Assembly: GCF_965641715.1 (NCBI RefSeq)
Contig: NZ_OZ282455.1
Reading direction: 5' to 3' (one strand)
Origin: Escherichia coli
GTDB lineage: Bacteria > Pseudomonadota > Gammaproteobacteria > Enterobacterales > Enterobacteriaceae
Length of the DNA stretch: 64,000 nucleotides
Positions within the stretch are counted from its first letter, which is position 1. Each line of letters opens with the position of its first letter. The notes under the pieces are model-generated. The model made no database searches and was not told the origin of the DNA. It was given only the letters and a program-made list of their open reading frames with translations. The position numbers were made by a program, and so were the translations under genes. Shown one piece after another: positions 1 to 64,000 of this stretch.

Positions 1-390
1 CTCATCTCCCTTTTCTATTGCTGTATGCATATACAGTATTCTAATAACTGAATCCACACACAGTCAAATGTCATTATTGTGACTAAAAAACGCTCAATTC
101 TCTGAGCGTGTGGCTGTATGCCTGCTGTGGACTGCTGTGTCCAGCTTATCCACAGCATTTTGCGCACGGTTCTGTGGACAAAATACCTGGTTACCCAGGC
201 CGTGCCGGCACGTTAACCGGGCTGCATCCGATGCAAGTGTGTCGCTGTCGCCGGCCTCCTCACCCGGTCACGTTTCGTCGTTCCTCCTCCACGCGCTGCG
301 GCTTCGGGGCCGCACCTGCATTCGTATGCGGTCGCCCGGTTACAGGTGCGGCACGGCCTGATGGAGGCCGCATGTGAGAGGAGAATTCCC

Positions 391-1317
391 ATGCCAAACT
401 GGTGCTCGAATCGTATGTATTTTTCTGGTGAACCGGCACAGATCGCTGAGATTAAACGACTGGCCAGCGGCGCAGTCACACCGTTTTATCGCCGCGCCAC
501 AAATGAAGGTATTCAGCTGTTTCTGGCCGGAAGTGCCGGACTTCTGCAGACCACTGAAGATGTGCAGTTTGAACCGTGCCCCGGACTGACGGCTGCCGGA
601 CGTGGTGTTGTATCGCCGGAGAATATCGCGTTCACACGCTGGCTGACACACCTGCAGAACGGTGTGCTACTGGATGAACAAAACTGCCTGATGCTGCATG
701 AACTCTGGCTGCAGAGCGGTACTGGACAGCGTCGCTGGGAAGGATTACCGGACGATGTCAGGGATACCATCACCGCACTTTTCACCGCAAAAAGAGGTGA
801 CTGGTGTGGCTTCTGGAGTAACGAGGATGTATCGGTGTGGTGGAACCGTCTTTGTGACAACGTACTGCCGGAAAAAACCATGCCGTTTGACCTGCTGACG
901 GTTCTGCCCACCCGCCTGGATGTTGAAGTGAATGGCTTTAACGGTGGTGTTCTGAACGGTGTTCCTTCTGCATATCACTGGTATACGGAACAGTATGGCG
1001 TGAAGTGGCCTGTGGGGTATGAGGTGAATATCAGCAGTCAGGGAGACAACTTCATTCAGGTTGATTTCGACACGCCGTGGTGTCAGCCGGAAAGCGACGT
1101 TATTGCAGAATTAAGCCGCCGTTTCAGCTGCACGCTGGAGCACTGGTATGCCGAACAGGGCTGTGATTTCTGTGGCTGGCAGTTGTATGAGCGCGGAGAG
1201 CTCGTTGATGTGCTGTGGGGGGAACTGGAATGGTCTTCCCCGACAGATGACGATGAGCTGCCGGAAGTCACCGGACCTGCGTGGATAGTCGACAATGTGG
1301 CGCATTATGGCGGATGA
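391..1317 (+). CDS. hypothetical leading-region protein (308 aa)
   Basis: Track ORF 346..1317; first ATG at 391 preceded by GAGAGGAG; Cys/Trp-rich; no motif I recognise. Confidence 0.55.
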   Translation: MPNWCSNRMYFSGEPAQIAEIKRLASGAVTPFYRRATNEGIQLFLAGSAGLLQTTEDVQFEPCPGLTAAGRGVVSPENIAFTRWLTHLQNGVLLDEQNCLMLHELWLQSGTGQRRWEGLPDDVRDTITALFTAKRGDWCGFWSNEDVSVWWNRLCDNVLPEKTMPFDLLTVLPTRLDVEVNGFNGGVLNGVPSAYHWYTEQYGVKWPVGYEVNISSQGDNFIQVDFDTPWCQPESDVIAELSRRFSCTLEHWYAEQGCDFCGWQLYERGELVDVLWGELEWSSPTDDDELPEVTGPAWIVDNVAHYGG

Positions 1318-1700
1318 AGTATGACGGAGACGGGCGGGAAACCGCCCGTTTCTTTTCCGACAAAGGATGTCGCCGTGCTCCTCTTTTTACTGCGCCGGCT
1401 GACGCGGCGCGGCATAAACGCTGCCTGTGGTCAGTGTCCCGCGTCCGGCGGGCACGGGACGGGCGCTTTTACCGCTCCCGGCTGGCGTCGGTGACAGTGT
1501 ACGCCAGCCCGTCGCCCTTTTCTGATGAACGCCCTTCAAGCCGCTTTCGCGGCATAACCTCGCCGTCAAAAAGACGACGGCTGCGGTATTCCACGGTCGG
1601 CCTGACCCGTTACCGGACGCGGTGAACAGCCCACAGGCAGCGGGGAACGGGCGCCACAGGGGTGCCCTCCCGGTGCCCTCTGTAAGAGAAGGAGTTTTGT

Positions 1701-2384
1701 ATGTCCCGTTTTATCCAGGGTAACTGCGTGCGTGTTATGGCCACGTTTCCGGGCAATGCTGTCGATTTCATCCTTACCGACCCGCCATATCTCGTCGGTT
1801 TTCGTGACCGACAGGGGCGTACCATCGCCGGCGATAAAACCGATGAATGGCTGCAACCGGCCTGTAATGAAATGTACCGCGTACTCAAAAAAGACGCGTT
1901 AATGGTGAGCTTCTATGGCTGGAACCGCGTCGATCGCTTTATGGCCGCCTGGAAAAATGCGGGATTCAGCGTGGTTGGCCACCTGGTCTTCACCAAAAAC
2001 TACACATCGAAGGCCGCATATGTGGGCTATCGCCACGAATGCGCCTACATCCTGGCAAAAGGCCGTCCACGTCTGCCACAAAACCCGCTGCCGGACGTGC
2101 TGGGCTGGAAATATTCAGGCAATCGCCATCACCCGACGGAAAAGCCCGTTACCAGCCTGCAACCGCTGATTGAGAGCTTCACACACCCGAACGCAATTGT
2201 GCTGGACCCGTTTGCAGGCAGCGGCTCAACCTGCGTCGCCGCCCTCCAGTCCGGACGCCGGTATATCGGTATCGAGCTGCTTGAGCAGTATCACCGTGTC
2301 GGGCAGCAACGCCTTGCCGCCGTGCAACGGGCCATGCAGCAGGGGGCCGCGAATGATGACTGGTTTATGCCGGAGGCTGCGTAA
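1701..2384 (+). CDS. orphan DNA amino-methyltransferase (N6-adenine/N4-cytosine class)
   Basis: DPPY catalytic motif near N-terminus and FAGSGST SAM-binding motif near C-terminus; no restriction endonuclease gene adjacent. Confidence 0.85.
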   Translation: MSRFIQGNCVRVMATFPGNAVDFILTDPPYLVGFRDRQGRTIAGDKTDEWLQPACNEMYRVLKKDALMVSFYGWNRVDRFMAAWKNAGFSVVGHLVFTKNYTSKAAYVGYRHECAYILAKGRPRLPQNPLPDVLGWKYSGNRHHPTEKPVTSLQPLIESFTHPNAIVLDPFAGSGSTCVAALQSGRRYIGIELLEQYHRVGQQRLAAVQRAMQQGAANDDWFMPEAA

Positions 2385-2606
2385 ATGAACTATGCCGGAC
2401 ACGAAAAACTTCGCGCCGAAGTGGCGGAGGTGGCCAATGCCATGTGTGACCTGCGTACAACCATGAATGAGATGGAGCGGCGGTACAGCTTTAATGCTGA
2501 CACCCTGCCGGAACGTCTGGTGCGTCAGACGTTGTTTCGCGCAAACCGCCTCCTGATGGAGGCATATACCGAAATTCTTGAACTGGATGCGTGCTTCAAA
2601 GATTAA
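2385..2606 (+). CDS. hypothetical protein (73 aa)
   Basis: Track ORF; start overlaps stop of methyltransferase gene (TAAATG), suggesting translational coupling. Confidence 0.45.
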   Translation: MNYAGHEKLRAEVAEVANAMCDLRTTMNEMERRYSFNADTLPERLVRQTLFRANRLLMEAYTEILELDACFKD

Positions 2607-2618
2607 GGAGGAGACGAA

Positions 2619-3053
2619 ATGTACGGAACATGCGAAACGCTCTGCCGTGAGCTGGCAGCAAAGTATCCGGGAAACACGCCGCTGATGCTGCTTATCTGGT
2701 CCCCGGAAGAGATTCAGGCACTGGCCGACGGTATGGAAATTTCTCTGACCGATCATGAAATCAGGACTGTCCTGGCGCACCTGGAGGACATCCCGGAAGA
2801 CCAGCGGACTGAGTCCGGTATTTCTTCCGCCGCGGCGATGGAGATTATCAGCAACGTGAGCGAAAACCGCCTGGTGACCGTCCCTGCTGAACTGCTGGCG
2901 TCCCTGATTCAGACCGCTGAACAGGCACTGTGGAAACGTGAATGGGCCGCCCGTGATAACGGCCTTGCCGTCCCGGAATGTGTTACCCGCCGTCAGGCAG
3001 TGATTAATCAGGCCCGCACCCTGCTGAAAAACAACACACACGAAAACAACTGA
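2619..3053 (+). CDS. hypothetical protein (144 aa), paralog of 4762..5184
   Basis: Track ORF with AGGAGG-like SD; shares SLTD.E..TV...L.D and VTVPA motifs with ORF 4762..5184. Confidence 0.6.
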
Positions 3054-3103
3054 TGTTATCGCCGCCTGCCCTGCGGGCGGCGATACAGGGAGAACGCTTA
3101 ATC

Positions 3104-3874
3104 ATGAACAAAACGCTGAATGCACTGGTTTGTCGTCACGCCCGTAACCTGCTGCTGGCGCAGGGCTGGCCGGAAGAGACGGATGTTGACCAGCGAAATC
3201 CGAACTATCCGGGCTGGATCAGCATTTACGTGCGGCTGGATGCGCCCCGGCTGGCGACGTTACTTATCAACCGTCACGGCGGCGTACTGCCGCCGCTCCT
3301 GGCCTCCGCCATTCAGAGACTGACCGGAACCGGGGCGGAACTGGTACTGTCCGGCAGTCAGTGGCAATCGCTGCCGGTACTTCCGGCAGACGGAACGCAG
3401 GTGTCTTTCCCGTATGCCGGAGAATGGCTGACCGAAGACGAAATCAGGGCTGTTCTTGATGCGGTGCACGATGCGGTACGAAGCATCTGTTACCAGGTGG
3501 CAGACGATGCGCGGCGTATCCGTGCGGCGCTGACCACCACCGGTCAGACGTTGCTGACCCGCCAGACGCGCCGCTTTCGCCTGGTCGTGAAGGAAAGCGA
3601 TCACCCCTGCTGGCTCGATGAAGATGACGAAAACCTGCCCGTGGTGCTCGATGCCATCGTGAACCGGGGAGCACGTTTTTCGTCGGTGGAAATGTACCTG
3701 GTCAGCGATTGTATTGAGCATATCCTGTCCAGTGGGCTGGCCTGCGATGTGCTGCGTATACCTGATGAATCGCCCCGCCGCTGGTTTGACCGTGGTGTTC
3801 TGCGGGAGGTGGTCCGGGAAGCCCGGACCGAAATCCGCAGCATGGCGGATGCCCTGGCAAAAATCCGGAAATGA
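3104..3874 (+). CDS. hypothetical protein (256 aa)
   Basis: Track ORF 3053..3874; ATG at 3104 follows a stem-loop (3056..3082) and a GGGAGA SD-like sequence. Confidence 0.55.
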
Positions 3875-3882
3875 TGACACTG

Positions 3883-3905
3883 GCGGGGAAAATCCCCGCC
3901 TTTTT
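3883..3905 (+). terminator. Rho-independent terminator
   Basis: GGCGGGG-aaaat-CCCCGCC hairpin followed by TTTTT directly after stop of 3104..3874. Confidence 0.5.
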
Positions 3906-3932
3906 CCTGCCGGTCCCCGGACAGAGCACAAA

Positions 3933-4270
3933 GGAAGTCGCCGCCGGCTCCGCTTTACCCGGCCATGCAGAGCATGGCCTTGTGGTTTTCAGTTATGTGG
4001 CCTCAGCGTCGTGTGCGGGCTGTGCCGTGCCTCCATCTTAGCCGGGCTGGCGTTGATGCAAGGGTACGCTTCGCCGCTGCGGTCACCCGGTCCCTCCTTC
4101 CCGTCTGCCGTGATTTTCCGGTCGTTCACCCGCTCAGATTTCGCGGTCTCACCCTCCAACTCCCGCCAGCCGTGTGCGTCAGGCTGCGGCTTCCCTTGCG
4201 CCCCTGCATCCCCGCCTTATCGCCCGGCTTTTCTGGAGGCACGGCACCGCCCGGTGTCGCGGAATATGTG
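3933..4270. repeat. dispersed leading-region repeat, family A copy 1 (candidate ssDNA promoter / ssi element)
   Basis: About 340 nt nearly identical to 10878..11218; GC-rich, non-coding, ends about 20 nt before klcA start. Confidence 0.7.
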
Positions 4271-4289
4271 AACAACGGAGGAAAACATC

Positions 4290-4715
4290 ATGCAATATGC
4301 GAAACCTGTCACTCTGAACGTTGAAGAGTGCGACCGTTTGTCTTTTCTGCCTTACCTGTTTGGCCAGGATTTTCTGTATGCCGAAGCGTCTGTATACGCG
4401 CTGGCGAAACAAATGATGCCGGAATATGAAGGCGGATTCTGGCACTTCATCCGCCTGCCGGACGGTGGCGGTTACATGATGCCGGACGGTGACCGTTTCC
4501 ACATGGTGAACGGTGCAAACTGGTTTGACCGTACCGTGAGTGCTGATGCCGCAGGCATCATCCTTACCTCCCTTGTGATTAACCGCCAGTTGTGGCTGTA
4601 CCACGACAGCGGGGATGCAGGACTGACCCAGCTTTACCGGATGCGCGATGCGCAGTTGTGGCGTCACATCGAATTTCACCCTGAATGCAACGCGATTTAC
4701 GCAGCACTGGACTGA
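4290..4715 (+). CDS. klcA: KlcA/ArdB-family antirestriction protein
   Basis: 141 aa; RLSFLP, GGFWHF and C-terminal AIYAALD motifs matching my memory of KlcA/ArdB. Confidence 0.8.
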
Positions 4716-4761
4716 TTAACGGACGGGGCGGCAATGCCGCCCCTGTAAAGGAGACGAGAAC

Positions 4762-5184
4762 ATGTACTGTACTGTTAAAGAAATTATCCGTGATGTACTG
4801 GATACAGACGTGCCGGACAGTGAATGCGTTTTTGCCGTGGTGCTGACCCGTGGGGATGTGCGTCACATAGCCCAGGACTGGAGTCTGACAGACGATGAGC
4901 TGGAAACCGTCATGCAGCGGCTGGACGATGCCTTTGAATATGGTGCGGATGTCAGCGTTGTTCACGGCGTTGTTCGTGAACTGATGGAAGAAAAGCGCGC
5001 CAGCCGTCAGGTGACAGTCCCGGCGGTGATGCTGGAAAAAGTGATGGCGCTGGCAGGCAGTGAAATGAAGCGCCTGTATGCCGTCGGGAGTGAGAACGGG
5101 GGCGACGGTGACGCATTCGTCAGGGAGGAACGCGAAGCAATGGACGTTGTGTTACAGGCGCTGGACGGGGAGACGATGTCATGA
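4762..5184 (+). CDS. hypothetical protein (140 aa), paralog of 2619..3053
   Basis: Track ORF with GGAGACGAG SD; shared motifs with 2619..3053. Confidence 0.6.
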   Translation: MYCTVKEIIRDVLDTDVPDSECVFAVVLTRGDVRHIAQDWSLTDDELETVMQRLDDAFEYGADVSVVHGVVRELMEEKRASRQVTVPAVMLEKVMALAGSEMKRLYAVGSENGGDGDAFVREEREAMDVVLQALDGETMS

Positions 5185-5372
5185 ATATCAGCACAGAAAC
5201 CCGCGAAATTCTGCGCAATTACAAAGCCGTGATTAATGCGCGGCGTCGTGAAATGGGGCAGAAACCGCTCACCACTGCGCAGATTGTTGATGAAATCTGC
5301 GATTTTGTGGCGAATCAGCAGGCGGTTTTCCTCGGTGGTCACTATATCCTTCAGGGCAGCAGAAACAGGTGA
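5181..5372 (+). CDS. hypothetical protein (63 aa)
   Basis: Track ORF; start overlaps upstream stop (ATGTCATGA). Confidence 0.4.
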   Translation: MNISTETREILRNYKAVINARRREMGQKPLTTAQIVDEICDFVANQQAVFLGGHYILQGSRNR

Positions 5373-5411
5373 TACAGGGCAGGCGGTAGAGGCCGCCTGT
5401 CAGCCCGCGCG

Positions 5412-6125
5412 AAAACCCCTGGCAGGCTGACGCCTGCCGGAAATGCGGGGTGCAGCGCCTGCGGCGCTGCCGGCCCGGCTTTCCGGTCAGAAGGTAGTGT
5501 ATGGCTGTATGCAGGGAACAGGTGTGATATTCCGTGACACTGTCACTGTTTCTGGCTGTCTTTTATTGCGCCCACTTCGGCTCCCGGCTGCCTGGCGGCA
5601 TCCGGTCGTCAGGCCCGACTCCGACAGGCAGCTGCTGGCGCACCCGCCAGTCTCCGCCGAACCCGCTGGCGCGGTTTCGGGCTGCCGCTACGGTCCGATG
5701 CGTGAAAACCCGGCTTGCAGCGACCGTTCCGGTCGCGCCGCCCCTGTCGCGCCGTGACCTGCGCTCCCTGCACACCTGACGGTGTGTGAGGAAACTGCGC
5801 CTGATGGCGCAGCAGTCTTCCCTCCTGCCGCCACCCCTGCGGCCTGTTTCCCGCTGTGGACTTTCCGGGGGGCAGACGTAACCCCCTCCCGTTCCATCTG
5901 TCCAGGGTGAGATGCACCGGCCACAAAATTTTTAGCCATGAACCCGGCTAAAAATTTTGCGTCCGCCCCCGGACAGCTGTCCCGTGAGGCGGTAAACGGG
6001 CCCCCATCGGAAAGGTCCACTGCGGGGAGAAACCCCTGTGAAGTGGACGGCAGGAGGAGCTTTCGCTCCTCTGAAGGGGCACATGAACGTCCCGTCGCCG
6101 GTATCCGGTTTATCTCACATCTTTC
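5412..6125. repeat. dispersed leading-region repeat, family B copy 1 (candidate ssDNA promoter / Frpo-ssi-like element)
   Basis: About 700 nt highly similar to 11782..12445; 3' part (about 5745..6125) also shared with 14961..15315; contains AT-rich palindrome CAAAATTTTTAGCC-N9-GGCTAAAAATTTTG; ends at ssb SD. Confidence 0.7.
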
Positions 6126-6140
6126 AGTCAGGAGGTTCTT

Positions 6141-6668
6141 ATGAGTGCACGTGGTATCAACAAGGTCATCCTCGTCGGGCGTCTGGGCAATGATCCGGAA
6201 GTCCGTTACATCCCCAACGGGGGCGCAGTGGCAAACCTGCAGGTGGCCACATCAGAAAGCTGGCGTGACAAACAGACGGGGGAGATGCGGGAGCAGACGG
6301 AATGGCACCGCGTGGTGCTGTTCGGCAAGCTCGCGGAAGTGGCAGGTGAATATCTGTGCAAGGGTGCGCAGGTCTACATCGAAGGTCAGCTTCGCACCCG
6401 TAGCTGGGAAGATAACGGTATCACCCGTTACGTCACTGAAATTCTTGTTAAGACCACGGGCACCATGCAGATGCTGGGGAGTGCACCACAGCAGAACGCT
6501 CAGGCGCAACCGAAGCCTCAGCAGAATGGGCAGCCACAGAGTGCTGACGCGACGAAAAAAGGTGGCGCGAAAACGAAAGGCCGTGGACGTAAGGCCGCGC
6601 AGCCCGAGCCTCAGCCGCAACCGCCGGAGGGGGAGGATTACGGGTTTTCAGACGATATCCCGTTCTGA
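6141..6668 (+). CDS. ssb: single-stranded DNA-binding protein (plasmid SSB)
   Basis: 175 aa; OB-fold N-terminus ([16 protein letters not shown]...), Gln/Pro-rich linker, acidic tail DDIPF. Confidence 0.95.
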
Positions 6669-6686
6669 CTGGCCTGACTGTGATAA

Positions 6687-6959
<273 letters not shown>

Positions 6960-7011
6960 GAGAGGTGCCGGACGCGCGAACGTCCGGCAGGACATAAGCA
7001 ATTATAAGGGG

Positions 7012-8976
7012 ATGATTATGCCTGTAACGAAGTGTGAACCAGAAACCACCCGCAAAGCAAGCCGTAAATCTGCAAAAACGCAGGAAACAGTCCTGTCTGC
7101 CCTGCTGGCGCAGACGGAGGAAGTGAGCGTGCCGCTGGCCTCACTGATTAAGTCACCGCTGAATGTGCGCACGGTGCCGTATTCTGCGGAGTCCGTCAGC
7201 GAACTGGCAGGGTCCATTCAGGGCGTCGGACTGCTGCAGAATCTGGTCGTGCATACCCTGCCTGGTGAGCGCTACGGTGTCGCCGCAGGTGGTCGCAGAC
7301 TGGCAGCACTCAATATGCTGGCTGAGCGTGGAATCATTCCGGCTGACTGGCCTGTCCGCGTGAAAATTATTCCGCAGGAACTGGCGACGGCTGCATCGAT
7401 GACCGAGAACGGTCATCGCCGGGATATGCACCCTGCCGAACAGATTGCCGGATTCCGCGCAATGGCGCAGGAAGGCAAAACAGCGGCACAAATCGGTGAT
7501 TTGCTGGGCTATTCACCCCGCCACGTTCAGCGAATGCTGAAACTGGCAGACCTTGCGCCTGTCATCCTTGATGCGCTGGCAGAAGACCGCATCACCACAG
7601 AGCACTGTCAGGCGCTGGCGCTGGAGAACGACACCGCGCGTCAGGTGCAGGTGTTTGAAGCTGCCTGTCAGTCGGGATGGGGCGGAAAACCGGAAGTACA
7701 GACCATTCGTCGTCTGGTGACCGAAAGTGAAGTGGCGGTGGCGGGGAACACTAAATTCCGCTTCGTGGGGGCTGATGCCTTCTCGCCAGATGAACTGCGC
7801 ACTGATTTGTTCAGCGACGATGAGGGTGGCTATGTGGACTGTGTTGCGCTCGATGCCGCCCTGCTGGAAAAACTCCAGGCTGTTGCAGAGTACCTTCGGG
7901 AAGCTGAGGGCTGGGGATGGTGTGCCGGACGCATGGAGGCCGTTGGTGAGTGCCGTGAAGATGCCCAGGCATACCGCAACCTGCCGCAGCCGGAAGCAGT
8001 GCTGACGGAGGCGGAAGAAGAACGCCTGAACGAACTGATGGCACGTTACGACGCACTGGAAAACCAGTGTGAGGAATCTGACCTGCTGGAAGCAGAAATG
8101 AAGCTGATGCGCTGCATGGCGAAGGTCAGAGCGTGGACGCCGGAGATGCGTGCCGGAAGCGGTGTGGTGGTGTCCTGGCGTTATGGCAACGTGTGTGTCC
8201 AGCGTGGTGTGCAGTTGCGCAGCGAGGATGACGTGGCTGACGACGCTGACCGCACGGAACAGATGCAGGAGAAAGCGTCAGTGGAGGAAATCAGTCTGCC
8301 ACTGCTGACGAAAATGTCTTCCGAACGCACGCTGGCAGTCCAGGCGGCACTCATGCAGCAACCGGACAAATCTCTGGCACTGCTGGCATGGACGCTCTGC
8401 CTGAATGTGTTTGGCAGCGGGGCGTACAGTAGTCCCGCCAGAATTTACCTGGAATGTGGGCATTACTCACTGACCAGCGCTGCGCCGTCAGGGAAGGAAG
8501 GTACCGCATTCATGGCGCTGATGGCAGAGCACTTTCGCCTTGCTGCCCTGCTGCCGGATGAATGGGAACGGGACATGACGACGTTCCTGTCACTCAGCCA
8601 GGAGGTGCTGTTATCCCTGCTCAGTTTCTGCACTGCATGCAGCATCCACGGCGTTCAGACCCGTGAGTGTGGTCACACGTCACGCAGTCCGCTGGACTCG
8701 CTGGAAACCGCCATCGGCTTTCACATGCGCGACTGGTGGCAGCCGACAAAAGCAAACTTCTTCGGACACCTGAAAAAGCCGCAGATTATCGCAGCCCTGA
8801 ATGAGGCAGGACTGTCCGGTGCCGCACGGGACGCGGAGAAGATGAAGAAAGGTGATGCGGCTGAACATGCAGAGCACCATATGAAAGACAACCGCTGGGT
8901 TCCAGGCTGGATGTGTGCACCACATCCACAGACAGATGCCACTGAACGCACCGATAACCTGGCTGATGCCGCCTGA
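7012..8976 (+). CDS. ParB-like nuclease-domain protein (large leading-region ParB/Srx homolog)
   Basis: Track ORF 6928..8976; ATG at 7012 after AAGGGG; N-terminal ParB box (VAAGGRRLAAL) followed by HTH-like segment. Confidence 0.8.
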   Translation: MIMPVTKCEPETTRKASRKSAKTQETVLSALLAQTEEVSVPLASLIKSPLNVRTVPYSAESVSELAGSIQGVGLLQNLVVHTLPGERYGVAAGGRRLAALNMLAERGIIPADWPVRVKIIPQELATAASMTENGHRRDMHPAEQIAGFRAMAQEGKTAAQIGDLLGYSPRHVQRMLKLADLAPVILDALAEDRITTEHCQALALENDTARQVQVFEAACQSGWGGKPEVQTIRRLVTESEVAVAGNTKFRFVGADAFSPDELRTDLFSDDEGGYVDCVALDAALLEKLQAVAEYLREAEGWGWCAGRMEAVGECREDAQAYRNLPQPEAVLTEAEEERLNELMARYDALENQCEESDLLEAEMKLMRCMAKVRAWTPEMRAGSGVVVSWRYGNVCVQRGVQLRSEDDVADDADRTEQMQEKASVEEISLPLLTKMSSERTLAVQAALMQQPDKSLALLAWTLCLNVFGSGAYSSPARIYLECGHYSLTSAAPSGKEGTAFMALMAEHFRLAALLPDEWERDMTTFLSLSQEVLLSLLSFCTACSIHGVQTRECGHTSRSPLDSLETAIGFHMRDWWQPTKANFFGHLKKPQIIAALNEAGLSGAARDAEKMKKGDAAEHAEHHMKDNRWVPGWMCAPHPQTDATERTDNLADAA

Positions 8977-9030
8977 TGAACAACCACACCGCCCCGCCGG
9001 AGACGGGGCGGCAGCAAGGGAGATACCGTG

Positions 9031-9465
9031 ATGAAAACTGAACTGACCCTGAATGCCCTGCAGTCCATGAACGCACAGGAATATGAAGATATCCGTGCTG
9101 CGGGAAGCGATATGCGCCGTAATCTCACTCACGAGGTGATGCGTGAAGTGGACGCACCGGCTAACTGGATGATGAATGGCGAGTATGGCAGTGAGTTCGG
9201 GGGCTTTTTCCCCGTCCAGGTTCGTTTCACGCCAGCCCACGAACGTTTCCACCTGGCATTATGTTCGCCGGGAGACGTCTCTCAGCTCTGGATGCTGGTT
9301 CTGGTGAATTGTGGTGGACAGCCTTTCGCCGTCGTTCAGGTGCAACATATCTTCACGCCTGTCGCTATCAGTCACACGCTGGCGCTTGCCGCGACACTTG
9401 ATGCGCAGGGGTACAGTGTTAACGACATCATCCATATCCTGATGGCAGAAGGAGGTCAGGCATGA
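9031..9465 (+). CDS. psiB: plasmid SOS inhibition protein PsiB
   Basis: About 144 aa; [27 protein letters not shown]... matches PsiB as I recall it. Confidence 0.95.
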
Positions 9466-10181
9466 GCGCACGTTCACGGGCACTGATCCCCCTCAGCGCA
9501 GAGCAACAGGCCGCCATGCAGGCTGTGGCTGTCACCGAACAACGTCGTCGTCAGGGACGCACACTTTCAGCATGGCCTTATGCCAGCGCTTTCTTTCGCT
9601 GCCTGAATGGCAGTCGCCGGATTTCGCTGACCGATCTCCGCTTTTTTGCTCCTGCGCTGACGAAGGAGGAATTTCATGGCAACCGTCTCCTGTGGCTGGC
9701 TGCCGTGGATAAACTGATTGAAAGTTTTGGTGAAGTCTGTGTTCTTCCCCTGCCATCCGATGCGGGGCATCGTCTGTTCCCGTCCGTTCCTTTTCGTGAA
9801 GGTGAGCGGCGTCGTCAGAAAACCACGCTGACAGAGCAGAAATACAGCCGCCAGCGGGAACGTGAGGCAGAACGACGGGAACTGGAATACCAGACATGTT
9901 TTGCTCAGGCGCAGATTGACCTTGCGTTTCATACTCCCGCCACGGTCGGAAGCTGGTTGTCCCGCTGGTCTGGTGTTGTTGAGGAGCATGATCTGGAAAC
10001 GATTTTCTGGGGGTGGTGCGGGCGTTTTCCATCACTGTCATCATTTGACCGGTTTTTCTGGCAGGAGGAACCACTCTGGCGGCTGATTTTTGAAGCCGGT
10101 GAGGCCGGTCGTGGTGCACCGGTACAGGTACGTGCACTTGAGCAGTGGATGATCCCGAACAAGCTGGAGAACGCAATATGA
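9462..10181 (+). CDS. psiA: plasmid SOS inhibition protein PsiA
   Basis: 239 aa, start overlaps psiB stop; matches PsiA as I recall it. Confidence 0.9.
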
Positions 10182-10774
10182 TGAAATCAGACGAACAATA
10201 TCACGTTCCCGTGTGGATGCGACCTCTGTTGCCGTTGCTCTGCAATACCGGTGGTAATGATCCGGAGGAACTGCTGAATGATACAGAAACCACCGCCAGT
10301 GCGAATATTGTCCGTTATGTACTGATAGTTGCAGTGCGGTCGCAGATTGATCTGCTGCAGCTACTGTACAGGAAAGGACTGTTGCGCACAGAGATACCAG
10401 GTGGCTTTTCACCGGAAGAAGCGCAGGAACTCCTGGATAATCTGGTGCGCAGCCATATCAGCAAGGCGCTGTCGGGTGAGCGAATGGCAGCCCGTGACAG
10501 AAATGCCGATCTGACCTGGATTCGCCAGCAACTGGTCGATGCCGCCTGGTTTGTCCGTGCCACACTGGAAGCGCATGGGATGGGCGTCGGAAATGAGAGT
10601 CCCTCTGCTCCGCCGGAGACAATGCCGGACATACAGACACGGGAACTGGTTATGTTGATCAAGCGACTGGCATCATCGCTGAAAGCGGTGAAACCCGACA
10701 GTAGCGTGGTGCGTGAAGCGCAGGACTGGCTGTGCGACAGAAAACTTGTGGATATCACAGATATTCTCCGGTGA
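10178..10774 (+). CDS. hypothetical protein (198 aa)
   Basis: Track ORF 10145..10774; ATG at 10178 overlaps psiA stop. Confidence 0.55.
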   Translation: MMKSDEQYHVPVWMRPLLPLLCNTGGNDPEELLNDTETTASANIVRYVLIVAVRSQIDLLQLLYRKGLLRTEIPGGFSPEEAQELLDNLVRSHISKALSGERMAARDRNADLTWIRQQLVDAAWFVRATLEAHGMGVGNESPSAPPETMPDIQTRELVMLIKRLASSLKAVKPDSSVVREAQDWLCDRKLVDITDILR

Positions 10775-10877
10775 ACCAGACATGTATATTTTACGCAGGG
10801 ACACGCCGATCATGATCGTTTCATATCAGGGGTGGTCTGGAGGTCATGCGGCGTGTCCTCTGCACTCGCCGGAATAA

Positions 10878-11218
10878 GGAAGTCGCCGGCGGCTCCGCTT
10901 TTACCCGGCCATGCGGGGCATGGCCTTGTGGGTTTTCAGCTCTGTGGCCTCAGCGTCGTGTGCGGGCTGTGCCGTGCCTCCATCTTAGCCGGGCTGGCAG
11001 GGATGCAAGGGTACGCTTCGCCGCTGCGGTCACCCGGTCCCTCCTTCCCGTCTGCCGTGATTTTCCGGTCGTTCACCCGCTCAGATTTCGCGGTCTCACC
11101 CTCCAACTCCCGCCAGCCGTGTGCGTCAGGCTGCGGCTTCCCTTGCGCCCTGTGCATCCCCGCCTTATCGCCCGGCTTTTATGGAGGCACGGCACCGCCC
11201 GGTGCCGCAGAACATGTG
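10878..11218. repeat. dispersed leading-region repeat, family A copy 2 (candidate ssDNA promoter / ssi element)
   Basis: Near-identical to 3933..4270; ends about 18 nt before ardA start. Confidence 0.7.
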
Positions 11219-11236
11219 ACTATGGAGGATTCGGGA

Positions 11237-11737
11237 ATGTCTGTTGTTGCACCTGCTGTATACGTTGGAACCTGGCACAAATACAACTGTGGAAGTATCG
11301 CCGGACGCTGGTTTGACCTGACCACGTTTGATGATGAGCGCGACTTTTTCGCCGCCTGCCGTGCTCTTCACCAGGATGAAGCCGATCCTGAACTGATGTT
11401 TCAGGATTATGAGGGATTCCCGGGGAATATGGCCTCTGAATGCCATATCAACTGGGCCTGGGTTGAAGGCTTCCGCCGGGCACGGGATGAAGGCTGCGAA
11501 GAGGCTTATCGTCTCTGGGTGGATGATACCGGTGAGACGGATTTTGACACCTTCCGCGATGCCTGGTGGGGCGAGGCTGACAGTGAGTAGGCTTTTGCGG
11601 TTGAGTTCGTCAGTGATACCGGCCTGCTGGCTGACGTGCCGGAGACGGTGGCGCTCTATTTTGACTATGAGGCGTATGCGCGGGATTTATTCCTGGACTC
11701 CTTCACCTTTATTGACGGTCATGTGTTCCGTCGGTGA
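11237..11737 (+). pseudogene. ardA: ArdA antirestriction gene interrupted by in-frame TAG at codon 118
   Basis: [20 protein letters not shown]... matches ArdA; reading frame stops at TAG 11588..11590 (…GEADSE*) and resumes in frame with the ArdA C-terminus (AFAVEFVSDTGLLADVPETVALYFDYEAYARD…RR*) to TGA 11735..11737. Confidence 0.85.
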
Positions 11738-11781
11738 TTTACTCCCCCGCTCCGGCGGGGGTATGGCCTGCCAGGCCGCCG

Positions 11782-12445
11782 GAAAACCCTGGCAGGCTTA
11801 CGCCTGCCTGAAATGCAGGAGGGCCGCGCCTGCGGCGCTGCCCTTCCTGCCCGTCATGGTGTGAGGCATTTTTCTGTTATGTCGTTTCTGTTGTTCTGAT
11901 TTCCGGAGGCGGGGACACCTTCGGCTCCCGGCTGCCTGGCGGCATCCGGTCGTCAGGCCCGACTCCGACAGGCAGCTGCTGGCGCACCCGCCAGTCTCCG
12001 CCGAACCCGCTGGCGCGGTTTCGGGCTGCCGCTACGGTCCGATGTCTGAAAAACCAGGCTTGCAGCGACCGTTCCGGTCGCGCCGCCCCTGTCGCGCCGG
12101 AAACGGCGCTCCCTGCACACCTGACGGTGTGTAAGGCCACTGCGCCTGATGGCGCAGTCAACCCTTCCGCCGCCACCCCTGCGGCCTGTTTCCCGCTGTG
12201 GACTTTCCGGGGGCTGGAGTAACCACATCCCGTTTCAGCAGTCTAGGGGAAGATATACCGTCCACAAAATTTTTAGCCATAAACCCGGCAAAAAATTTTG
12301 CGTCCGCCCCCGGACAGCTGCCCCGTGACGTGGTGACGGACGCCCCATCGGAAAGGTCCACTGCGGGGAGAAACCCCGAAGAAGTGGACGGCAGAAGGGG
12401 CTTTCGCCCCTCCGGGGAGCAACCGGTCGGCCCGGCGACCTGATT
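11782..12445. repeat. dispersed leading-region repeat, family B copy 2
   Basis: Similar to 5412..6125 over about 660 nt; ends at SD of ORF 12466. Confidence 0.7.
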
Positions 12446-12465
12446 CAGCAGAAGGAGACGTTTTC

Positions 12466-12900
12466 ATGACAGTCAGCAGCACGATTTCCGTTTTTTGCCG
12501 CGACGGGGTGTTCCGTACCGTTTACTGCCACCTGCACGGGGAGCCGACCTGGAACGGTCGCATCCTGCATACCCACTATGCCACCGGTCAGCAGGCCGAA
12601 GCCCTGGTTGAACACGGTGATATCCGTTGCCTCGGTCCCCGTTGCGACAAACCCGCCGGGCATACGCTTCAGAACCCGGTGGACGGTGTGACGGCTTATT
12701 ACGGACGTGACAGTGGTTTCCGGATGGACAGTGAGGCGCGTGAGTACCGTTCTTTCAGGGAGGCTATTGCCACTGAAAGCACTGAAGAGGTGCGCTTCCA
12801 TTATGTGTTCATCGACGGCTACTGGAAGGTGATGTACCGCACGCCGGAAGGCTGGAAGATGAAAGCGCTCGCGCTGGCACTGCGTCGCTGTCCGAAATGA
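12466..12900 (+). CDS. hypothetical protein (144 aa)
   Basis: Track ORF with GAAGGAGA SD; immediately downstream of family B repeat; hairpin after stop. Confidence 0.6.
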   Translation: MTVSSTISVFCRDGVFRTVYCHLHGEPTWNGRILHTHYATGQQAEALVEHGDIRCLGPRCDKPAGHTLQNPVDGVTAYYGRDSGFRMDSEAREYRSFREAIATESTEEVRFHYVFIDGYWKVMYRTPEGWKMKALALALRRCPK

Positions 12901-12993
12901 AAAAAAGGCAGGGCGATAAACCCTGCCTCTCTCCGCCGGCGCTTCCCCGCCAGGAAGTCCGGCATCTCAATCACTATCTATGGAGATTATGCC

Positions 12994-13260
12994 ATGAGAC
13001 CATCAATTATCTTCGCAACCGCCGAGTATGTAAAGCGTCTGCGTGAAGAGTGCCTGCGGGAGAATAAACCCCTGCACCGCCATACCCGCTTCAGACGTCA
13101 GGAGCTGGCACAGGATGAGATTAACCCGGACGTCCTGGCGATGAGCGGCCATATCGCCAGACGCTGCAGTGAGCAGAAGCGGGTGCGTATCCCCGCTATG
13201 AAAGTCAGCGAATGGGGCCACCTGCTCCGCGCGCTTGAAATTGAGCGGGTCTGCCACTGA
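12994..13260 (+). CDS. hypothetical protein (88 aa)
   Basis: Track ORF with GGAG SD. Confidence 0.5.
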   Translation: MRPSIIFATAEYVKRLREECLRENKPLHRHTRFRRQELAQDEINPDVLAMSGHIARRCSEQKRVRIPAMKVSEWGHLLRALEIERVCH

Positions 13261-13324
13261 TTAACCCTTGCCGTCTGCCTGTGCAGGCGGCAGGATACGT
13301 TCAGACATCTCACCAGGAGGAACC

Positions 13325-14251
13325 GTGAGTAAGAAGAAAACCACCACGACGCCCACGCCGCATGATGCCGCGTTCCGGTCGTTCCTGGCGAATCCCGACG
13401 TCGCCAGAGATTTTCTGGAACTGCATCTTCCGGCGGAGTACCGGCAGTTGTGCGACCTGTCCACGCTGAAGCTGGAACCCGCCACCTTTGTTGAGCCGGA
13501 CCTGCATCAGTACGCCAGCGATATCCTCTGGAGTGTGAAAACCACCGGGGGTGAAGATGGCTATGTTTATACGCTCATCGAGCACCAGAGCACCGAAAAT
13601 CTGTACATGCCTTTCCGCATGTTACGTTACAGTGTGGCGGCGATGCAGAGACATCTGGAGCAGCACAAAACGTTGCCACTGGTCATTCCGGTGCTGTTCT
13701 ATCACGGTGAGCGCAGCCCGTACCCGTACAGCATGAACTGGCTGGACTGTTTTGAGAATCCGGCGCTTGCGGCTAAAATATACACAAAGCCGTTTCCGCT
13801 GGTTGATATCACTGTCGTTGATGACAATGAAATCATGAACCATCGCCGGATGGCCGCACTGACGCTGCTGATGAAGCATATCCGCCATCGTGACATGATG
13901 GAGCTGCTGGACAAACTCCCGCAGGTCATGGTGGAAATTTCAGACGAGCAGGTGCGTGTTCTGATTCATTACATCGTTAACGCAGGGGACTCTGTATCAC
14001 CGGAATTTATGCGGGCGCTGGCTGAGCGTCTGCCGCAGCATGAGGATAAACTGATGACTATCGCAGAACGTCTTGAGCAAAAAGGTCGCCAGGAAGGCAG
14101 GATGGAAGGACGCATGGAAGGACGCATGGAAGGAGCGCTTGAAAAAGCCCTGGCTATTGCGTGCCAGCTTCAGAAAATGGGGATGACGCCGGAGCAGATT
14201 AAGCAGGCTACCGGACTTTCCGATGACGAACTGAAGAAAATCACTCACTGA
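13325..14251 (+). CDS. Rpn-family recombination-promoting nuclease (YhgA-like, PD-(D/E)xK)
   Basis: Track ORF 13268..14251; GTG at 13325 after CAGGAGG; YhgA-like N-terminal region; C-terminal tandem GRMEGRMEGRMEG repeat (about 14096..14134). Confidence 0.75.
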   Translation: MSKKKTTTTPTPHDAAFRSFLANPDVARDFLELHLPAEYRQLCDLSTLKLEPATFVEPDLHQYASDILWSVKTTGGEDGYVYTLIEHQSTENLYMPFRMLRYSVAAMQRHLEQHKTLPLVIPVLFYHGERSPYPYSMNWLDCFENPALAAKIYTKPFPLVDITVVDDNEIMNHRRMAALTLLMKHIRHRDMMELLDKLPQVMVEISDEQVRVLIHYIVNAGDSVSPEFMRALAERLPQHEDKLMTIAERLEQKGRQEGRMEGRMEGRMEGALEKALAIACQLQKMGMTPEQIKQATGLSDDELKKITH

Positions 14252-14262
14252 GTAAACATCAC

Positions 14263-14288
14263 AGCCCGGCAAAATGCCGGGCTTTTTT
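14263..14288 (+). terminator. Rho-independent terminator
   Basis: AGCCCGGC-aaaat-GCCGGGC followed by TTTTTT after Rpn stop. Confidence 0.6.
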
Positions 14289-14312
14289 GTCAGCAGGAGC
14301 AGAGCAAACAGC

Positions 14313-14471
14313 ATGACGATTGCAGAACGTCTTATTCAAAAAGGCGCACTTGAAGTGGCGCGGGAAATAGCCTGCCGGCTGCGGGATATGGGCTGGACGC
14401 CGGAACGGATTCAGGAGGCAACCGGACTTTCCGGTGAAGAACTGAAAAAGCTGTTTCCTGATGAGCAGTAG
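14313..14471 (+). CDS. small protein homologous to the Rpn C-terminal tail (RpnS/YpaA-like)
   Basis: 52 aa (MTIAERLIQKGALEVAREIACRL…) aligns with the last about 60 aa of the upstream Rpn protein but lacks the GRMEG repeats. Confidence 0.5.
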   Translation: MTIAERLIQKGALEVAREIACRLRDMGWTPERIQEATGLSGEELKKLFPDEQ

Positions 14472-14501
14472 CCTGGCATTCAGCCAGGCTGTGAATCACG
14501 C

Positions 14502-14753
14502 TCACACATCCTCTGCCGTTTCCCCCAGTTCATTTTCCAGTCGCCTGATGATATCTGCCTTACGCATCCCCTGCATGTGAGGCAGCAGGTCACGGACTGA
14601 AAGTGCCTGGGTGGTCCTCCAGACGGTGACGTCCACCTGTTCCGCATTTTCCCAGGCGTGCCATGTTCTCTGCGTCACGCCAAATTCTCTGGCCGCTTTT
14701 TCGCGTGACCAGAGCATGCTTTTTCGCCAGATTCGCAGTTCCCAGCCGGTCAT
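14502..14753 (-). CDS. small HTH DNA-binding protein (XRE/Cro-like candidate regulator)
   Basis: 83 aa; HTH-like segment SREKAAREFGVTQRTWHAWEN; AAGGTG SD; divergent from leading genes. Confidence 0.6.
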   Translation of the reverse strand: MTGWELRIWRKSMLWSREKAAREFGVTQRTWHAWENAEQVDVTVWRTTQALSVRDLLPHMQGMRKADIIRRLENELGETAEDV

Positions 14754-14767
14754 AAAACACCTTTAAA

Positions 14768-14788
14768 AAAGTGAAAAAACTTCACTTT
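14768..14788. promoter_or_regulatory. operator-like palindrome AAAGTGAA-N5-TTCACTTT (site 1)
   Basis: Perfect 8-bp inverted repeat about 15 nt upstream of the HTH gene start. Confidence 0.5.
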
Positions 14789-14834
14789 ATTTTATCATCA
14801 TAATCACCAAATTAACGCGATAAATAAGTGTGAA

Positions 14835-14855
14835 AAAGTGAAGAAATTTCACTTT
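14835..14855. promoter_or_regulatory. operator-like palindrome AAAGTGAA-N5-TTCACTTT (site 2)
   Basis: Second identical palindrome 67 bp from site 1 in an AT-rich divergent promoter region. Confidence 0.5.
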
Positions 14856-14960
14856 TTTTGCTTGTAAATGTCGTGCGGTTTTCTCTGTTTTCACCTGTGC
14901 GGGAGTGGTGTGCCAGTGACCACCACATGCCATTGTTGTGCCGTCGTTTTTCTTCAGTCG

Positions 14961-15315
14961 CGCCGTATGCGGCGCTCCCTGCACACCTTACGGTGTGTAA
15001 GGCCACTGCGCCTGATGGCGCAGCTGTCTCTGCCTGTCTGCCGCCGCACTGCGGCCTGTTCTCCGCAGACGGACTTTCCGGGGGTACATACATGACCACA
15101 TCCCGTTTCAGTCGTCCAGGGGAGAGATGTACCAGCCACAAAACTTTTTGCCGCAGGCGTCAAAAACTTTTGCGTCTGCCCCCGGACAACTGCCCCGTGA
15201 CGTGGTGAGCGTCCCCCGTCGGAAAGGTCCACTGCGGGGAAATCCCCGAAGACCCGGACGGCAGAAGGAGCTTCGCTCCTCCGGGAAATGACCTGGCTGA
15301 CCCGGCAGTCGTGAC
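14961..15315. repeat. dispersed leading-region repeat, family B copy 3 (3' unit only)
   Basis: Matches only the 3' about 355 nt of copies 1 and 2; ends at SD of ORF 15330. Confidence 0.65.
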
Positions 15316-15329
15316 GATGAGGAGACAAT

Positions 15330-16181
15330 GTGATGAATCAGACTTTACCCACTGCTGACCTGAATACTGCCGGCACGACAGATGTTATTCCGTCTGTGGC
15401 TATCGACCGCATCATCGCGCAGCGTAACGAAGGTATTGCACTGTTCATGCAGGCGATGGAATGCCTGGCGACAGCGCGCAAGATTCTGCTCGATGCGTCA
15501 GGTGATATTTTTCTTTACGGGTTTGAAGACTGCGTGACTGATTCCGTTCGTCGCATAGATAAACCGGAAGAAGCGAAAAGGAATATCACCCGTCTTGCCG
15601 ACCGGAAAATCTGGGATCGCCTGATGACAGATACGGGCATGTACACCTTCATGAGTTCATGCCAGCGTGATGAGTGGAACAGCCAGCTGATGAGCGACAC
15701 CTGTCCTGAAATCACCCTGGACAATGTACTGGCAACATTCCGCCATCTGAATGCCTGCAAGATGCAGACATTTGAACAGGGACTGATTGATGTCTACCGG
15801 AAATTGTCATGGGATTACAGAACCAATAATCCCTGCCGTCTGGGTAAGAAAATCATTATTGAAAACCTGCTGTACCGCTGGAGTAACGGGCGTGTGACGC
15901 TGGACTGCAGCGGACGGGAGGCACTGGATGACCTGGTACGTCCGTTTTATCTGCTGGAGGGGCGCAACGTTCCTGACTTCAGGAACAGTATCGGGGCGCA
16001 GTATGGTGAATTTCTCGGGAACGGCGACAATGTCGGTAAGCTGTTAGAAGGGGAATATTTTACGGTGCGTGGCTACCAGAAAGGGACCGTACACATTGTC
16101 TTTAAGCGTTCTGACCTTGTTGAAAAACTGAATGATATTATTGCACGGCATTATCCAGGTGCATTGCCGCCACGAGTCTGA
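15330..16181 (+). CDS. hypothetical protein (283 aa), oriT-proximal leading gene
   Basis: Track ORF with GAGGAGA SD; hairpin plus T-run after stop. Confidence 0.6.
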   Translation: MMNQTLPTADLNTAGTTDVIPSVAIDRIIAQRNEGIALFMQAMECLATARKILLDASGDIFLYGFEDCVTDSVRRIDKPEEAKRNITRLADRKIWDRLMTDTGMYTFMSSCQRDEWNSQLMSDTCPEITLDNVLATFRHLNACKMQTFEQGLIDVYRKLSWDYRTNNPCRLGKKIIIENLLYRWSNGRVTLDCSGREALDDLVRPFYLLEGRNVPDFRNSIGAQYGEFLGNGDNVGKLLEGEYFTVRGYQKGTVHIVFKRSDLVEKLNDIIARHYPGALPPRV

Positions 16182-16266
16182 TTAAACAGAAAAGCCCTGG
16201 TATTTATGCCGGGGCTTTTTTTTCTGTAATCATCATAATCTCAGAACACGATGTGACATTGTCACA

Positions 16267-16602
16267 TCAATTGTTGTTCATATCGATGCCATCTTTCCTG
16301 CCTGAATCTGTCTTTTTAGGTGCTGTTTTAGAGGAAGAACGGCGGGATGGTTTTTTCGATTCTGCTTCCCGAATAATGTCACGAAGTGCCTTCTCTCCTA
16401 CTTCATACCCTGCATTTTTGAGCGTGTCACGAACATCTGCCAGTGTATAACCCTTTGTCCTTACCAGGACAATAATGTCATCACGAATGGCATCAAGAAA
16501 ATCACGCAATGTTTTCCGTTGAGCGGTGAGATCTGGCAATTCCGATAAAGCAGCTTTTGCCAGCTGGATGTCATCATCTGAGTAAAATTTTTTAGAAGCC
16601 AT
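16267..16602 (-). CDS. hypothetical small protein with basic C-terminal tail (111 aa)
   Basis: Track ORF 16267..16608 (GTG); ATG at 16602 with GGAGAG SD; tail SKKPSRRSSSKTAPKKTDSGRKDG suggests nucleic-acid binding. Confidence 0.5.
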   Translation of the reverse strand: MASKKFYSDDDIQLAKAALSELPDLTAQRKTLRDFLDAIRDDIIVLVRTKGYTLADVRDTLKNAGYEVGEKALRDIIREAESKKPSRRSSSKTAPKKTDSGRKDGIDMNNN

Positions 16603-16660
16603 TGGCACTTTCTCTCCGTTTCATGTTGAAGTCTGATTTTATCATCAAAAACTGACTCCT

Positions 16661-16791
16661 GGCAGGGCTGCGCCCTGCCTCTGCCGTCTGCATAAGACTA
16701 TGATGCACAAAAATAACAGGCTATAATGGCCTGAAAAACGGGACAGGATGTGCAATTGTAATACCGTCACACGCGACGCTATTACAATTGC
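16661..16791 (-). other. oriT: oriT (origin of transfer) with predicted nic site on the - strand
   Basis: 12-bp inverted repeat GCAATTGTAATA / TATTACAATTGC (16752..16763, 16780..16791); on the - strand the repeat is followed by ACATCCTG then TCCC, matching the IncP-type nick consensus ATCCTG|Y, which places the nick between + coordinates 16744/16743, 8 nt from the repeat; second palindrome GGCAGGGCTGCGCCCTGCC at 16661..16679; directly upstream of nikA. Confidence 0.7.
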
Positions 16792-16835
16792 CATCTGGTC
16801 AGGGCTTCGCCCCGACACCCCGTAAGGAGCCTGAA

Positions 16836-17168
16836 GTGAGTGATAGTGCGGTAAGAAAGAAAAGTGAGGTACGGCAAAAGACAGTTGTCAGGACACTCAG
16901 ATTCTCTCCTGTTGAGGATGAAACCATCAGGAAAAAAGCTGAAGATTCCGGACTTACTGTATCTGCTTACATCCGAAATGCAGCACTGAATAAGCGAATT
17001 AACTCCCGTACAGATGATGCTTTTCTGAAGGAGTTAATGAGACTGGGAAGGATGCAGAAGCATCTGTTTGTTCAGGGAAAAAGAACCGGTGACAAGGAAT
17101 ACGCAGAAGTGCTTGTTGCCATAACCGAACTTACAAATACATTGCGTAAACAGTTAATGGAAGGTTGA
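16836..17168 (+). CDS. nikA: relaxosome accessory protein NikA
   Basis: Track ORF 16788..17168; GTG at 16836 after AAGGAG gives 110 aa; adjacent to oriT and nikB. Confidence 0.85.
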   Translation: MSDSAVRKKSEVRQKTVVRTLRFSPVEDETIRKKAEDSGLTVSAYIRNAALNKRINSRTDDAFLKELMRLGRMQKHLFVQGKRTGDKEYAEVLVAITELTNTLRKQLMEG

Positions 17169-17178
17169 GGATTCTCCG

Positions 17179-19878
17179 GTGAATGCAGTCATTCCAAAAA
17201 AGAGAAGGGACGGCAAGTCTTCGTTCGAAGACCTGGTATCCTACGTCTCTGTCCGGGATGACATGACCGATGAGGAACTGGATTTATCTTCTTCTTCGCA
17301 GGCTGAACAACCGCACCGAAGCCGTTTCAGTCGCCTTGTTGATTATGCGACACGTCTTCGAAATGAGTCATTCGTGGCGCTGGTTGATGTCATGAAGGAC
17401 GGCTGCGAATGGGTCAACTTTTATGGTGTCACCTGCTTTCATAACTGTACTTCTCTTGAAACTGCCGCTGCAGATATGGAGTACATTGCCCGGCAGGCAC
17501 ACTATGCAAAAGATGACACTGATCCTGTTTTTCACTACATTCTTTCCTGGCAGTCACATGAAAGCCCGCGTCCGGAACAGATTTATGACAGTGTACGTCA
17601 TACGCTGAAATCACTCGGCCTTGCCGACCATCAGTATGTCTCTGCCGTGCATACTGATACAGATAATCTGCACGTCCATGTGGCTGTTAACCGGGTACAC
17701 CCTGAAACGGGTTATCTGAACCGGTTATCCTGGAGTCAGGAAAAACTCAGTCGTGCCTGCCGTGAGCTTGAACTGAAGCATGGTTTTGCTCCGGATAACG
17801 GTTGCTGGGTCCATGCACCGGGAAATCGTATCGTTCGCAAAACCGCCGTTGAACGTGATCGCCAGAACGCGTGGACACGCGGGAAAAAACAAACTTTTCG
17901 CGAGTATGTCGCGCAGACAGCGGTCGCTGGTTTACGCAGTGAACCTGTAAATGACTGGTTATCCCTGCATCGTCGTCTTGCGGAAGATGGTCTGTACCTG
18001 TCTCAGATGGACGGAAAATTTCTGGTGATGGATGGCTGGGATCGCAACAGGGAAGGTGTACAGCTTGACTCGTTTGGTCCCTCCTGGTGTGCAGAAAAAC
18101 TCATGAAAAAAATGGGTGACTACACGCCAGTACCAAAAGACATTTTCAGCCAGGTGGAAGCACCAGGACGCTATAATCCGCACTTCATTGCCGCTGATGT
18201 TCGCCCGGAAAAAATCGCTGAAACAGAAAGTCTGCAGCAGTATGCCTGTCGTCATCTTGGAGAACGTCTGCCGGAAATGGCACGGGAAGGACGGCTGGAA
18301 AACTGCCAAGCTATTCACCGCACACTGGCTGAAGCGGGATTATGGATGCGTGTTCAGCATGGTCACCTGGTTATCTGTGACGGTTATGATCATAACCAGA
18401 CTCCCGTTCGTGCTGACAGCGTATGGTCGCTGCTGACGCTCGACAATGTGAATCAACTCGATGGTGGCTGGCAGCCTGTACCAACAGATATTTTCCGCCA
18501 GGTTACGCCAACAGAACGCTTCCGTGGTCGTCGTATGGAGAGCTGTCCTGCGACCGATAAAGAATGGCACCGTATGCGTACAGGCACGGGGCCGCAGGGG
18601 GCTATCAAACGCGAACTGTTTTCTGACAAAGAAAGTCTGTGGGGATACAGCATCAGCCATTGTAGCCCTCAGATTGAAGAAATGATCACACAGGGTGAGT
18701 TTACCTGGCAGCGTTGTCATGAGCTGTTTGCACAACAGGGACTGATGCTACAGAAACAACATCACGGGCTTGTTGTCGTTGATGCCTTTAATCATGAGCA
18801 AACGCCGGTGAAGGCCAGCAGCATTCATCCTGATCTGACACTGGGGCGTGCAGAGCCACAGGCCGGACCTTTTGTGAGTGCCCCAGCAGATTTGTTTGAC
18901 AGGGTGCAACCTGAAAGTCGCTATAACCCGGAGCTGGCTGTCAGTGACAGGTACGGGGTCAGCAGTAAACGTGACCCAATGCTGCGCCGGCAGCGACGTA
19001 AAGCCAGAGCTGAGGCCCGTGCTGACCTGCGTGCCCGCTATCTGGCATGGCGTGAACAATGGCGTAAACCAGATCTGCGTTATGGGGAACGTTGTCGGGA
19101 AATTCATCAGGCATGCCGTCTGCGGAAGTCACACATTCGTGCGCAGTACGATGATCCGGCATTACGTAAGCTGCATTATCACATTGCAGAAGTTCAGCGA
19201 ATGCAGGCATTGATCAGGCTGAAAGAAGACATCAGGGATGAGCGACAGAAACTTATTGCTGACGGGAAGTGGTATCCACCCTCTTACCGTCAGTGGGTCG
19301 AAACTCAGGCTGCTCAGGGAGACAGGGCTGCTGTATCGCAGCTGAGAGGCTGGGATTATCGCGATCGCCGTAAAGACAGGTCACGCACAACGACGACAGA
19401 CCGCTGTGTCGTGCTTTGTGAACCGGGCGGAACGCCGGTATACGGTAATACCGGTGATCTCGAGGCCCGTCTGCAGAAGAACGGGAGTGTTCGTTTCCGT
19501 GACCGTCGGACGGGAGAGTTTGTCTGTACGGATTATGGTGACAGGGTTGTTTTCCGTAATCACCATGACCGCAATGCGCTGGCAGATAAACTGGATTTGA
19601 TTGCACCGGTATTATTCGGGCGTGATCCTCGCATGGGTTTTGAACCAGAAGGAAACGACAAACAATTTAACCAGGTCTTTGCTGAAATGGTTGCCTGGCA
19701 TAATGTGACAGGCCGTACCGGTCACGAAGACTACAGGATTACGCGACCGGACGTGGATCATCACCGTGAAGGAAGTGAACGCTACTACCGCGATTATATC
19801 GCGGCGAACAGCAACGATGACGCATCACTGCCTCCGCCGGAGCAGGATAAACGCTGGGAACCGCCTTCTCCAGGTTAA
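17179..19878 (+). CDS. nikB: relaxase NikB (MOBP family)
   Basis: 899 aa; histidine triad HTDTDNLHVHVAVN typical of relaxases. Confidence 0.95.
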   Translation: MNAVIPKKRRDGKSSFEDLVSYVSVRDDMTDEELDLSSSSQAEQPHRSRFSRLVDYATRLRNESFVALVDVMKDGCEWVNFYGVTCFHNCTSLETAAADMEYIARQAHYAKDDTDPVFHYILSWQSHESPRPEQIYDSVRHTLKSLGLADHQYVSAVHTDTDNLHVHVAVNRVHPETGYLNRLSWSQEKLSRACRELELKHGFAPDNGCWVHAPGNRIVRKTAVERDRQNAWTRGKKQTFREYVAQTAVAGLRSEPVNDWLSLHRRLAEDGLYLSQMDGKFLVMDGWDRNREGVQLDSFGPSWCAEKLMKKMGDYTPVPKDIFSQVEAPGRYNPHFIAADVRPEKIAETESLQQYACRHLGERLPEMAREGRLENCQAIHRTLAEAGLWMRVQHGHLVICDGYDHNQTPVRADSVWSLLTLDNVNQLDGGWQPVPTDIFRQVTPTERFRGRRMESCPATDKEWHRMRTGTGPQGAIKRELFSDKESLWGYSISHCSPQIEEMITQGEFTWQRCHELFAQQGLMLQKQHHGLVVVDAFNHEQTPVKASSIHPDLTLGRAEPQAGPFVSAPADLFDRVQPESRYNPELAVSDRYGVSSKRDPMLRRQRRKARAEARADLRARYLAWREQWRKPDLRYGERCREIHQACRLRKSHIRAQYDDPALRKLHYHIAEVQRMQALIRLKEDIRDERQKLIADGKWYPPSYRQWVETQAAQGDRAAVSQLRGWDYRDRRKDRSRTTTTDRCVVLCEPGGTPVYGNTGDLEARLQKNGSVRFRDRRTGEFVCTDYGDRVVFRNHHDRNALADKLDLIAPVLFGRDPRMGFEPEGNDKQFNQVFAEMVAWHNVTGRTGHEDYRITRPDVDHHREGSERYYRDYIAANSNDDASLPPPEQDKRWEPPSPG

Positions 19879-19884
19879 AAAAAA

Positions 19885-19909
19885 GGCCGCGCCAGAATCC
19901 GGCGCGGCC
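19885..19909 (-). terminator. Rho-independent terminator (for trbC; sits between convergent nikB and trbC)
   Basis: GGCCGCGCC-agaatcc-GGCGCGGCC hairpin with A-run on + strand (U-run on - strand). Confidence 0.5.
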
Positions 19910-19914
19910 ACTGT

Positions 19915-22206
19915 TCAGTACATTCCGTCCCAGTCCGGACGGTTGGTTTTTTTATGATGAAACCCGTTTACAGGACGCCCTGTCGGGTGGTTATTGTCCT
20001 GTGGAAGCGTTAACAGGTTTATACCTGCTCTTTCTGCTCTCACTGATATCTGATTTTCCTCTTTTGTTTCAGGTAGTTCTGGTCTGTTCAGCGTGATATA
20101 GCGAATTCGTCGCTCTTCCCGTGTGGTCGTTTTAAGCGTATTCACCGCTGTTTCCCACAAGGCACTTTCACGTGCGTTGATATCTGTGTCGTACTCTTCC
20201 AGCATTGCCATAGCCGCCTGACGTCCTGCAATGCGTTGCTGGAATGTATCCACGATCGTGTGCGGCTCTGTGCGAATTTTTCGTCTTTTTCTGGAGGGTT
20301 TTGCAGTCAGGACGCCAATGATGGCACTGACATTTTCCGGTGACGGTATTCGACGTTGAGTAGTACGGGGAACAAGACGGCGGAGACGGTCCAGGCGTGG
20401 CGCATCCACGCTGATATACCTGTTTATAACAACGGGATCGCTGCTGCAGCTTTTCTCATCGTCAGGGATGAAGAATGATGCTGATGGTACGGTTTCTCCC
20501 CGGAAAATAGAAAAGAACTCGCCAGGATGAAGTTCAATCAACTCCTGAACATTTATCTTGCTTTCCATCAGGATGCTGATTTGTGGGCTGTCAATCCATG
20601 ATTCACCAAATATGCCGTCCTGACGCTGCAGGTTGTTCATTCTCGCCCTGGCTTCTTCACCGGCGGCGCTTTTCAGCGTTCTGGCCGTACTACCCTCGCT
20701 GACAATCCTGCCGGCAAATTTTGTCCCCGTGTTCTGCATCAGTGTTGCAGTATTCGTGGCTGTTGTCTGTCCTTCTATACGTTCCTGGTCCTGTGCCATC
20801 AAAATCAGAGCAAAATCCAGTGAACGCACCTGAGTGGCTTCCACAGCAATACGGTCCGTATAGTATGCCCCCACTTCATCAAGGAAACACAGATAAGGGA
20901 AACGCCCCTTATATTTTTTGACTTCCAGTGCATCGGAATCAGTTCCTTCGAGGCGGTAGCCCAAATCACGGGCGAGAATCATACTTTTCTGGGTGATAAA
21001 CATTCGTCCAAGAGCAGACGTTGTATGCGCTGATGTATCCAGAGCGGGGATCATTACCATCAGAATCCTGTCGCTGTGAATGCTGTCACGGATATCGATA
21101 TCACCGGAATCTTCAGCAAAAATATCCCCGAATGCTTCCGTGAATGTGCTGAAAGTTTCAGAAAACTGCCCGGAGAGATAAGCATGTTGTTTTCTGGGTT
21201 CTTCCGTCCAGGCTGATGGTGTCCTGACCAGCGACAGGTCGAAACCGGGAACGTCCTGAAGGTAGTTACGTAACGGTGCGATAGCTTCTTCCGGCCACTG
21301 ATCATCGAGGCCACGACAGTAAAGTTTGGCCATCCCTTCGAGAGTCATATGTTCACGGAGCATCTGCAGCGACATTGTTTTGCCTTCGCGCACACACCAG
21401 AATTTAGTACCAAATACCAGTGCCTTATTCATGGCAATGGCCCGGGACTGCCACTCGCCCCCCTGGACGTTCTGGGGCAGCATTGACTGCATTGTCTCCG
21501 CTGTGAATGCCTCAGTGCTGTAACAGAAGGGATTCCAGGTATTTGACTGAGGACGCGTTTTTTCACCACTCAGAATGATTTCACTGCGGGATTTTCCTCC
21601 GTTCATGAAGTTAATGACTTCCACATCGTCTTCACGTCCAAAGCGTCTGGCCAGATACCAGATCGTTCTTGCCGTATCATTCTGTGCCTTGCCATCGACA
21701 AGGGTGAATCCTCTTGCCCAGCAAAGTGGGTTAATCGCCCAGGCAAAGATGGTTTCCGTTTTACCGCCACCGGTGGTGGCGAAAAACATTATATGGCGGG
21801 TCAGATCGTCCATACTCAGCCATAACTCCCTGCCAATATCCCTGACGCGTTGATAACCAACATAGAATATGCCGCTGGCCGGTGATTCCAGAATGACCTC
21901 ATACTGGAACAGGGTTGGCCAGAAGCTGAAAAGACTTCTTTTAATCATTCTGTCCTGTGACGGGTCAGCACATTCCAGCGTCATGGGCATACGAAGAGGG
22001 CAGCGCCATCGCTGCAGACTAAATACCAGCATTGTTATCAGTGTGAACAACAGACATGCCGGTAATGCAAGTGGCCAGATAAAACTGGCCACAAGACTTG
22101 CCACCAGGCAAAAGCCATAGATATTGAGACTCTGGAGTGCATTCCAGACAGGATTTCCCCAGGCTGTACGGTGTAAAAGCTCGGGGTTAACGCGATGTTC
22201 ACTCAT
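19915..22206 (-). CDS. trbC: conjugal transfer protein TrbC (NTP-binding)
   Basis: 763 aa; Walker A-like ATTGGGKTE; N-terminal TM segments; position matches R64 trbC. Confidence 0.8.
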   Translation of the reverse strand: MSEHRVNPELLHRTAWGNPVWNALQSLNIYGFCLVASLVASFIWPLALPACLLFTLITMLVFSLQRWRCPLRMPMTLECADPSQDRMIKRSLFSFWPTLFQYEVILESPASGIFYVGYQRVRDIGRELWLSMDDLTRHIMFFATTGGGKTETIFAWAINPLCWARGFTLVDGKAQNDTARTIWYLARRFGREDDVEVINFMNGGKSRSEIILSGEKTRPQSNTWNPFCYSTEAFTAETMQSMLPQNVQGGEWQSRAIAMNKALVFGTKFWCVREGKTMSLQMLREHMTLEGMAKLYCRGLDDQWPEEAIAPLRNYLQDVPGFDLSLVRTPSAWTEEPRKQHAYLSGQFSETFSTFTEAFGDIFAEDSGDIDIRDSIHSDRILMVMIPALDTSAHTTSALGRMFITQKSMILARDLGYRLEGTDSDALEVKKYKGRFPYLCFLDEVGAYYTDRIAVEATQVRSLDFALILMAQDQERIEGQTTATNTATLMQNTGTKFAGRIVSEGSTARTLKSAAGEEARARMNNLQRQDGIFGESWIDSPQISILMESKINVQELIELHPGEFFSIFRGETVPSASFFIPDDEKSCSSDPVVINRYISVDAPRLDRLRRLVPRTTQRRIPSPENVSAIIGVLTAKPSRKRRKIRTEPHTIVDTFQQRIAGRQAAMAMLEEYDTDINARESALWETAVNTLKTTTREERRIRYITLNRPELPETKEENQISVRAERAGINLLTLPQDNNHPTGRPVNGFHHKKTNRPDWDGMY

Positions 22207-23269
22207 GGCCAGACTCGCTGTCGGTGGTTTTCAGGAATAAATTAAGCGTGCCAGTTTCCTGCAGAATTCCTGTAGGCAGATGCCAGCCGGTGTCGGACAG
22301 CACCCATGGGGTACCGGCAAATCCGAACTTACGGAAGGCGACATTGTTAACATCAATCGCAGCTCTGGCTGCTTTCAGGCATGTTTCATCTGCAGGCGTT
22401 GTTTCTTCTGATGGCGTCATCATTCCGTTATCTGCGGAATACAGTCGGTGCCAGCCGGCAGCACGTTTCTGAGCATCTTTTTCACACAGCAGTGGTGCCA
22501 CACGGTCGGTGGATTCCTCTCCACCAATAACTGAAACCGGGTAGATAACGACATTGAAGTCGCTGGCCAGGCGTTTTAAGGCCGGCTCCAGAAGTCTGCA
22601 GTTAGGACAGGCAGGATCGAGAAATGCGAACAGGGTTCGTTCATGACCGGATGACAGGTTGATGGTAAACATGCCCCGATCGGCGTTCCGCTTCAGAACA
22701 GTAGCCAGATTATGTCGCGCAGCTGCGGCTTCCGGATTTTTGCTTGTGATTGTTTTCTCCGGGACCTGGACGTCTTTTTTCGGGGGAACCGGGAGTTGAA
22801 TGCCTTCATTTAATGGCACAGTGTGATTCAGGTGAGGGGGTAGCAGTCGTGGCTCACCTGCTGTCTGTACTGCTTCAGGCGTTGTATCATCCCAGAATAC
22901 ACGATCAACATAGCGGAACAGAGAGAAGCCAATCGTTGCCATTACGAACAGCACAACGCTGGCGATTATGCCACGGAACAAAGGTGTTCTGCTGAAGCGG
23001 CGTTCCATCAGATATTCAAGGCGCAGGCAGGAATCAATAGCTGTAAGTATCTGGTCAGCGTTATGCTCCTGTTTATCAATCAGGACGGTTTCTCTGTTAC
23101 GGGTGCCCATGGCGTCAAAGGCTATATGAATCAGTTGATTATTTCGTGTTACCAGCCCTGACAGGGCATCCCGTGGAAGGACGGCAATAATTTCTGTCCT
23201 GCCATCCGGCCAGATTGCCTGCACGGAAATATGTTTTGCAATGCGTGTTGCAAAGTACTCGATTGTCAT
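22199..23269 (-). CDS. trbB: TrbB thioredoxin-fold disulfide isomerase-like protein
   Basis: 356 aa; CPNC active-site motif; N-terminal TM segment. Confidence 0.8.
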   Translation of the reverse strand: MTIEYFATRIAKHISVQAIWPDGRTEIIAVLPRDALSGLVTRNNQLIHIAFDAMGTRNRETVLIDKQEHNADQILTAIDSCLRLEYLMERRFSRTPLFRGIIASVVLFVMATIGFSLFRYVDRVFWDDTTPEAVQTAGEPRLLPPHLNHTVPLNEGIQLPVPPKKDVQVPEKTITSKNPEAAAARHNLATVLKRNADRGMFTINLSSGHERTLFAFLDPACPNCRLLEPALKRLASDFNVVIYPVSVIGGEESTDRVAPLLCEKDAQKRAAGWHRLYSADNGMMTPSEETTPADETCLKAARAAIDVNNVAFRKFGFAGTPWVLSDTGWHLPTGILQETGTLNLFLKTTDSESGHE

Positions 23270-23287
23270 TTTCAGTTCTCCGGATAA

Positions 23288-24496
23288 TCAGAATTCGTTG
23301 TCTGTAGCAGGTGTGCGGGGCAGGATGTCGTCGGTGAGGGACCAGTTGGTCAGGATGCGGCGTTTCCGGTCGCGATCTGGTTGTGGTTCATCCCAGATAA
23401 GACCGAGACTGAGCATATCCCGCCGTAAGCCTTCCACCGCTTCATCAACACAGGGTTCAGGGCAGGGAAGACCAAAACGCATGGCTTCGGCCTCTGCACG
23501 TGCAACGGCCACCACGCCAGCGCCTTCAATAAATCCTTTCGTGGTATTGGCGCGGTGTAATGCATAAAACAGCGTCCTGTCCACGCCTTTCAGCCAAATC
23601 CAGTTGGGTGGCGTAAGCCGCAGGTCATGTGCATACAGCCAGACCAGCCCACTGCGGACGTAGCGATGTTGTTTCAGCCATTGCTGTGCTCCGTTGCTTT
23701 TAATCACTCTCTGGAAAGCTGATTTGGCCAGTGAATAAACAGGGGTACAGAATTTCCCACTGTCCCGTTTGCTTTTAATTCTGCATGAGAGGTTCAGTGT
23801 ATCCATGAGCTTTAATGCTGCCTTACGATCATCCAGGAAATACTGAAGACCAAATATGGCAAAGAGCGCTTTTTCATGTGGTGCCATGTCTTTCCAGGAC
23901 GTTAAAGGTTTACCCAACTGGGCCATGAAACATCGTCTTGCAGCTGCAACATCGAGCTGCATATTGGTGATGAGAGTATGCTGCTCGACAAATGCTTCCG
24001 GGGTGAGAGCAACCCGCCGTTCAGGTCGTTTGCCACCATGAAAGAGTTTTTCCGGATCACCATCTGCCAGTACAGGGGCGATAGCAGGGGACAACGAAGC
24101 AAAGATGTGTGGCAGTCGGGTAATATCTACTGGTCTGCGGGTGAAACGGCTTTGTCCCGGATGTTGATACCATTCCCACAAACACCAGAGTGTCACAGGT
24201 AAGAGGTACATCCACAGAATACCTATGGTCTGCTCCATGACGTTAACCCACTGGCTATAGCTTATGTTGGCGGCGTTGTTACCGGTCATGGCAAGCAGGT
24301 TGTATCGTGGTGCTGCATAGTTATGAAATGGCCCCCAGTCGACCAGTCCCCATAAGGTATGAAGAATCAGGCAGCTGGCGTAAACCACTTCCGGCAAGAA
24401 TAACCATATGACGAATAGCAGCAGGATAAGAAGGACACCAACAGCGCCCCATATCTGCATAGGATCTTCTGCGACAGGCTGTCGATTGTAAGACAT
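23288..24496 (-). CDS. trbA: conjugal transfer membrane protein TrbA
   Basis: 402 aa; N-terminal hydrophobic segments; synteny. Confidence 0.75.
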   Translation of the reverse strand: MSYNRQPVAEDPMQIWGAVGVLLILLLFVIWLFLPEVVYASCLILHTLWGLVDWGPFHNYAAPRYNLLAMTGNNAANISYSQWVNVMEQTIGILWMYLLPVTLWCLWEWYQHPGQSRFTRRPVDITRLPHIFASLSPAIAPVLADGDPEKLFHGGKRPERRVALTPEAFVEQHTLITNMQLDVAAARRCFMAQLGKPLTSWKDMAPHEKALFAIFGLQYFLDDRKAALKLMDTLNLSCRIKSKRDSGKFCTPVYSLAKSAFQRVIKSNGAQQWLKQHRYVRSGLVWLYAHDLRLTPPNWIWLKGVDRTLFYALHRANTTKGFIEGAGVVAVARAEAEAMRFGLPCPEPCVDEAVEGLRRDMLSLGLIWDEPQPDRDRKRRILTNWSLTDDILPRTPATDNEF

Positions 24497-24648
24497 GACA
24501 AAGTCTCCATTTCTGGAATTTAAATCAAACGGAAAGGTTAAAAATTTATTTGCAGGCGATAAGAGCTAACCAGAGGAATTAGCCGTGCGATAAAAGGATT
24601 GTTGCAGATACGAAAGTCGTTAGAATAGCTGCGGGCGCTTGAGGCTGT

Positions 24649-24933
24649 ATGCCGAAAGCGTTTTGTGGACGGTATACAGCAGAAAGCCCCTGGAGATTTT
24701 TTTATCAATCAACCAAGGGCTCTACTGTAATGCCTAGACAACATTATAGTAGCCCGATAACCGCCGTAAGGCAATGGAGGGGCTATGATGCCACAGCGAA
24801 CGTTTTTAATGATGTTAATCGTCATCTGTGTGACGATTCTGTGTTTTGTCTGGATGGTGAGGGATTCGCTTTGCGTACTCCGGCTCCAGCAGGGAAACAC
24901 AGTGCTTGTGGCAACGTTAGCCTACGAAGTTAA
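24649..24933 (+). CDS. pndC: PndC-like (Mok-equivalent) overlapping reading frame
   Basis: Track ORF overlapping pndA in another frame, as in hok/mok loci; true start probably internal. Confidence 0.4.
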   Translation: MPKAFCGRYTAESPWRFFYQSTKGSTVMPRQHYSSPITAVRQWRGYDATANVFNDVNRHLCDDSVFCLDGEGFALRTPAPAGKHSACGNVSLRS

Positions 24934-24940
24934 ACGTTAA
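24788..24940 (+). CDS. pndA: PndA, Hok/Gef-family type I toxin
   Basis: 50-aa ORF found by hand (MPQRTFLMMLIVICVTILCFVWMVRDSLCVLRLQQGNTVLVATLAYEVKR); Hok-family hallmarks SLC…G…LAYE; GGAGGGG SD. Confidence 0.8.
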   Translation: MPQRTFLMMLIVICVTILCFVWMVRDSLCVLRLQQGNTVLVATLAYEVKR

Positions 24941-25011
24941 CGGGCAACACGGCGGCAGGTTTTCTGCCGCCGCTTTGTTGCGAAGGCTGACCTCATTGCG
25001 CCCTTTCTTCT

Positions 25012-25263
25012 TCAATGAAGCGTATCCGGTATTGTTTCATTTCCCCTGAAGCCGATTAGCTCCAGCCGAATGCCTTTGCCATCGGGGGCCACGTTCTGCA
25101 TTTCGCAGATACCACGTCGGGTCATGAGTGTGAAGGCTGTCATTGCCAGCATGGCTAACGCGTTTTCCTCGCTTCCGCTGCGTTTCTCGAGAGCATCGGC
25201 AATTTCTTCTATGCTCCCCACCTGAAAGCAAGAGTCGAATTCTTTACTCCACTTTTCTGACAT
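25012..25263 (-). CDS. hypothetical protein (83 aa)
   Basis: Track ORF; ATG with GAGAG SD. Confidence 0.45.
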   Translation of the reverse strand: MSEKWSKEFDSCFQVGSIEEIADALEKRSGSEENALAMLAMTAFTLMTRRGICEMQNVAPDGKGIRLELIGFRGNETIPDTLH

Positions 25264-25416
25264 CGGATTTTCTCTCTGTATTTATGGGTAGTTATCGAAC
25301 TGAATGTGCCAGTTTTTTCAGGAGACGGCAAAGTTGAGATGATTGGTTCTGATTCAGAGCATGAGTTTCCTCGGTGTGACGGGCATGTCGGGCGGATTTT
25401 GAGAAACAACAGATGT

Positions 25417-25503
25417 AAAAAAACCGACTGGTGAGGTCGGTTTTTTTACTGTTCCGTTACAGAGTGGGTGGCCCTGACCGGAGGAAATCTCTTTTCAACT
25501 AAC
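25417..25503 (-). ncRNA. candidate trans-acting antitoxin sRNA (about 87 nt)
   Basis: - strand promoter TTGCTA-17 nt-TATTAT (about 25510..25540); 5' 24 nt complementary to 25667..25690; terminator A7-CCGAC-loop-GTCGG-T7 at 25417..25447. Confidence 0.45.
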
Positions 25504-25761
25504 GTTCTTATAATAGCGAGCTGTTCATTTGATAGCAACCATCCTTATAATCCGCAGGTTAGCTCTGTCTGGCGACACTTCTGCCGTGATATCCATCGGG
25601 ACTATGGATGCAAGATTTTAAGTCCTGGCTGAACAAACAGGTGGTGCTGTGTTCAGTGCTCTGGCAGGAGGAAGTCTCTTTTCAACTAACACTGAAAGTG
25701 CCGTTGTGACAGGCAATGTAAGAGTAAGCAACGGTGATTTCCTCCAGTGATGGAGAAGCGG

Positions 25762-25857
25762 ATGATTAATCTGTTAATCATCGTTCTCAGGGCAGTAGTT
25801 GCCGTTGCAAACGCGCTGATTGCTGTTCTGGAACTGATCCGGGAACTTGTCGACTGA
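25762..25857 (+). CDS. candidate type I toxin, 31-aa hydrophobic peptide
   Basis: ORF found by hand: MINLLIIVLRAVVAVANALIAVLELIRELVD; GGAG 8 nt upstream; long 5' UTR holding the sRNA target site; hairpin after stop. Confidence 0.45.
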   Translation: MINLLIIVLRAVVAVANALIAVLELIRELVD

Positions 25858-25921
25858 TAAGCCTGGAAACGTAACTAAGGGCAGGGAGTTACCGCTTCCT
25901 GCCCTTTAACAAAAAGAGATC

Positions 25922-26098
25922 TCACGTTAAAAATTTGTACCCTTCTTTAACTTCCAGTGCCTGCTCCTTTGACTCAAACATCAGTCTTGTTTTCCCGGGA
26001 ACACCCCATGAAATGTATTCAACATCTATCCACCATTTTCCATATTCTTCATATGGCCCGGATATTACTTTTTTGACAAAGGCGTCTACCAGATTCAT
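25922..26098 (-). CDS. hypothetical small protein (58 aa)
   Basis: Inside track ORF 25922..26206; ATG at 26098 follows AAGGAAAA; AT-rich context. Confidence 0.35.
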   Translation of the reverse strand: MNLVDAFVKKVISGPYEEYGKWWIDVEYISWGVPGKTRLMFESKEQALEVKEGYKFLT

Positions 26099-26483
26099 TA
26101 TTTTTTCCTTTTTGTGTTGAAAATAATTAATGCCAGAGCACAGCGAAAATAATGAATGCGCTGGCTGTGATAATTGCGATTTTCTCCCATATGATATTTT
26201 TCTCATGGGGGATTCTACGGAGATTATTTCTTCGCATTGAGATACCGGTATTCATGTTTTATCTTGGACTTTTGTTTTGTTGTCTGTCTGGCAGGCTGTT
26301 CTGCGCCCGTTTGTGACAAGGTTAGCTTATGGGGTTAAATGGTCACGGACATCATGCGGACGGTTCCCTGTCACATGCCATCTGGTTTTTTCATTCAAAT
26401 TGAGAGATATTGCTAAGTTGAGTCGCTTGCGATAGTGGACTCCTGTTTGTAAGTGAGTGCCATTGTTTATTTCATGAAGAGGA

Positions 26484-26699
26484 TTGATTATGAGCATGCC
26501 TCCTGCGATAGCTAATACTTTCTTGTTTGAAATGATGAAGAGTAAATCAAAAGACGTTACACTTGCTGCGATCTATGCATTAGGTGAAGGCCGGTGTCAG
26601 GCGGAGAACATTACTCGTGAATTACATAGATTGAGTCAAAGTGATGATATGGAAATAAAAATTGCTGCGATTAAAGCACTTGGTCGAATTTATCGGTAA
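26484..26699 (+). CDS. hypothetical small protein (71 aa) with HEAT-like repeats
   Basis: Track ORF with GAGGA SD; two AAI.ALG helical repeats; AT-rich. Confidence 0.35.
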   Translation: MIMSMPPAIANTFLFEMMKSKSKDVTLAAIYALGEGRCQAENITRELHRLSQSDDMEIKIAAIKALGRIYR

Positions 26700-26770
26700 C
26701 GGCATAAGTTATCTGTTGTAATGAACAAAAGCCGGCTCATTTGAACCGGCTGTTATGGAGGGAGCTTATC

Positions 26771-27445
26771 TTAAAATACTTCGGCTACAGGCATGCCTGC
26801 AATCTGCTCCCACTCCTTACGCTTCTCCTGAATTAGGCGAGGAAAGTCGACAGGGTAATCATATCCTCTTTCTGCCATTGCATGCATTGTATCCGCCATC
26901 ATTTTGGGATGGATGCATCCTGACGGAATTGAGACCATTGGTATATTTATGTATTTTGTATAAATCTCTAGTGTCTTGGCGTCGGTCACAGTGCGTGTGA
27001 AGTTGTCAATGTCAAAGCCGATAATATCCATTATATTTCCAGGGTAAGCACGAGCATACAGCATAGTGCCTTTTTTGGTATCCACGCCAAAATAGACGCC
27101 CTGAGTAAAAGACAGTCCCTCATATTCTTTGTCAGGTGAATAAAAACCGGTGTTTTTTATCTCCGCGACAATTTTTTTTATTTTGTCTTTTCTTGAGCTT
27201 GCTCGGGAATACATCAATATTGCAGGGGCAATTAGTAAAAACAGACAGACGCAAGTATAAATATAATCTTCTTGCGTCACATATCTTGAAGATGTAATGG
27301 AGAGCACTCCGAAAAGAATAAAAATGGATAACACTGGTATGCTTATGAAATATATAAATCTAAGGGCGTAATATAATGTCCACCAAGCAGGATATCTATT
27401 GATTGTTTTTACCATTTGCATAATAAACCCTCCATAAACACTCAT
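26771..27445 (-). CDS. excA: entry exclusion protein ExcA
   Basis: 224 aa inner-membrane protein immediately downstream of traY as in R64; strongly AT-rich. Confidence 0.7.
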
Positions 27446-27494
27446 CGATATTTTAATGCGATTGAGTGTTTATGGCAAGGTTGTTTTATTAAAA

Positions 27495-29732
27495 TTATCC
27501 TTTTATTCCATCTTTATTATCATCCTTTGTGACATTTTTTAGTCTGTCCTCTCTAACTCCAGGGCTGTGTCTAATATTTCTATTAGAACCTGCAAAAATA
27601 TCTTTTACTGATGAGGTGAGGTTGCCAAGAGTATTTACACCATCTCTACCACCCAAGAAATTGATAACATGGTCAGGAAGATATGCTTGTAAAGCAAATA
27701 TTGCAGCTACAGACGTTGTACACATACGGGCGTAAATTAGCAGGAACCCGGCAAGGCTGAATATCCCTGTTAATGATTTTACCTGTACGTTAACTAGTGC
27801 TGCGCCAAACAGTGAGTTTAATATTGTGCCGACGGCAATGATGGCGACAGAGGCAAAAAAGAAACCGAATACCATGAGAGGTGGTCTTATCATGCTGTCA
27901 ATTAAGTATATATATCCGTAAGCTGCTCGACTTCCTCTGTCCTCTGATGTTCCTAGATGTGTTGCTGCCCACAGAGGCCCGGCGGTGCATCCTATTAATA
28001 CGCTTACTATCCAGTTCCCAATGCCTGTCATCCAGAAAATGAATGGTATAAATGGTAGGTAAATTGATAAGGAAAAACCCGCACAAAACAACAGGAACAA
28101 CAAGAAATATATTGGGGGAGCTGCAGCATCCAGCAGAGCAACAAATCCTTTAGGTAATCCAGAGAACAAATTAACAGCCTTTCCGAAAATAGAGTTATCA
28201 CCCATTGTCGCGAGAACTCTGACAGTTGTATATCCTGTCCAGAGAATTTCTGTTGTACCCAATGTATAATCGCCGATGTTTTTCATCTTAATTAATGGGT
28301 TAACTTGGTTGCTGGTTGTTCCTGTTCCTGACCATTCAGTAGCAGCTTGGTTTGTCCATTTTAATATGGTTGGCGCTATACTTTTCATGACCACACTTTG
28401 TGGGTCTGTGCTATTAGCTGCATTACTTTCATCTTGAGTTGTTATCGTTCCTATCGTTGGAGTATATGTGGAGTTCTGCAATTGAGTCTTGTATGCCCCC
28501 ATAACAGCACTAAATAAATCAGTATCGCCAACTTCCCCAAGTGATGACATTGAAGTTACAGCTGGAGCTCGGTCTGCCAGCTCTGCCAGACGTTGGTTAG
28601 CAGTGGCAAAGGTCTGATACCACGCGCCAAGCGTCACCCATCCATAGGTTGTGAGATAAGACTTGAGAGCTTCTTTCCTGGATTGTTCTCCGTTATCAAT
28701 AGGTAATGATTTTTGTACAGCACGTTCATACTCGTCGGCTGCTCTCTGAATCCGTGTCTCGATATCCGGCAATGTTCCGTTGCCAGAATTTCTTTTTTCC
28801 AGAAATGTTGTCACAAACTCACTGGCAGCGTTGTCCATGTCGCTAATCATATTATCCATGGCTGCACGTTGTGCTGAGATAACACCGCTGTATTCGTTTT
28901 TACTGAAGGGATTAAAGAATTTTCCAATCGTCGATTGATCTGTTGTTCCGTTTCCTTCTACTGACAGGCTGGCTGAACCACAGATACCGCTGCCATTGGA
29001 TACCGTGACAGTGTAATTACCACTGGCGGTTTTAGCTGATTCTGTCATCAGTGAAGTCGAGGATTTGACCGTCTGATTAAAATCATTTAGTCCTGCGTTA
29101 ACCGCATACTTACACAGTTCCATTTCAAAAATGCCACGCGCTGCTGTTCGTGTGGATGCCTGAACTGGCTGTACAGTCATTGAATAACCATTTGCGATAT
29201 TATCAGCGGCAAGTTGCACCATCACATTGGCGGACCCAACCCCCATTATCGATGCGCCCCATAACATAATGAGCTGAGCGATACTCCAGCCATTTCCGGT
29301 TGGAACGATCATCAGAAAACCTGCAACGACACTCAGTGTGCCGACGATATCGCGTCCGGTGCTGAATACCTGTCCCTGATGCCCCGAACGCACAACATGA
29401 CGGATACCAATGAACATAAACCAGACAACGGCAAGTACGGCGATGATACTGTTGAACGCCCCGAACATGCTTCCGATCAGAGTGGGGGCGCTGGTTGACA
29501 GTGGATTGGTGACTACATCACCGAATATCGTGACCAGCGCCTGACGGGACAGATCGTCAGGATTGGTTGCGGCAGACACAATATCCTGATAGGTCACTGA
29601 AGCCATTGCCGGCAGTGAGGATATAGCAAGGCCTGCACAGAGTGCGCGAAGTAAAATTTTCACAGTAACTCCGGAATAGAATTGCGTATGGGCAAAGGCC
29701 ACACAGGATTTAATTAAGGGGGATGGCGACAT
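27495..29732 (-). CDS. traY: conjugal transfer integral membrane protein TraY
   Basis: 745 aa polytopic membrane protein; size and position match R64 TraY. Confidence 0.85.
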   Translation of the reverse strand: MSPSPLIKSCVAFAHTQFYSGVTVKILLRALCAGLAISSLPAMASVTYQDIVSAATNPDDLSRQALVTIFGDVVTNPLSTSAPTLIGSMFGAFNSIIAVLAVVWFMFIGIRHVVRSGHQGQVFSTGRDIVGTLSVVAGFLMIVPTGNGWSIAQLIMLWGASIMGVGSANVMVQLAADNIANGYSMTVQPVQASTRTAARGIFEMELCKYAVNAGLNDFNQTVKSSTSLMTESAKTASGNYTVTVSNGSGICGSASLSVEGNGTTDQSTIGKFFNPFSKNEYSGVISAQRAAMDNMISDMDNAASEFVTTFLEKRNSGNGTLPDIETRIQRAADEYERAVQKSLPIDNGEQSRKEALKSYLTTYGWVTLGAWYQTFATANQRLAELADRAPAVTSMSSLGEVGDTDLFSAVMGAYKTQLQNSTYTPTIGTITTQDESNAANSTDPQSVVMKSIAPTILKWTNQAATEWSGTGTTSNQVNPLIKMKNIGDYTLGTTEILWTGYTTVRVLATMGDNSIFGKAVNLFSGLPKGFVALLDAAAPPIYFLLFLLFCAGFSLSIYLPFIPFIFWMTGIGNWIVSVLIGCTAGPLWAATHLGTSEDRGSRAAYGYIYLIDSMIRPPLMVFGFFFASVAIIAVGTILNSLFGAALVNVQVKSLTGIFSLAGFLLIYARMCTTSVAAIFALQAYLPDHVINFLGGRDGVNTLGNLTSSVKDIFAGSNRNIRHSPGVREDRLKNVTKDDNKDGIKG

Positions 29733-29759
29733 GCCAGTGGTACTGGCATCTGGACGTGA

Positions 29760-30344
29760 TCAGTATTGTTTACTGGTTACGGCAATTAATGTGGCATTGC
29801 GCCAGCCATTGCGGTCGTTCAGAAAATCACGGAAAGTCCCCTGCTCGGGTTCGCTGACTTTTCGTTCATGCAACTGCCAGAGGCGGTATGTAACAATCAG
29901 TGCTCTGGAAGCACAAAGAGCGACGCCTGACAGTATCAACACAAGAGTGCTGATGGCGCGTACCAGAGTCGTAAGAGGTAATGAAGAGGCGGCAAAGAGC
30001 ATACCACTGAGAAACAAAGCGATGGCCAGCAGACTCCAGCAACAGAATCGCCATACTGTTCTGCGCCGGCGGAAACGACGATCCAGATCGTCTACTGACA
30101 TATGGCTGGCCTGCAGAGCTTCTTCCCACGTGAGGTGGAGTTGCGCCTTTTTATTATTTACCTGACGAAATCTGTCCAGCCTGCGTTTTTGTTGTTCCAG
30201 CATATGCTGTACAGAATTCGTTATCAGGCGAGTCTCCATCAGAGGAACAAAAATGTTAATAATCCCCCGGGTGGCTATGCGGGTTATGGATGGTGATTTT
30301 TTGACGTTTTTCGTCTGGTCTGAATTTTCCGGTAACTTATTCAT
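29760..30344 (-). CDS. traX: conjugal transfer protein TraX
   Basis: 194 aa with TM segments; synteny. Confidence 0.7.
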   Translation of the reverse strand: MNKLPENSDQTKNVKKSPSITRIATRGIINIFVPLMETRLITNSVQHMLEQQKRRLDRFRQVNNKKAQLHLTWEEALQASHMSVDDLDRRFRRRRTVWRFCCWSLLAIALFLSGMLFAASSLPLTTLVRAISTLVLILSGVALCASRALIVTYRLWQLHERKVSEPEQGTFRDFLNDRNGWRNATLIAVTSKQY

Positions 30345-30372
30345 TTTTTCAGTCCTGTTCTGACGTCAGCTT

Positions 30373-31575
30373 TCAACGTGCGTTTGCCTGATTGATTGTT
30401 TTCTCAAGGCTACCGAGTTGTTTTTCATAATACTGGCGGGCGGTCAGAGCCAGTTGCTGTCCAGAGATGACATTACCCTGGCGGATCTGTTCTTTCAGGT
30501 CGTTCAGTTGCCAGTTCATTTGCGCAGTGATTCTTACCAGTTCACGGAGCAGGTTATCTCCCTGCATTTCCTGTAAATCCACCAGGTATGCTGTGTTGGC
30601 GTAGCGCCGGCCAGCCTCAAAAGCTTCAAACTCACGGGTACTCATATATCCCCGTGCTTTTGCTTCTGGTGAAGCCACCTGGTCGAAGTAAGCGGCCGCT
30701 GAGTCTGACTGCAGTGTTTCAGCCAGTGCTTTACGTGTGCTTTCATTAGGCGTGCTGTCAGCAATCAGCGTCAGTTGGGGATTCGACGCAGAATCAATGA
30801 TGCCGTTGTATTCGTTCTGGAGTCCGACGTAGGTTCGCCCACTCTGGGTATTCACTTCTCCTTTACCCAGAGCACGACCGGCAGAGGGGCGGGAAGTGTT
30901 TTTCATGTAAGCCGTCGCTGCATCTATTTGCTTCTGATCCCATGTCAGTGCTGCAGGTGTGTCCGCTGTACCTGCGCCGTGGTAAATCGAGCGTACCTGA
31001 CTGTCTCCACCTGGTATTTCGCCCACAGAAGGACAAACGGCGGTTCCTCCAAAACGTGCATATTCTGCTTCTGTACAGTAACTGGCGTGTATGGCCGCGC
31101 CATCATAAGCTTCCCGCACGGGAGAGTTTGCTGCGCTGGCCAGACGGTCGCGGATGCTACGGTTGCTCACACCGCCACCTTTACTGAGTTTTGAGGCTGC
31201 GGATGCTGAGGCACTTTTGCTTTCTGTTGCAATCCCTGATGCGGATTCACTGCAGATGGAGTCTGGCACGGTGAAGCTTTTCCGTGCCTCCTCGAGGCGC
31301 TGAGTTTCATTACTGAAAATCATCTGCTGACGTGTCGCCTGTCCGTTCTGGGCAATGACACTTGCCAGCTTTTCAGAGTTCTGATTGATAGCGGTACCCG
31401 TGGCTGTCTGGGTACTCAGTATGTTGCCAAGGACATCTTTGATGGCTTCCATTCTGGGGATGACCTGCTCTTCAACAGGCCGGCTGGCGACGACGGTGAC
31501 TGAATAAGCATGAGCCTGGCATGCCGTTCCACTCAGGGTGGCTATAAGGGCTGCGAGTAATGTTTTTCTTTGCAT
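30373..31575 (-). CDS. traW: conjugal transfer protein TraW
   Basis: 400 aa with signal peptide; synteny. Confidence 0.7.
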   Translation of the reverse strand: MQRKTLLAALIATLSGTACQAHAYSVTVVASRPVEEQVIPRMEAIKDVLGNILSTQTATGTAINQNSEKLASVIAQNGQATRQQMIFSNETQRLEEARKSFTVPDSICSESASGIATESKSASASAASKLSKGGGVSNRSIRDRLASAANSPVREAYDGAAIHASYCTEAEYARFGGTAVCPSVGEIPGGDSQVRSIYHGAGTADTPAALTWDQKQIDAATAYMKNTSRPSAGRALGKGEVNTQSGRTYVGLQNEYNGIIDSASNPQLTLIADSTPNESTRKALAETLQSDSAAAYFDQVASPEAKARGYMSTREFEAFEAGRRYANTAYLVDLQEMQGDNLLRELVRITAQMNWQLNDLKEQIRQGNVISGQQLALTARQYYEKQLGSLEKTINQANAR

Positions 31576-32156
31576 TTTATTGTCTCCTGCTCGGGATGGA
31601 GCACAAGGTCAGGAAGGCTGTCGTATTTTCTGTTTTCAGGTAGTGGGGCCAGTGGGAAACACTGAAATCGCCTGGTGATATAACCTTTCCTGTTCCGGTT
31701 ATCGATGATGCTGAAAGAACGACGTCTGACGCGCCGTAAGGTGGAAGGGTCAGTATCCATAACAGGCCAGTCACCGGCACTCAGTGCCGGCGTTCCGGGA
31801 ACGGATGGCCATAACCAGGTATCATCGGACATCAGCGAAGCCAGCGGTGAAGGGAGTATCCACTGGATGACATGCTGAACGTCGAATGGTGCTTCATCCG
31901 GGACAGAAACCTGCCATATTGCCGTTGTTATCAGCTCATCTGTGCTGGACGGCAACAACAACCGCATGCCTGTAACCTTTCCCTGTGTTCTGGCATCCGA
32001 GGCGTATATCACTCTGGGATTGGGGGCCGGATGTAATCTGAAGACACGTGACGGCAGAGTGAATGAGAAACTGTCACCTTTTACCTCAAGTTTTTTAAGA
32101 AATACCTGCCCTCTGGCAGGTCTCCGGCAGCGTGGGGTGATATGAATTGTACACAT
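31542..32156 (-). CDS. traV: conjugal transfer protein TraV
   Basis: 204 aa; overlaps traW start; synteny. Confidence 0.7.
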   Translation of the reverse strand: MCTIHITPRCRRPARGQVFLKKLEVKGDSFSFTLPSRVFRLHPAPNPRVIYASDARTQGKVTGMRLLLPSSTDELITTAIWQVSVPDEAPFDVQHVIQWILPSPLASLMSDDTWLWPSVPGTPALSAGDWPVMDTDPSTLRRVRRRSFSIIDNRNRKGYITRRFQCFPLAPLPENRKYDSLPDLVLHPEQETIKCKEKHYSQPL

Positions 32157-35100
32157 CAGAGATTGTATCCCTGTTTTCGGATGAGCTCCGAGGCCAGTTC
32201 TTCAATAACATTGTCACTGTTATGTTGGCCCGCCCGGTGCTCAATTAATGACGTTGCAGAACCTCTGGGGAAGTTTTCGGCCAGAATCTTACGTGCCCGA
32301 ACTGAACCTAACTTATTTGTCAGTGTTTTACGCAGGGCACTGTCTTTTGGCGATGAGTTCAGCGCCCATAGCTCCAGTGGACCGACGGTAAATTTGAGTA
32401 TTCTCGCAAGCGTGCCACTTTTTACCCTGAATACTCCCAGAACAGGAACACCACTACCATCTGGTGCCGGGCCTTCCGGCATTTTCAGGAAGCGTTTCAG
32501 CATAAATTCAGGAACGTTGAAGTTATCCCTCAGTACGGGGATATCTTCGGGTTTGTAGCGCAGTAACCAGAGAGTATTTGCTGACTTAAGAACGCTTTCC
32601 GGGTAGTCCCTCAGATACTGCGTACTCAGAACCGTGCGGATAGCAAACTTGCGTTGCTCACGCTCCTGGGTATCCAGATTTTCCCAGATGAAGTCAATGC
32701 CCCGGGCGTTATGCAGTTCATCATAAACTTTTGTCTTAACCTCCTGATCAAGTTGGTTAATACGTTTAAGAGCGATTTCATGGTATTCCCGTGGAAGCTG
32801 CTTTAACACTTCATCCCTGTATTGTGGCAGGGTGAAGTCACCACCGGCGATCTGACCTGCAAGCAGGTACATGATGCCGGTTTTAAGCCTGCCTGCAGGC
32901 GTTTTGTCACCGGCAACATTATTCAGATCGACAGCGATGACCCGGGTTTCCGGGTTGATCATAAACCGGGTATACCCGGATATCATGGGGTAGTCGTTAT
33001 GTCCCTGCTCCAGGGCGCGGCGGATGTAGTCCAGCAGAAGCTCGTTTGAACCATCACGCTGAACAGTACCGAAAACATCCCTGAGACTGGTATGGCCCAG
33101 CATCGAGGACACTTCGGGAAGCTGGGGCATTGCCTGATAATGTGCCCGCTGAGCCGCCATGATATACCCGGCATTGTGGAGCATATCCCGGACTTCAAAC
33201 CAGGTTGATCTGGCCCACCAGGCTGCATCATGTTTTTCATACAGTCCCGAGTCCTGCAGTGCTGAATCCACCAGTTCTTCCGTTGAGGCGCGATAAAGTC
33301 GCGGATTATTTTCACCGTACTCTTTAAAAGCCAGCTCGATAAGCTGGTTGATAATTTGTCGGGTGTCTCCGGGGTTACAGGGTTGACCGGTACCGGTATC
33401 GACACAGAGAGCACACAGCACCGATGACATGAAATTCTTTTCCGGCGTAATAGGCTTTTTAGCGCCGTACATCACGTCAAAAAGGTTACGGGTGTAGTCC
33501 GGATCATTGCTCAGAATAATACCGACAGCTTCGTCTTTTCTTTCCTGAGGAAGACTGTCGCGAATAAGCTGAACCAGTCCCTGAGCACTGTATCCCTTAT
33601 CGATATAGGCAATGAAGGGCAGGTTTTTCTGAGCAGATGATATCTGTATTTCCGACAACGTATTAATCAGAACTGATTTACCCAGTCCCGGATCGCCTGG
33701 TGCCAGTTCTGTATGTTTATTTTGTTGGGATGACGCCAGACCAACCTCAAATGCGGAACCGTCTTCTGTATGTAACATCAGATTCCCTTTGCCTCGCCAG
33801 ACAGAGCCTGCCCTGTTAAGCGGGAAAAGCGAGATGGCATGTGACAACGGGGGATACAGGGGAACCGGGCCGGAGCCTCCGGATGCCGCGAGAATGGTAT
33901 TCACCCAGGCGCGTCGGGGATCGCCAAATGTTGTCGTGGTGCCACATACGCCCCAGCCTTCAATGGCCGATTTCAGAATGGCCTGGTTTCGTGTGCATAT
34001 TTCACGTGTTTTTCCCCACGTGGAGGCCATGATGGTCATTATGCAGACAGGTTCTTTTTCATCCGTTGCCGCCAGGGTCATAACGGATTCATACATTGGA
34101 CGAACGGCAGAAATGAAGCTGCTGTAAGTCAGAAGCGTTTTCTTCAGATTAAGAGCCTTCATCCCGCCGGGCATCAGATCCATTCTGATGCGCCAGGGGA
34201 CTGCGCGGGGGACGGCACGGACCAGTTCGTTAAACGTCTGCAGATTTTGCGGAGGTAAAGTAATCGATACCATTCCGTGCCAGAGTCCACCCGCCTGAAC
34301 CAGGTTGCCCTGTGTGGTCACCTGAGTGTTGAATAACTGCAAATGCAATGAAGGAGCATGTAGTACGGATTCATCGTCAGTCCAGCGATATCCCGCTGGC
34401 TGGGCATCTTCAGGCAGGTGGGGTTGCCAGTTACGCGGTGTGCTGTGCCGTTCTGTCTGACGACGTATTTCACGCCCGACCTCGTGTATATCCAGTAGCC
34501 GGAGAATCAGGCCATCAGATGAATGTCTCAGTGCCTGTTCCACATTATCAAGAAAAGCTTCGTGGCGGATTTTCAGTGCAGATAAGGTCCACTGCCAGGG
34601 GGACTGGGCAAAGCGTGCTTTCGGTACCCGTTCAGCCAGTCTTCTGACAAGCTCATCATGGGCGGTGCGATCGCTGTTGCTGATAAGGTCGGGTCCACTC
34701 CAGATCGCCAGCCAGCAACGCTCCCGGACCAGCCATGGGGACAGTGTTGTGACTTTCTCATCGACCACATCCTGTAACTGGATACCTGTATTAGCCAGTG
34801 AGCGCTTTTGTGGGGCGACCATGTCTTCGATTTCTTCTTTCCCCATGTCAGGATCACGCTCAAAAACGAAGCTGATTTTATGACCGCTGTTTTTATATGC
34901 CGTATTCAGGCTGTCACTCATGCTGGTGATCAGCGATTCCAGTGAACCTGGGCCAGTCTGGTCGGATGCTTCATCCATTTCCCTGAAAGCACCGCTGACT
35001 TCAAAGACAGAGAGATATTCTCCACGCTTTGTGGCTGCAATATAGGGCGAATTCAGCCATGGGCGACGTTCACGATCCTGTCTGTCCAGACCTATTACAG

Positions 35101-35293
35101 TACGTAAATCGCAATACTCAACAAAACTGCTTGCGACAGAGAAACGGGATAGCGTGTTCAGACAGTCTTCGATAGTGAAGATTAAACGGTTTATGTTCAT
35201 AGGTGAGGGAACTCCGGACTTACAGGAGGGAGGTTTGTGCAGTTTGATTTTTTTAATGCCACCCCGCGCTGGAGTGGCATGAAGAAAAATCAA
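32156..35293 (-). CDS. traU: conjugal transfer ATPase TraU
   Basis: 1045 aa; Walker A-like GDPGLGKS; synteny. Confidence 0.8.
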   Translation of the reverse strand: MIFLHATPARGGIKKIKLHKPPSCKSGVPSPMNINRLIFTIEDCLNTLSRFSVASSFVEYCDLRTVIGLDRQDRERRPWLNSPYIAATKRGEYLSVFEVSGAFREMDEASDQTGPGSLESLITSMSDSLNTAYKNSGHKISFVFERDPDMGKEEIEDMVAPQKRSLANTGIQLQDVVDEKVTTLSPWLVRERCWLAIWSGPDLISNSDRTAHDELVRRLAERVPKARFAQSPWQWTLSALKIRHEAFLDNVEQALRHSSDGLILRLLDIHEVGREIRRQTERHSTPRNWQPHLPEDAQPAGYRWTDDESVLHAPSLHLQLFNTQVTTQGNLVQAGGLWHGMVSITLPPQNLQTFNELVRAVPRAVPWRIRMDLMPGGMKALNLKKTLLTYSSFISAVRPMYESVMTLAATDEKEPVCIMTIMASTWGKTREICTRNQAILKSAIEGWGVCGTTTTFGDPRRAWVNTILAASGGSGPVPLYPPLSHAISLFPLNRAGSVWRGKGNLMLHTEDGSAFEVGLASSQQNKHTELAPGDPGLGKSVLINTLSEIQISSAQKNLPFIAYIDKGYSAQGLVQLIRDSLPQERKDEAVGIILSNDPDYTRNLFDVMYGAKKPITPEKNFMSSVLCALCVDTGTGQPCNPGDTRQIINQLIELAFKEYGENNPRLYRASTEELVDSALQDSGLYEKHDAAWWARSTWFEVRDMLHNAGYIMAAQRAHYQAMPQLPEVSSMLGHTSLRDVFGTVQRDGSNELLLDYIRRALEQGHNDYPMISGYTRFMINPETRVIAVDLNNVAGDKTPAGRLKTGIMYLLAGQIAGGDFTLPQYRDEVLKQLPREYHEIALKRINQLDQEVKTKVYDELHNARGIDFIWENLDTQEREQRKFAIRTVLSTQYLRDYPESVLKSANTLWLLRYKPEDIPVLRDNFNVPEFMLKRFLKMPEGPAPDGSGVPVLGVFRVKSGTLARILKFTVGPLELWALNSSPKDSALRKTLTNKLGSVRARKILAENFPRGSATSLIEHRAGQHNSDNVIEELASELIRKQGYNL

Positions 35294-36090
35294 TCAACGT
35301 ATTCTTTTTTGATGAATGAATCTGGTGTCAGAATCAGGGCAATCCCGTTCATTTTTTCACGCAGGGGCGAACGACCGGAAGGTGGATAGCGACGAAAAAC
35401 GTCAGCGAAATCGGCCGGGCGGAAACTGCGGAATTTATCCTCAACCGCCAGTCTGTTTTGCATCAGTGCAGAGAGCGCTTCCCGTCCCCGCCGGACCCGG
35501 AACTTATCATTACTGAAAACTTCCTGTAATGAACGACGGTTAAGGGCCACGACCGTGGATGGATGAAGGTCGGGTAGCCACACCATAACGCCCTGTGCTG
35601 CGGCATAACCATTCAGTGAATGCCAGGCGTGGCAGAAAGCACATAAGCTGTAAGGCGGGCCGTCTTCATGAAACAGTTCCTGCTCTTTCTCTGACAACGA
35701 CTCTGTACTGGTGATTTCAGCTTTCTGTACATGGCGGAGTGAAAGACGTCTGGCAGACAGACGGGCCTGCTCAAGCGCCCGTTCAGCGGCTTTTACTGCC
35801 GTGTTGTACTTTTCCTTTTCGCCGGTTGCGACTGGTTCACCACGCTTTTTTAACTTATCCAGATGTTCTGTGGCCTTATTAAGACGAACTCGTGTGTCAC
35901 TGATTGTGTCGGTAAGCTGTCTGAGTGGCCATGAGTCATCCAGTCTGAAACGGTGCCTGACGTTTTGCCGGCAGCAGATACATCGACCGGGCGTTGTTAA
36001 TTCCGGTTCCGGTAACAGTGGCTCCTGTGTATGAACCACATCAATTTCTGGAAAGGGATACAACCACAAGTCTTTAATGCTGTGTTGCAT
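35290..36090 (-). CDS. traT: conjugal transfer protein TraT
   Basis: 266 aa; synteny. Confidence 0.7.
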   Translation of the reverse strand: MQHSIKDLWLYPFPEIDVVHTQEPLLPEPELTTPGRCICCRQNVRHRFRLDDSWPLRQLTDTISDTRVRLNKATEHLDKLKKRGEPVATGEKEKYNTAVKAAERALEQARLSARRLSLRHVQKAEITSTESLSEKEQELFHEDGPPYSLCAFCHAWHSLNGYAAAQGVMVWLPDLHPSTVVALNRRSLQEVFSNDKFRVRRGREALSALMQNRLAVEDKFRSFRPADFADVFRRYPPSGRSPLREKMNGIALILTPDSFIKKEYVD

Positions 36091-36262
36091 GAGCAGGCTC
36101 CGTACTGGTGTAACGTTTCACGGCTTCCAGAATGATGTTTGCGATTTCATCGGAACAGCATTCTGCAAAAATGAATTCCTGATCGTCCCGACTGTCGTGG
36201 GCAATCACATTGCCGTTTTCTGTTCGTCGTAACGTTATGTGCTCCGGGCTCCAGGCAGACAT
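36074..36262 (-). CDS. traS: conjugal transfer protein TraS
   Basis: 62 aa; synteny. Confidence 0.55.
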   Translation of the reverse strand: MSAWSPEHITLRRTENGNVIAHDSRDDQEFIFAECCSDEIANIILEAVKRYTSTEPAHATQH

Positions 36263-36325
36263 ATGTGCCTCCTTGTATTGCCGAACAGGAAGGGCACCGG
36301 ATAAATGCCAGTGCCCTGGACAAGA

Positions 36326-36730
36326 TTAGCCAATGGAAATTGTGGAAATCCCCAGCTGTTTCTGGCTGCGACTCATCATTTCAGGTCCGGCGACAAGTAG
36401 CGCCCCAATGACGATAGATACAATGCAACCAGCCAGTCCCATCCCCCCTTGTTTCCCAACTTTTTTCAGGCCAATCAGGCCCCCGAGAAACAGAATTACG
36501 CCGATGAACTGCGCAATAGTCAGTGATGATGACTGTGCTGTTTTGGCACCTTGTTCGACATTGCGAACCATATCGGCAAGATCTCCATCGGCAAGAACGG
36601 CTTTGGGCAGCAACATCATGGGAATGAGCAGCAGGAACTTAGTCAGTTTGCTCCGGCATGACATTACAAACAGTTGTGCGTGGATAAATGCGGCGTACAG
36701 ACGGGCCGCTACGACACGAATACGTGACAT
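36326..36730 (-). CDS. traR: conjugal transfer membrane protein TraR
   Basis: 134 aa with TM segments; synteny. Confidence 0.65.
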   Translation of the reverse strand: MSRIRVVAARLYAAFIHAQLFVMSCRSKLTKFLLLIPMMLLPKAVLADGDLADMVRNVEQGAKTAQSSSLTIAQFIGVILFLGGLIGLKKVGKQGGMGLAGCIVSIVIGALLVAGPEMMSRSQKQLGISTISIG

Positions 36731-36780
36731 AGTTTCTCCTTAAATGGATATATCAGTGGTTTATATGAAGGTGAAAAAAA

Positions 36781-37308
36781 TCAGAAGACGATTCCAATGC
36801 TTGCCAGCAGGGCATTGAGGACACGATCGATAAAGACCAGCAGGACGCCGGCAATAAATTTGACGTTTCCCTTACTGACGGATTCACTGGCACTCAGTGC
36901 GGTATGTCCATCGAGTCCGGCCTTGCGCCAGATGGATATCCCGTTCATTACAAATCCAACACCGGCCAGCTTGGCCAGCGACAGAACTGCATTTGCTGCG
37001 CCAGCAGCAGCGCCAAACGTCTGAGGTTGTACATATGCAATCGGGCCAAATGAGTCAGCCCTGAATCCCATTTGTACGCCTCCGGCGTTAATCATTGCCG
37101 GGAGTGATACGAGCATGCAGCTGGTTAACATCCCCGCAATAAATTTTCCGGGAGACATTTTTACCGGACCGGCTGAACGGGCGCGGGCAAACAGGGTAAT
37201 CATGCTGATCACCCCGATGAATTCTCCCCAGGTAAACAGGAAATCCATTCCGGCACTGAAAATACTGCTGGCAAAGTTCTCAATGGCGGTCAGGGCATCC
37301 ATGTTCAT
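36781..37308 (-). CDS. traQ: conjugal transfer membrane protein TraQ
   Basis: 175 aa hydrophobic; synteny. Confidence 0.7.
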   Translation of the reverse strand: MNMDALTAIENFASSIFSAGMDFLFTWGEFIGVISMITLFARARSAGPVKMSPGKFIAGMLTSCMLVSLPAMINAGGVQMGFRADSFGPIAYVQPQTFGAAAGAANAVLSLAKLAGVGFVMNGISIWRKAGLDGHTALSASESVSKGNVKFIAGVLLVFIDRVLNALLASIGIVF

Positions 37309-38012
37309 CAGCGTAACGTCCCTGCACTGGTGATGATGGTCCGGGTCGTCGGATCAATCCGCTGGATCACCACATTGCCCAGAGTCTGACCTTCTCTGAC
37401 AGCCCAGGTACTACCCTGCCAGCGAATCCAGGCCATGCCAGTTTCCATCGACATGATTTTCATTCCGTTAAGTACAGACGACGTTTTTTTCTTTGCTGGA
37501 TGCGGTGTGGAAGAGGATTCGGTGACGCTTTTCTGTGTCATCATTCCGTTCAGGTGGCTCCGGATATCATCCAGCTGACGGCGCGTTTCCTGTGCGTATT
37601 CTTCATCCTTTTTTATAGCTTCGCCCAGCTTGTTAATGCTGTCGTGAAGCATATTCAGTGTTGCCTGAATTTTTTCATCGCGGTTATCCAGCTCTGTTTT
37701 TACATCCCGGGCAAGCTGGCTCATATCTTCTCCTGTCCGGACAGTCATGGTCTCAGTGGACTGAACGGAAGGTGATGATTCTTGTGTGGTTTGCCAGGTC
37801 TGTACGCCAGCATCCGCATCATTAAACGGAGGCATGCCTGTTTCCGATGGTGCTCTCAGGAACAGATACCATATGGCTGCGAGCAATACTACTGCACATA
37901 GCCCCCATGTTGCTACAGATATCCCCCAGACGGAACGTTTCCAGAAAGGGGCGGGTTTCTCTTCGGGTTCACCGAAGCTGCCGGTTTCATCTATTTCTGT
38001 TTCAGGTTTCAT
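37308..38012 (-). CDS. traP: conjugal transfer protein TraP
   Basis: 234 aa with N-terminal TM segment; synteny. Confidence 0.7.
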   Translation of the reverse strand: MKPETEIDETGSFGEPEEKPAPFWKRSVWGISVATWGLCAVVLLAAIWYLFLRAPSETGMPPFNDADAGVQTWQTTQESSPSVQSTETMTVRTGEDMSQLARDVKTELDNRDEKIQATLNMLHDSINKLGEAIKKDEEYAQETRRQLDDIRSHLNGMMTQKSVTESSSTPHPAKKKTSSVLNGMKIMSMETGMAWIRWQGSTWAVREGQTLGNVVIQRIDPTTRTIITSAGTLR

Positions 38013-39301
38013 TATGGTGTCTCCGGTTGTTCATCATACCGACGTTGCATCACAGCTTTTCTTTGCTCCATGGCTGTCTGCATTCGTGCCTGCGAGCGTT
38101 GTTCCGTCTGTGATGTACGATTAACTGAAGGGGAAATGCCACTGGAAAGGGAAGATGACCTGGCGTCGTTTGTCATTACCGGGTCAACAAACAGAATTGA
38201 TACGACTTCATGCTGATACACTTCTACCTGTTTATAGGGCTCACTTTCTGCCTGGCGGGTTAATATCTGACTTCCTCTTTCCGCCATACCACCGGCAATA
38301 ACGCCCGCAACAGCTTCACCACTGGGCATTCCCACGCGTCCGGTAACCGTGCCATAGTTACCCTGAATAACCTGCGTGTTGGCATCTTTATAAAGTGTGC
38401 CAATACTGCCCACACCTCCTAACACTGACGGCAGAATGATATGTTTAAACCAGCGTGTATTCACATTGCTGGCCACGGATGACATCAGGTTGTCTTCCCG
38501 TTGAGCATATGCATTGACCTTAAGGTCCATGCCGTTCCAGCTCATCCGGTCGAAATGGATCTCCACGCCGTTACCCACCAGTTTGACTCCCGGACTGAAC
38601 AGCGTTGCCCCTGCCCAGGGGCCAGCGGGAATGGTTGCGATAACCTTGGATGACGGGTTATCAGAATCCACTGCCGTATCAATATATGCTGGTATACGGG
38701 TCAGAGCAGGTATCAGTTGTATCCCTTTTTCTGCTACCGGCGTGGACAGGCTGGCATTCTGTAATGCGAATTGCTGCGTACCATTCTGCCCTGTTGTTTC
38801 TGCCGGAGATTTATTCCACATAGCCGTTGCTATGGTTGGTGTACTACCGGCAGGATGCTGATCTTTTATTCTTACAATCAGCTTTTGCAGCCGCTCCATA
38901 CGTTTTTCACTGGCTGCTCGATCCTCCTGTGGTGTGCCGGAAGCCTGGCGATGAGCATAGTTTTCCGGTTTTGCTGCAGGCTGTTGTTGCTTTTCCGGAG
39001 TGTCCGGAATATCAAGCCCCTGTGGAAGACTGGCAATGAACGTCTGATTATTGCGGGCTGCAGCTGCGGCCCCTCGTTCATTATCAGCTCTTAACAGTTC
39101 ACGATAGTGAGGCGTTTCGGTAACGCTGCGCGTTCCGCCGCTTGCTGCACTGTTAATGTTCACGGCTGACTGCATATCGCTGTTACTCCCTGATATTTTG
39201 GAAAACGCGATATAGCCGACGCCAAATAAGATGATGCTGCCCAGTCCAAGCAGGGCAGCCAGTTTCTTTCCGGATTTACCGGCATCCTGTTCAGCACTCA
39301 T
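38012..39301 (-). CDS. traO: conjugal transfer protein TraO
   Basis: 429 aa; TM segment then Pro/Gln-rich region; synteny. Confidence 0.75.
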   Translation of the reverse strand: MSAEQDAGKSGKKLAALLGLGSIILFGVGYIAFSKISGSNSDMQSAVNINSAASGGTRSVTETPHYRELLRADNERGAAAAARNNQTFIASLPQGLDIPDTPEKQQQPAAKPENYAHRQASGTPQEDRAASEKRMERLQKLIVRIKDQHPAGSTPTIATAMWNKSPAETTGQNGTQQFALQNASLSTPVAEKGIQLIPALTRIPAYIDTAVDSDNPSSKVIATIPAGPWAGATLFSPGVKLVGNGVEIHFDRMSWNGMDLKVNAYAQREDNLMSSVASNVNTRWFKHIILPSVLGGVGSIGTLYKDANTQVIQGNYGTVTGRVGMPSGEAVAGVIAGGMAERGSQILTRQAESEPYKQVEVYQHEVVSILFVDPVMTNDARSSSLSSGISPSVNRTSQTEQRSQARMQTAMEQRKAVMQRRYDEQPETP

Positions 39302-39303
39302 GA

Positions 39304-40287
39304 TTACTCCAGTTCTGGTGTCACGTGAACGGACTGGCCATTCACAGAGAAAGTCAGTAGTGGGGTGACGGGAAGTTTCCAGAGATGAGTTCCGTCGGCA
39401 GAGGACAAGGTCTGTTCAAATTCATCGCGCAACATCGCCCGGGAACGAACCAGTAGGTCATCGCCGTGTTGCCAGATCGTTGTATCCGGGACATTACCTG
39501 TGAATTTCAGCCTCTTAACTGAAGGGTCCCGGGGAGGAATACCATCCAGAAATGCCTGTAATGTTGCATCATGCAGGGCGATTTTATCCGTCGGGATGGA
39601 GACAACCGGGCTGGTTGGTCCCTGCCGTGGTATTCGCAGATCCAGACGACTGTCCATTTCCTGACTGGATGACGGCGTATCTGTTTCGCCACTGGTTACG
39701 TTCAGGATGACCGGTACCGACAGACCTTTCAGGTAGACAGAAATGTTTCCGGATGCCCATGGCCGCAATGGTGTGATTGTCACCATGTTCTCGTTGTACT
39801 GCACATCAAAGAGTTTTGGTGCCGCGTTATAAGGAGGATCGGATTGTGGCCATGGTGAACCGTTGATATCGGTAAATGTCACTACGCTCAGGTTGTTCAT
39901 GGCTGTGCGAACAAGAGGAAGGCTGGCACCGGGGGACAGATTAACTGTCAGAGAGCTGATACGGGGTACAACACTGGTGATGGGCGCATTGATGGCCCGC
40001 TCGTTATCCGCCATGAGACTGCGTAGTGAGCGAATCTCATCGGCGGAGAGCTCAGAATCAAGTCTTGCCGCATCCTGTACCAGCGGGCTGGCCTGCCCGG
40101 GGGCAGGCAGCTCACCTTTTACCAGTGTTGCCGGAACACCTCCGGTGTTTTGGGAGGCGTTCTGAACGTGATCGCTGGCAGAATTTGTCGTTTGTGGTGT
40201 GCGTGCGTTCTGCCATCCTGCGTTATCTGCAGACGTGGCGGCGCTGCACACCAGGAGCAGTGTGCTCAGTAAATAACGTGATTGCAT
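39304..40287 (-). CDS. traN: conjugal transfer protein TraN
   Basis: 327 aa with signal peptide; synteny. Confidence 0.7.
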   Translation of the reverse strand: MQSRYLLSTLLLVCSAATSADNAGWQNARTPQTTNSASDHVQNASQNTGGVPATLVKGELPAPGQASPLVQDAARLDSELSADEIRSLRSLMADNERAINAPITSVVPRISSLTVNLSPGASLPLVRTAMNNLSVVTFTDINGSPWPQSDPPYNAAPKLFDVQYNENMVTITPLRPWASGNISVYLKGLSVPVILNVTSGETDTPSSSQEMDSRLDLRIPRQGPTSPVVSIPTDKIALHDATLQAFLDGIPPRDPSVKRLKFTGNVPDTTIWQHGDDLLVRSRAMLRDEFEQTLSSADGTHLWKLPVTPLLTFSVNGQSVHVTPELE

Positions 40288-40297
40288 ATTACTTATC

Positions 40298-40990
40298 TCA
40301 GGAGTTCGGTCCGGCGTTACGGGAGATCATCTGCCGGATTTCCATACCGGATGGTTTCAGTCTGGGGTCAACACGCTGGATGGTGATTTCGAAAACAAAA
40401 GACTGTTCTGGCTTGCTGGTTGTCTGGCCGACCAGACGCATACGGACAGGATACTGAAATGTCCAGAACCATACGCCGTCGGACATTTGTCCCTGTCGTA
40501 CCAGAACGCCAGCGCCTGTCGTGGCGGTCAGATTCATCTTCTCTTTCTTGATCGTCTCCAGAATGTTAGATGCCTGTAATGCATTCACATATCCGGCAAA
40601 ACCTTCGTCAGAAAAACGCGGAGACAGAGAGGAAATCTGTGAACGATAGTGCACAAAATCCAGGTTGAATGCGGTCGCCAGTGCCTGGCTGCCAAAGGCC
40701 ATTGCGTCATTCTGACTCCATGCTGGCTGATTTGTTGGTGCCAGCCTGACCAGACGACCATTGTCTGTAGCGAAATATTCGCGCTCCACATTCGTTGAGT
40801 GCCAGTACTGAATGGCGTTACCAGTAATACTGATAAGAAGACATGTGCCCGTACATAAAAGCGCTTTTATCAGCGCAGGGACATTATTTGCCCGCTGTTC
40901 TGACTGCTTCATAGCCCTGATTGTGCTCTTCAGTATTTCCGGGTCAGGTGCCGGATGTGATGGCGAGGATGGCTCGGTATTTTCGGTCAT
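40298..40990 (-). CDS. traM: conjugal transfer protein TraM
   Basis: 230 aa; synteny. Confidence 0.7.
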   Translation of the reverse strand: MTENTEPSSPSHPAPDPEILKSTIRAMKQSEQRANNVPALIKALLCTGTCLLISITGNAIQYWHSTNVEREYFATDNGRLVRLAPTNQPAWSQNDAMAFGSQALATAFNLDFVHYRSQISSLSPRFSDEGFAGYVNALQASNILETIKKEKMNLTATTGAGVLVRQGQMSDGVWFWTFQYPVRMRLVGQTTSKPEQSFVFEITIQRVDPRLKPSGMEIRQMISRNAGPNS

Positions 40991-41334
40991 AGGTTGTAGT
41001 CCTTCCAGGGATCAATATTCCCCGGCAGCTTTTCATTCACCTTGTCCACGACCGCGTCGCAGACCTGGTTTTCCAGCTGCGACAGAATGTCGTCAAGGCT
41101 GGGGAACTGGGGGAGGTTTATGCTGATTTTTTTGATTCGTGACAGACAGGACTGCAGGGATGAGGAAACATCGTTTTCACGTTGTGACCATGCATCCGCA
41201 GCTGCACGTGCTCGCTCATATCCTGTATTACTACCGGCCTGTGCCGCGCTACCCGCACGACAGGTTGCAGCACTTGCCGTGGATGAAATCAGGATAAGGC
41301 CGAGCACGGCAACCAGAGACTTATGCATGTTCAT
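40987..41334 (-). CDS. traL: conjugal transfer protein TraL
   Basis: 115 aa with signal peptide; synteny. Confidence 0.7.
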   Translation of the reverse strand: MNMHKSLVAVLGLILISSTASAATCRAGSAAQAGSNTGYERARAAADAWSQRENDVSSSLQSCLSRIKKISINLPQFPSLDDILSQLENQVCDAVVDKVNEKLPGNIDPWKDYNL

Positions 41335-41351
41335 ATGGCTTCCTTACCGGC

Positions 41352-44300
41352 TCATCGGCCGGGGCTGTGGGAGAGATCCTGATGCAGAGTTTTTTCCTGC
41401 CTGTCCTCCGGCTTTTGGCTGTTGGACCACTGCTGCCATGACTGCTCGAAGCCCAGGTTCCGGTACAACGCATCAGGTTGTTTTTCCGGCGTGTAGACAG
41501 CAGCAAAAAGCGGTTCTTCCCGGGTTTTCAGATGAAACTGCATAAGCTCCGGTGCGGGGCGATTCGTGCTGTCAGCATCGTGGTTTACCGCTTCACCATA
41601 ACCTGCAAAGCGTAAACCTTTGTCGGTCAGCGCATTGATAACCAGCTGACTGTTGTCGGCTGATGGGGTGGCCAGTGCCGGATACAATGTGCCGTTCAGC
41701 CGGACCACACCCTGCAGATGTTCATCGGCACTCTGGACAAGTAGCAGGTTGAGTTCACGCGTATCCTTATCCACTGATCCCAGAACAGGTGTCAGCTTGT
41801 CAGGGGCTGCGCTGGTTATTTCTGTTACCTGATTTGCGTTCTGTGGCGCGGAGACCGGATGTCGGTCTTCACCGATAAACAGATGTGAGCCGACGTTTTC
41901 TGGCATACGTAACGTTTTCATCTCTTCGGGCCACCCCTGGCTGATTTGCGCAGCCACTTTCATAAAGGTTTCGACCGGAATCGCCTGAATACGCTGACCT
42001 TTATCCGGATTATCATGTGATACCGAGATCCCGTTGGTAACTGACTCCATGGACCACTTATTCCGGAAACGTGCTTTTTGCTCTCCCGGGAGGATGAATT
42101 GTTCGCGGTTCTGAAGTGTCAGTGTCACCACGTCACCTTTCTGATGGTTTTTGACCAGACTTTCCAGTTGCTCCCCCCAGTAGAGTTTGCTGCCACTGCG
42201 GTTTTTAAGCTCAACAAAGAAACTCTCTCCTTTGCCGGGTGCATATTCAGCACGACCAAAATTGTGCAGTACGGCAGTCACGCTCTCTCCCGGGCGAAGT
42301 TTTCCTGGTGGTTCTTCACCTTGTGCCGCATCTGCCGTTTTGCCAGGTTCAGCCGGTGATGATGCAGGGACGGTGCTGACGGTTGATGCTTCAGGGGCTA
42401 TTGGGGACGCCGGGGATTGTGTGGCTTCTTTTTCCTGAACAGGGTCTGGGACTGCTGGTTGTTCAGGGGTATTCCGGTTAAGTTCCGGTGTTGGCTTATG
42501 GGTGACAACAGCATCCTTACTGACAGCCATTTCCTTGCGTAATTTTTCTAGTTCAGCCCGTTGATCTGGCAATTTCATCCGGACATCGATGTTGTGCTCG
42601 ATAATCAACTGCATTGCTTTTTGCTTAAAGGCATCACTGCCCGTCAGCTCTATGACGCCCCCATAAAATTTGGTGGCCACAGCAAGTGCGGCCAGAACGC
42701 TGCGATCGTCATTGCTGGCACCGTTGACCATTTCCAGCCGGTTTACCCGGTCAATGAAGGCAGGTTTGCCATCCAGTTTGTACAGGACGGTTCTGTCTGC
42801 TCGTTTTTCCCAGTCGAGCTCTTTAAGAATTTCGTCCATGTTGAGCGATATCGGTGCATCAGAACGTTCCGGGGCGTAGACAATACTGTCAGGTATCGGT
42901 GGAGTCGTCGTGGTTTCCGCTGAGGGCGTGGGATCACTGTTCTCATGTGCCTGTGAATCCGTTTTTTTACGCGTAAAAAAGCCACGCGCTTTGTCGAGAA
43001 ACGATGAAGTATTATCAGAAGGTGATGTGCTCTGAACAGGTTGCTGTGGAGTGGGTTCATCCCGGACAGCCGGTTCTGCAGTATCTGTTGTGGCCTGAAG
43101 TTCTGACTCATCTGCCTGAACGTGGTCTGTGTCCGGTTGCGACGGCATATCACTGTTTTCCTGCAGATGCTCAGGATTTTCATTGTTCATCAGCTCCTGA
43201 TATGCGCTGTAGTTTTCGTATTCTTCGGGGCCATCTGACTCAGGAAGGAACGGCTCTGGCTGAAGGGGAATGTCTTCAGTTACATGGTTGACCGCCTCTT
43301 CCCGGGGAGTATCCGGGGATATTCCGGTGCTTTGTTTGTCATCAGGCTCCGTCATCACGGTCATTTCCTCTTTGACTGCATCAGGGGAAGGTGATGGCTC
43401 GGCTGATTCATTCATGGTTTCAGATGAGGGACTGTCTTCAGGGGATGCGGGGGCGGCAGCAGGGGCCGGTATTTCAGGTGAAGTGCCGGATTCCTGTTGT
43501 GACTCGTTTTTTTCCGGTTGTGACAGTTCGGCTTCAAATTCACGCCAGTCTTTATCTGTGGCCACCGAGACAACTTTTTCCGGAGGTTCCGCCGGATGAG
43601 CGGGTTCATCAGGGGCAGATGCCGTTGTACTTTCCGGGGACGCCGGTGATTCTGCAGGGGAGTCCTGAACTACAGAGCTTTCCGTTTGCGCCTGAACGTT
43701 ATCAGCGTGCCGCTCATCTTTGCCGTTATTTTCAGTGGCGTGACTGGTAAATGACTGTGTTTCATCAGCAATGTTACTGCTGGAAGCAGCTGGTTGTTCC
43801 TGCTGCGTGGCGGACGGCAGAGAAGGTCCCTGGTCATGGCTGTGCCCTGTATCGGGTGATGTTTCAGGATATTCTGTCGGAGTCATGGTTTTTTCCTCAG
43901 TGTGGACCGGTGTAAAAACGAGGTTGCCGATCACCAGTGCCTCGCGGATTTCCGGGGTGTTACTGTTGGGGGTGGAAACCCCGATGTGTTCTAACTGGGC
44001 GTTGATGACATGCTGAAAAGCGGCCCGTCCCCGGCTTGCGTCCAGGTCATTGAAATCGGTCAGCCCCTGCGCTTTTTCGGCATCGGTGAACGCAGGAAAG
44101 ATGACCGTTCCTCCTGTCAGTTCTGCGGCTTTTGTTGCACTGACGATACCTTTGTTAACCCGGATTGCATGATCGTTGTCGGCACAGAAGATAAAGGGGC
44201 TTTGCGTCCACTTTTGCCGGGCATTTTCGGCAACGGCAATCATGTTGCCTCCATCCACCGTCATCAGTACCGGAAGGCCCGTGGCTTCGTGCAGGGAGGC

Positions 44301-45155
44301 CGCAGTGGCATAGCCCTCGGCAAACAGTACCGGCTGACCGTTGCGCGGTGTGCCCAGCGCAAACCAGTTACCGGTTTTCTCTGAATCTTTCAGGATGCGG
44401 GCATCCTTCCCCCCGGTGACCGGAATACGCTGGTAAGAGCGTATCGCGCCGTTACGGTTACTGAAGGGAATAACCAGTTCATTTTTGTTGTTTACCCGCA
44501 CCCCCGGTGCAGCCTGAATGCCTTTCCGGGTCAGGTATTCATGTGCTGTGGCCTGCGGCCATTTGTTGACATAGCGGCGGGCATACGCGGCCTGTCGGTT
44601 GTACTGTGCTTTCAGTTCCCGCTCCGCGTCCTCCCTGCGTTGCATTGAATGCGCTTTCAGGTGGAGTCTTGCGCGGGGATCTGTCTGTTCTCCGCCGGAG
44701 AAGGTCCAGGTGATCGGCGAATCATCCGCGCTGCGATAATCCCTGTACCAGCCGGCAGGTCTGCCGTCCAGGAATCCGCGATATGCGCCACTTTTTTGTC
44801 CTTTTTTGTCATCGGCGGTCGGGACACGGTGGATTTTCCCGTCCATGACCGGCAGTTCTTTCAGAACCAGTCCGGCATTCTCCAGAACCTGGGCAAACTC
44901 GGTGACCGGATCACTGCCGTTCATGGAGACGTCCTGTGGCCGGGGCAGCCAGCGGTCCAGCCTGGACAGGTCCGCCCCCGGGCGGGCGAACCAGAGTTTG
45001 TGCTCCTTGTCCCAGATGACGGGCGTGTGCCCGTTCATCGGGGGATGTGCTTTTTTGAGATCTTCTATTTCATCTGCAGGCACGGCAAGCCAGGTGCGGT
45101 AGCGGGATACAGACGGCATGAGTGCTTCTCCTGAAAAAAGACGGAAAAAAACCAC
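41352..45155 (-). CDS. sogL: Sog DNA primase (SogL; SogS expected from in-frame internal start)
   Basis: 1267 aa; N-terminal primase region with EGYATAASL motif; about 350-aa acidic Pro/Ser/Glu/Thr-rich low-complexity linker; size matches IncI1 sog. Confidence 0.9.
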   Translation of the reverse strand: MVFFRLFSGEALMPSVSRYRTWLAVPADEIEDLKKAHPPMNGHTPVIWDKEHKLWFARPGADLSRLDRWLPRPQDVSMNGSDPVTEFAQVLENAGLVLKELPVMDGKIHRVPTADDKKGQKSGAYRGFLDGRPAGWYRDYRSADDSPITWTFSGGEQTDPRARLHLKAHSMQRREDAERELKAQYNRQAAYARRYVNKWPQATAHEYLTRKGIQAAPGVRVNNKNELVIPFSNRNGAIRSYQRIPVTGGKDARILKDSEKTGNWFALGTPRNGQPVLFAEGYATAASLHEATGLPVLMTVDGGNMIAVAENARQKWTQSPFIFCADNDHAIRVNKGIVSATKAAELTGGTVIFPAFTDAEKAQGLTDFNDLDASRGRAAFQHVINAQLEHIGVSTPNSNTPEIREALVIGNLVFTPVHTEEKTMTPTEYPETSPDTGHSHDQGPSLPSATQQEQPAASSSNIADETQSFTSHATENNGKDERHADNVQAQTESSVVQDSPAESPASPESTTASAPDEPAHPAEPPEKVVSVATDKDWREFEAELSQPEKNESQQESGTSPEIPAPAAAPASPEDSPSSETMNESAEPSPSPDAVKEEMTVMTEPDDKQSTGISPDTPREEAVNHVTEDIPLQPEPFLPESDGPEEYENYSAYQELMNNENPEHLQENSDMPSQPDTDHVQADESELQATTDTAEPAVRDEPTPQQPVQSTSPSDNTSSFLDKARGFFTRKKTDSQAHENSDPTPSAETTTTPPIPDSIVYAPERSDAPISLNMDEILKELDWEKRADRTVLYKLDGKPAFIDRVNRLEMVNGASNDDRSVLAALAVATKFYGGVIELTGSDAFKQKAMQLIIEHNIDVRMKLPDQRAELEKLRKEMAVSKDAVVTHKPTPELNRNTPEQPAVPDPVQEKEATQSPASPIAPEASTVSTVPASSPAEPGKTADAAQGEEPPGKLRPGESVTAVLHNFGRAEYAPGKGESFFVELKNRSGSKLYWGEQLESLVKNHQKGDVVTLTLQNREQFILPGEQKARFRNKWSMESVTNGISVSHDNPDKGQRIQAIPVETFMKVAAQISQGWPEEMKTLRMPENVGSHLFIGEDRHPVSAPQNANQVTEITSAAPDKLTPVLGSVDKDTRELNLLLVQSADEHLQGVVRLNGTLYPALATPSADNSQLVINALTDKGLRFAGYGEAVNHDADSTNRPAPELMQFHLKTREEPLFAAVYTPEKQPDALYRNLGFEQSWQQWSNSQKPEDRQEKTLHQDLSHSPGR

Positions 45156-45208
45156 CGCCGGAAGCCGGGGGTGGCTGGGGGGATAGAAAATCGGGGGAGA
45201 AATGTTTG

Positions 45209-45760
45209 TCAGGGTTTCCAGTCTGTACCCTTATTCCAGCGATCCTGCCAGTGTTCAAGATATTGTGCGGCTACATCCGGCATATTCTTGAGCACAACGA
45301 CATTCTCTGAATTCTTGCGTGCAGCAGCACGAGAGAAGTTATAGGAGCCAGTTTCAACCGTGTTTCCGTCAACAATGATGACTTTGTCGTGATGGATGGG
45401 GAAGGCATCTACAGTCCGGAGAGGAATGTCCAGCAGGTTGATATATTTCATCGCTTCCTGACTTGCCCGGTTCGTATTCCCCTTGTCATCAACAACAATA
45501 CGGACGTCCACTCCGCGTTTTTTCGCTTTTGCCAGCGCATGCATTACATCCGGGTCGGTGAAGGAATATGCCATCATCCTGATGGAGCTTTCCGCACTGT
45601 TGATTGTGTCAAGCACCAGAGCGGATGCGCTTCCTTCAGGAGAAAAGCCGACCTTCACGGATGGCGTGTCGATCATTGCAAACGATGGTGTCGTGAACAG
45701 TAACGGGCATGCCAGTAGCGATACCCGGAGCAGAGTAACGATAGTTTTTTTACCTGACAT
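45209..45760 (-). CDS. nuc: Nuc endonuclease (phospholipase D/HKD family), secreted
   Basis: Inside track ORF 45209..46120; ATG at 45760 after GGAG gives signal peptide MSGKKTIVTLLRVSLLACPLLFTTPSFA; HKD motif HDKVIIVDG. Confidence 0.8.
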   Translation of the reverse strand: MSGKKTIVTLLRVSLLACPLLFTTPSFAMIDTPSVKVGFSPEGSASALVLDTINSAESSIRMMAYSFTDPDVMHALAKAKKRGVDVRIVVDDKGNTNRASQEAMKYINLLDIPLRTVDAFPIHHDKVIIVDGNTVETGSYNFSRAAARKNSENVVVLKNMPDVAAQYLEHWQDRWNKGTDWKP

Positions 45761-45774
45761 AAAGACTCCAGAAT

Positions 45775-46065
45775 TTAATCGAGGCCAGTCCAGTCTCGTG
45801 GTGATTCCGTATGGTGGCGATACCACCATGGACGACCGGAGGCGATGGCCCCTCTCAGAATGCTGAAAATGCGTGTACAGATAGTCCTGACAGTCCAGCC
45901 TGAACGGTCGAGAATAACGAAAAATAAAATGATGCCGGTGCAAATCCAGAAGGTTGTTTTGGAGGGAAAGGGGCATATAAACAGATAAATCATGGTGAAC
46001 GGCAGAGGTACGCCCTGGATGTTGACTGGCGGTGTTGCATATCGCCAGAAACCTTCTCTTTTCAT
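45775..46065 (-). CDS. traK: conjugal transfer membrane protein TraK
   Basis: 96 aa hydrophobic; overlaps traJ stop; synteny. Confidence 0.55.
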   Translation of the reverse strand: MKREGFWRYATPPVNIQGVPLPFTMIYLFICPFPSKTTFWICTGIILFFVILDRSGWTVRTICTRIFSILRGAIASGRPWWYRHHTESPRDWTGLD

Positions 46066-47210
46066 GACCGTAACTCCCCTGGCGGGATAAAAAGAATCGC
46101 TTCTCTTCGGTCAACTTCATTCCGGATATACATTTCCAGAATCTGGTCCCGGATACGGCGCTTCTCCTGCCGGATTATGGCATCAATGTGATGCCCCCAC
46201 TCTGCATGCGGCATTCCGGAAAGATTGTCGCGAAGCTCATCGTTAATGACGATATATTCCCGGACGGCTTTACGACCACCGTCATTTGTTCTGACCAGAA
46301 CCTGAACCAGAATGAACTGCAACAGTGACAGGACAGCCCAGGCCATCGAATCCCTGATGACAGGGGGAAACAGCCCAAGAAGACGTGCCAGCGTTTCACC
46401 AGGAGATTTCGTATGCATGGTGCTCAGGCAGTAATGCCCGGTGTTGCCTGCCTGTACCGCTGCGTCGGCGGTTTCGTTATCCCTGATCTCACCAACACCG
46501 ATAATTTCGGGATTACGTCGTACAGCAGAACGCAGTCCGGCAGCAAAACTGACCACATCACGCCCGATTTCTGCCTGATGCGGTGGGAGCAGATCGTTTT
46601 CATTTCCCAGGATATATTCCACCGGGTCTTCATATGTCACGATTTTGGCGTCGGGGAAATTGTCCATAATGTAACGGTACAGTGCTGAACACAGCGTTGA
46701 TTTTCCTGACCCGGTTTCACCACATACAAATCCCAGACCGCTTTTGCAGACCATTGCTTCAAGCAGGTCTGGTTCAATGTTCATGGAGAGAATGTCCGGT
46801 ATTTCTGTCGGGATGACACGCATGGTTATTGAGATTGCTTTCTCCTCCGCACCAGATGTGCCCTGAATGAGGTGAGAGCGTAACCGGATGCGTTCTCCGC
46901 GTTTAAGACCATAGCGCCCGGATGCATCCCCGTTAATCTGTATCGTCCTGTCAACCGGATTGCCTGCCAGAACGCGGGGAATGACTTCCCGACCGAACAG
47001 TTCATCAATCAGGGAGGACATGAGTGTGGTTGGTAACGTTGCACTGGAACAACGCACCCGTCGGCCAAAGCGACTGACAGATACAGGTGACCCGCCGGTC
47101 AGATCCACATCACTGACTTTATGTGCGGCACACCAGACAAAGAAATGCCGTAGTTCATCTGCAGTGAAACGCTGAAACGGAAAAAGACCAAACTCATCAG
47201 GAATATTCAT
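46062..47210 (-). CDS. traJ: conjugal transfer ATPase TraJ
   Basis: 382 aa; Walker A GETGSGKST; synteny. Confidence 0.8.
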   Translation of the reverse strand: MNIPDEFGLFPFQRFTADELRHFFVWCAAHKVSDVDLTGGSPVSVSRFGRRVRCSSATLPTTLMSSLIDELFGREVIPRVLAGNPVDRTIQINGDASGRYGLKRGERIRLRSHLIQGTSGAEEKAISITMRVIPTEIPDILSMNIEPDLLEAMVCKSGLGFVCGETGSGKSTLCSALYRYIMDNFPDAKIVTYEDPVEYILGNENDLLPPHQAEIGRDVVSFAAGLRSAVRRNPEIIGVGEIRDNETADAAVQAGNTGHYCLSTMHTKSPGETLARLLGLFPPVIRDSMAWAVLSLLQFILVQVLVRTNDGGRKAVREYIVINDELRDNLSGMPHAEWGHHIDAIIRQEKRRIRDQILEMYIRNEVDRREAILFIPPGELRS

Positions 47211-48025
47211 CGGGAGCCTCCTTCAGTGCCTATAAGCGGACGCCAGTGAGATTTCTGAAGATTGAATTCCGCATGATTTTTAAGGCGACGAACACGATCT
47301 CCAGTGACCAGTTTTTTCCCGTCACCTGTAACGGTTTGCATTTGATCAGAAACATCCGGACGGGTGATCATGCCCTGACGCCAGAGAAGTGAGTACAGCA
47401 TCATGCCCCGGTAATCACGGGTGAGGGTTTTCTGGTTGGCTTCAAGCGTCAGGTCGGCGTTTTGTCTTCCTTCCTGCCATCCCTGCCGTAATGCGGTTTC
47501 CCACACTTTTCGTTGCACGCTGTCTTCTGGAACGACGCTGCCTTCTGTACCCGGAGTGGCTGTTGTTGAAAGCCCCCGGAGAAGCCAGTCACGCCAGCCC
47601 GGTGGATTGCTGACAAAGCGTTCAGGGCGAATGATGGTCCAGACCCGGGAAGAGGTCCGGATTTGATCTGGCGTGATATGAGCTACGTCCTGTGCTTCAT
47701 CAATAACCGGTGGTAGCCAGCCTTCCGGGCTAATCAGTGGCCGGAAATCGTATAAGGCATTAAGTGTGCTTTCCCGGGCGTTGAGCGCCTGAATCAGCTC
47801 CCATGAACGCTGAGCCTTGCCACCACGAAATCCAAGCGTTTTACCTGCGTCGGTCAGCATTTTCCAGCGTGTTTCTGACAGACTATCCGGCTTTTCACTT
47901 CGTGGTTTAAGCCATGCATTAATGTCAGGTGGTGGCGTATTGACACCACCTGGCGAGATGGTAGGGGAAGAAGAACAACCAGTAAGCAGTATTACTGGCA
48001 AAAGGAGAGAGGTGAGTGCTTTCAT
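47207..48025 (-). CDS. traI: conjugal transfer lipoprotein TraI
   Basis: 272 aa; lipobox LLTGC; synteny. Confidence 0.7.
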   Translation of the reverse strand: MKALTSLLLPVILLTGCSSSPTISPGGVNTPPPDINAWLKPRSEKPDSLSETRWKMLTDAGKTLGFRGGKAQRSWELIQALNARESTLNALYDFRPLISPEGWLPPVIDEAQDVAHITPDQIRTSSRVWTIIRPERFVSNPPGWRDWLLRGLSTTATPGTEGSVVPEDSVQRKVWETALRQGWQEGRQNADLTLEANQKTLTRDYRGMMLYSLLWRQGMITRPDVSDQMQTVTGDGKKLVTGDRVRRLKNHAEFNLQKSHWRPLIGTEGGSR

Positions 48026-48480
48026 TTTTTCCGGTTCTCCGGCTGCATGAAGCTGACCTGTAACAAGCCCGGATATTGATGGATTGTTGCTCTCCAGGCT
48101 GTCTGGGCTTCAATAAGTCTCAACGTATTGGAAAACGTCATATCCCGGACGTGAAGGTTGACTGGTAACGGCAGGCGGACACCATTGTAGTTAAACTGCA
48201 TCCCCCTGACTCTGGCCAGTTCGTTCAGTAATTCAATTGCATCACCTTCCCAGTCAAAGGAAAGGCGATCGCTGTTAGCTGTCAGAAGATGAGACCCCGT
48301 TGAAACCGGAAGTTGGCCGGAAAATACACCTTTGTCCCATAATGTGTACTGAGTGTGCCGGGTAACCGCCACATCAGAGGCAGCACCGTAGTTACGCGGA
48401 ACAGGAGTATGCTGAGAAGGGGAGTTGCAGCCAGCCAGAAAAAGGGCGGCAAGACACCCCGCAGGTATAATACGGTTCAT
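48022..48480 (-). CDS. traH: conjugal transfer lipoprotein TraH
   Basis: 152 aa; lipobox LAGC; synteny. Confidence 0.7.
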   Translation of the reverse strand: MNRIIPAGCLAALFLAGCNSPSQHTPVPRNYGAASDVAVTRHTQYTLWDKGVFSGQLPVSTGSHLLTANSDRLSFDWEGDAIELLNELARVRGMQFNYNGVRLPLPVNLHVRDMTFSNTLRLIEAQTAWRATIHQYPGLLQVSFMQPENRKK

Positions 48481-48874
48481 AATAATTCCTGAGCAGTTAA
48501 ATCAGAATGGGATATACCGGTGCTCCGGTACAGACAGGATGATGTTTGTTTCCGGCTATACTTGCGTTACCGGAAATAAATGCCAGTGTGGCCAGGTAAA
48601 TAGCCTCATAGTTTACTGAAGGTGATTATTCCTGATACTGGCTGGTTGATGTGTCGTCAGACATAAAACGAATATGAGCGTAATCTTTAACGCTCCGCGC
48701 CGAATCGATCCATGATGGATGACTCGACGATTTATGAATCGAACGTACCGGCGCTTGTCCCTGAAACAGTTCCCGGCCCTCGTCCGGATAACCTGCAATT
48801 CAGACAGGCACATGTGCCCGTACACTCTTGTATCTTACTGAGTATATCAGAATTTATGTAAATTCAAATATCCT

Positions 48875-49459
48875 CTATGCCTCTTTGTTGTATTTTCCGT
48901 CAAGTATGAGCCGGGTACCATCGTAATGCATGATCAGGGCATCAAGGTACGCCGGTTTGAATTTCTTGCCGAGCCTATCTCTGGCCAGAAATGATAAACA
49001 ATGATTATGTGTCATTATTACTATGTTCCTTTTATGAGATTCTCTTGCGATTGATTCAAGCGTCTTATAAAGATCATTATTGCAGTCTGATAAACTGTCC
49101 ATAACGACGGGTTCTTTACCGGAGAAGAATTTTGCAGTTTGTATGGTTCTTACCGCATTGCTGGAGTAAATATCATATTCACTGAAGATTGTTGCGAACT
49201 TAATACCTTCCTGCTGTGCTTTCTCTGTACCGGTAATAGTGATTCCGCTTTTATCCGAATAGCATGGCATATCTGAACGGTCGCAACGTTCTCCATGGCG
49301 GAAAAGGAAAATAACGGTGTTATCAGCATTAATTTCTTTTGCCTGTTCCAGGGTGATATCGGGAAGCGAGCTTTTTGCTTTTGTCACTGCCGCTACCAGG
49401 AAAACAGAAAATAAAAGAATGAATGCTGTTTTTGAATAAGAAGAACGTGGTTTCATCAT
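48875..49459 (-). CDS. secreted histidine phosphatase, Ais/PmrG-like (occupies the traG position)
   Basis: 194 aa; signal peptide; RHG-type catalytic motif LFRHGERCDRS and later HNHC histidine; resembles Ais from memory; AT-rich. Confidence 0.7.
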   Translation of the reverse strand: MMKPRSSYSKTAFILLFSVFLVAAVTKAKSSLPDITLEQAKEINADNTVIFLFRHGERCDRSDMPCYSDKSGITITGTEKAQQEGIKFATIFSEYDIYSSNAVRTIQTAKFFSGKEPVVMDSLSDCNNDLYKTLESIARESHKRNIVIMTHNHCLSFLARDRLGKKFKPAYLDALIMHYDGTRLILDGKYNKEA

Positions 49460-49518
49460 GTTATTTAAACTGAATATAAAAATACCCCCGGGTTTAGTGC
49501 CGGGGGCGGGGACAGTAA

Positions 49519-50721
49519 TCAGAAAGTGAACTGAAGTTGTGCCATTGCACCGTAATCGTGGTCAGTTCCTACCAGGCCGGAAACATCGATATGTACGACG
49601 TCAAATGGAGAGATACCAACGCCAGCGGTGAAGGCGCTTCCGGAGTTTGATGCCATGTTCTGACGATAACCGGCACGCAATTGCGCCCATTTCCATGCGT
49701 TAAATTCAGCACCAACACTTGCAAACTGACGTTTGCTGTCAGAAGTGAAGCCACTGGCAGGAGTCAGATCAATGTCAAGAGCAGTGGTAAACAGGTCATT
49801 ATGCCAGGATACACCGGCGGTTGCCTGCGGACGAACTTTGAAGGTTTCTTTAAAGCCATTGACGACTTTAGTATCAATACTGCGTGGAATGATGTTCTGG
49901 GCAACAAGACCGACAGTCCAGTTGTCATTCAGGTCTGTATAAGCACCAATATCGGCGTTGAATCCGTTTTTCGTGTTGTGGTACTTGTCACCGTCAAAAT
50001 CGTCTTTGTCGTAATCACGAACCGTTACGTTGTAGTTAAACAGGTCCACACGCTGATATTTTGGTGTGACGCCAAGAGACCATTTTTGTCCGGCCGTTTC
50101 CAGTTCTTTGGCAAATGAAATTCCGACGTCGGTAATTACAGCTGCACGCCCGAATGCGCGTGAGGTCAGGGCATTCTTATCGACGTCGGTAATTGTTCCA
50201 TTGGCAACTTTGTCCAGATAATCCAGGTCTGCATCGTTTACTTTTCCGTTTACGCTGACAGTTCCGTAAGACTTGACCATAAGGGCAAACGGCAGAGTGT
50301 CATTTGCCATGGCTGCTACAGCTGATACACCTACCTGAGCATCTGCATTGATATTGCGGAATTCCTGCAGACGATGTTTAAGATTTGCCGCTGCCTGTTG
50401 TACGCCATGCTGGTTATCTACAGCACTGTCAAACAAATCCCAGTCATCTTTAACATCATCAGCTTTATTTGATACATCATCAGGATCAGCAACTTGTGCC
50501 CCAACAGACGGCAGAAGAAGGCTGAAATCATCATTGCTGTTGTGCTTTGTCAGTAAAGCCGGGTTTGCCAGAGGTGCCACACCATAATGGGAAGATGCTA
50601 CCCCGGTACCACCCATTGCATCGTTACGCGCTTCAAAATATGACGTCGCTGCTGCAGCGTTAAAGGAAAATAATACAGCAGATGCAATGATGGTGCGGGT
50701 AATATGATTTTTCTTCATCAT
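49519..50721 (-). CDS. traF: conjugal transfer outer-membrane protein TraF
   Basis: 400 aa; signal peptide; C-terminal aromatic residue (…QFTF) typical of beta-barrel OMPs; synteny. Confidence 0.7.
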   Translation of the reverse strand: MMKKNHITRTIIASAVLFSFNAAAATSYFEARNDAMGGTGVASSHYGVAPLANPALLTKHNSNDDFSLLLPSVGAQVADPDDVSNKADDVKDDWDLFDSAVDNQHGVQQAAANLKHRLQEFRNINADAQVGVSAVAAMANDTLPFALMVKSYGTVSVNGKVNDADLDYLDKVANGTITDVDKNALTSRAFGRAAVITDVGISFAKELETAGQKWSLGVTPKYQRVDLFNYNVTVRDYDKDDFDGDKYHNTKNGFNADIGAYTDLNDNWTVGLVAQNIIPRSIDTKVVNGFKETFKVRPQATAGVSWHNDLFTTALDIDLTPASGFTSDSKRQFASVGAEFNAWKWAQLRAGYRQNMASNSGSAFTAGVGISPFDVVHIDVSGLVGTDHDYGAMAQLQFTF

Positions 50722-50805
50722 TTAATTTCCTGTTTATCAGAATTTAGACAAAACAACGCTATGACACGGATGTGCCGTAATTTTTACTTTGGTACTATCT
50801 GGTAT

Positions 50806-51630
50806 TTACCAGGGTAATAAAGACGTATTAAATAAGCTAACAGGTAGTATTTGCCCTGTAATAAGGTTCCCGGCAAGGCCAGGTCTCAACGTGACGCGTC
50901 GCAAAGACATTGTTGTATTCTGCCTGGTTGTATATTCAGTTAACCATTTTCTTTTTTCATCGTTCAGAAGTGTTGGTGATAATGATAGTGCCGGATATAT
51001 TACAGAGCCATTTATTTCTTTTTTCTGTCTCAATATTACCCCGCAATATTCTCTTTTCGTGTTTCCGGCGAAGGGGAAACTATGCCAGAAAATAACTTCA
51101 GTGTTGCTGCTATCACTAATAAGCATTCTGAAATTATCAGCAGTATCTGGCCATTCACCGGACAACGCTATCGGATAGTTTTCATGGCCATTCAGCCAGT
51201 CCGGATTGAGATTAAAACATTCAGCAAGATGTTCGAGAGCGTCAGCTGAAAGATAGTCTGCAAGTCTGGCCGGGTCCTGTATAACCGTGGAGCGGATATT
51301 CCATGGCGACAGCAATGTTGCCAGTAATGGCGCATTTATATCATGCGACAGCATGATGTATTCAATTCTGCTTATTATGTTTCCTGTGGTGTTATCCGCA
51401 GGCATAAACATATTATGAAGAGCATCCTCAAGCAGGATTCGGGTTAAATCAGCGGTGGATATGGCTAATTGTTCGCTCATTATCCCCAGAACTTCTCTTA
51501 CCCCTTGGGGGTAACGGACCTGCAGAGGTGTCGGGTTTATCTGACGACCGTTGATGAGTTTTTCGCCGATTGCTTTTTTGTCCAGCGAGAGCATCATTCG
51601 GGCCGCAATACCGGTCGTATTCAGTCTCAT
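50806..51630 (-). CDS. traE: conjugal transfer protein TraE
   Basis: 274 aa; synteny (between rci and traF). Confidence 0.65.
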   Translation of the reverse strand: MRLNTTGIAARMMLSLDKKAIGEKLINGRQINPTPLQVRYPQGVREVLGIMSEQLAISTADLTRILLEDALHNMFMPADNTTGNIISRIEYIMLSHDINAPLLATLLSPWNIRSTVIQDPARLADYLSADALEHLAECFNLNPDWLNGHENYPIALSGEWPDTADNFRMLISDSSNTEVIFWHSFPFAGNTKREYCGVILRQKKEINGSVIYPALSLSPTLLNDEKRKWLTEYTTRQNTTMSLRRVTLRPGLAGNLITGQILPVSLFNTSLLPW

Positions 51631-51780
51631 TGTTCCTCCGACTGAAAAAGTCTTTTCAGCTCATGTGGTTATTGTATCTTCGGTGTTTTTTCTGGTGAAA
51701 CGAATAATTTCGATCATGCAGATCGAATGTGTTTGGCGAGTTGTTGCAACTCGCCTTTCTGTATGTGTTTTGAATGATGT

Positions 51781-52935
51781 TTACAGCGGGGTGCTGCCCG
51801 GGTTCAGAGGGCAAATCATAATGTAGTCAGGGTCGTTAACAGGTAACGCTCCGGGAGATGGGACACGTTCGCCTTTCTGTGCTGCAATGGCCAGTGTACG
51901 CAACAAAACCTCACTGGCGCGGTGAACTGCTTCCTCTTTCGTTGTGGCAGTGACGTGAAGGTTATCAAAATCACCGATCTCAATACGATGCGCTTTCTGC
52001 CCATTTTCTTCATCGATGGTCGTGATATGGGCAGGATACGGCACAAACCATGCTGCCACTTTTTGTGTCTGCCGCCGGCGGGCATCAAGCTTACTGACCA
52101 GTTGCCATGCACGAAGATGAGTATACCGTTTCAGCATATTCATGGAACGATGTCCTGATATTGCAGCAATCTCCATTACATTCAGGCTACCCAGTTCGAA
52201 GAAGCGGCTTATTGCTTCATGCCGTAGATCGTGAAAATGCAGGTCCTCGATGCGAAGTCGTTGTGTGGCTATTCTCCAGGCATTTTTAAAGCCGGATGCG
52301 GTGTAATCAAAAACATTGCCGTGGAGATTAACGGGCATCATCTGAAGAAAGTTACGGGCACGTCTGGACAGAGGAACATCCCGTGAGTGACCGTTTTTGG
52401 TTTCAGGTAAATGAGCCACACCGTGGCGCAAATCAATGTGCTCCCAACGTAAGGCCAGTATTTCGCCCTGCCGCATGGCTGTCTCAAGGGCAAGATGGAA
52501 AATGACATACAACATCAGATTTTTTTCGCGGAAATAGCGAGAAAGGCGACGTTCTTCTGAAGACGTTAGCCGGCGATCTCGTCCCGAGGATACTTTCGGC
52601 TTGCGAACCAGTTCAACCGGGTTAGTACGACAGGTTCCCCATTCAACACGAGCAATATTGAACAGAGATGACAGAAGGGCGAGTTCAAGACGTACAGTAT
52701 TACCTGTAATGGGTTTACCCGTTCGGGGGTTGATTTCTGCTAAACGAACGTCTCTGTATGTAGCAATATCAACGGTTGTTATTTCGTCCATATTCCGAAG
52801 GGCAATGGGATATCGCTTGATAACATTGCTCCGGTAAAACTCCTGTTGATGCCCTTTCTTGTGAACAGAAACTGTTTTCAGGTACTTATCCAGTGCGCGT
52901 GACAGGGACATTTTACGGATGCGTGGAGACGGCAT
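51781..52935 (-). CDS. rci: shufflon-specific tyrosine recombinase Rci
   Basis: Track ORF 51781..52971; ATG at 52935 gives 384 aa; C-terminal HxxR…Y integrase signature; adjacent shufflon. Confidence 0.9.
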
Positions 52936-52986
52936 GCTAACCTCAAAAGAGGCAAAAAATAATGCCAACAATCATTCTCTGCAAGC

Positions 52987-54595
52987 GTGCCAATCCGGTA
53001 CCTGGGGCGCTCCTAAAATTCAATTCACAACGCAGACCTACAACATAGCTAAAAACACTCGTAATTTAAGGCTCGGGGTCCATGCATATTGCTCATGGAC
53101 TTACCTGAATGGCTCACCCTTTGGTGGTTTTCAACAGGTATATTCCGACCAAAACAACGTTTGGTATGTGAGTAATTATGCTTGGGGAAATTATGAGTCT
53201 GGTGGGACCATATCAGTCACATGCCTCAATCTTCCTGGTGCTGGAGCTTAATTAAAGGGGCAACAGTAGGCATCGACATGTTCCTCATCAACACCATCAC
53301 CAATACCGTACATGCGTGTTCCAGTCATAATGTATCCAGTCGGACATTGAATCGGCTTGTAATAGATCGAACCACCACTCTTACCGCCGATAAAGTGATT
53401 CATTGCTACGGATGATTTGTACCAATTACATGCTGAGTAATTAATTTTATTACCCCCTGACCACCGACCGGATTGGCACTGGCCTACGTGCCAATCCGGT
53501 ACCTGGAAATCATCATCAGCGTCGATATGGACGAATATAAAAACATTTACGTTATATCCCAAAAACACACAGGTCTTAGGGAGGTTTAAACTGTGTATTA
53601 ACACCTATCGTATTGACGGGCGTGAAATGGCAGAAACAGAAGTCGTTCCTATTGACATGCCTGACTCTAACGGCGAGATGACTTGGCAAGCCAAAAACTA
53701 CACACAGTATTCGTCCTACTTTATGAAGATTACTTGCTTGAAATAGCTTATTGGCAAATGGCATATACAGTTATTGAACCATTCTGATCTTCGGTTGTAT
53801 CGCACGCAGCCGACCATGAGTTATTGGCTGATGGGAATGACCTGGTAAGCCATATGTAACCAGTTCGTGAGGTGCATATTCCGCCGCCACCTGTAACACG
53901 TTTTCCAGTTGGACAGGTAGCTGTTGCTCCAGGAAAGCGCCAACCTGTGGCCTGTGCTGTAGCAATTTGAAGCTCACCAGATCCTACCTTTCTCCAGGTA
54001 CCGGATTGGCACGTAGGCCAGTGCCAATCCGGTACGTGGGGGACAATAGGTGGAAAACTCAAAGTTACTCAGCTTTCCACCACAGGTTATCTGGGGCAAT
54101 TCGACTTCTGTGCCATTGCCAGAATGGGCAACGCAGAGGATGCCCACTACTGCCAGGTAGTTGAGAGCCCAGCAGGTTCACGCAAATGGTACAAATACGA
54201 GCATAAGACAGGTTGTATTGCGTCGTGTGTAACGCTCAATTAAGTTTGATATCCAAATACTGAAAATACCCCGGCACCACATGATGTATTTTCTGTTGGA
54301 TAGGATGTTATCTGATAGGAAGTACCTGCAGGTACAGCAAAGCTGATAAAGGCTGTTTTTCCATATGCAGGGTTATTACTGGCATTCACGCTAATTAGCG
54401 TCCCACCAACATATCCCTGCAGTCGGGATGTATTTGCACATGCACCTCCGGCAGATCCTCCATTACCTCCAGATGCATAAATAAACAATGTACTGCCCCC
54501 TGAATTCCGCCCTGAGAATGAACCTCTATGTGAACCTAAGTTTGTGTAAGAACCATTGAGCGAACCAGAAGTCTTCCACGTACCGGATTGGCACG
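52987..54595. other. shufflon (clustered multiple-inversion region for PilV C-termini)
   Basis: At least six copies of the sfx core GTGCCAATCCGGT(N3)TGG in alternating orientation (about 52987-53005 +, 53461-53479 -, 53488-53506 +, 53994-54012 -, 54021-54039 +, 54576-54594 -) bounding three segments; partial ORFs on both strands all read CQSG(T/R)W across the repeats. Confidence 0.85.
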
Positions 54596-55676
54596 AAAGT
54601 ATTGCCCCTGTATTATCGCGGCCTACAAGGCCGTTAGGCGAACATGATGCGCCAGCAACGGCAGTTCTTTCCAGTTGTAAGTATTCACCAGTATAAAGGC
54701 GACCATCAGCCCGAACAGTACCGCCTTTCACCTGACCGCCGGTATAGATGCCCTTGTTGTTTACACTTCGAACCCATGATCCGTCGGACATATAAAATCC
54801 GCCACCGTGAGTTTCATTGAGCCAGCCTTTGCTGTTACGAGTAATTAACCAACCATTATTACTTCTGATATCACCGCCAGCGGTGACATTTACGTCAAAG
54901 TTTCCGCTATTGCCTTTTACCTGACCGCTGAAAGTGCCATTTACACCATTCACATTGCCGCTGAAATTACCAGTCTGGGCATTTACTGCCCCAATGTTAT
55001 TCAGGTTATTTGATCCCATATCAATGGCCGTGTGCATTTTGTTTAAGTCAGGGCGACCATTGACCTGGAATCTGTAAAGACGATCAGTGTCCTCTGCTGC
55101 ACCACTAAGTTCATCTGTCGATAACAGTACGGCAATATGCCCGTTACCGCTTTTGGCACCATAATTACTTAAAGCTACTGACCAGGAACGTAATGCACCT
55201 GTGGCTGTTTTGCCGTCCTGGATATATCCACCAAGACCAGTGGTAATATCCTTAGCCATCTGGATAAGTGCTTTCACTGGATAAGGGGTGCCACCACTGG
55301 ATACAACCATTGCCTGTAGTAATTCCGGGTTTTGGGCGTTTCGAACTACATATGCCTGTAACCGCTGCCCCTCGCTGTTTGTCTCAATAAAGCCGCTGGA
55401 CAAAAAGCCGGTATTTTTCAGCATGGTTGTCGTGATAACGGCAGGGGTTGATGTGGTACTACTTGCCTGGAGAGTTGTGTAGTTTTTCCCTATATAAGAG
55501 CGGGCTGCACTGGCCCAGTTGCTGACAAGACGAGCTTCAGCCTGCCAACCTTTGGTTTTTAAATAGTCCTGCCATATGCCTGCTCCCCAGGCAACTATGA
55601 TCATAACAATCAATAAAGCCGCGCCAATTTCCAGCGATGCCCAGCCTCGGTCATATTTTTTCATCAGATTACCCAT
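54240..55676 (-). CDS. pilV: thin-pilus adhesin PilV (prepilin-like); C-terminus set by current shufflon arrangement
   Basis: 478 aa; prepilin-like N-terminus (RG|WASLE); CQSGTW encoded across the sfx repeat at about 54576..54593; variable segment 54240..54575. Confidence 0.85.
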
Positions 55677-56347
55677 AGTGGTTGATAAAGATTATCCAGT
55701 AGCAAAAGGACATGGCCAAGACACAGCCATGGACCCAGTGGGCCTTCTTTATGTCCTTTTATGCACCATGTTGAATGCCATAAGACAAATCCTCCTGCGC
55801 CCAGCAACACACTCCATATGGCGTTATATAGCCCTGACCATGCGGTAATACCTGCAATAAGCCACAGGTCTCCTGTGCCAATATTAAGACGATGGCGGTT
55901 AACCAGTTTATGCAGACAGAATAAGACAATTGCGGCAGAGACAATTTCTGTTGCACGGAGCCACCATATATCAGTTGTGATTTGTGATAATATTCCAGCG
56001 ATTAAAAAACGCCTGGTGAATGTACCAGGTAAGAGGCCTGTTAGTGCATCCGTTACTGCCATTTGCAGCATGAACGAAAGAATAAGAACAGCATGAATAC
56101 GGTAGAGAAGTTGGGATGGCGATAAAATAATTAATGCCACAGCTATACTATATAGCCATATTCCTGACAGAACTGCAGTGTGTGTCTTATACCAGAGATG
56201 TTCTGTATCAGATAAAAAATAACGAACTCTGAATAACAGAGTTCGTCCAATAATGGAAAATATGAACATCAATGGGAGGATATAAACAGGGGAGAGACTT
56301 ATGCCTACGATTGTCTGCATTGTCTGCCTCCCTGCCCGGGAAGGCAT
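55664..56347 (-). CDS. pilU: prepilin peptidase PilU
   Basis: 227 aa polytopic membrane protein; position downstream of pilT. Confidence 0.75.
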
Positions 56348-56865
56348 ATCCCTTTCATGTCACGATAAATTCTCCATACTTTATTAGCATATTGCTCTCT
56401 TGTTTCATGTCTGTCCTTACGGAATCCGGCATTGTATGATCCAAGGCAATTCCAGCTGACGCCACATATCTGAAAATGTCTTGCCAGTATCCAGCTTCCT
56501 ATATGGATATTAAGACATGGTTTGGTAATTAAATCCTCAGACTTTTTGATTACGCCCATCTTTATAAGCTTTGGAATATGGGTTGAGTTTATTTGCATCA
56601 ACCCATAATCCGTACTACTGGCTTTGCCTGTTTTTCTGTCCTTATTTATGTTAATTGCGCCCGGCTTCAATGAAGATTCCCCGGCAGAAATGGCCTTCAA
56701 CAATAATGGTTCAATTTGATAGCGTGCGCCGGCGGCGGCAAAGCAATTGTCCCACTTGTTAGTCCAGATTTGTTTGGGGGCGATGTATGAAGCTCGGGCG
56801 GGATAAATAAGAGAACAAAGCAGGATTAATGAAATAAGTCTGAGGGGCACTTTACCCCCGGACAT
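56305..56865 (-). CDS. pilT: lytic transglycosylase PilT
   Basis: 186 aa; signal peptide; SLT-domain motifs ES…GLMQIN. Confidence 0.8.
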   Translation of the reverse strand: MSGGKVPLRLISLILLCSLIYPARASYIAPKQIWTNKWDNCFAAAGARYQIEPLLLKAISAGESSLKPGAININKDRKTGKASSTDYGLMQINSTHIPKLIKMGVIKKSEDLITKPCLNIHIGSWILARHFQICGVSWNCLGSYNAGFRKDRHETREQYANKVWRIYRDMKGICLPGQGGRQCRQS

Positions 56866-56874
56866 TAAAACTCC

Positions 56875-57489
56875 TTAGCCATTGATGGTGAAGATTAGTT
56901 TGTTTGTACCGGTGCTGCCATTATCAGCTGTGCATTGCGCACTGGCTTCTTCAGTAGTGACTTTTCCATCATTGTGAGTCGTACTGTTCAGGGTAATACC
57001 GTTAGTTAAACCAGTACGACTGATTTGTGTGGCAATCTGGATACAGGCATCCTGTGGGACTTTTTCATAGGTGACGGTAAAACCATTGTTGAAACCTGAT
57101 GTTGAAGCCGGAGCAACAGTTACGGCACCGCCCCATGAGTTATAGAGCGTTGCAGTACCTGATGATGGAGTACCACGCACTGTCATAGTCTTGGGTACGC
57201 CACCCATCTGAATGAGAGCACCCGTCATTTTGGTTCCACTGGTAAACGTATATCCATCGCTACCTTTTAGCAGCCCCTGAGTACTTGTGATGATTGTCTG
57301 TATGTTCGAGCTTTCATTTGCCACACCGGTTCGTGAACGCAACATATACAATCCACCAAAAACAAGGGCAAGTACGATAATTACAACAAGTGCTATTGCA
57401 CCCTGTTCCATAATACCCCAGCCTTTGTCATGAGACGTTTCTTTCTCATTTTTCTTCAGAGCGTTAACATCAATATTTTGGATTAACAT
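56875..57489 (-). CDS. pilS: type IV (IVB) major pilin PilS
   Basis: 204 aa; long leader then hydrophobic helix (GWGIMEQGAIALVVIIVLALVFGG). Confidence 0.85.
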   Translation of the reverse strand: MLIQNIDVNALKKNEKETSHDKGWGIMEQGAIALVVIIVLALVFGGLYMLRSRTGVANESSNIQTIITSTQGLLKGSDGYTFTSGTKMTGALIQMGGVPKTMTVRGTPSSGTATLYNSWGGAVTVAPASTSGFNNGFTVTYEKVPQDACIQIATQISRTGLTNGITLNSTTHNDGKVTTEEASAQCTADNGSTGTNKLIFTING

Positions 57490-57505
57490 AAATACCTCGT
57501 TTTAT

Positions 57506-58591
57506 TTAAAGATTACCCATACTGTTGTCGCCAATAGACTGAATGTCTACAACGGCCATGACCAGTAACAGGAGTGACATGACAAGAAATATCAGCATAA
57601 TTAAACGCACAACAGCTGCTCGTTTTTTTACTCGCTCCAGCGTTTGTACAAGCCACCGTTGGCCATAATTGCCGATTAGCTCCGTTGCGCCATCTCCCTG
57701 TAATAAAGACAGGAAGTTGGCTGCTTCCCTGGATGGGAACTGATAACCGCACTGACGCAAAGCCAGCCCAAGGTGATCCCCCTGGCGTACGCGGTAAATA
57801 ATGCTGTCAAGGCGTGTGCTTAACCATGGTGATGCAAAGTCCTGAAGAACGTTCAGTGAGTTGAGCGTTGTCATTTTGGCTTTCAGAAGTGCAGCCATAT
57901 TCAGGAGGAATGCTGCCCCCTGTATATCCTTATAAATACTCCATGGCATTATATTGTCAGCCAAAGAGCGGCTTTTCCAGTTTTTCAGAGACCATGATAT
58001 TACACCTGTGACCACTGCAAAAAGAACGGCACATATAGCGCCGTAATTATCGACAAACAAAGATAATCCATAGAGAAAACCAAGAGCACCACTCCATGAA
58101 TCAGGGGAGCTTATTTTGCTCAGTACAGGTATTAGCTCTGTATTAAGAACATATAATGTCCCCGTCATCATGATTAACAACCCCACCGGGTAAATAGCCA
58201 TTTGCCATATGGCCTGATGGAGTTGCTTTTTGGCATCTGTAAGTGTGGTGGCAAATTGTAATGCATCCACAATGGAACCACTTCTTATTCCGGCACTGAT
58301 TACTGCAGCCTCTTCCTGGGGAACCCATAAACCAAGAGTATATTCCAGAGAGTTTTCGCCACTGTTTTCACGAAGAGACTCAATACAGTCTGTGGCCAGT
58401 TCAGCAAAGGGATGCCATTTTCGTCCAAAGTCTGTCCAGGCATCCCGCATCTGTTCCAGTGCGGTCTTTAATGGCTGTTTATTTTCCAGCAGAAAACGCA
58501 GAGCTTCGTAAAACTGCACCCTGTAGGGGGCGCTGAACGTTTTTCTGACAATGAAACGTCTCAGCCGTTGACTGAAATTCATTTCACGCAT
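57506..58591 (-). CDS. pilR: type IV pilus inner-membrane platform protein PilR (GspF/PilC-like)
   Basis: 361 aa polytopic membrane protein. Confidence 0.8.
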   Translation of the reverse strand: MREMNFSQRLRRFIVRKTFSAPYRVQFYEALRFLLENKQPLKTALEQMRDAWTDFGRKWHPFAELATDCIESLRENSGENSLEYTLGLWVPQEEAAVISAGIRSGSIVDALQFATTLTDAKKQLHQAIWQMAIYPVGLLIMMTGTLYVLNTELIPVLSKISSPDSWSGALGFLYGLSLFVDNYGAICAVLFAVVTGVISWSLKNWKSRSLADNIMPWSIYKDIQGAAFLLNMAALLKAKMTTLNSLNVLQDFASPWLSTRLDSIIYRVRQGDHLGLALRQCGYQFPSREAANFLSLLQGDGATELIGNYGQRWLVQTLERVKKRAAVVRLIMLIFLVMSLLLLVMAVVDIQSIGDNSMGNL

Positions 58592-58603
58592 GTTGTTCTC
58601 CTG

Positions 58604-60157
58604 TTAGGCATCATCGATGCTGAGGCGTTCGTCTTCGTCCAGAGGGATGATTCTGTCGGCTTCAAGAGGGTCCACCAGGCCTTCATTGATACGGCGAAGA
58701 AGATGCTCTACACGACTGATGCCATGCATGTTTTCAAGCCAGTATTTACGTGCTGCAACTTTGCCGCGTGTTTTCAGAATCTGAAATAAGCGATTATCAG
58801 GTTCTATCACTTCAGCAATTACGGTCCTGCCGGTGAGGCCTTTACCTATTTCACCGCGCTTTCTGCCGTTAATAATTACGTCGTGATTACAGTCGGAGCA
58901 TCCGTGAGGATTTCGGAACCAGATATTATCTGTACTGCAGAGTGAATCTTTATTGCAGTGCCGCTCAAGGTAAGCGCGGTCGTCTTCGCTAAGTTCTGGT
59001 ACTCGCTTTTCCCATGGAATACGGCAGGAGGGACACAGAGTTGGTACAAGACGCTGGCTGATCATCCCAATCAGTAATTGCGCATCGCAAATAAGATCGG
59101 CATTCATACCCATCGTAATCATCCGCTCCGGTATACCCAGAGCTGAGTTTGTATGTAATGTCGTCAGAACGATGTGACCGGTCTGAGCCGCGTAGGTTGT
59201 TGACATCATCGAGACAAGATCGCGCATTTCCCCTTCCATGATGGCATCGGGGTCAAGTCGCATTGCCGATGAAATAGCACGACTCCATGCCAGTTTGACG
59301 GCCTCTTCGTCGGATTTGTCACAGATAATCGGGGTTTGTGTTGCCCCCAGAATCTGTCCTTCCAGCGGATCTTCGATCGTCAGCAGGTGTCGCCCCTGAT
59401 TATCGTCAAGATATACACGGCAGGCACTGCGTAACGTTGTTGATTTACCTGAACCTGTTGGACCAGACAGAACTATTTTCCCTTCCGGGCGGCGCAGCAT
59501 GACGTTCAGCAACCGGATTTGCTCCGGTATAAAGCCCAGTTGCTTAAACGTGGGAACTTTGTCTCCGTCATCGGGTATCAGGCGCATAACTGCAATCAGA
59601 CCATCTCCCGTAGGTCTGTGACTGTATCGTGCACCAAATATTCCTATTTTTCGCATTAATTGTGGGGACAGGCGCGCATCCTGTTCCCTTTGAGGGAAGA
59701 AACTGGTTTCAGTCACATCAGCCATTGACAGAATGGCTGTTGCGCAAAGTGAATAACCCAACGCAGGTTGATCTTCATCTACAGTTTGCAGTTCACCGAA
59801 TATTCTCATGCGAACTTTGAAAATAGACTCTGAAATTAAAAAATGAATATCTGAAGCACCAAGTTTTCTGGCTGTTTCAAAATAGGAGAGAACTTTCTTC
59901 TCACTTTCACTAACATCTGCAAGATCTTTCAGATGAATAATCCGTTCTTTCGGACCTTTATTTTCATCATCCTGACCGGCTTCCTGTAACTCAGACAGCG
60001 AGACTACTTTTGGGGTGATGTCAGGGTATAAGTTTAGCAGTTCCTGGAGATTACTCTGTACGTCAGGTCTTGTTCGCTGATTTGTTTCGATGAGAATTTC
60101 ATGGGTGTCTCCCCGGGATATAAAAAGGAGAGCATCCTTCAAATTATATTTGTCCAT
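58604..60157 (-). CDS. pilQ: type IV pilus assembly ATPase PilQ (GspE-like)
   Basis: 517 aa; Walker A GPTGSGKST; tetracysteine-like motif. Confidence 0.9.
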   Translation of the reverse strand: MDKYNLKDALLFISRGDTHEILIETNQRTRPDVQSNLQELLNLYPDITPKVVSLSELQEAGQDDENKGPKERIIHLKDLADVSESEKKVLSYFETARKLGASDIHFLISESIFKVRMRIFGELQTVDEDQPALGYSLCATAILSMADVTETSFFPQREQDARLSPQLMRKIGIFGARYSHRPTGDGLIAVMRLIPDDGDKVPTFKQLGFIPEQIRLLNVMLRRPEGKIVLSGPTGSGKSTTLRSACRVYLDDNQGRHLLTIEDPLEGQILGATQTPIICDKSDEEAVKLAWSRAISSAMRLDPDAIMEGEMRDLVSMMSTTYAAQTGHIVLTTLHTNSALGIPERMITMGMNADLICDAQLLIGMISQRLVPTLCPSCRIPWEKRVPELSEDDRAYLERHCNKDSLCSTDNIWFRNPHGCSDCNHDVIINGRKRGEIGKGLTGRTVIAEVIEPDNRLFQILKTRGKVAARKYWLENMHGISRVEHLLRRINEGLVDPLEADRIIPLDEDERLSIDDA

Positions 60158-60167
60158 ATCACATCAC

Positions 60168-60620
60168 TCAGAAAGTAAGGGTGGTGCCATCACTTAACGT
60201 GACGCCAGACAATGAGATCGACTTCACCGTGACGGATGTACCCGGAAGCTGGCTACCAGTGGTGACGCTTGTCTGACGTCCATCAGCCATGCGAAGAACG
60301 GCATGAAGACGTTTATCTTTGCCGTTTATTTCCATAATAACGGGCAATTCCTTTCTGTTTTTAGATGTCGGCTGCTCTGAAACTGATGGCAAAGAGGCAG
60401 TCATACCAGAGAAACCTGAAACAGTTTCAGATGACAGATTAACATCTGATTCTTCGAGTTGTTTCTGTAGCTGTGCGCCCTGAACTTTTGCCTGTAAAAG
60501 AATATTCCGGTTTTGTTGTGCTTCAAGTTCTCCTATTGTGACAAGAGGTTGTGTTGTTGCAAATGAAAAACCGGAGAAGAAAAATATGGATGGAATAATG
60601 AGTGATTTACCTGGACGCAT
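60168..60620 (-). CDS. pilP: pilus biogenesis protein PilP
   Basis: 150 aa with signal peptide; synteny. Confidence 0.7.
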   Translation of the reverse strand: MRPGKSLIIPSIFFFSGFSFATTQPLVTIGELEAQQNRNILLQAKVQGAQLQKQLEESDVNLSSETVSGFSGMTASLPSVSEQPTSKNRKELPVIMEINGKDKRLHAVLRMADGRQTSVTTGSQLPGTSVTVKSISLSGVTLSDGTTLTF

Positions 60621-61902
60621 AAATATGACCTTCTGAGGAATAACTGAAAGTACCGCCGTTTAATTCAAAATGGATATTGCTCAGACGAACGCCGGTATCC
60701 TGAAATAAAGGGAACAACTCATCAGGATTTACAGGCGTTGATAAACTGAACTGATATTCTTTCCATTTCTGAACAGGGGCTGGTTCACCATCGTTACCTG
60801 GTAATGGTTCCGGTATGGCTATTTCATTAATGGCCGGCGTTAACTGTTTTTTCTGAAACCACGTGAACACCCGCATCAGTTGTTCTGAGGGGGCAGGGAC
60901 TGCCTCATCCCTGCGGGGCAGGGAAGGCAGTGGTCGGGTTACAGAAGCCAGGCGTGCACCATCTTTAAGGTTAAAGTCAGGAATAACATTAAAGATTTCT
61001 TTGCTTCTTGCCAGAAAGCCTTCAATAGTTCCTCCTGGCTGTCGTTCGTAAATCAGTGTGAATGTCTCGGGAGTACATGTTCCACCGGTAAGTTTCCAGC
61101 CTTCTAGCGCGACCGGTGATGGTTTTCGAAGGTCCGCGCAGGCTTTCAGAAAATCACTGATTACAGGTTGTGACGCCCATGGATGCGGGAGCTCCGGTGG
61201 TGGTTCGAGCTTTTTAAACTGTAATCTTGCCCGTGCAGCTATCTCCTCGGCGGTCGGTCCGACATCAGGCTCTGGCTGAGTCATCCAGAATACTGTGCCT
61301 GCGCCGGCTGCTACTAAAAACAGTACGGCAGGAAGTGTGAATTTGCTGCGATTGCCGACAGTAAGTTTGCAACGGCGGAGGTCTGCTGATGATAACCGGG
61401 TAATAATACTTTCCCAGTTATCAGGATGTTCCAGAGACGATACAACCTGCCATTTTTCGGGGGGCTCTTCGTTCATCGCCAGAAAAAGGCTGACCTTTTG
61501 GGCAACGTCGGCATCATTTCCTGATAAGTCAGCCATAACGGCAGGCTGGCCATTAATGGAAGCAAGGAATAAGAGCTCCTTATCGCTGTACCGGAAGACA
61601 CCGTATCCATTTCTGACCCATGAGCAGAAAGCCAGTGCCAGGGAAAAATAATGATTGCGTTCTGGCCTGGTCAGTATTCCTGTGCCGGTAAGGCGGCTGA
61701 TCTTTCCACGGGAATTTCTGCTGCCTACAGTCACTTTCAGGGAGGTAAGCCGTCTGGGTTTTACATGAGACTTGTGTTTATGATGTGAGGGGACGCGCTG
61801 TTTTTTTACGACAGGAGTCCATTTAAGACAGGCAGCCCACACGCGATGATTTACTTTAGGATCTGCGAGAAGCACTACCGGGTTGATATCTTCATCAGCC
61901 AT
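60607..61902 (-). CDS. pilO: pilus biogenesis protein PilO
   Basis: 431 aa; synteny. Confidence 0.7.
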   Translation of the reverse strand: MADEDINPVVLLADPKVNHRVWAACLKWTPVVKKQRVPSHHKHKSHVKPRRLTSLKVTVGSRNSRGKISRLTGTGILTRPERNHYFSLALAFCSWVRNGYGVFRYSDKELLFLASINGQPAVMADLSGNDADVAQKVSLFLAMNEEPPEKWQVVSSLEHPDNWESIITRLSSADLRRCKLTVGNRSKFTLPAVLFLVAAGAGTVFWMTQPEPDVGPTAEEIAARARLQFKKLEPPPELPHPWASQPVISDFLKACADLRKPSPVALEGWKLTGGTCTPETFTLIYERQPGGTIEGFLARSKEIFNVIPDFNLKDGARLASVTRPLPSLPRRDEAVPAPSEQLMRVFTWFQKKQLTPAINEIAIPEPLPGNDGEPAPVQKWKEYQFSLSTPVNPDELFPLFQDTGVRLSNIHFELNGGTFSYSSEGHIYASR

Positions 61903-63577
61903 TATTGCCTCCTGACGGGAAAGTCGGGGTAATGATGATCACAAGCGTGCTGCGTTCATTTTTCCCGGTTTGTGAACCACCAAATAATGGATTTGCTGGC
62001 GTAAATGTACCGGCTTTACTTGTCGTCGTATTGTTCTGATCGAAACCAGTAACGACAAGTGATTGCCCTTCTTTCAGATTGACCTTCTGGCTCAGTGAAC
62101 GCAGTTTGGTATATGGCATTTCGATGTAACTGTTTCCGTCTTTTGACGTAAAGCTACGGATAGTTGGGGGATCAGACAGATTAAAGTTCATCTGCAACTG
62201 GAGATTGCCTGTTTTCTGAATTAAAGGCAGCAGGGTCATATTGAATCCAGTGGTGATCATGCCCGGTGTTAATGTTGTTGTTGCTCCTACATCCGTAGTC
62301 GTAGTTGTTGCTGACTGGGCGACGTAAACTGTCTGATCTGCCATCTGGATAGGTACCGGCGTCAGGTTTGTGACAGTGCTTTCTTGTGAAGTTACAACGC
62401 TGACATCGCCTTGTTCACTCAGTGCTTTAATCAGAAGGCTGGAACCGCTGAATTTGGCGGCATTCCCTGTTGCCGTATCCAGAATTGATACGCCTGCAGA
62501 TGTAGCGCCTGTAAAATCTCCGCTTGCATTGTTCAACGTTGCTCCGGCGGAATGTAGCGATTTATAAACAAGGTTCCAGTCCAGACCGAACTGTTCGTTT
62601 CTGGTATTGCTGACGCTCAGAACCTGTACGTTCAGGGCTACCTGGCGGTTCATAATACTGTTTTGTTCGTCTACATATCGTGCGACGGCTTCCTGGACAG
62701 CTGGAGTATCAGTGACTGTCAGCGTTGAGCTCGATGCAGATAACCAGTAACGGCCTTTTTCTGGTGTCAGCATTGCTTCAATAGTTTTCCGGATATCTTC
62801 ATACAGATCGTATTCCTGACCAACGGTTGTGCTCTGAGAGGACGTTGCATCACCGGATGCTGAGTTATCCTGGCCTCCTGTTGCCCCCATTGTGCTTGTT
62901 GAGCCAGAGCTGACACTGGAACTGCTGCTGGTTTTGGTGTTCAGCATATGAAGTGGATACGTTCTGGTTTCAGTCAGATAGAATACAATCCGACCATTAT
63001 CCATGCGCCAGTACAGACCACTCCGGCTGGCCATCAGATCCAGAAGACCATTGATATCTCCCTGCCACATGAGGTTATTCAGCGTTAATGGCTGAGTGGA
63101 GGTAGCCATTGTTGTGCTGCCCAGGCTGCTTAACGGTAGACGTCCATTTTCATCTGGTGCTGGTAGTGTTCCTGTCATCTGGCGGGTAGCGCCTCCTTCA
63201 AGAGTTGAATTGGCTGCGTCAGGCGTGATGATCACAGGGATGCCGCATACGGCAGTAATACGTTGCCCCAGTTCCTGCAGAGTGATCTCTCCTTTTCTTG
63301 CCTGCGTGATGTAGCAGGCTGGAGCTGTTTGTTTTTTCTCTCTTGATACCTGAGCGACCGGAACAGGGTTTATCCATTGATTATCGAGCCAGGTAAGAGC
63401 CTGCGATTTACGGGCCGAAAGGGCTGATACCTTTTCCCGTGCATGTGCTGAGTCTTCCTGTGCTTTTTTCTGCATTTTGTTGATTTCGCTGAAAGTACAT
63501 CCGGAGATGGAAAGAGCGACGGCGATCATGCAGGGGAGCACCGCCAGCTTCATTGAACGCTGGTGTGATTTTTTCAT
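61895..63577 (-). CDS. pilN: secretin-like outer-membrane lipoprotein PilN
   Basis: 560 aa; lipobox LSISGC; Ser/Thr-rich region; secretin-like C-terminus. Confidence 0.8.
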   Translation of the reverse strand: MKKSHQRSMKLAVLPCMIAVALSISGCTFSEINKMQKKAQEDSAHAREKVSALSARKSQALTWLDNQWINPVPVAQVSREKKQTAPACYITQARKGEITLQELGQRITAVCGIPVIITPDAANSTLEGGATRQMTGTLPAPDENGRLPLSSLGSTTMATSTQPLTLNNLMWQGDINGLLDLMASRSGLYWRMDNGRIVFYLTETRTYPLHMLNTKTSSSSSVSSGSTSTMGATGGQDNSASGDATSSQSTTVGQEYDLYEDIRKTIEAMLTPEKGRYWLSASSSTLTVTDTPAVQEAVARYVDEQNSIMNRQVALNVQVLSVSNTRNEQFGLDWNLVYKSLHSAGATLNNASGDFTGATSAGVSILDTATGNAAKFSGSSLLIKALSEQGDVSVVTSQESTVTNLTPVPIQMADQTVYVAQSATTTTTDVGATTTLTPGMITTGFNMTLLPLIQKTGNLQLQMNFNLSDPPTIRSFTSKDGNSYIEMPYTKLRSLSQKVNLKEGQSLVVTGFDQNNTTTSKAGTFTPANPLFGGSQTGKNERSTLVIIITPTFPSGGNNG

Positions 63578-63590
63578 GAATATATCCAGA

Positions 63591-63959
63591 TTAGTTAACG
63601 TAGACGACAGAACCAGCAGTAATGCCTGCCGGGGGTGTCAGACCGGTTGCAGTTCCTGATAGCCAGGTGAGTTGCCCGTTTTGGAAGATCCCTATTAGTG
63701 CAGAACCACGACTTTTTGAACGCAAAGTTTCAACAAGTCCTGGTTGTTCAGGCATCCATACCCACAGACGCCCCTGTTGTAACTGATGTTTAATTCGGGA
63801 GTCCGGAGTGACAGGGAGAGCCAGTTTATCTGAGGAAATTACTCCGTCCTGCTGGCCTGATACGTATCTGATATCATTGATTCTATTAGCAATCATTAGT
63901 ATCTGACTTGCCCATACAGACGCACTTGCATATTGCTGGGCGTTTGTGGTTTCAGACAT
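63591..63959 (-). CDS. pilM: pilus biogenesis protein PilM
   Basis: 122 aa; synteny; upstream gene runs off the window end. Confidence 0.6.
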   Translation of the reverse strand: MSETTNAQQYASASVWASQILMIANRINDIRYVSGQQDGVISSDKLALPVTPDSRIKHQLQQGRLWVWMPEQPGLVETLRSKSRGSALIGIFQNGQLTWLSGTATGLTPPAGITAGSVVYVN

Positions 63960-64000
63960 CTTCTGATTCTGGTAGCTACCAGTGATAATCAGAATGGTCA

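What the first reader, a model, noticed from the sequence alone, without database searches (positions are those of the whole stretch)
13325..14471. Rpn-family nuclease followed by a free-standing copy of its own C-terminal tail (candidate toxin/antitoxin-like or phage-defence pair)
ORF 13325..14251 looks like an Rpn/YhgA-type PD-(D/E)xK protein with a C-terminal tandem GRMEG repeat. After an intrinsic terminator, a 52-aa ORF (14313..14471) is homologous to the last about 60 aa of the Rpn protein. Chromosomal Rpn genes are reported to be accompanied by or to internally encode small tail proteins that counteract the nuclease. An Rpn pair in a plasmid leading region could serve defence, recombination or addiction.
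Basis: partly seen in the sequence, partly recalled or inferred. Interest (0 to 1): 0.65.

Follow-up and report, generated by a model that had tools for sequence, protein, structure and literature searches.

The report
Plasmid Rpn nuclease plus spare tail
This is the already described plasmid gene rpnP2, a toxic DNA-cutting defence protein that makes its own antidote from an internal start site, followed by a separate, diverged copy of the antidote tail whose role is still untested.

Summary
13325-14251 encodes a 308-aa Rpn/YhgA nuclease (PF04754 E=2e-78) with four 4-residue repeats. After a strong terminator, a 52-aa ORF (14313-14471) matches Rpn residues 244-306 (E=8e-16).

The locus is not new. 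Its promoter and N-terminal region are 397/399 identical to the rpnP2 gene block of Zhong et al. 2023 (PNAS). They showed that RpnL is a toxic endonuclease neutralised by RpnS, made from an internal start (here ATG 14054, M244). They also showed that RpnP2 protects against T-even phages, and they describe downstream free copies ('RpnSs', e.g. K-12 ypaA).

What I add:
- In 21 IncI-complex plasmids the free copy is a separate tail family with its own F-x-x-G repeats (0-5). These do not track the attached tail in type or number.
- It shows purifying selection.
- The published non-toxic RpnP2 construct lacked it.
- Fusion alleles (16 records) and two-cassette alleles (7 records) look like reciprocal products of crossover in one 12-nt box.

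So the real toxin/antitoxin pair lies inside the large ORF, and the small ORF is probably a displaced, orphan tail cassette. This is a known system of low-to-moderate interest.

The parts
13325..14251 (+). rpnL (allele of plasmid rpnP2; called ygdB in one IncI record): 308-aa Rpn/YhgA PD-(D/E)xK DNA endonuclease, the toxin. GTG start with AGGAGG at 13315-13320.
   Evidence: PF04754 E=2.3e-78. TIGR01784 180 bits. 13025-13423 is 397/399 identical to the RpnP2 gBlock AO591. D14, D66, E86 and Q88 are intact.
13752..13779 (+). Promoter-like site inside rpn (TTGAGA-16-TAAAAT). It is a candidate for the short internal transcript that gives excess RpnS. This is weak evidence only.
   Evidence: Consensus scan, 10/12 matches. 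Internal transcription start sites are reported for all E. coli rpn genes (PMC10400941).
14054..14251 (+). Intragenic RpnS: a 65-aa tail protein made from the internal start M244 (GAGGA at 14042-14046). It is the predicted cognate antitoxin.
   Evidence: Read from the sequence. The same RBS and ATG were mutated to make RpnP2L* (oligo AO714). RpnA and RpnE also start at M244. A profile of the tails hits PDB 7th0 (RpnA small protein) at E=3e-9.
14087..14134 (+). Hypervariable block of four 12-nt (4-residue) repeats: RQEG RMEG RMEG RMEG.
   Evidence: The copy number of this tail family ranges from 0 to 5 in other plasmids.
14263..14289 (+). Intrinsic terminator (9-bp stem, T6) between rpn and the free tail gene.
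   Evidence: -18.2 kcal/mol. A compensatory A-T to G-C change at the base of the stem is seen among alleles.
14313..14471 (+). RpnSs: a free-standing 52-aa tail gene of family 'type 3', here with zero repeats. AGGAG lies at 14295-14299, 13 nt before the ATG.
   Evidence: E=8e-16 to Rpn residues 244-306. Intact in the 20 sampled loci that have a free type-3 tail gene; truncated by an insertion in L009 and fused to rpn in L010. pN/pS is 0.28. Leader and SD are conserved in all alleles.
14313..14333 (+). Conserved 21-nt box ATGACnATnGCAGAACGTCTT, also present at 14054-14074. The 12-nt core GCAGAACGTCTT is the crossover point in both fusion and two-cassette alleles.
   Evidence: junction sequences of L010, L017, L018. 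(repeat family D8).
14470..14490 (+). Second hairpin, homologous to the terminator stem. It closes the duplicated unit and lies between the convergent RpnSs and HTH genes.
   Evidence: -17.5 kcal/mol.
12000..12449 (-). Context: an ssi/Frpo class-1-like element. On the transferred (minus) strand it folds into a large hairpin. It lies upstream of orf144-orf88-rpn.
   Evidence: Three copies in the window: 5656-6071, 12000-12449 and 14957-15285. DNA fold z=-8.6. ssi1-3 act as ssDNA promoters in IncI1 pESBL (PMC12672017).

Best explanation
The locus is the rpnP2-type Rpn toxin-antitoxin/antiphage gene of IncI-complex conjugative plasmids.

Shown elsewhere for a near-identical allele and for RpnA-C:
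- The full-length product RpnL is a Mg-dependent, largely sequence-nonspecific DNA endonuclease that is toxic on its own.
- The same reading frame is also translated from an internal start at M244 to give RpnS. RpnS is a three-helix tail protein that binds the identical tail of RpnL in an L2S2 complex and blocks cleavage.
- Loss of that block during infection lowers phage burst size.

Inferred here: the free 52-aa gene behind the terminator is not the partner of this RpnL.
- It is a displaced tail cassette of another specificity family.
- It was created, and is occasionally re-fused or stacked, by unequal crossover in the 12-nt box GCAGAACGTCTT that opens every tail.
- It is kept as an intact gene. 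Most likely it encodes an orphan antitoxin-type protein that binds only tails of its own family and repeat number, and it is made at a low level by terminator read-through.
For: Identity:
- PF04754 and TIGR01784 matches.
- 397/399 identity to the RpnP2 gBlock.
- D14, D66, E86 and Q88 are intact. These are the four residues changed in the RpnP2 active-site mutant, and they equal RpnA D11/D63/E82/Q84, whose mutation abolishes activity.
- The internal RBS and ATG are conserved at the site mutated in RpnP2L*.

Mechanism comes from PMC10400941.

The free copy is not cognate:
- 68% core identity and 0 vs 4 repeats.
- Near-identical type-3 alleles sit next to attached tails of type 1, 2 or 4. Repeat numbers are equal in 1 of 21 loci, and rho=-0.2 for 19 of them.
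- A one-repeat mismatch abolishes neutralisation in RpnC.
- The RpnP2LS construct ends in codon 13 of the small ORF, yet is non-toxic and protective.

Cassette model:
- Fusion alleles have the Rpn N-domain joined to a type-3 tail with no free gene. There are 16 such records.
- Two-cassette alleles carry a free type-1 tail that is 153/162 nt identical to the attached tail of the window, followed by the type-3 gene. There are 7 such records.
- Both kinds have their junction in the same 12-nt box.
- Mosaics join different linkers and tails.

Still a gene:
- pN/pS is 0.28, and 8 of 17 polymorphic sites are nonsynonymous against 76% expected, p=0.01.
- It is present together with the rpn tail in about 2000 plasmid records: 2007 records cover at least 80% of a query spanning both. 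About 2040 records hold the whole locus.
Against: - No expression data exist for the small ORF on any plasmid.
- It follows a strong terminator, and no promoter-like site was found for it.
- The SD spacing is long, at 13 nt.
- The specificity rule (matching repeat number) was tested only for RpnC. It has not been tested across tail families, so cross-binding to this RpnL or RpnS is not excluded.
- Purifying selection rests on few substitutions from related plasmids.
- Changes in 12-nt repeat number keep the frame automatically, so they are not evidence of selection.
- The window's tail allele (type 1) differs from the tested ECOR13 allele (type 2). Toxicity and defence are therefore extrapolated for the C-terminal ~110 residues.
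Confidence: 0.65

Rival explanations
1. The small ORF is a second, cognate antitoxin of the adjacent nuclease. It would give extra or differently regulated neutralisation of RpnL.
For: - It is homologous to the tail.
- It is adjacent to rpn in about 2000 plasmids.
- The K-12 precedent ypaA/RpnESs is synthesised (PMC10400941), and it also differs from RpnE by one repeat.
- The shared ends MTIAERL and TGLS..ELKK might suffice for binding.
Against: - It has 0 repeats against 4 and belongs to a different tail family.
- It does not co-vary with the attached tail in 21 loci.
- A one-repeat mismatch abolishes RpnC neutralisation.
- RpnAS and RpnBS do not cross-protect.
- RpnP2LS without it is non-toxic.
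Confidence: 0.18
2. The small ORF is a functionless by-product of unequal crossover. It would be an untranslated relic that persists only because the plasmids are young and clonal.
For: - Terminator directly upstream, no own promoter, and 13-nt SD spacing.
- ypaA is annotated as a pseudogene in K-12.
- It is dispensable in the published assays.
- It is lost without obvious cost in fusion alleles and in a blaCTX-M-55 insertion allele.
Against: - pN/pS is 0.28, with p=0.01 for a deficit of nonsynonymous sites.
- The ORF, its SD and its leader are intact in the 20 sampled loci that have a free type-3 tail gene. These come from IncI1, IncK, IncB/O, IncZ and pESI-like backbones with up to about 8% synonymous divergence.
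- It has its own diversified repeat units (FDEG/FKEG/FKQG/FKKG/FEKG), as functional RpnS proteins do.
Confidence: 0.15
3. The module mainly serves plasmid maintenance (post-segregational killing) or RecA-independent recombination of incoming DNA, rather than phage defence.
For: - Toxin-antitoxin behaviour is established.
- Overexpressed Rpn proteins raise RecA-independent recombination in conjugal crosses (PMC5350276).
- The locus sits about 2.5 kb from oriT, downstream of an ssDNA-promoter-like element.
Against: [quoted passage not shown]
- RpnS appears to be released rather than degraded, which is unlike a classical addiction antitoxin.
- There are no data on plasmid stability.
Confidence: 0.1
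4. The large ORF is a transposase of a mobile element, as the Pfam name 'Transposase_31' suggests.
For: Only the Pfam and NCBIfam names ('putative transposase', 'ISNCY family transposase').
Against: - The gene holds the same position, between the same neighbours, in about 2000 plasmids.
- Only one copy is present in the 64-kb window.
- No terminal inverted repeats flank it.
- Zhong et al. conclude that rpn genes do not encode conventional transposases (section heading).
Confidence: 0.02

Closest known systems
RpnP2 (RpnP2L/RpnP2S) of the E. coli ECOR13 plasmid, Zhong et al. 2023, PNAS 120:e2307382120
   Same: It is the same locus.
- The 300-bp upstream region plus the start of the gene is 397/399 identical.
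- The N-terminal nuclease domain and the four active-site residues are the same.
- The internal RBS and ATG are the same.
- The same type-3 free tail gene lies downstream in ECOR13-like alleles.
   Different: - The C-terminal ~110 residues here belong to another allele family. The window has type 1 with RQEG/RMEG repeats, whereas the tested allele has type 2 with IQQG repeats.
- The free tail here has no repeats.
- The published constructs did not include an intact free tail gene.
rpnE-ypaA (RpnESs) of E. coli K-12, and rpnC-rpnCSs
   Same: - The layout is the same: an Rpn gene with an internal start at M244, followed on the same strand by a separate small gene homologous to the tail.
- The repeat number differs between the two copies (PMC10400941).
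   Different: - In K-12 the spacer is 12 nt with a strong SD and no terminator. Here it is 61 nt with a terminator.
- The K-12 pair is 75% identical. Here identity is 52% overall and 68% in the core.
- RpnE is annotated as inactive.
- The plasmid locus shows 0, 1 or 2 free cassettes.
RpnA/RpnAS (crystal structure PDB 7TH0)
   Same: A profile of the tail proteins, including the free ORF, hits 7th0_A at E=3e-9. The repeats begin 11 residues after the Met, which is within the first helix as described.
   Different: The sequence is distant: a full-length phmmer search finds no PDB entry. RpnA in K-12 has no repeat expansion.
Orphan antitoxins and toxin-antitoxin genes enriched in plasmid leading regions (Samuel et al. 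2024, Nature 635:186)
   Same: A toxin-antitoxin gene and an apparently orphan antitoxin-like gene sit on the T-strand orientation, within about 3 kb of oriT, next to ardA/psiB/ssb and Frpo/ssi elements.
   Different: That paper does not mention Rpn (0 occurrences). An anti-defence role for this small ORF is conjecture.

Membership tests
Rpn / YhgA-like recombination-promoting nucleases (RpnL) | Transposase_31 (PF04754) domain; TIGR01784 score above the curated cutoff | tested here: met
   PF04754 at residues 11-207, E=2.3e-78. TIGR01784 scores 180.4 bits against a cutoff of 52.1.
Rpn / YhgA-like recombination-promoting nucleases (RpnL) | PD-(D/E)xK-type active-site residues equivalent to RpnA D11, D63, E82 and Q84 | tested here: met
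   D14, D66, E86 and Q88 are present. These are exactly the positions changed in the RpnP2 active-site mutant gBlock AO730. The RpnA mutants lose all phenotypes (PMC5350276).
Rpn / YhgA-like recombination-promoting nucleases (RpnL) | DNA endonuclease activity and toxicity of RpnL alone | not testable with these tools
   Shown for ECOR13 RpnP2L*, whose N-terminal domain is near-identical. Not shown for this tail allele.
RpnS intragenic antitoxin | In-frame internal start codon with an RBS at the beginning of the C-terminal tail | tested here: met
   ATG 14054 (M244) with GAGGA 7 nt upstream. The homologous RBS and ATG were mutated to make RpnP2L*. RpnA and RpnE also start at M244.
RpnS intragenic antitoxin | Hypervariable four-residue repeats starting 8-20 residues after the initiating Met | tested here: met
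   The repeats start at residue 12 of RpnS. The tail of the window's family has 0-5 copies in other plasmids.
RpnS intragenic antitoxin | Homology to the solved three-helix RpnAS protein | tested here: met
   A profile of seven tails hits 7th0_A at E=3.1e-9 in one stretch. No structure was modelled.
RpnS intragenic antitoxin | Translated separately, and blocks RpnL | not testable with these tools
   Needs tagging or ribosome profiling, plus co-expression assays.
RpnSs (free-standing downstream tail gene, e.g. ypaA) | A separate ORF on the same strand just downstream of rpn, homologous to the RpnS tail | tested here: met
   14313-14471, E=8e-16. The ORF is conserved in 20 of the 23 sampled IncI-complex loci (window included). 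The exceptions are L009, L010 and L018 (cut from the same array as L017), of which L009 is truncated and L010 is fused.
RpnSs (free-standing downstream tail gene, e.g. ypaA) | Own variation in four-residue repeat number between strains | tested here: met
   F[DKE][EQK]G units in 0-5 copies.
RpnSs (free-standing downstream tail gene, e.g. ypaA) | Clusters with the RpnS of its own upstream gene (origin by local duplication) | tested here: inconclusive
   Among the tails compared, it is closest to type 1, the window's attached tail, at 68%. However, the same free gene also sits behind type-2 and type-4 tails.
RpnSs (free-standing downstream tail gene, e.g. ypaA) | The protein is synthesised | not testable with these tools
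   Shown only for K-12 YpaA.
DUF4351 (PF14261), the Pfam family under which separate RpnS genes are filed in some species | Significant match to PF14261 | tested here: not met
   Pfam scans of the 65-aa and 68-aa forms give no PF14261 hit. Many homologues carry a precomputed PF27070.1, which is absent from the library used.
Classical type II toxin-antitoxin operon | Toxin and antitoxin encoded by two adjacent, co-transcribed genes | tested here: not met
   The predicted cognate antitoxin lies inside the toxin gene. The adjacent small gene is separated from it by a terminator and is of another tail family.

The most novel reading that the evidence does not exclude
The free tail genes behind plasmid rpnP2 form a small recombining cassette array of 0, 1 or 2 cassettes. 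The nuclease swaps its oligomerisation/specificity tail by crossover in a 12-nt box. This would make the array a homologous-recombination-based way of diversifying a defence nuclease.

The retained free tail, delivered in the leading region, would act as an orphan antitoxin. It would disarm Rpn nucleases carrying the same tail on resident rival IncI-complex plasmids, or serve as a decoy for a phage factor that targets tails.
Probability: 0.12. Interest if true: 0.6.

Novelty: already known. Interest (0 to 1): 0.28.

Why it matters
The system carries a toxic nuclease and its in-gene antidote on very common resistance plasmids. The free tail sequence is present in 1340 of 5426 complete E. coli genomes, almost always on plasmids. 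It can therefore shape phage sensitivity of clinical strains.

The basic biology is already published, so the finding itself is ordinary.

The modest added value is twofold. First, the free tail gene is an independent, selectively maintained cassette that does not match its neighbour. Second, attached and free tails interconvert at a defined 12-nt box. This gives a concrete, testable handle on how Rpn tail diversity arises and on what RpnSs proteins are for.

Tried and rejected
- Rfam scan of 9000-18000 at E<=0.1 gave no hit.
- PADLOC-DB v2 found no model for either ORF. That library predates the Rpn work, so absence means nothing.
- A full-length phmmer search against PDB gave no hit. Only the profile of tails found 7th0. 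That profile's top hits, to designed PPR proteins and IcmE/DotG, are summed weak repeat matches and were discarded.
- Pfam on the small ORF gave nothing significant except a repeat-driven Yae1_N match.
- I considered that the small protein disarms chromosomal Rpn nucleases of recipients. I rejected this as the main reading because the type-3 tail is plasmid-restricted, with 30 of 2645 places on chromosomes.
- I considered that repeat numbers of free and attached tails are kept unequal. I rejected this: they were equal in 0 of 19 loci at first, then 1 of 21, against about 2.4 expected.
- I looked for early-conjugation expression data for rpn in pESBL, but no supplement is held.
- I did not attempt a linked-chain structure prediction of RpnS with RpnSs, because the tool reports no interface measure.
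- The PGAP start at 14274 was rejected because it lies in the terminator loop.
Full report
OBSERVATION

The large ORF runs from GTG 13325 to TGA 14251 and encodes 308 aa, with AGGAGG at 13315-13320. It matches Pfam PF04754 (Transposase_31, YhgA-like) over residues 11-207 with E=2.3e-78. It also matches NCBIfam TIGR01784 'Rpn family recombination-promoting nuclease/putative transposase' at 180 bits against a cutoff of 52.

The C-terminal part contains RQEG-RMEG-RMEG-RMEG, four 12-nt units at 14087-14134. A 9-bp, G+C-rich hairpin at 14263-14283 followed by T6 is a textbook intrinsic terminator (-18.2 kcal/mol, z=-5.4).

The 52-aa ORF at 14313-14471 aligns to Rpn residues 244-306 with E=8e-16. 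Its single 16-residue gap is exactly the repeat block. The DNA identity is 75-84%. The duplicated unit starts about 20 nt before the ATG and ends with a homologous hairpin at 14470-14490.

CONTEXT

The 2-kb region is 100% identical to E. coli plasmid pRKI3099a (typed IncI-gamma/K1 by MOB-suite, MOBP, MPF_I). It is present in 2039 plasmid records, 1903 of them conjugative.

The gene order is ssb, psiB, psiA, ardA, orf144, orf88, rpn, small ORF, a convergent HTH gene, DUF4942, then nikA/nikB. All leading-region genes point towards oriT.

An element of about 330-450 nt occurs three times, at 5656-6071, 12000-12449 and 14957-15285. On the transferred strand the middle copy folds into a large hairpin (z=-8.6). 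These match the ssi1-3/Frpo class-1 single-stranded-DNA promoters described for IncI1 pESBL (PMC12672017). Whether rpn itself is induced early could not be checked.

WHAT IT IS

Zhong et al. 2023 (PMC10400941) established the system:
- Rpn genes are genes-within-genes.
- RpnL is a toxic endonuclease.
- RpnS, translated from an internal start, binds RpnL in an L2S2 complex and blocks it.
- The tail carries four-residue repeats whose number varies between strains and sets specificity.
- Plasmid-encoded RpnP2 from ECOR13 protects against T-even phages.

Their supplementary oligonucleotide table gives the RpnP2 gene block. It matches window 13025-13423 at 397 of 399 positions. The window therefore holds the rpnP2 locus itself.

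Their active-site mutant changes D14A, D66A, E86A and Q88K. The window protein has D, D, E and Q at those positions. These correspond to RpnA D11, D63, E82 and Q84, whose mutation abolishes recombination, toxicity and SOS induction (PMC5350276).

Their RpnP2L* mutant destroys a GAGGA-N7-ATG. That motif is conserved here at 14042-14056, giving M244. RpnA and RpnE also start their small proteins at M244. A profile of the tails hits the solved RpnA small protein, 7th0, at E=3e-9.

THE FREE-STANDING COPY

[quoted passage not shown] It names the downstream copies RpnSs (K-12 ypaA = RpnESs; RpnCSs). It also notes that such genes can be lost by deletion or by fusion to the rpn N-terminal domain.

In K-12, ypaA is 75% identical to RpnE residues 244-299 and has one extra repeat.

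WHAT A SURVEY OF 23 IncI-COMPLEX LOCI ADDS (analysed)

The 23 loci comprise the window plus 22 fetched plasmid loci.

- The attached tail comes in at least three families:
  - type 1, with RQEG/RMEG units in 0-5 copies, as in the window;
  - type 2, with IQQG units, as in ECOR13;
  - type 4, with IQKG/IQQG units and an RMEEK core.
- These attached tails are joined to two linker types in mosaic combinations.
- The free gene is a further family, type 3. Its sequence is MTIAERLIQKG-[F(D/K/E)(E/Q/K)G]n-ALEVAREIACRLRDMGWTPERIQEATGLSGEELKKLFPDEQ, with n=0-5.
- The type-3 core is 68% identical to type 1, 54% to type 2 and 45% to type 4.
- Nearly identical type-3 alleles follow type-1, type-2 and type-4 tails.
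- Repeat numbers of attached and free tails are equal in 1 of 21 loci. For 19 of them rho=-0.20, p=0.40.
- The window has 4 repeats in the attached tail and 0 in the free gene.

Adding a single repeat to RpnCS or RpnCL abolished neutralisation, and RpnAS and RpnBS do not cross-protect. The free protein is therefore predicted not to be the antitoxin of its neighbour.

Independent support comes from the RpnP2 gene block, which carried '101 bp downstream'. Its last 22 nt match exactly inside the free ORF of ECOR13-like alleles, ending in codon 13. The RpnP2LS construct that grew like the vector control and protected against phage therefore lacked an intact free tail gene.

IS THE SMALL ORF A GENE?

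- It is intact in the 20 sampled loci that have a free type-3 tail gene. One further locus has it cut by a blaCTX-M-55 insertion, and one has it fused to rpn.
- Its leader CAGCAGGAGCAGAG(C/A)AAACAG(C/T)ATG is conserved.
- In the 52 non-repeat codons pN/pS is 0.28. This compares with 0.18 for the attached type-1 tail and 0.06 for the N-domain.
- After correcting one codon that my script mislabelled, 8 of 17 polymorphic sites are nonsynonymous against 76% expected (p=0.01).
- Changes in 12-nt repeat number keep the frame automatically, so I do not count them as evidence.

Against expression: the terminator lies directly upstream, no promoter-like site was found between it and the ATG, and the SD spacing is 13 nt. 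Expression, if any, must come from read-through. The PGAP start at 14274 lies in the terminator loop and is almost certainly wrong.

ORIGIN AND DYNAMICS

Every tail, attached or free, opens with ATGACnATnGCAGAACGTCTT.

In fusion alleles (L010) the rpn-type upstream sequence and the rpn-type variant of the box are followed by type-3 sequence. Sixteen plasmid records carry this junction.

In IncK2/Z plasmids L017 and L018, rpn has a type-4 tail and is followed by two free genes. The first is a type-1 tail that is 153/162 nt identical to the attached tail of the window. It is preceded by the RpnSs-type leader and the RpnSs-type variant of the box. The second is the type-3 gene. Seven records carry that junction.

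These look like the two reciprocal products of unequal crossover within the 12-nt core GCAGAACGTCTT. They show that the same tail can exist either attached or free. Zhong et al. had speculated that RpnL may itself initiate such events.

DISTRIBUTION

The type-3 tail DNA occurs in 1340 of 5426 complete E. coli genomes, with 2615 places on plasmids and 30 on chromosomes. A role against chromosomal Rpn nucleases of recipients is therefore unlikely. Samuel et al. 2024 report toxin-antitoxin genes and orphan antitoxins enriched in leading regions but do not mention Rpn.

VERDICT

The finding is real and correctly recognised, but it is an already described system at an already studied locus. The toxin/antitoxin pair lies within the large ORF. 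The small ORF is best read as a displaced, selectively retained tail cassette of unknown, probably orphan, specificity.

Steps shown by others for a near-identical allele:
- nuclease toxicity;
- neutralisation by RpnS;
- phage protection.

Steps shown here:
- identity of the locus;
- intact catalytic and iTIS features;
- independence of the free and attached tails;
- purifying selection on the free ORF;
- crossover junctions in the 12-nt box.

Steps inferred:
- lack of cognate interaction between the free protein and this RpnL;
- expression by terminator read-through;
- any function of the free protein.

Noticed in passing
window 5656-6071, 12000-12449, 14957-15285: Three copies of a 330-450-nt element (81-89% identical) lie upstream of ssb, of orf144-orf88-rpn and of the DUF4942 gene. 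The transferred (minus) strand of the middle copy folds into a large hairpin (z=-8.6). They probably correspond to the ssi1-3/Frpo class-1 ssDNA promoters of IncI1 plasmids.
   Followed up: partly
window 10963-10994 and 11170-11201: A 32-nt inverted repeat (88% complementary, 175 nt apart) lies just upstream of ardA. It may be the 'class 2' ssDNA-promoter hairpin reported 5' of ardA and klcA in pESBL.
   Followed up: no
window 14765-14788 and 14835-14858 (upstream of the minus-strand HTH gene 14502-14753): Two copies of a ~20-bp palindrome, AAAGTGAAnAAAnTTCACTTT, lie 67 nt apart. They look like operators for the adjacent 83-aa XRE-type regulator. That regulator is constant in all IncI-complex loci and always sits 30 nt after the last tail gene, convergent with it.
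   Followed up: no
window 14274-14471 (annotated CDS in pRKI3099a and most records): The PGAP start codon of the small ORF (65-aa, 81-aa or 93-aa forms) lies within or upstream of the terminator hairpin. It translates the hairpin as 'PGKMPGFF'. Homology, the conserved SD and the iTIS parallel all point to ATG 14313 (52 aa). Newer RefSeq records name some copies 'RpnC/YadD family protein'.
   Followed up: partly
L009 (CP125015.1) 1899-3191: A blaCTX-M-55 unit is inserted inside the free tail gene after about codon 9. The HTH gene downstream is also missing from this locus.
   Followed up: partly
L017 (NZ_CP032880.1) 517-1944; L018 (NZ_CP080261.1) 1-1460; L010 (NZ_MZ152086.1) 946-1869: Two kinds of rearranged alleles exist. 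In the first, two free tail genes stand in tandem behind rpn, a type-1 tail followed by type 3. In the second, the Rpn N-domain is fused directly to the type-3 tail. Both junctions fall in the 12-nt box GCAGAACGTCTT.
   Followed up: yes
L024 (NZ_CP116068.1) 446-1360; L025 (NZ_CP141228.1) 319-1236: These are mosaic Rpn alleles. The same type-4 tail core (RMEEK...) is joined to the type-1 linker in one plasmid and to the type-2 linker in the other. Tails and linkers therefore recombine independently.
   Followed up: partly
proteins P0004, P0013, P0021, P0045 and others: Many free-tail proteins carry a precomputed Pfam family PF27070.1. It is absent from the Pfam-A copy available to profile_search, so its name and definition could not be read.
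   Followed up: no
L015 (NZ_CP033404.1) 1249-2199: Klebsiella IncF/IncR plasmids carry a different Rpn gene, 80% identical over only 200 nt. It has its own GIEKG/LQQG repeat tail, no free tail gene and no HTH neighbour.
   Followed up: no

Follow-up and report, generated by a model that had tools for sequence, protein, structure and literature searches.

The closest relative of solved structure of the protein that is the subject of this work is Aca2 of Pectobacterium phage ZF40 (Pfam Aca2_YdiL), and the relationship is confined to the N-terminal helix-turn-helix half. Aca2 is an autorepressor, i.e. it controls its own gene through two related inverted repeats located around the promoter, the high-affinity one of which overlaps the promoter (PMC6765145). 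The position of the gene is best seen against what is known of plasmid leading regions. In IncI1, ssDNA promoters drive the transcription of ssb, psiB and ardA with the incoming transferred strand as template, and ssi1-3 of IncI1 have been mapped as promoters of this type that are shut off upon double-strand conversion (PMC12672017). There are also leading genes on the opposite strand: ygfA of plasmid F is produced only 10-20 min after the conversion of single-stranded to double-stranded DNA (PMC9849209), and Orf35 of plasmid pCTX-M3, a yggA homologue, represses the nikAB-tra operon (PMC6112013). Current models derive the bursts of leading-gene expression and their shut-off wholly from ssDNA promoters and are silent on regulators encoded on the opposite strand. 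Finally, the catalogue of Samuel et al. 2024 contains a family 22 of 2333 members with a median position of 2 from oriT and strand -1, whose label 'HTH; aca6' rests on 3/2333 members.

Here we describe ygeA, a gene that is carried by ~2,000 sequenced resistance plasmids of the IncI type as well as by many relatives. The name is that of the source records (IncI1 naming), and the 'ygeA' of the F plasmid is a different, unrelated gene driven by Frpo1. No report on the binding, start site or expression of YgeA was found in the searchable literature. A sequence-only reading of the locus had proposed an autoregulated repressor that could also gate plus-strand transcription, and thereby act as a switch for leading-region expression. 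This interpretation is partly supported: the autorepressor half is supported by the comparisons reported below, whereas the switch half is not. As judged from sequence, YgeA appears to be an uncharacterised but ordinary self-regulating repressor of a well-known regulator kind.

The ygeA gene, its product and its plasmid setting

The window, by which we mean the whole stretch of 64,000 nucleotides that was analysed, is in this region 100% identical to the 115 kb E. coli plasmid pRKI3099a (IncI-gamma/K1, MOBP relaxase, MPF_I), and ~2,000 further plasmids match the region at 95-99%. The genes nikA and nikB are annotated at 16788-17168 and 17179-19878, respectively, oriT is directly upstream of nikA, and yggA (16267-16608, minus strand) adjoins oriT. 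The plus-strand leading genes form a run toward oriT that comprises a DNA methylase, an antirestriction protein, ssb, a parB-like gene, psiB, psiA, ardA, an Rpn nuclease and DUF4942. Read in the other direction, the order in the window is oriT, yggA, DUF4942, ygeA (minus strand), a small Rpn-tail ORF and Rpn. Counted from oriT the gene is the second or third and lies ~2 kb inside the leading region, not at its boundary, where it had been placed before; nor is it alone on the minus strand there, as had been claimed, since yggA shares that strand.

This arrangement is conserved in position as well as in orientation. At least 20 loci share the order relaxase, nikA/mobA, oriT, yggA, one or two leading genes, a GC-rich ssi-like block, the operator(s), the HTH gene and further leading genes, where the leading genes on the oriT side are DUF4942, DUF932 or DUF5983, and those beyond the HTH gene are psiA, psiB and parB-like genes. 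The HTH gene and yggA, which keeps its synteny with ygeA, are opposite in strand to the other leading genes in at least 20 loci. Conserved leading-region genes that point the 'wrong' way are few, and ygeA is among them.

The ygeA reading frame (14502..14753, minus strand) encodes an XRE-type helix-turn-helix protein of 83 aa, preceded by a Shine-Dalgarno sequence AAAGGTG (14758..14764, minus strand) that lies 6 nt before the ATG and is kept in IncI-type relatives. The gene is apparently monocistronic and its neighbours are convergent. Between the convergent stops of ygeA and of ORF 14274-14471 there is a perfect hairpin with an 8-bp stem, AGCCTGGC-ATTC A-GCCAGGCT (14470..14490), which has no T-run and is likely to be a two-way terminator. 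An Rfam scan of positions 12000-17200 gave matches at chance level only.

YgeA is a regulator of the XRE / Cro-C1 helix-turn-helix type; the sequence-only reading had called it HTH-like. It matches the Pfam HTH_31/HTH_3 profiles (E 1.2e-4 for HTH_31), 24 of 40 family members match a helix-turn-helix profile at E <= 0.001, and the N-terminus MTG(W/Y)ELR(L/I)WRK is common to all homologues. The AlphaFold2 model (pLDDT 91) has helices at residues 3-12, 17-24, 28-35, 42-60 (long) and 65-75, and the modelled bundle, with its helix-turn-helix at helices 2-3, would have the XRE fold. Foldseek matches the model to HipB, SinR, C proteins and Aca2, with Aca2 (7vjp) at the top; the E-values are poor, as is to be expected for a helical protein of 83 residues. 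A search of solved structures with the family profile also places Aca2 first (E 1.8e-6, over residues 1-60). The family is small, with 288 representatives at E <= 0.001 among 1.8 billion, and its match in PHROGs is an unannotated phage family (phrog_6962, E 1.8e-13).

Another reading is that YgeA is the antitoxin of a type II toxin-antitoxin system or the controller protein of a restriction-modification system. There is a likeness to HipB, MqsA and HigA, which is weak and stays below threshold; the matches to the NCBIfam VC1465 family, MqsA and HipB score 13-15 bits against cut-offs of 62-79, and PADLOC gave no match of note. Controller proteins likewise use paired palindromes, and distant homologues of the IncL/M type are found in operons beside a Mrr-like nuclease gene. 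The context of ygeA speaks against both roles: besides standing alone between convergent neighbours, the gene is accompanied by no toxin or nuclease partner, co-transcribed or otherwise, in the window and in the syntenic loci. We therefore regard this explanation as largely refuted by gene context and as extremely unlikely.

Two predicted operators at the ygeA promoter and their conservation

The two perfect palindromes upstream of ygeA were confirmed at the positions, and with the distance, that the sequence-only reading had given. The proximal operator O1 (14768..14788; full site AAAGTGAAAAAACTTCACTTT) is AAAGTGAA-AAAAC-TTCACTTT and the distal operator O2 (14835..14855; full site AAAGTGAAGAAATTTCACTTT) is AAAGTGAA-GAAAT-TTCACTTT, i.e. 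both are of the form AAAGTGAA-N5-TTCACTTT with identical arms, and their centres are 67 bp apart. They are the sole matches in the 64-kb window even if 3 mismatches are allowed (0.34 expected), and the remaining 51 kb of the 115-kb pRKI3099a contain no further copy. Perfect inverted repeats with 8-bp arms are as such not rare in the window (39, versus ~5 in block shuffles), and O1 and O2 are the only pair among them that have their arms in common. The gap in which they lie (14754-14866, 113 bp) is indeed AT-rich, with 24.8% GC as compared to 51% for the window.

A predicted extended -10 element, TGATAAAAT (14789..14797, minus strand), was read directly next to O1. Transcription of ygeA would then start near position 14782, within O1, so that O1 is predicted to occupy ~-6 to +15 of the ygeA promoter and the centre of O2 would be at ~-63. 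A good -35 element is absent and the -35 region is variable among 11 IncI sequences, so it is the -10 element by which the promoter is assigned. The spacer between the operators (14798..14834) is AT-rich and has ~12 variable columns in the 11 IncI sequences. It contains an extra half-site, GTGTGAA (14828-14834), which varies among IncI plasmids and was rejected as an operator half-site for this reason.

Homologues of ygeA were collected by tblastn against plasmids, a scan of species-representative genomes, look-ups of exact proteins and tblastn against phages. The 21-bp site is present upstream of the gene in 26 homologue loci whose proteins are 33-99% identical, and in 23 of them 11-15 bp separate the end of the proximal site from the ATG. 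The loci come from plasmids of Escherichia, Salmonella, Enterobacter, Citrobacter, Erwinia, Yersinia, Rahnella, Buttiauxella and Pluralibacter, as well as from a phage-plasmid and the Klebsiella phage SopranoGao, i.e. the site also occurs outside any plasmid leading region. The consensus of the 26 sites is (A/T)AAGTG(C/A/T)A-N5-T(G/T/A)CACTT(T/A), in which positions 4-6 (GTG) and 16-18 (CAC) were preset by the search pattern; position 8 is A and position 14 is T in 25/26 sites, and position 20 is T in all 26. The stricter pattern GTGNA-N5-TNCAC has 38 matches at promoter/operator positions, as compared to 2 in the rest of ~229 kb of flanking DNA. In most loci the proximal operator is immediately adjoined by a TAAAAT, TAGAAT or TATAAT hexamer. 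The distant homologues of IncL/M plasmids (pOXA-48 type, ~31-33% identity) lack a palindrome of this kind and are located in long co-directional operons; these were set aside as a different subfamily.

The conservation is selective. A Salmonella clade with proteins 82-86% identical has both operators at the same positions with 17-18 of 21 nucleotides (~85%) identical and 5-6 of 6 in the -10 element, as opposed to 18-19 of 40 (~45%) in the spacer and 18 of 45 in the upstream flank; the intergenic DNA outside the operators has diverged almost to randomness. Among the 11 IncI sequences the GTG/CAC cores of O1 are invariant, apart from which one sequence has a 1-nt indel in the central A-run, and the extended -10 is unaltered in 10, the remaining one having a 1-nt deletion. 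The palindrome thus travels with the gene and its proximal copy abuts a conserved -10, and it is this phylogenetic footprint that argues for the autoregulated repressor, a reading that we consider well supported by evidence that is comparative throughout.

There is a possibility that the palindromes are not sites of YgeA at all, either because they form hairpins in the single-stranded transferred strand or because they are bound by a host factor such as CRP. O1 can indeed base-pair with O2 when the DNA is single-stranded (fold z = -3.5), and GTGA...TCAC resembles a pair of CRP half-sites. The stems are AT-rich and weak, though, and asymmetric half-sites occur (GTGTA paired with GTGAA) while the stem bases are constant and do not covary, which points to sequence-specific recognition by a protein rather than to a hairpin. 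In addition, the motif accompanies the HTH gene in phages and in a phage-plasmid, where there is no leading region. CRP was rejected on account of the spacing (GTGA-N7-TCAC, as opposed to N6 in CRP sites) and of the GTGCA half-sites of most family members. All in all, we find it very unlikely that the sites belong to something other than YgeA.

According to the mechanism that we propose, YgeA, a small XRE-type repressor distantly like the DNA-binding half of Aca2, would bind the 21-bp AAGTGNA-N5-TNCACTT palindromes as a dimer, which would suit a symmetric operator with half-site cores ~10 bp apart. O1 begins right after the extended -10 and covers the predicted start, therefore bound YgeA would block RNA polymerase and ygeA would be kept low by negative autoregulation. 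O2, 67 bp upstream, may serve as an accessory site, by way of cooperative binding, looping, or contact with the upstream part of the same promoter. The explanation as a whole, namely that ygeA is a conventional autorepressor, seems to us probable.

The recognisable plasmid targets of YgeA would be its own two operators only. In two complete plasmids (115 kb and 107 kb) operators are found at the gene's own promoter and nowhere else, which excludes a plasmid-wide YgeA regulon at this motif stringency. The same finding, set beside the strongly conserved position of the gene, can also be taken to mean that the module merely sets the level of YgeA, and that the real targets are host chromosomal genes or incoming plasmids and phages with the same operator type. 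YgeA would then be a factor of the 'solo Aca' kind that takes part in conflicts among mobile elements. Incoming elements have been suggested as targets of 'solo' Aca-like repressors (PMC9410906), phage homologues have the same type of operator, and the half-sites differ between the IncI type (GTGAA) and other clades (GTGCA), which could mean that specificity has diverged. An attempt to tie this difference at operator position 7 to residues of the recognition helix (Q28/H32 vs L/K) failed, e.g. one homologue combines H32 with GTGCA. Against such action in trans it has to be said that no chromosomal or foreign target was identified, the motif scans having covered plasmid and phage loci, and that in related elements too the operator is confined to the promoter of the homologue itself, where cross-repression would do no more than silence another regulator. 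We thus consider a regulator acting mainly in trans quite unlikely.

The distal operator and the leading-region promoters

Six loci have their distal copy at a spacing of 56-57 bp, whereas the IncI type has it at 67 bp and a phage at 43 bp; the distal copies of Buttiauxella are degenerate, and ~10 homologue loci have the proximal operator only. The O2 core is mutated in 2 of the 11 IncI sequences. The spacings of 56-57 and 67 bp are about one helical turn apart. In four loci (L014, L017, L029 and L030) an insertion has moved the distal site to 0.8-1.1 kb from the gene; three of the inserts are HigB/HigA-like toxin-antitoxin cassettes with their own, different operators, and the fourth is another insert. 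The distal site is intact in all four and adjoins a terminator hairpin and the GC-rich ssi-like block. O2 looks like an accessory site, and its retention by the ssi-like block, together with the spacing difference of about one turn, is a hint of a local role beyond autoregulation.

The part of the leading region that O2 faces contains the third of three copies of an ssi/Frpo-type element (14957..15285, minus strand, ~330 bp), which is context and lies outside the ygeA module. It is 80-81% identical to 5746-6071 and 12091-12416, and a long hairpin is predicted for the transferred strand (-101.9 kcal/mol versus -64.5 for shuffles, z = -8.3). By analogy with the mapped IncI1 elements, the hairpin would be the promoter for the plus-strand ORF 15330-16181. 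Since ssb, psiB and ardA of IncI1 are read from the transferred strand, this strand corresponds to the minus strand of the window, the template for plus-strand genes. O1 and O2 are upstream of the 14957-15285 promoter and are single-stranded while it fires. The orientation of ygeA is opposite to that of the leading genes transcribed from ssDNA, so the incoming transferred strand cannot serve as its template. By analogy with ygfA, its expression would begin only after second-strand synthesis; the product would be made once the complementary strand exists, and ygeA would be a vegetative gene of the double-stranded phase embedded in the leading region.

It was against this background that we considered the proposed two-way switch, in which YgeA bound to its two operators would also keep plus-strand transcription from entering ssi3 and ORF 15330, be it as a repressor of a divergent promoter or as a roadblock or insulator once the DNA is double-stranded. 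Any plus-strand transcript would have to pass O2, the distal sites agree in helical phase, and the four loci with insertions keep their distal operator next to the ssi-like block. The divergent promoter-like hexamers that the sequence-only reading had described come down to one plus-strand sigma-70-like match in the gap (GTGAAA-16-TATCAT, 9/12), which overlaps O1 but is weak and not conserved, and no mirrored -10-like element, which would have indicated a divergent promoter, is conserved beside the distal operators of the homologue loci. Downstream of the operators, ORF 15330 is preceded by a separate ssDNA-promoter hairpin, and promoters of this kind shut themselves off on double-strand conversion. 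The loci that do without a distal site, and the IncI plasmids in which the O2 core is mutated while the O1 core is not, are likewise difficult to reconcile with a switch, as is the confinement of the operators to a single place on two complete plasmids. The first gene past the ssi element varies by plasmid (DUF4942, DUF932 or DUF5983). Because of the separate hairpin of ORF 15330, the lack of a conserved plus-strand promoter and the homologues with a single operator, the switch idea is not supported; nothing shows that YgeA controls the neighbouring early-transfer genes, and we consider it unlikely.

The conventional autorepressor is nevertheless an incomplete explanation, because a plasmid target that consists of ygeA itself leaves the selective value of the gene unexplained, yet its conserved position implies one. 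A roadblock or insulator function at the ssi3 border, chromosomal targets and targets on related mobile elements could each fill this gap, and each of them taken singly has only a small chance of being correct. In a more far-reaching version, YgeA would be a purpose-built late factor of the leading region, made once its stretch of DNA, directly before the last of the ssDNA-promoter hairpins (ssi3), is double-stranded. It would bind beside this hairpin and insulate or time the oriT-proximal operon or influence the double-strand conversion of that operon, or it would act in trans on incoming plasmids and phages sharing AAGTG-N9-CACTT. We speculate along these lines with reserve, as we hold such a factor to be rather unlikely; if it were true, it would add a protein-based layer atop a shut-off that is now considered purely structural and automatic. 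The operator AAGTGNA-N5-TNCACTT and the promoter layout are now defined, which makes ygeA directly testable. If the gene regulates itself only, the gain is a routine one for annotation, 'autorepressor, Aca2-like HTH' replacing 'hypothetical/XRE regulator'; if there are outside targets, they would represent a new control point in plasmid establishment.

Comparison of ygeA with known systems

The ygeA gene corresponds to family 22 of Samuel et al. 2024 in position (~2 from oriT), in strand (-1) and in neighbours, which in the table of that work are RpnE-like (position 3) and RpnB (position 4), as in the window, whose gene order agrees with rows 18, 20 and 22 of the table; the family representative is WP_151333485.1. 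Family 22 is a catalogue entry only, and an operator, mechanism or function is not described there.

In terms of orientation, ygeA resembles ygfA of plasmid F and yggA/Orf35 of IncI/IncM plasmids, which are likewise encoded against the logic of the transferred strand and lie next to oriT. The proteins themselves are unrelated to YgeA, since ygfA encodes a transglycosylase and the product of yggA has no HTH match. Plasmid F contains neither a homologue of the HTH gene nor the operator.

Similarities of another kind link ygeA to the C proteins of restriction-modification systems and to the lambda-type Cro/CI regulators. These are small XRE proteins that act on paired palindromes at their own promoter, and once in a new cell they are expressed with a delay and in a self-limiting manner. 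C.AhdI, C.BclI and C.Esp1396I are among the weak Foldseek matches of YgeA. The differences are also clear: firstly, no restriction gene is linked to ygeA, and the likeness is that of a generic fold; secondly, C-box sites are adjacent whereas those of YgeA are spaced by 56-67 bp, and the operator sequences differ too.

The last comparison is that with Aca2. Both are proteins of mobile elements in need of early-versus-late control, and both have the layout of an autorepressor with two inverted repeats, which in the case of YgeA is predicted from sequence. At the same time there are differences in many respects. The alignment to Aca2 chains covers the N-terminal 50-60 residues only, the TM-score normalised to Aca2 is 0.41-0.44, and none of 40 family members match Pfam Aca2_YdiL (PF08965) at E <= 0.001 (3 do at E <= 0.1). 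With its 83 aa, as opposed to ~120 aa in Aca2, YgeA is without the C-terminal dimerisation domain, in place of which the model has two helices. The operators are TTCG-N6/8-CGAA in Aca2 (PMC6765145) and AAGTGNA-N5-TNCACTT in YgeA, and the Aca2 gene shares a transcript with an acr gene, as opposed to ygeA, which is on its own and has no conserved small ORF upstream. Control by an RNA hairpin in the 5'-UTR, as found for Aca2, appears unlikely in ygeA, because transcription would start inside O1 and the full hairpin would not be transcribed. In summary, YgeA would work like Aca2 and other XRE autorepressors, yet it is not a member of the Aca2 family.

Insertions and annotation in the operator region of ygeA

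The spacer between the distal (O2, window 14835-14855) and proximal (O1, 14768-14788) operators, which are the predicted palindromic sites of the XRE-type HTH protein YgeA, is an insertion site for cassettes, as seen at 3156-3990 in locus L014 and also in L017, L029 and L030. A HigB/HigA-like toxin-antitoxin pair that brings its own operators (TTCGTAC-N3-GTACGAA) is inserted in three of these four loci, and the remaining one carries a different insert; the distal operator is intact in all four and adjoins a terminator hairpin. Both operators are also intact in L006 (E. fergusonii p150_40A), where the ygeA copy (3001-3233) is frameshifted by a 1-nt deletion and its -10 element shows a 1-nt deletion as well, i.e. 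this copy is either a pseudogene or the product of a sequencing error.

The same type of operator accompanies the ygeA homologues of phages and a phage-plasmid (phrog_6962; L041, L040 and L008). The homologue in the Klebsiella phage SopranoGao (L041, 40264-40482) is counter-oriented and flanked by the large and small terminase genes, and its two operator sites are spaced 43 bp apart.

In the RefSeq annotation, a hypothetical protein of 65 aa (WP_024246589.1, window 14787-14984, minus strand) spans both operators and the variable spacer. Diverged relatives lack this ORF, and we consider it most likely spurious.

Repeated GC-rich elements and the Rpn tail ORF

A GC-rich element of about 330 bp is present in three copies (window 5746-6071, 12091-12416 and 14957-15285) that are 80-81% identical, and in the third copy the minus strand is predicted to form a very stable hairpin fold (z = -8.3). 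The three copies are probably ssi1-3 of IncI1 plasmids, i.e. class 1 ssDNA promoters. The interval between O2 and the third copy, about 100 bp long, is unique sequence that diverges freely.

On the other side of ygeA, the gene of an Rpn-family nuclease (window 13268-14251) is followed by a separate ORF of 65 aa (14274-14471) that duplicates the Rpn C-terminal tail, with 52-66% identity to the Rpn C-terminus of relatives (tblastn) and a weak Pfam match to HTH_Rpn_C. One related clade has no equivalent of this small ORF. It may represent a remnant or else encode an inhibitor, and it is the counterpart of the 'RpnE' family, found at position 3 in the catalogue of Samuel et al. 2024.

Counter-oriented genes at the oriT-proximal end

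The first gene beside oriT is yggA (window 16267-16608, minus strand), annotated as 'MobC'. A perfect palindrome, GATGTGAC-ATT-GTCACATC (window 16250-16268), lies between the convergent ends of a DUF4942 gene and yggA, and is probably a two-way terminator. The synteny of yggA and ygeA is held in at least 20 loci, and Orf35, the yggA homologue of pCTX-M3, is a repressor of the nikAB-tra operon (PMC6112013). Two counter-oriented genes are thus found at the oriT-proximal end, yggA and ygeA, and both may act as regulators in the vegetative phase.

Follow-up and report, generated by a model that had tools for sequence, protein, structure and literature searches.

yggA and its neighbours on the leading side of oriT

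The window analysed here, a 64,000-nt stretch of Escherichia coli DNA (contig NZ_OZ282455.1), carries at 16267..16602 on the minus strand a coding sequence of 111 codons plus stop, the leading-side gene nearest to nic. In the ORF listing, the frame at this site (16267..16608, minus strand) opens with a GTG and comprises 113 aa, and the ATG at 16602 yields 111 aa; we regard this ATG as the true start because homologues share the conserved N-terminus M-A-x-K-K-F-Y-S. A Shine-Dalgarno sequence, GGAGAG, can be read directly from the minus strand at 16612..16617, 9 nt before the ATG. The ORF is yggA of the IncI1 plasmid R64, a core backbone gene of IncI1 plasmids: the R64 gene (Hp23/O3K_25952 of pESBL; UniRef Q3ZU63_ECOLX) shows zero differences from that of the window, likewise encodes 111 aa on the same strand and also lies between a DUF4942 gene and oriT/nikA, and pESBL O3K_25952, designated 'Protein YggA'/Hp23 (PMC4288162), agrees with the window ORF in length, strand and position. 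The locus is 99.8–99.9% identical to IncI1 plasmids, where RefSeq names the ORF WP_000157095.1. A tblastn search found yggA in 3544 plasmid records, the carriers in the plasmid collection including about 2000 IncI1-type and about 900 IncL/M records, and the exact protein occurs on at least 1000 contigs. yggA is a named gene, the part of which in mobilisation has been described as not studied (PMC6112013).

The nick core, ATCCTG/TCCC (the slash marking the inferred nick, between 16744 and 16743), is of the IncP type, reads on the minus strand at 16740..16749, follows a 17-bp inverted repeat after 8 nt and is invariant in the aligned I-complex loci; its assignment in the window rests on the IncP/IncI1 nick-region consensus, which we take to be established. 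Because the core reads on the minus strand, this strand is both the transferred strand and the sense strand of yggA, the ATG of which lies 141 nt from the inferred nick on the same strand, and yggA is templated by the non-transferred strand or, in a recipient, by the freshly synthesised complementary strand. yggA is thus the first gene to enter the recipient cell, encoded immediately 3' of the nick, transcribed away from oriT and back to back with the relaxase operon. That operon consists of the divergent nikA (16836..17168, plus strand), which encodes a ribbon-helix-helix (RHH) relaxosome accessory protein (Pfam NikA-like, 3.5e-22, and RefSeq annotation), and nikB (17179..19878, plus strand), which encodes a MOBP relaxase according to the ORF list and annotation. 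Downstream of yggA come a probable terminator and a convergent DUF4942 gene, and neither in the window nor in any YggA-clade locus inspected did we find a ParA/MinD-like ATPase gene (StbB/TraL/MobD) downstream of yggA.

The same layout, with a relaxase gene and a nikA-like gene on one side of oriT and a divergent yggA-like gene on the other, is present in all nine annotated distant plasmid loci and in contig loci L015-L022 and L026/L027. Divergent yggA/nikA geometry was seen in every relative inspected that has both flanks (IncL/M, Serratia, Erwinia, Yersinia, Tatumella and others); the L025 locus has no upstream flank, and L023/L024 have no recognisable relaxase or NikA-like gene. The nick core was located by pattern in 13 of 17 loci, on the strand of the gene and 140–285 nt upstream of the yggA-like ATG, and in a 14th locus at −105.

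yggA is a real gene and not a chance ORF. Across residues 1–82 of diverged I-complex copies, pS is 0.63–0.82 (saturated) and pN 0.14–0.29, with dN/dS of 0.085–0.22 where computable, which indicates strong purifying selection on this N-terminal part. Whereas a word-indexed protein search reached only Enterobacteriaceae copies, an exhaustive profile search revealed a wider family of 587 representatives at 50% identity clustering, 68 of them at E ≤ 1e-10. Frameshifted yggA-like copies (P0045 and P0053, for example) occur occasionally.

The original prediction had described a 111-aa minus-strand protein encoded on the non-transferred-strand template, between oriT and the first leading gene and opposite to everything around it, and had recognised no family. 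The ORF is confirmed by its good ribosome-binding site, purifying selection and wide conservation, and the template was assigned to the right strand, given the strand on which the nick core reads. The ORF does adjoin oriT, but yggA is itself the first leading gene, and no other gene separates it from the nick. Its orientation is indeed opposite to that of its immediate neighbours, but two more minus-strand ORFs (14502-14753 and 14787-14984), annotated in a near-identical plasmid, lie further into the leading region. Nor does the gene lack an identity, being yggA of R64.

In databases, the exact YggA protein is labelled 'Mobilization protein MobC' (UniRef) and carries the RefSeq product name 'molybdopterin-guanine dinucleotide biosynthesis protein MobC'. 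The latter is wrong: no molybdenum-cofactor family in Pfam or NCBIfam matches YggA at E ≤ 1, the gene lies in the context of oriT and the leading region rather than among molybdenum-cofactor genes, and all that YggA shares with molybdopterin MobA/MobB proteins is a 'MobC'-type name. The enzyme-type name probably arose by wrong expansion of the gene symbol and has spread over thousands of records.

Architecture and relatives of the YggA protein

YggA is predicted to consist of two parts, an N-terminal tri-helical helix-turn-helix (HTH) domain of about 80 residues and a short, disordered, basic C-terminal tail. The HTH core is predicted at codons 32–82 (16357..16509, minus strand), with helices at residues 32–48, 54–63 and 70–82, the third of which, GEKALRDIIREAE, is the putative recognition helix. 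Two AlphaFold models concur on these helices, and both are all-helical, with no N-terminal strand; a Foldseek search of the better model against PDB gave no significant match, the best being sigma region 4 (E 0.47), followed by calmodulins. The tail, SKKPSRRSSSKTAPKKTDSGRKDGIDMNNN (codons 83–111; 16270..16356, minus strand; block-mean pLDDT 54–62), contains 9 K+R and 7 S+T among its 29 residues and has a pI of 10.6, in agreement with the Lys/Arg/Ser-rich tail originally described, whereas residues 1–82 have a pI of 5.1. The tail evolves fast (dN/dS 0.24–1.8), and the median net charge of its first 25 residues is +4 over 107 family members: its composition, but not its sequence, is conserved across the YggA family.

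Scans of YggA against Pfam, NCBIfam, PHROGs and PADLOC returned no family above threshold, only sub-threshold matches to transposase HTH regions, and ten distant family members likewise matched no curated family; Pfam and NCBIfam contain no model for the YggA/Orf35/IncL/M 'MobC' family. The RHH, H-NS-like and MobC-like HMM searches that the original prediction proposed all came back negative in Pfam and NCBIfam. There is no RHH match that would make YggA an accessory protein of the NikA/TraJ/MbeC kind (the neighbouring nikA scores 3.5e-22), no H-NS family match at E ≤ 1 and, for the RSF1010-type MobC, no PF05713 match at E ≤ 1 and no NCBIfam MobC match; RSF1010 MobC and YggA have in common only the name and a divergent position. 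Two very long, repetitive matches to the family profile, P0112 and P0128, look like low-complexity artefacts and were set aside.

[quoted passage not shown] Orf35 and YggA are reported to be 32% identical and 53% similar (PMC6112013), with 32–38% identity over the N-terminal domain. By BLASTP, YggA is 37% identical (E 2e-15) to P0081, an Orf35-like sequence retrieved with the profile; P0081 in turn shares 63% identity with the 'MobC' found in about 900 plasmid records. YggA shows significant full-length similarity to this YggA/Orf35/IncL/M 'MobC' family. The two proteins also share a gene position divergent from nikA across oriT, the two-part build with a basic tail and dispensability for self-transfer; they differ in the turn motif, which is GF-D in IncL/M and GYE in IncI1.

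Beyond this family, sequence profiles point to a remote, not close, homology with StbA, the segregation protein of the IncW plasmid R388. A family profile of 111 sequences aligned with an independently built StbA alignment at 93.8% probability and E 1.7e-7 (hhalign), although a narrow YggA profile reached only 63% and E 7e-5 against the same alignment; hmmsearch of PDB with the family profile hit the StbA chain 7pc1 at E 1.7e-4, and StbA itself matches many of the distant sequences hit by the profile (P0190 at 4e-10, for example). The predicted fold has the N-terminal tri-helical HTH of StbA, TraK and the MobC of pTF-FC2, and the gene has the position relative to the nick typical of StbA/TraK-type proteins (nick core at 16749-16740, minus strand, 141 nt 5' of the ATG), a feature of these proteins also given in PMC3098194. 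Most likely, then, YggA is of an already-known protein type, that of StbA (R388), TraK (RP4) and MobC (pTF-FC2).

Within this type, YggA would be a reduced version. StbA (PDB 7PC1) has 141 aa, about 70 of them forming a non-conserved C-terminal domain required for segregation, whereas YggA, with 111 aa, ends after its 29-residue basic tail. In R388 (NC_028464 in our comparison), the geometry of the stbA locus is the same as that of yggA, but stbA belongs to an stbABC operon with the ParA-like StbB, whereas yggA is monocistronic and has no StbB. StbA is essential for plasmid stability and linked to MPF_T, in contrast to YggA, which is dispensable for maintenance and resides on an MPF_I plasmid. 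TraK of IncP-1 plasmids (RP4/R751, with R751 as our comparison locus), encoded in the leader operon traK-traL-traM, occupies the same position as YggA relative to nic and the RHH protein, with TraJ corresponding to NikA and the IncI1 oriT having an IncP-type nick core, but it has a Pro/Ala-rich linker and is followed by the ATPase TraL; both the R388 and R751 loci have an ATPase gene downstream of stbA/traK. The YggA profile scores R751 TraK very weakly, at a marginal 3.6 bits. TraK promotes assembly of the relaxosome, and RP4 depends on it for efficient transfer.

The DNA between nikA and the end of yggA

On the nikA side of the nick, the 17-bp oriT inverted repeat (16752..16791), the region of the NikA-binding arm, is 94% complementary and forms a hairpin in the single-stranded DNA (ssDNA) fold. 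Between this repeat and nikA lies an invariant oriT block, GGTCAGGGCTTCGCCCCGACACCC (16797..16820), which can also be recognised in 12 of 15 upstream regions compared.

The nic-yggA interval appears to contain two divergent promoters. A consensus scan predicts the yggA promoter at 16636..16665 on the minus strand, with a −35 of CTGCCA (16665-16660), an 18-nt spacer and an extended −10, TG-TAAAAT (16641-16636), the −10-like hexamer of which is retained in five of six aligned I-complex loci. A TATAAT (16722..16727) that reads in the sense of nikA and lies close to nic, on its leading side, is invariant in all six of these loci, CATAAT/TATAAT-like hexamers occupy the equivalent place in L006-L008, and this hexamer is probably the −10 of the oriT-operon (nikAB) promoter. 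Predicted PyggA and the nikA TATAAT stand back to back over about 90 bp.

An 8-bp inverted repeat, GGCAGGGC/GCCCTGCC (16661..16679), overlaps the predicted yggA −35 within the most conserved nic-yggA block (GACGGCAGAGGCAGGGC...) and forms a hairpin in the ssDNA fold; in L021 and L011, G>T and C>A changes compensate each other so that its pairing is preserved, and the ssDNA fold of the DNA near yggA has z = −7. Closer to the nick, overlapping the putative nikA −35, the candidate operator GTGCATCAT (16700..16708, minus strand) agrees at 8 of 9 positions with the StbA-binding repeat of R388, (C/T)TGCATCAT. It is conserved in four of the six I-complex loci and missing from L021, the recognition helix of which is near-identical to that of the window. 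The core GCATCAT recurs, in unchanged orientation, in the corresponding intergenic DNA of I-complex, IncL and IncM-like loci, once each in the latter two; this recurrence in three lineages (p of about 0.005 by a rough Poisson estimate) is suggestive, but the core is absent from the other lineages examined, which are the majority. TGCATCAT is not enriched in the window (4 occurrences against 3.8 expected), and whereas StbA binds two arrays of five 9-bp repeats, our repeat scan found no array of the stbDR type near yggA, only the single GTGCATCAT. A CATCATARTCT motif flanks yggA in inverted orientation, but by our own estimate chance would account for this in a stretch of such length.

At the far end of yggA, a G+C-rich hairpin (16190..16219), followed by a T-run on the plus strand and by a shorter T-rich stretch, TTTTCTGTTT, on the minus strand, is probably a bidirectional terminator serving yggA and the convergent DUF4942 gene; Rfam gave weak terminator-type matches at 16177-16223 and no RNA family across 15800-17300. 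A 13-bp palindrome, GTGACAnTGTCAC, lies at the yggA stop codon (16253), with a second exact copy at 5534, upstream of ssb.

A putative repressor of the oriT operon

With moderate confidence, we propose that YggA is a lone StbA/TraK-type HTH repressor of the oriT operon (nikA-nikB) that binds the nic-yggA DNA, a reading that draws on remote homology, the predicted fold and analogy with Orf35. In the mechanism that we infer, YggA would bind the stretch of about 140 bp from nic to its own start codon, which would hold both divergent promoters, PyggA and a nikAB promoter reading through oriT. Binding, possibly at the candidate operator, would lower nikA-nikB transcription and probably that of yggA as well, the basic tail perhaps adding non-specific DNA contacts or helping several copies of YggA to bind together, and the supply of relaxosome would thereby be kept low in established donors.

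The genetic demonstration of nikAB repression is confined to Orf35 (PMC6112013). In an orf35::cat mutant of pCTX-M3, nikA, nikB and traH mRNA rose 40-, 23- and 80-fold, respectively, and mobilisation of an oriT plasmid rose more than 200-fold while self-transfer was unchanged (PMC6112013). This result comes from a cat-replacement allele with weak, condition-dependent complementation (PMC6112013), such that a cis effect on the promoter adjoining orf35 is possible. Furthermore, in pCTX-M3 nikAB heads, and is fused to, the tra operon, so that Orf35 controls genes of the type IV secretion system (T4SS) as well, whereas the nikAB of IncI1 is a separate unit that converges on trbABC; because nikAB does not head the tra operon there, the consequences of repression in IncI1 may differ from those in pCTX-M3. 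StbA offers a parallel: R388 transfer rises 50-fold when stbA is deleted, and promoters bearing its repeats are repressed by StbA. StbA also represses ardC, orf7, orf12 and orf14 in R388 and regulates several leading-region promoters.

Two transposon screens bear on the role of YggA. In the pESBL TnSeq data, yggA is non-essential for transfer with a probability of 0.99 and required with a probability of 0.01, and its probability of being essential for maintenance is 0.00 (PMC4288162). In TraDIS of a related I-complex plasmid, a yggA homologue was not listed among the conjugation genes, and impB was the sole conjugation repressor named. The original prediction of a DNA-binding accessory or regulatory factor for oriT or nikAB hence divides. 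Regulation fits the predicted HTH, the remote StbA/TraK homology, the divergent placement and the Orf35 genetics, whereas an obligatory relaxosome accessory role is made unlikely by the dispensability for transfer, which also runs counter to the transfer phenotype anticipated on deletion. A modulatory repressor would be compatible with the TnSeq data, inasmuch as deletion of orf35 likewise left self-transfer unchanged.

Among the alternatives, we regard as unlikely a positive, non-essential role as a TraK-like architectural relaxosome factor, one that would wrap or bend oriT-proximal DNA and stimulate nicking, or termination and recircularisation, by NikA-NikB. The position and orientation of yggA are those of IncP traK, TraK is reported to be homologous to StbA and to bind the nic-traK interval (PMC3098194), and both the basic tail and the structured DNA, with its compensatory repeat changes and strongly folding single strand, would suit such a factor. 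The TnSeq probability for a transfer requirement and the marginal profile score against R751 TraK argue against it, as does the nearest characterised homologue, Orf35, which acts with the opposite sign, its deletion increasing mobilisation (PMC6112013).

We give less credence to YggA as an establishment-phase regulator that acts on leading-region genes rather than on nikAB, shutting off or tuning early 'zygotic' genes once the plasmid is double-stranded. Such a role would be in keeping with the control of several leading-region promoters by StbA, with a geometry that makes expression of yggA dependent on prior synthesis of the complementary strand and with the exact recurrence of the stop-codon palindrome upstream of ssb. 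The link between that palindrome and YggA is pure conjecture, though, the yggA region and the other leading-region promoters share no significant motif, and the Orf35 data indicate nikAB-tra as the target (PMC6112013).

A role as an StbA-like positioning and segregation adaptor, tethering the plasmid to the nucleoid through sites near oriT and balancing vertical against horizontal transmission, seems to us improbable, despite StbA being the best structural and profile match and the R388 stbA locus having identical geometry: pESBL maintenance does not depend on yggA, the C-terminal domain on which segregation by StbA depends is missing from YggA, there is neither a centromere-like repeat array nor an StbB partner, and pESBL has separate ParA-like and ParB-like genes. 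Finally, that yggA is a conserved but non-functional or chance frame, the true constraint being on oriT DNA or RNA elements, is highly improbable, since the absence of a phenotype in two transposon screens and the occasional frameshifted copies are set against protein-level purifying selection despite saturated synonymous sites, the size of the family, a Shine-Dalgarno sequence and predicted promoter with no Rfam family match, and the strong phenotype of deleting the homologue orf35 (PMC6112013).

If YggA represses nikAB as Orf35 does, loss of yggA could raise the mobilisation of co-resident oriT plasmids by orders of magnitude with self-transfer unchanged, a phenotype that would escape standard conjugation or TnSeq screens. 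Placing YggA with StbA and TraK would also mean that the 'first-in' gene adjacent to oriT is a DNA-binding regulator in MPF_I plasmids too, in a version without the StbB ATPase.

The orientation of the gene invites a further, speculative and doubtful extension of the repressor reading. Since the strand that is transferred is the sense strand of yggA, the gene cannot be transcribed from the single strand as it arrives, and YggA is made only after complementary-strand synthesis. A lone StbA-type repressor, kept without StbB by MPF_I plasmids (IncI1, I-complex, IncL/M) and encoded by the one leading-region gene beside oriT with this constraint, might therefore have in its orientation a built-in timer, the repressor appearing only after the DNA has become double-stranded and the divergent nikAB promoter has fired. 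New transconjugants would then enjoy a short spell of unrepressed relaxosome expression, which might be one source of the transient high-frequency-transfer state long known for I-type plasmids, and single yggA mutations could yield far better helpers for mobilising resistance plasmids that bear oriT(IncI1). Plasmids of the IncI1 and IncL/M groups play a major part in carrying ESBL and carbapenemase genes.

The yggA gene and its position at oriT

The open reading frame beside oriT extends from 16267 to 16608 on the minus strand, and we place its start at the ATG at 16602, since all homologues share the N-terminus M-A-x-K-K-(F/W)-(Y/F)-(S/T); a GGAGAG motif precedes this ATG with a 9-nt spacing. 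The product has 111 aa, as originally predicted, with mildly acidic residues 1-82 (pI 5.1) followed by a Lys/Arg/Ser-rich tail (residues 83-111, pI 10.6). The original prediction recognised no family, but the gene already has a name: the identical gene of pESBL (69882-70217, minus strand) is O3K_25952, 'Protein YggA', renamed Hp23 (PMC4288162). Thus, yggA is known by name and uncharacterised. The HMM search proposed with the prediction was run, and YggA matched no Pfam, NCBIfam, PHROGs or PADLOC model.

yggA is a real gene. It has tblastn matches in 3544 plasmid records, and the exact protein is present on at least 1000 contigs. Diverged I-complex copies, compared pairwise, show saturation at synonymous sites (pS 0.63-0.82), with non-synonymous change across residues 1-82 of only pN 0.14-0.29. 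For the cleanest pair (loci L015 and L017), dN/dS is 0.085 for the domain versus 0.62 for the tail, which preserves its composition but not its sequence (across 107 family members, its first 25 residues have a median net charge of +4).

The window derives from an IncI1 plasmid; 2773 plasmid records match the 2-kb stretch around yggA, many of them with 99.8-99.9% identity. The neighbors include nikA (16836-17168, plus strand), nikB (17179-19878, plus strand), trbC, and a convergent DUF4942 gene (15330-16181, plus strand; Pfam 2.4e-50), which is separated from yggA by a G+C-rich hairpin (16190-16219) that is followed by T-rich stretches on both strands. No Rfam family matched in the yggA region. 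The DUF4942 gene, second in the leading region, is conserved and recurs near yggA-like genes in three other I-complex loci (L008, L015, L016).

A repeat search located the 17-bp inverted repeat of oriT (16752-16768/16775-16791), and 8 nt after it lies ATCCTG|TCCC (16749-16740, minus strand), which, based on established knowledge of MOBP origins, we take to be the IncP/IncI1-type nick core; it is invariant in all six aligned I-complex loci. Given that the nick core is on the minus strand, it is this strand that is transferred, and in window coordinates transfer runs leftwards. On the same strand, yggA begins 141 nt 3' of the nick, which makes it the first gene to enter the recipient; the original prediction had the strand right but placed the gene between oriT and the first leading gene, whereas it is itself that gene. 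Since the yggA transcript is identical in sequence to the transferred strand, the incoming single strand cannot serve as its template, in contrast to ardA, psiB and ssb, which are on the other strand. A pattern search for A(T/C)C(C/T)(T/G)G(T/G)(T/C)CC found such a core on the gene's strand, 140-285 nt 5' of the ATG, in 13 of 17 loci, and in a Tatumella locus a core at -105 was seen by eye.

Two further features of this region were observed. The sequence just downstream of yggA (16246-16262, ACACGATGTGACATTGT) matches the nick region and the start of the inverted repeat (16743-16759, ACAGGATGTGCAATTGT) at 14 of 17 positions, probably by chance; otherwise, yggA would lie between a genuine nick-like site and a degenerate one. 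In the alignment of window positions 16593-16845 (minus strand) with L019:2261-2510, no difference separates the two sequences between nikA and the nick core, inverted repeat included; a few bases beyond the nick they begin to differ sharply, and the synonymous sites of yggA are saturated. This pattern looks like a recombination junction at or beside nic, with leading regions swapped as modules.

A family with a predicted helix-turn-helix fold related to StbA and TraK

By tblastn, the family reaches the pOXA-48 type of IncL/M plasmids, where identity is ~38% over residues 1-76, as well as plasmids of Erwinia, Serratia, Yersinia, Tatumella, Lelliottia and Enterobacter; the organism breakdown also counts 61 Pseudomonas plasmid records, none of them among the matches listed. 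An exhaustive profile search with 14 aligned YggA sequences yielded 587 representatives at E <= 1e-3, 68 of these at E <= 1e-10. The nine annotated distant plasmid loci all have the relaxase gene and a nikA/mobA-like gene divergent from the yggA-like gene across ~190-410 bp, and in eight of the nine the genes following the yggA-like gene are on the opposite strand. Contig loci spanning both flanks show the same layout; two loci of the profile match P0190 contain no recognisable relaxase or NikA-like gene, and that of P0093 comes without its upstream flank. One genome contig has two tandem overlapping YggA-like genes (L026:3684-4028 and L026:4001-4288) beside a NikA-like gene and a relaxase, which suggests local duplication of the oriT-adjacent HTH gene.

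AlphaFold models of YggA built with the 14-sequence alignment (mean pLDDT 70.9) and with a 111-sequence family alignment (mean pLDDT 76.7; block means 84-91 for residues 31-80) both predict helices at residues 9-20, 32-48 (kinked), 54-63 and 70-82, followed by a disordered tail. Sequence evidence independent of these models came from an StbA alignment, generated by a separate search seeded with R388 StbA. With hhalign, the smaller YggA alignment matched it with 63% probability (E 7e-5) over 74 columns spanning all helices, and the larger one with 93.8% (E 1.7e-7). Furthermore, R388 StbA directly matches many of the distant sequences found with the YggA profile, such as P0190 (4e-10) and P0129 (3e-8). 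Against PDB, the 111-sequence profile retrieved StbA (chain 7pc1, E 1.7e-4) and the sigma-54 C-terminal DNA-binding domain (6e-5). The promoter-binding RpoN box domain of sigma-54 (chains 2ahq_A and 2o8k_A) thus aligns to the family HTH slightly better than StbA, which may reflect either real ancestry or generic HTH similarity.

The gene arrangement is also shared. R388 has the same geometry, with trwA on the minus strand, then stbA, stbB and stbC on the plus strand and the remaining leading region on the minus strand, as does R751, with traJ (minus) followed by traK, traL and traM (plus). StbA has been grouped with TraK (RP4), MobC (pTF-FC2), TraD (NAH7) and YciA (R721), the genes of this group always being located 3' of the nick and entering first; that survey was StbB-seeded, reports an MPF_T bias, and its list does not include IncI1 and IncL/M (PMC3098194). 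Unlike StbAB, loci of the YggA clade lack an StbB-like ATPase, and the C-terminal domain of StbA has no counterpart in YggA; we therefore place YggA with the StbA/TraK kind, as a remote member that is shortened and stands alone, outside the StbAB system.

The database names of YggA diverge: RefSeq (WP_000157095.1) has 'molybdopterin-guanine dinucleotide biosynthesis protein MobC', UniRef 'Mobilization protein MobC', and one source 'DNA-binding wHTH protein'. A role in molybdenum cofactor synthesis was rejected, there being no relation in sequence (Pfam/NCBIfam) or gene context. The enzyme name is an annotation error, apparently a wrong expansion of the gene symbol mobC, and has spread to thousands of related records, from IncI1 plasmids as well as Erwinia and Lelliottia plasmid copies.

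A probable regulatory rather than essential role in transfer

[quoted passage not shown] With orf35 replaced by cat, self-transfer was unchanged, an oriT plasmid was mobilised over 200-fold more, and mRNA levels rose 40-fold for nikA, 23-fold for nikB and 80-fold for traH; the complementation control was weak. The authors proposed Orf35-dependent repression and saw no known DNA-binding motif in Orf35 (PMC6112013). The predicted HTH of the YggA family supplies this missing motif. The repressor StbA binds to repeats within its own promoter, and R388 transfer rises 50-fold when StbA is lost. TraK binds DNA between nic and traK (PMC3098194).

The original prediction of a DNA-binding accessory or regulatory factor for oriT or nikAB thus divides. 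YggA is likely a regulatory DNA binder, given the StbA/TraK homology and the Orf35 genetics, but it is not likely to be an essential accessory factor: in TnSeq of pESBL, Hp23 was non-essential (0.99) and needed neither for maintenance (0.00) nor for transfer (0.01) (PMC4288162). A TraDIS screen also detected no phenotype for an I-complex yggA homologue. These null phenotypes fit a modulator and, equally, a gene of little laboratory consequence. Loss of such a repressor could make common resistance plasmids much better helpers for mobilisable plasmids.

The interval between nic and yggA

Two putative promoters are located back to back between nic and yggA: a predicted sigma-70-like yggA promoter with an extended -10 (16665-16636, minus strand) and an invariant TATAAT in nikA sense (16722-16727, plus strand), the putative nikA promoter, from which nikAB transcription would cross nic and the inverted repeat. 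A protein bound here could control both promoters. We propose that YggA binds the ~140-bp stretch between nic and its own gene and represses nikAB and probably yggA itself, both the binding and the sign of regulation in IncI1 being inferred; the basic tail might aid DNA contact or cooperative binding.

The operator could not be defined from conserved blocks, motif matches and the repeat search at the locus. The most conserved block across I-complex loci is GACGGCAGAGGCAGGGC-GCA-GCCCTGCC (16655-16680), in which compensatory G>T/C>A changes preserve the pairing of an 8-bp inverted repeat (16661-16679) in two diverged loci. Compared with shuffled controls, the transferred strand (198 nt) folds much better (z = -7.0), which, together with this repeat, points to a structured single-strand element. 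A single GTGCATCAT (16700-16708) matches the R388 StbA repeat at 8 of 9 positions and overlaps the putative -35 of the nikA promoter, and its GCATCAT core occurs once, on the same strand, in the IncL and IncM-like loci (background 0.028 per 150 nt); GTGCATCAT is missing from L021 and L011 in the I-complex alignment and is not enriched in the window, and the repeat search found no repeat array between nic and yggA.

At the other end of the gene, a perfect palindrome, GATGTGACA-T-TGTCACATC (16250-16268), overlaps the yggA stop codon. Its core, GTGACAnTGTCAC, is kept at the same place, after the yggA-like stop, in L015 and L017, even though the gene tails differ, and a second exact copy lies at 5534-5546, in a G+C-rich hairpin region upstream of ssb, compared with ~0.004-0.008 exact matches expected in 64 kb by our own estimate. 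This palindrome might serve as an operator for a dimeric regulator.

Follow-up and report, generated by a model that had tools for sequence, protein, structure and literature searches.

The interval 16739-16822 of the analysed DNA, a stretch of 64,000 nucleotides from Escherichia coli (contig NZ_OZ282455.1, hereafter the window), is, judged from its sequence, almost certainly the oriT of a conjugative plasmid of the IncI1 type (I-complex, MOBP12), identical to the oriT of R64 and ColIb-P9. It is a canonical IncI1 oriT, already known. The original prediction of an oriT at 16661-16791 is right but ordinary. All sequence-level features of an R64-type oriT were found, namely the nick region, the 17-bp repeat, the 8-bp repeat, nikA-nikB and the leading region. 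The elements of the module and the two genes beside it are as follows; a slash marks the cut bond.

16739-16822, minus strand: conserved oriT module, transferred strand CGGGGTGTCGGGGCGAAGCCCTGACCAGATGGCAATTGTAATAGCGTCGCGTGTGACGGTATTACAATTGCACATCCTG/TCCCG, 100% identical to R64 and ColIb-P9
16743-16744, minus strand: nic, the phosphodiester bond between G16744 and T16743, with T16743 as the future relaxase-linked 5' end; position of the curated published nic sites
16740-16751, minus strand: nick region ACATCCTG/TCCC, which fits the MOBP consensus YATCCTG/Y
16752-16768: nick-proximal arm of the 17-nt repeat, GACGGTATTACAATTGC on the minus strand
16775-16791: distal arm of the 17-nt repeat, GCAATTGTAATAGCGTC on the minus strand
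16798-16816: 8-bp inverted repeat GTCGGGGC-gaa-GCCCTGAC, beside nikA, between the 17-nt repeat and this gene
16836-17168, plus strand: nikA, ribbon-helix-helix relaxosome accessory protein, GTG start
17179-19878, plus strand: nikB, MOBP relaxase

Structure and conservation of the oriT module

On the minus strand, positions 16763 to 16740 read TATTACAATTGC-ACATCCTG-TCCC (24-mer TATTACAATTGCACATCCTGTCCC, a single occurrence in the window), so that 16744 is G and 16743 is T. The minus strand also carries the 12-nt complement GCAATTGTAATA, at 16791 to 16780. The 12-bp arm described originally is thus real and perfect, and a repeat finder identified it as the perfect portion of a 17-nt inverted repeat, the arms of which (16752-16768 and 16775-16791) are 94% complementary with one mismatch and are separated by a 6-nt spacer. 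The gap between the proximal arm and the putative nick is exactly 8 nt. Folded as single-stranded DNA, the minus strand of the module forms two hairpins (-28.8 kcal/mol, z = -8.3). A search of Rfam gave no match at or near oriT. [quoted passage not shown]

Concerning the identity of the site, window positions 16600-16900 recur with 100% identity in over 1000 plasmid records, among them ColIb-P9 (NC_002122.1); these records are typed MOBP / MPF_I and come chiefly from Escherichia and Salmonella. Direct alignment over 16600-16860 revealed no difference from ColIb-P9 in the 261 nt compared and two differences from R64 (NC_005014.1), both on the leading side of the nick and outside the core. At position 16732 the minus strand has G in R64 and A in the window, and within the palindrome at 16661-16679 R64 has a 1-base gap. 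The stretch that begins with the nikA start and takes in both inverted repeats and the nick region is the same in R64 and ColIb-P9 without exception, and their functional module does not differ from that of the window. The likeness to these two plasmids comprises both inverted repeats, the 8-nt spacing from arm to nick, the site upstream of nikA, NikA itself and the leading region. The closest whole-region match is pRKI3099a (NZ_MN124285.1), typed IncI-gamma/K1 by MOB-suite, with which positions 1-20000 are collinear with 23 mismatches in 20 kb; the gene annotation of these 20 kb was carried over from it one to one.

The genes nikA and nikB lie directly downstream of the module and are transcribed away from oriT. 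NikA has the same sequence as its R64 and ColIb-P9 counterparts (100% identity) and matches the Pfam NikA-like family (79.4 bits) as well as the N-terminal domain structure PDB 2BA3 (E = 6.7e-26). NikB differs from its R64 counterpart in 4 of 899 residues (99.6% identical) and from that of ColIb-P9 in 7; it matches the Pfam Relaxase family with 108 bits and the NCBIfam TraI/MobA(P) relaxase model (TraI_MobP_relax) with 416 bits at a cutoff of 250. Position 22 of NikB is a tyrosine, which presumably takes the place of the catalytic Tyr22 of RP4 TraI.

A search for distant relatives retrieved the sequence from 3815 plasmid records, many of them only 1.4-4.3 kb in size and keeping just about window 16822-16735. 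Similarity starts at GGGTGTCGGGG, stops a few bases past ATCCTGTCCCG and decays outside. For delimitation, the window and R64 were aligned with 14 diverse relatives (n = 16), including IncK2/Z, IncI-gamma and pESI-like plasmids, an Enterobacter plasmid, an IncF plasmid and small Col-type plasmids from Escherichia, Salmonella, Klebsiella, Enterobacter and Serratia. The anchors GGGTGTCGGG and ATCCTG plus 5 nt are present in 16/16 and enclose a block of 79-82 nt, equivalent to window 16820-16739. Within CACATCCTGnCC, which starts with the final C of the proximal arm, 11 of the 12 positions are invariant; directly 3' of the nick, 15/16 sequences have T and pESI has C. Hardly any variation is seen in the 8-bp repeat block (16798-16816), and the distance of 8 nt from proximal arm to nick is fixed in all 16. 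The 17-nt arms vary between lineages yet remain complementary. For the outer 8 pairs of the arms, pairing over 13 distinct sequences reaches 98%, compared with 33-43% in slid controls; compensatory double changes occur in five of these eight pairs, and the observed covariation score was reached in 0/500 shuffles. Conservation in small oriT-only plasmids does not extend to the approximately 78 nt at 16661-16738, on the leading side. As to the interval 16661-16791 proposed originally, it holds the nick region and both 17-nt arms, and is offset. It omits the 8-bp repeat and adds the unconserved 78 nt, so that it does not describe the functional unit, which should be given as about 16739-16822.

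Could the 17-nt repeat primarily be an operator or attenuator of nikAB that lies next to the nick only incidentally? The module abuts the nikA ribosome-binding site AAGGAG at 16824-16829. A sigma-70 scan found no promoter-like site on the plus strand upstream of nikA; this strand carries a perfect TATAAT at 16722-16727 with no recognisable -35. By its sequence, this hexamer is the only candidate -10 element for nikAB, and a transcript starting from it would read through the nick and the repeats. Ribbon-helix-helix accessory proteins elsewhere are autoregulatory, e.g. MobC of RA3 (PMC4175270), and covariation of the palindrome is also expected of an operator that binds a dimer. However, the distance of exactly 8 nt between repeat and nick is also maintained in small plasmids that have neither nikA nor nikB, which makes sense only as a cis-acting transfer function. 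Moreover, R64 NikA binds just one arm of the repeat, according to the title of the paper describing it. We take 'repeat A' of R64 to be the nick-proximal arm, equivalent to 16752-16768. The 'nick region and repeat A' are the core required for transfer of R64 (PMC4743918). We therefore regard a primary operator function as very unlikely and the repeat as part of oriT, although the one role does not preclude the other. A terminator-like hairpin, CAGGCCATTATAGCCTG followed by a T-run, is located on the minus strand at 16717-16733, 10 nt past the nick, and its complement includes the plus strand TATAAT.

Nick position and transfer polarity

The minus strand positions 16750-16743 read CATCCTG/T, with the inverted repeat 5' of this sequence, in agreement with the MOBP nick consensus. 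The IncP/MOBP-type ATCCTG/Y was seen upstream of nikA, with its cut 8 nt past the repeat arm, as had been predicted. This heptamer is common: ATCCTGY occurs 33 times on both strands of the window, where 15.6 copies are expected from base composition. The heptamer alone is therefore uninformative, and it is the combination of features that is non-random. Among the 33 sites, only the copy at 16744 on the minus strand has a long inverted repeat (17 nt, one mismatch) that stops 8 nt short of the cut; at the next best site the arm measures 11 nt and the loop 14 nt.

The exact bond was taken from a curated table of nic sites (PMC5789077, Supplementary Tables S1/S2) and from secondary citations, and the nicked strand was assigned from the MOBP family rule and from leading-region biology. 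Table S1 lists experimentally determined nic sites in the format N5/N5 with nic in the middle (PMC5789077). For R64 (NC_005014, MOBP12) it gives CGGGA/CAGGA, citing Furuya et al. 1991 (PMC5789077 Table S1). The other strand of this site is TCCTG/TCCCG and matches window 16739-16748. In the R64 stretch compared, the 10-mer is unique (66951-66960), and the nick at its middle lies between bases 66955 and 66956 of the record. For ColIb-P9 the nic is listed at position 39635 of NC_002122 (PMC5789077 Table S2); by coordinate conversion, the G of ATCCTG/T is record base 39636 and the T is record base 39635. Both published nics thus convert exactly to G16744/T16743 of the window, and the predicted nick between 16744 and 16743 on the minus strand, within a core identical to that of both plasmids, coincides to the base with the mapped R64 nick region. 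In the MOBP family, whose consensus (C/T)ATCCTG/(C/T) cites the R64 mapping paper among its sources, the strand bearing ATCCTG is cut and the relaxase is attached to the 5' end (PMC3772185). The relaxase-bound 5' end is the leading end that enters the recipient (PMC8125031, PMC7440800), and relaxase genes are typically the last to enter (PMC11541004).

Read 5' to 3', the minus strand runs toward lower coordinates, so that T16743 would lead and the 1-16.6 kb side would enter first. This side carries the following features.

415-16602: leading region, predicted to enter the recipient first, in the order 16602 to 415
11237-11737: ardA, leading region
9031-10181: psiB/psiA, leading region
7018-8976: ParB-like gene, leading region
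6141-6668: ssb, leading region
4290-4715: klcA-like antirestriction gene, leading region
1701-2384: DNA methylase, leading region

Transcription from incoming single-stranded DNA requires the transferred strand as template, and leading genes are therefore expected on the plus strand, transcribed toward oriT. Twenty of the 23 annotated coding sequences in 415-16602 are on this strand (11.6 kb) and three are on the minus strand (14502-14753, 14787-14984 and 16267-16602; 0.8 kb). The earlier statement that all leading genes share one orientation consequently applies to 20/23; one of the exceptions, 16267-16602, would be the first gene to reach the recipient. Single-stranded DNA promoters of IncI1 plasmids switch on ssb, psiB, ardA and the methylase gene within 15 min (PMC12672017). 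Two families of long repeats in the window match promoters of this kind that have been described in IncI1 plasmids as class 2 and class 1 (Frpo/ssi) (PMC12672017): one is present upstream of the klcA-like gene and ardA (3984-4271 and 10931-11219), the other upstream of the ssb operon and the operons of the genes at 12466 and 15333 (5575-6071, 11919-12412 and about 14916-15217). In a homology-free comparison of the two DNA strands, the minus strand of these five promoter-like elements folds better than the plus strand by 10.0-21.6 kcal/mol, and that of the oriT module by 6.5 kcal/mol; for 40 control segments the difference was +1.0 +/- 5.5, the lowest value being -8.4. Such a bias is expected if the minus strand functions as single-stranded DNA. 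Published polarity, leading gene content and minus strand folding agree, and transfer toward lower coordinates with the 1-16 kb region first, as proposed originally, is supported.

Taken together, it is extremely improbable that the match to ATCCTG/T is coincidental and that the true nick lies elsewhere or on the plus strand. Abundant as the heptamer is, the site is identical to that of R64 and ColIb-P9, the curated positions match, and the nick region is invariant over 16 relatives while the flanks diverge. A nick on the plus strand would put nikB and trb first, against the early expression of ardA, psiB and ssb in IncI1 plasmids (PMC12672017), and would be contrary to the folding bias of the minus strand. 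There is likewise next to no chance that the site is an inactive relic from which the plasmid no longer transfers: the core is 100% identical to the functional oriT of R64 and ColIb-P9, nikA and nikB are intact, the oriT sequence occurs once in the window, and pRKI3099a, where aligned with the window, carries the trb, tra and pil set in its own annotation.

A second palindrome copy and other features of the window

An exact second copy of the GC-rich palindrome in the 8-bp repeat is found across the nick, on its leading side, GGGCGCAGCCCTG at 16663-16675 corresponding to GGGCGAAGCCCTG at 16800-16812, both on the minus strand. Matches to the palindrome with at most one mismatch number 3 in the window where 0.23 are expected, a count reached in 0/100 shuffles. 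The second copy (16661-16679) is kept in large I-complex plasmids and absent from small oriT-only plasmids. It overlaps the -35 element of a promoter-like site on the minus strand (16665 to 16636) that precedes the divergent open reading frame (ORF) 16267-16602.

This ORF has no match in Pfam or NCBIfam, and its database names are 'molybdopterin-guanine dinucleotide biosynthesis protein MobC', 'Mobilization protein MobC' and 'wHTH protein', the first of which we take to be a propagated misnomer. Judging by position only, we infer that it corresponds to YggA of R64. Orf35 of pCTX-M3 is 32% identical to R64 YggA and represses nikAB and tra (PMC6112013). By this analogy the ORF may have a regulatory link to nikAB and tra. 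The incoming strand is the sense strand of 16267-16602, and the ORF could therefore be transcribed only once the DNA is double-stranded. That the two palindromes might be shared operators of a YggA-type repressor, which would shut down the relaxosome genes after establishment, is a speculative and rather unlikely idea.

Further along the window, two Rfam matches scored above the gathering score. A sok antitoxin RNA at 24633-24790 on the plus strand (134 bits) is consistent with a Hok/Gef (pnd-like) locus adjoining trbA, and an AgrB antisense RNA is found at 25415-25502 on the minus strand (55 bits). Compared with pRKI3099a, the finQ and IS66 region of that plasmid is missing from the window (24760-28441), and about 25480-28440 is unmatched there. 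The shufflon segments 53467-54039 and 54021-54595 are inverted relative to pRKI3099a, as expected of Rci-mediated shufflon rearrangement, and from 54576 to 59779 identity falls to 92.7%.

Proposed transfer mechanism and related oriT systems

The following steps are drawn from knowledge of R64 and RP4 and transferred to the window by identity. NikA would bind the nick-proximal arm (16752-16768) and position or recruit the NikB relaxase. NikB would then cleave the minus strand at G16744/T16743 in ACATCCTG/TCCC by transesterification and stay covalently linked to the 5' end at T16743. The cut strand would be unwound 5' to 3' toward lower coordinates and exported via the IncI1 Tra/Trb type IVB secretion system. 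Hereby the yggA-like gene, ardA, psiAB, ssb and the other leading genes would be the first to arrive, and nikAB, trb and tra the last. With 20 of the 23 leading genes on the plus strand, the incoming minus strand would be their template, and they could be transcribed from hairpin-forming single-stranded DNA promoters ahead of complementary-strand synthesis. At termination, the transferred 3' end would present the 8-bp and 17-nt hairpins followed by the regenerated nick region, where NikB would rejoin the strand; the title of Furuya & Komano 2000 assigns the R64 oriT repeats a role in termination.

The system shares several features with RP4/RK2 (IncP, MOBP11, TraI/TraJ): an ATCCTG core cut after G with an inverted repeat just 5' of it, a relaxase on the 5' end, and a relaxase operon whose transcription leads away from oriT and which is the last to enter (PMC3772185, PMC5789077). 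In contrast, the base after the nick is C in RP4 and T in the window, the repeat sequence differs, the accessory proteins are TraJ/TraK/TraH in RP4 and NikA here, and secretion is of type IVA in RP4 whereas it is of the I-type (IVB) for the window plasmid. A further relative is the IncM plasmid pCTX-M3. R64 served as the model for its nick region ACATCTTG/T, and self-transfer is lost when this region is mutated (PMC7440800, PMC8125031). Low-level cross-mobilisation occurs between pCTX-M3 and ColIb-P9 (PMC8125031, PMC7440800, PMC6112013). The nick core of pCTX-M3 differs in one base (CTTG versus CCTG here), its NikA and NikB are only about 30% identical, and its nikAB is fused to the tra operon.

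Small plasmids with an R64-like oriT module are already known from pEC156 and the NTP16/pCERC7 family. A 93-bp R64-like oriT makes the small plasmid pEC156 mobilisable by R64drd11 (PMC4743918). Plasmid pEC156 and the NTP16/pCERC7/pU302S family share with the window the 79-82-nt module, the invariant nick region, the 8-bp repeat and the 8-nt spacing, but their 17-nt arms have diverged with compensatory changes. These small plasmids lack a relaxase gene and sometimes nikA, which would make them dependent on a helper. Among the 3815 records that match the oriT module, 1728 are typed 'mobilizable'. Col-type plasmids of 1.4-4.3 kb carry the R64-like module of about 80 nt with or without a nikA/mobA-like gene and have no relaxase gene; very small examples are NZ_LR890342.1 (1433 bp) and NZ_CP082072.1 (1467 bp). 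In the Salmonella plasmid pN17S1441 (CP082628.1, 42934-43961), a 127-bp piece of the oriT region, which extends from the 5' end of nikA across the 8-bp repeat into the beginning of the distal arm, is present twice in tandem, so that there are two copies of the 8-bp repeat and only one nick region. The duplication could be a real oriT rearrangement or an assembly artefact.

The value of the present assignment is one of annotation: it fixes the nick and the order of gene entry for this plasmid and adds nothing to what has been known of R64 and ColIb-P9 since 1991. The nick position and entry order help to interpret the anti-defence genes of the leading region and to predict which small plasmids would be mobilised by this backbone.
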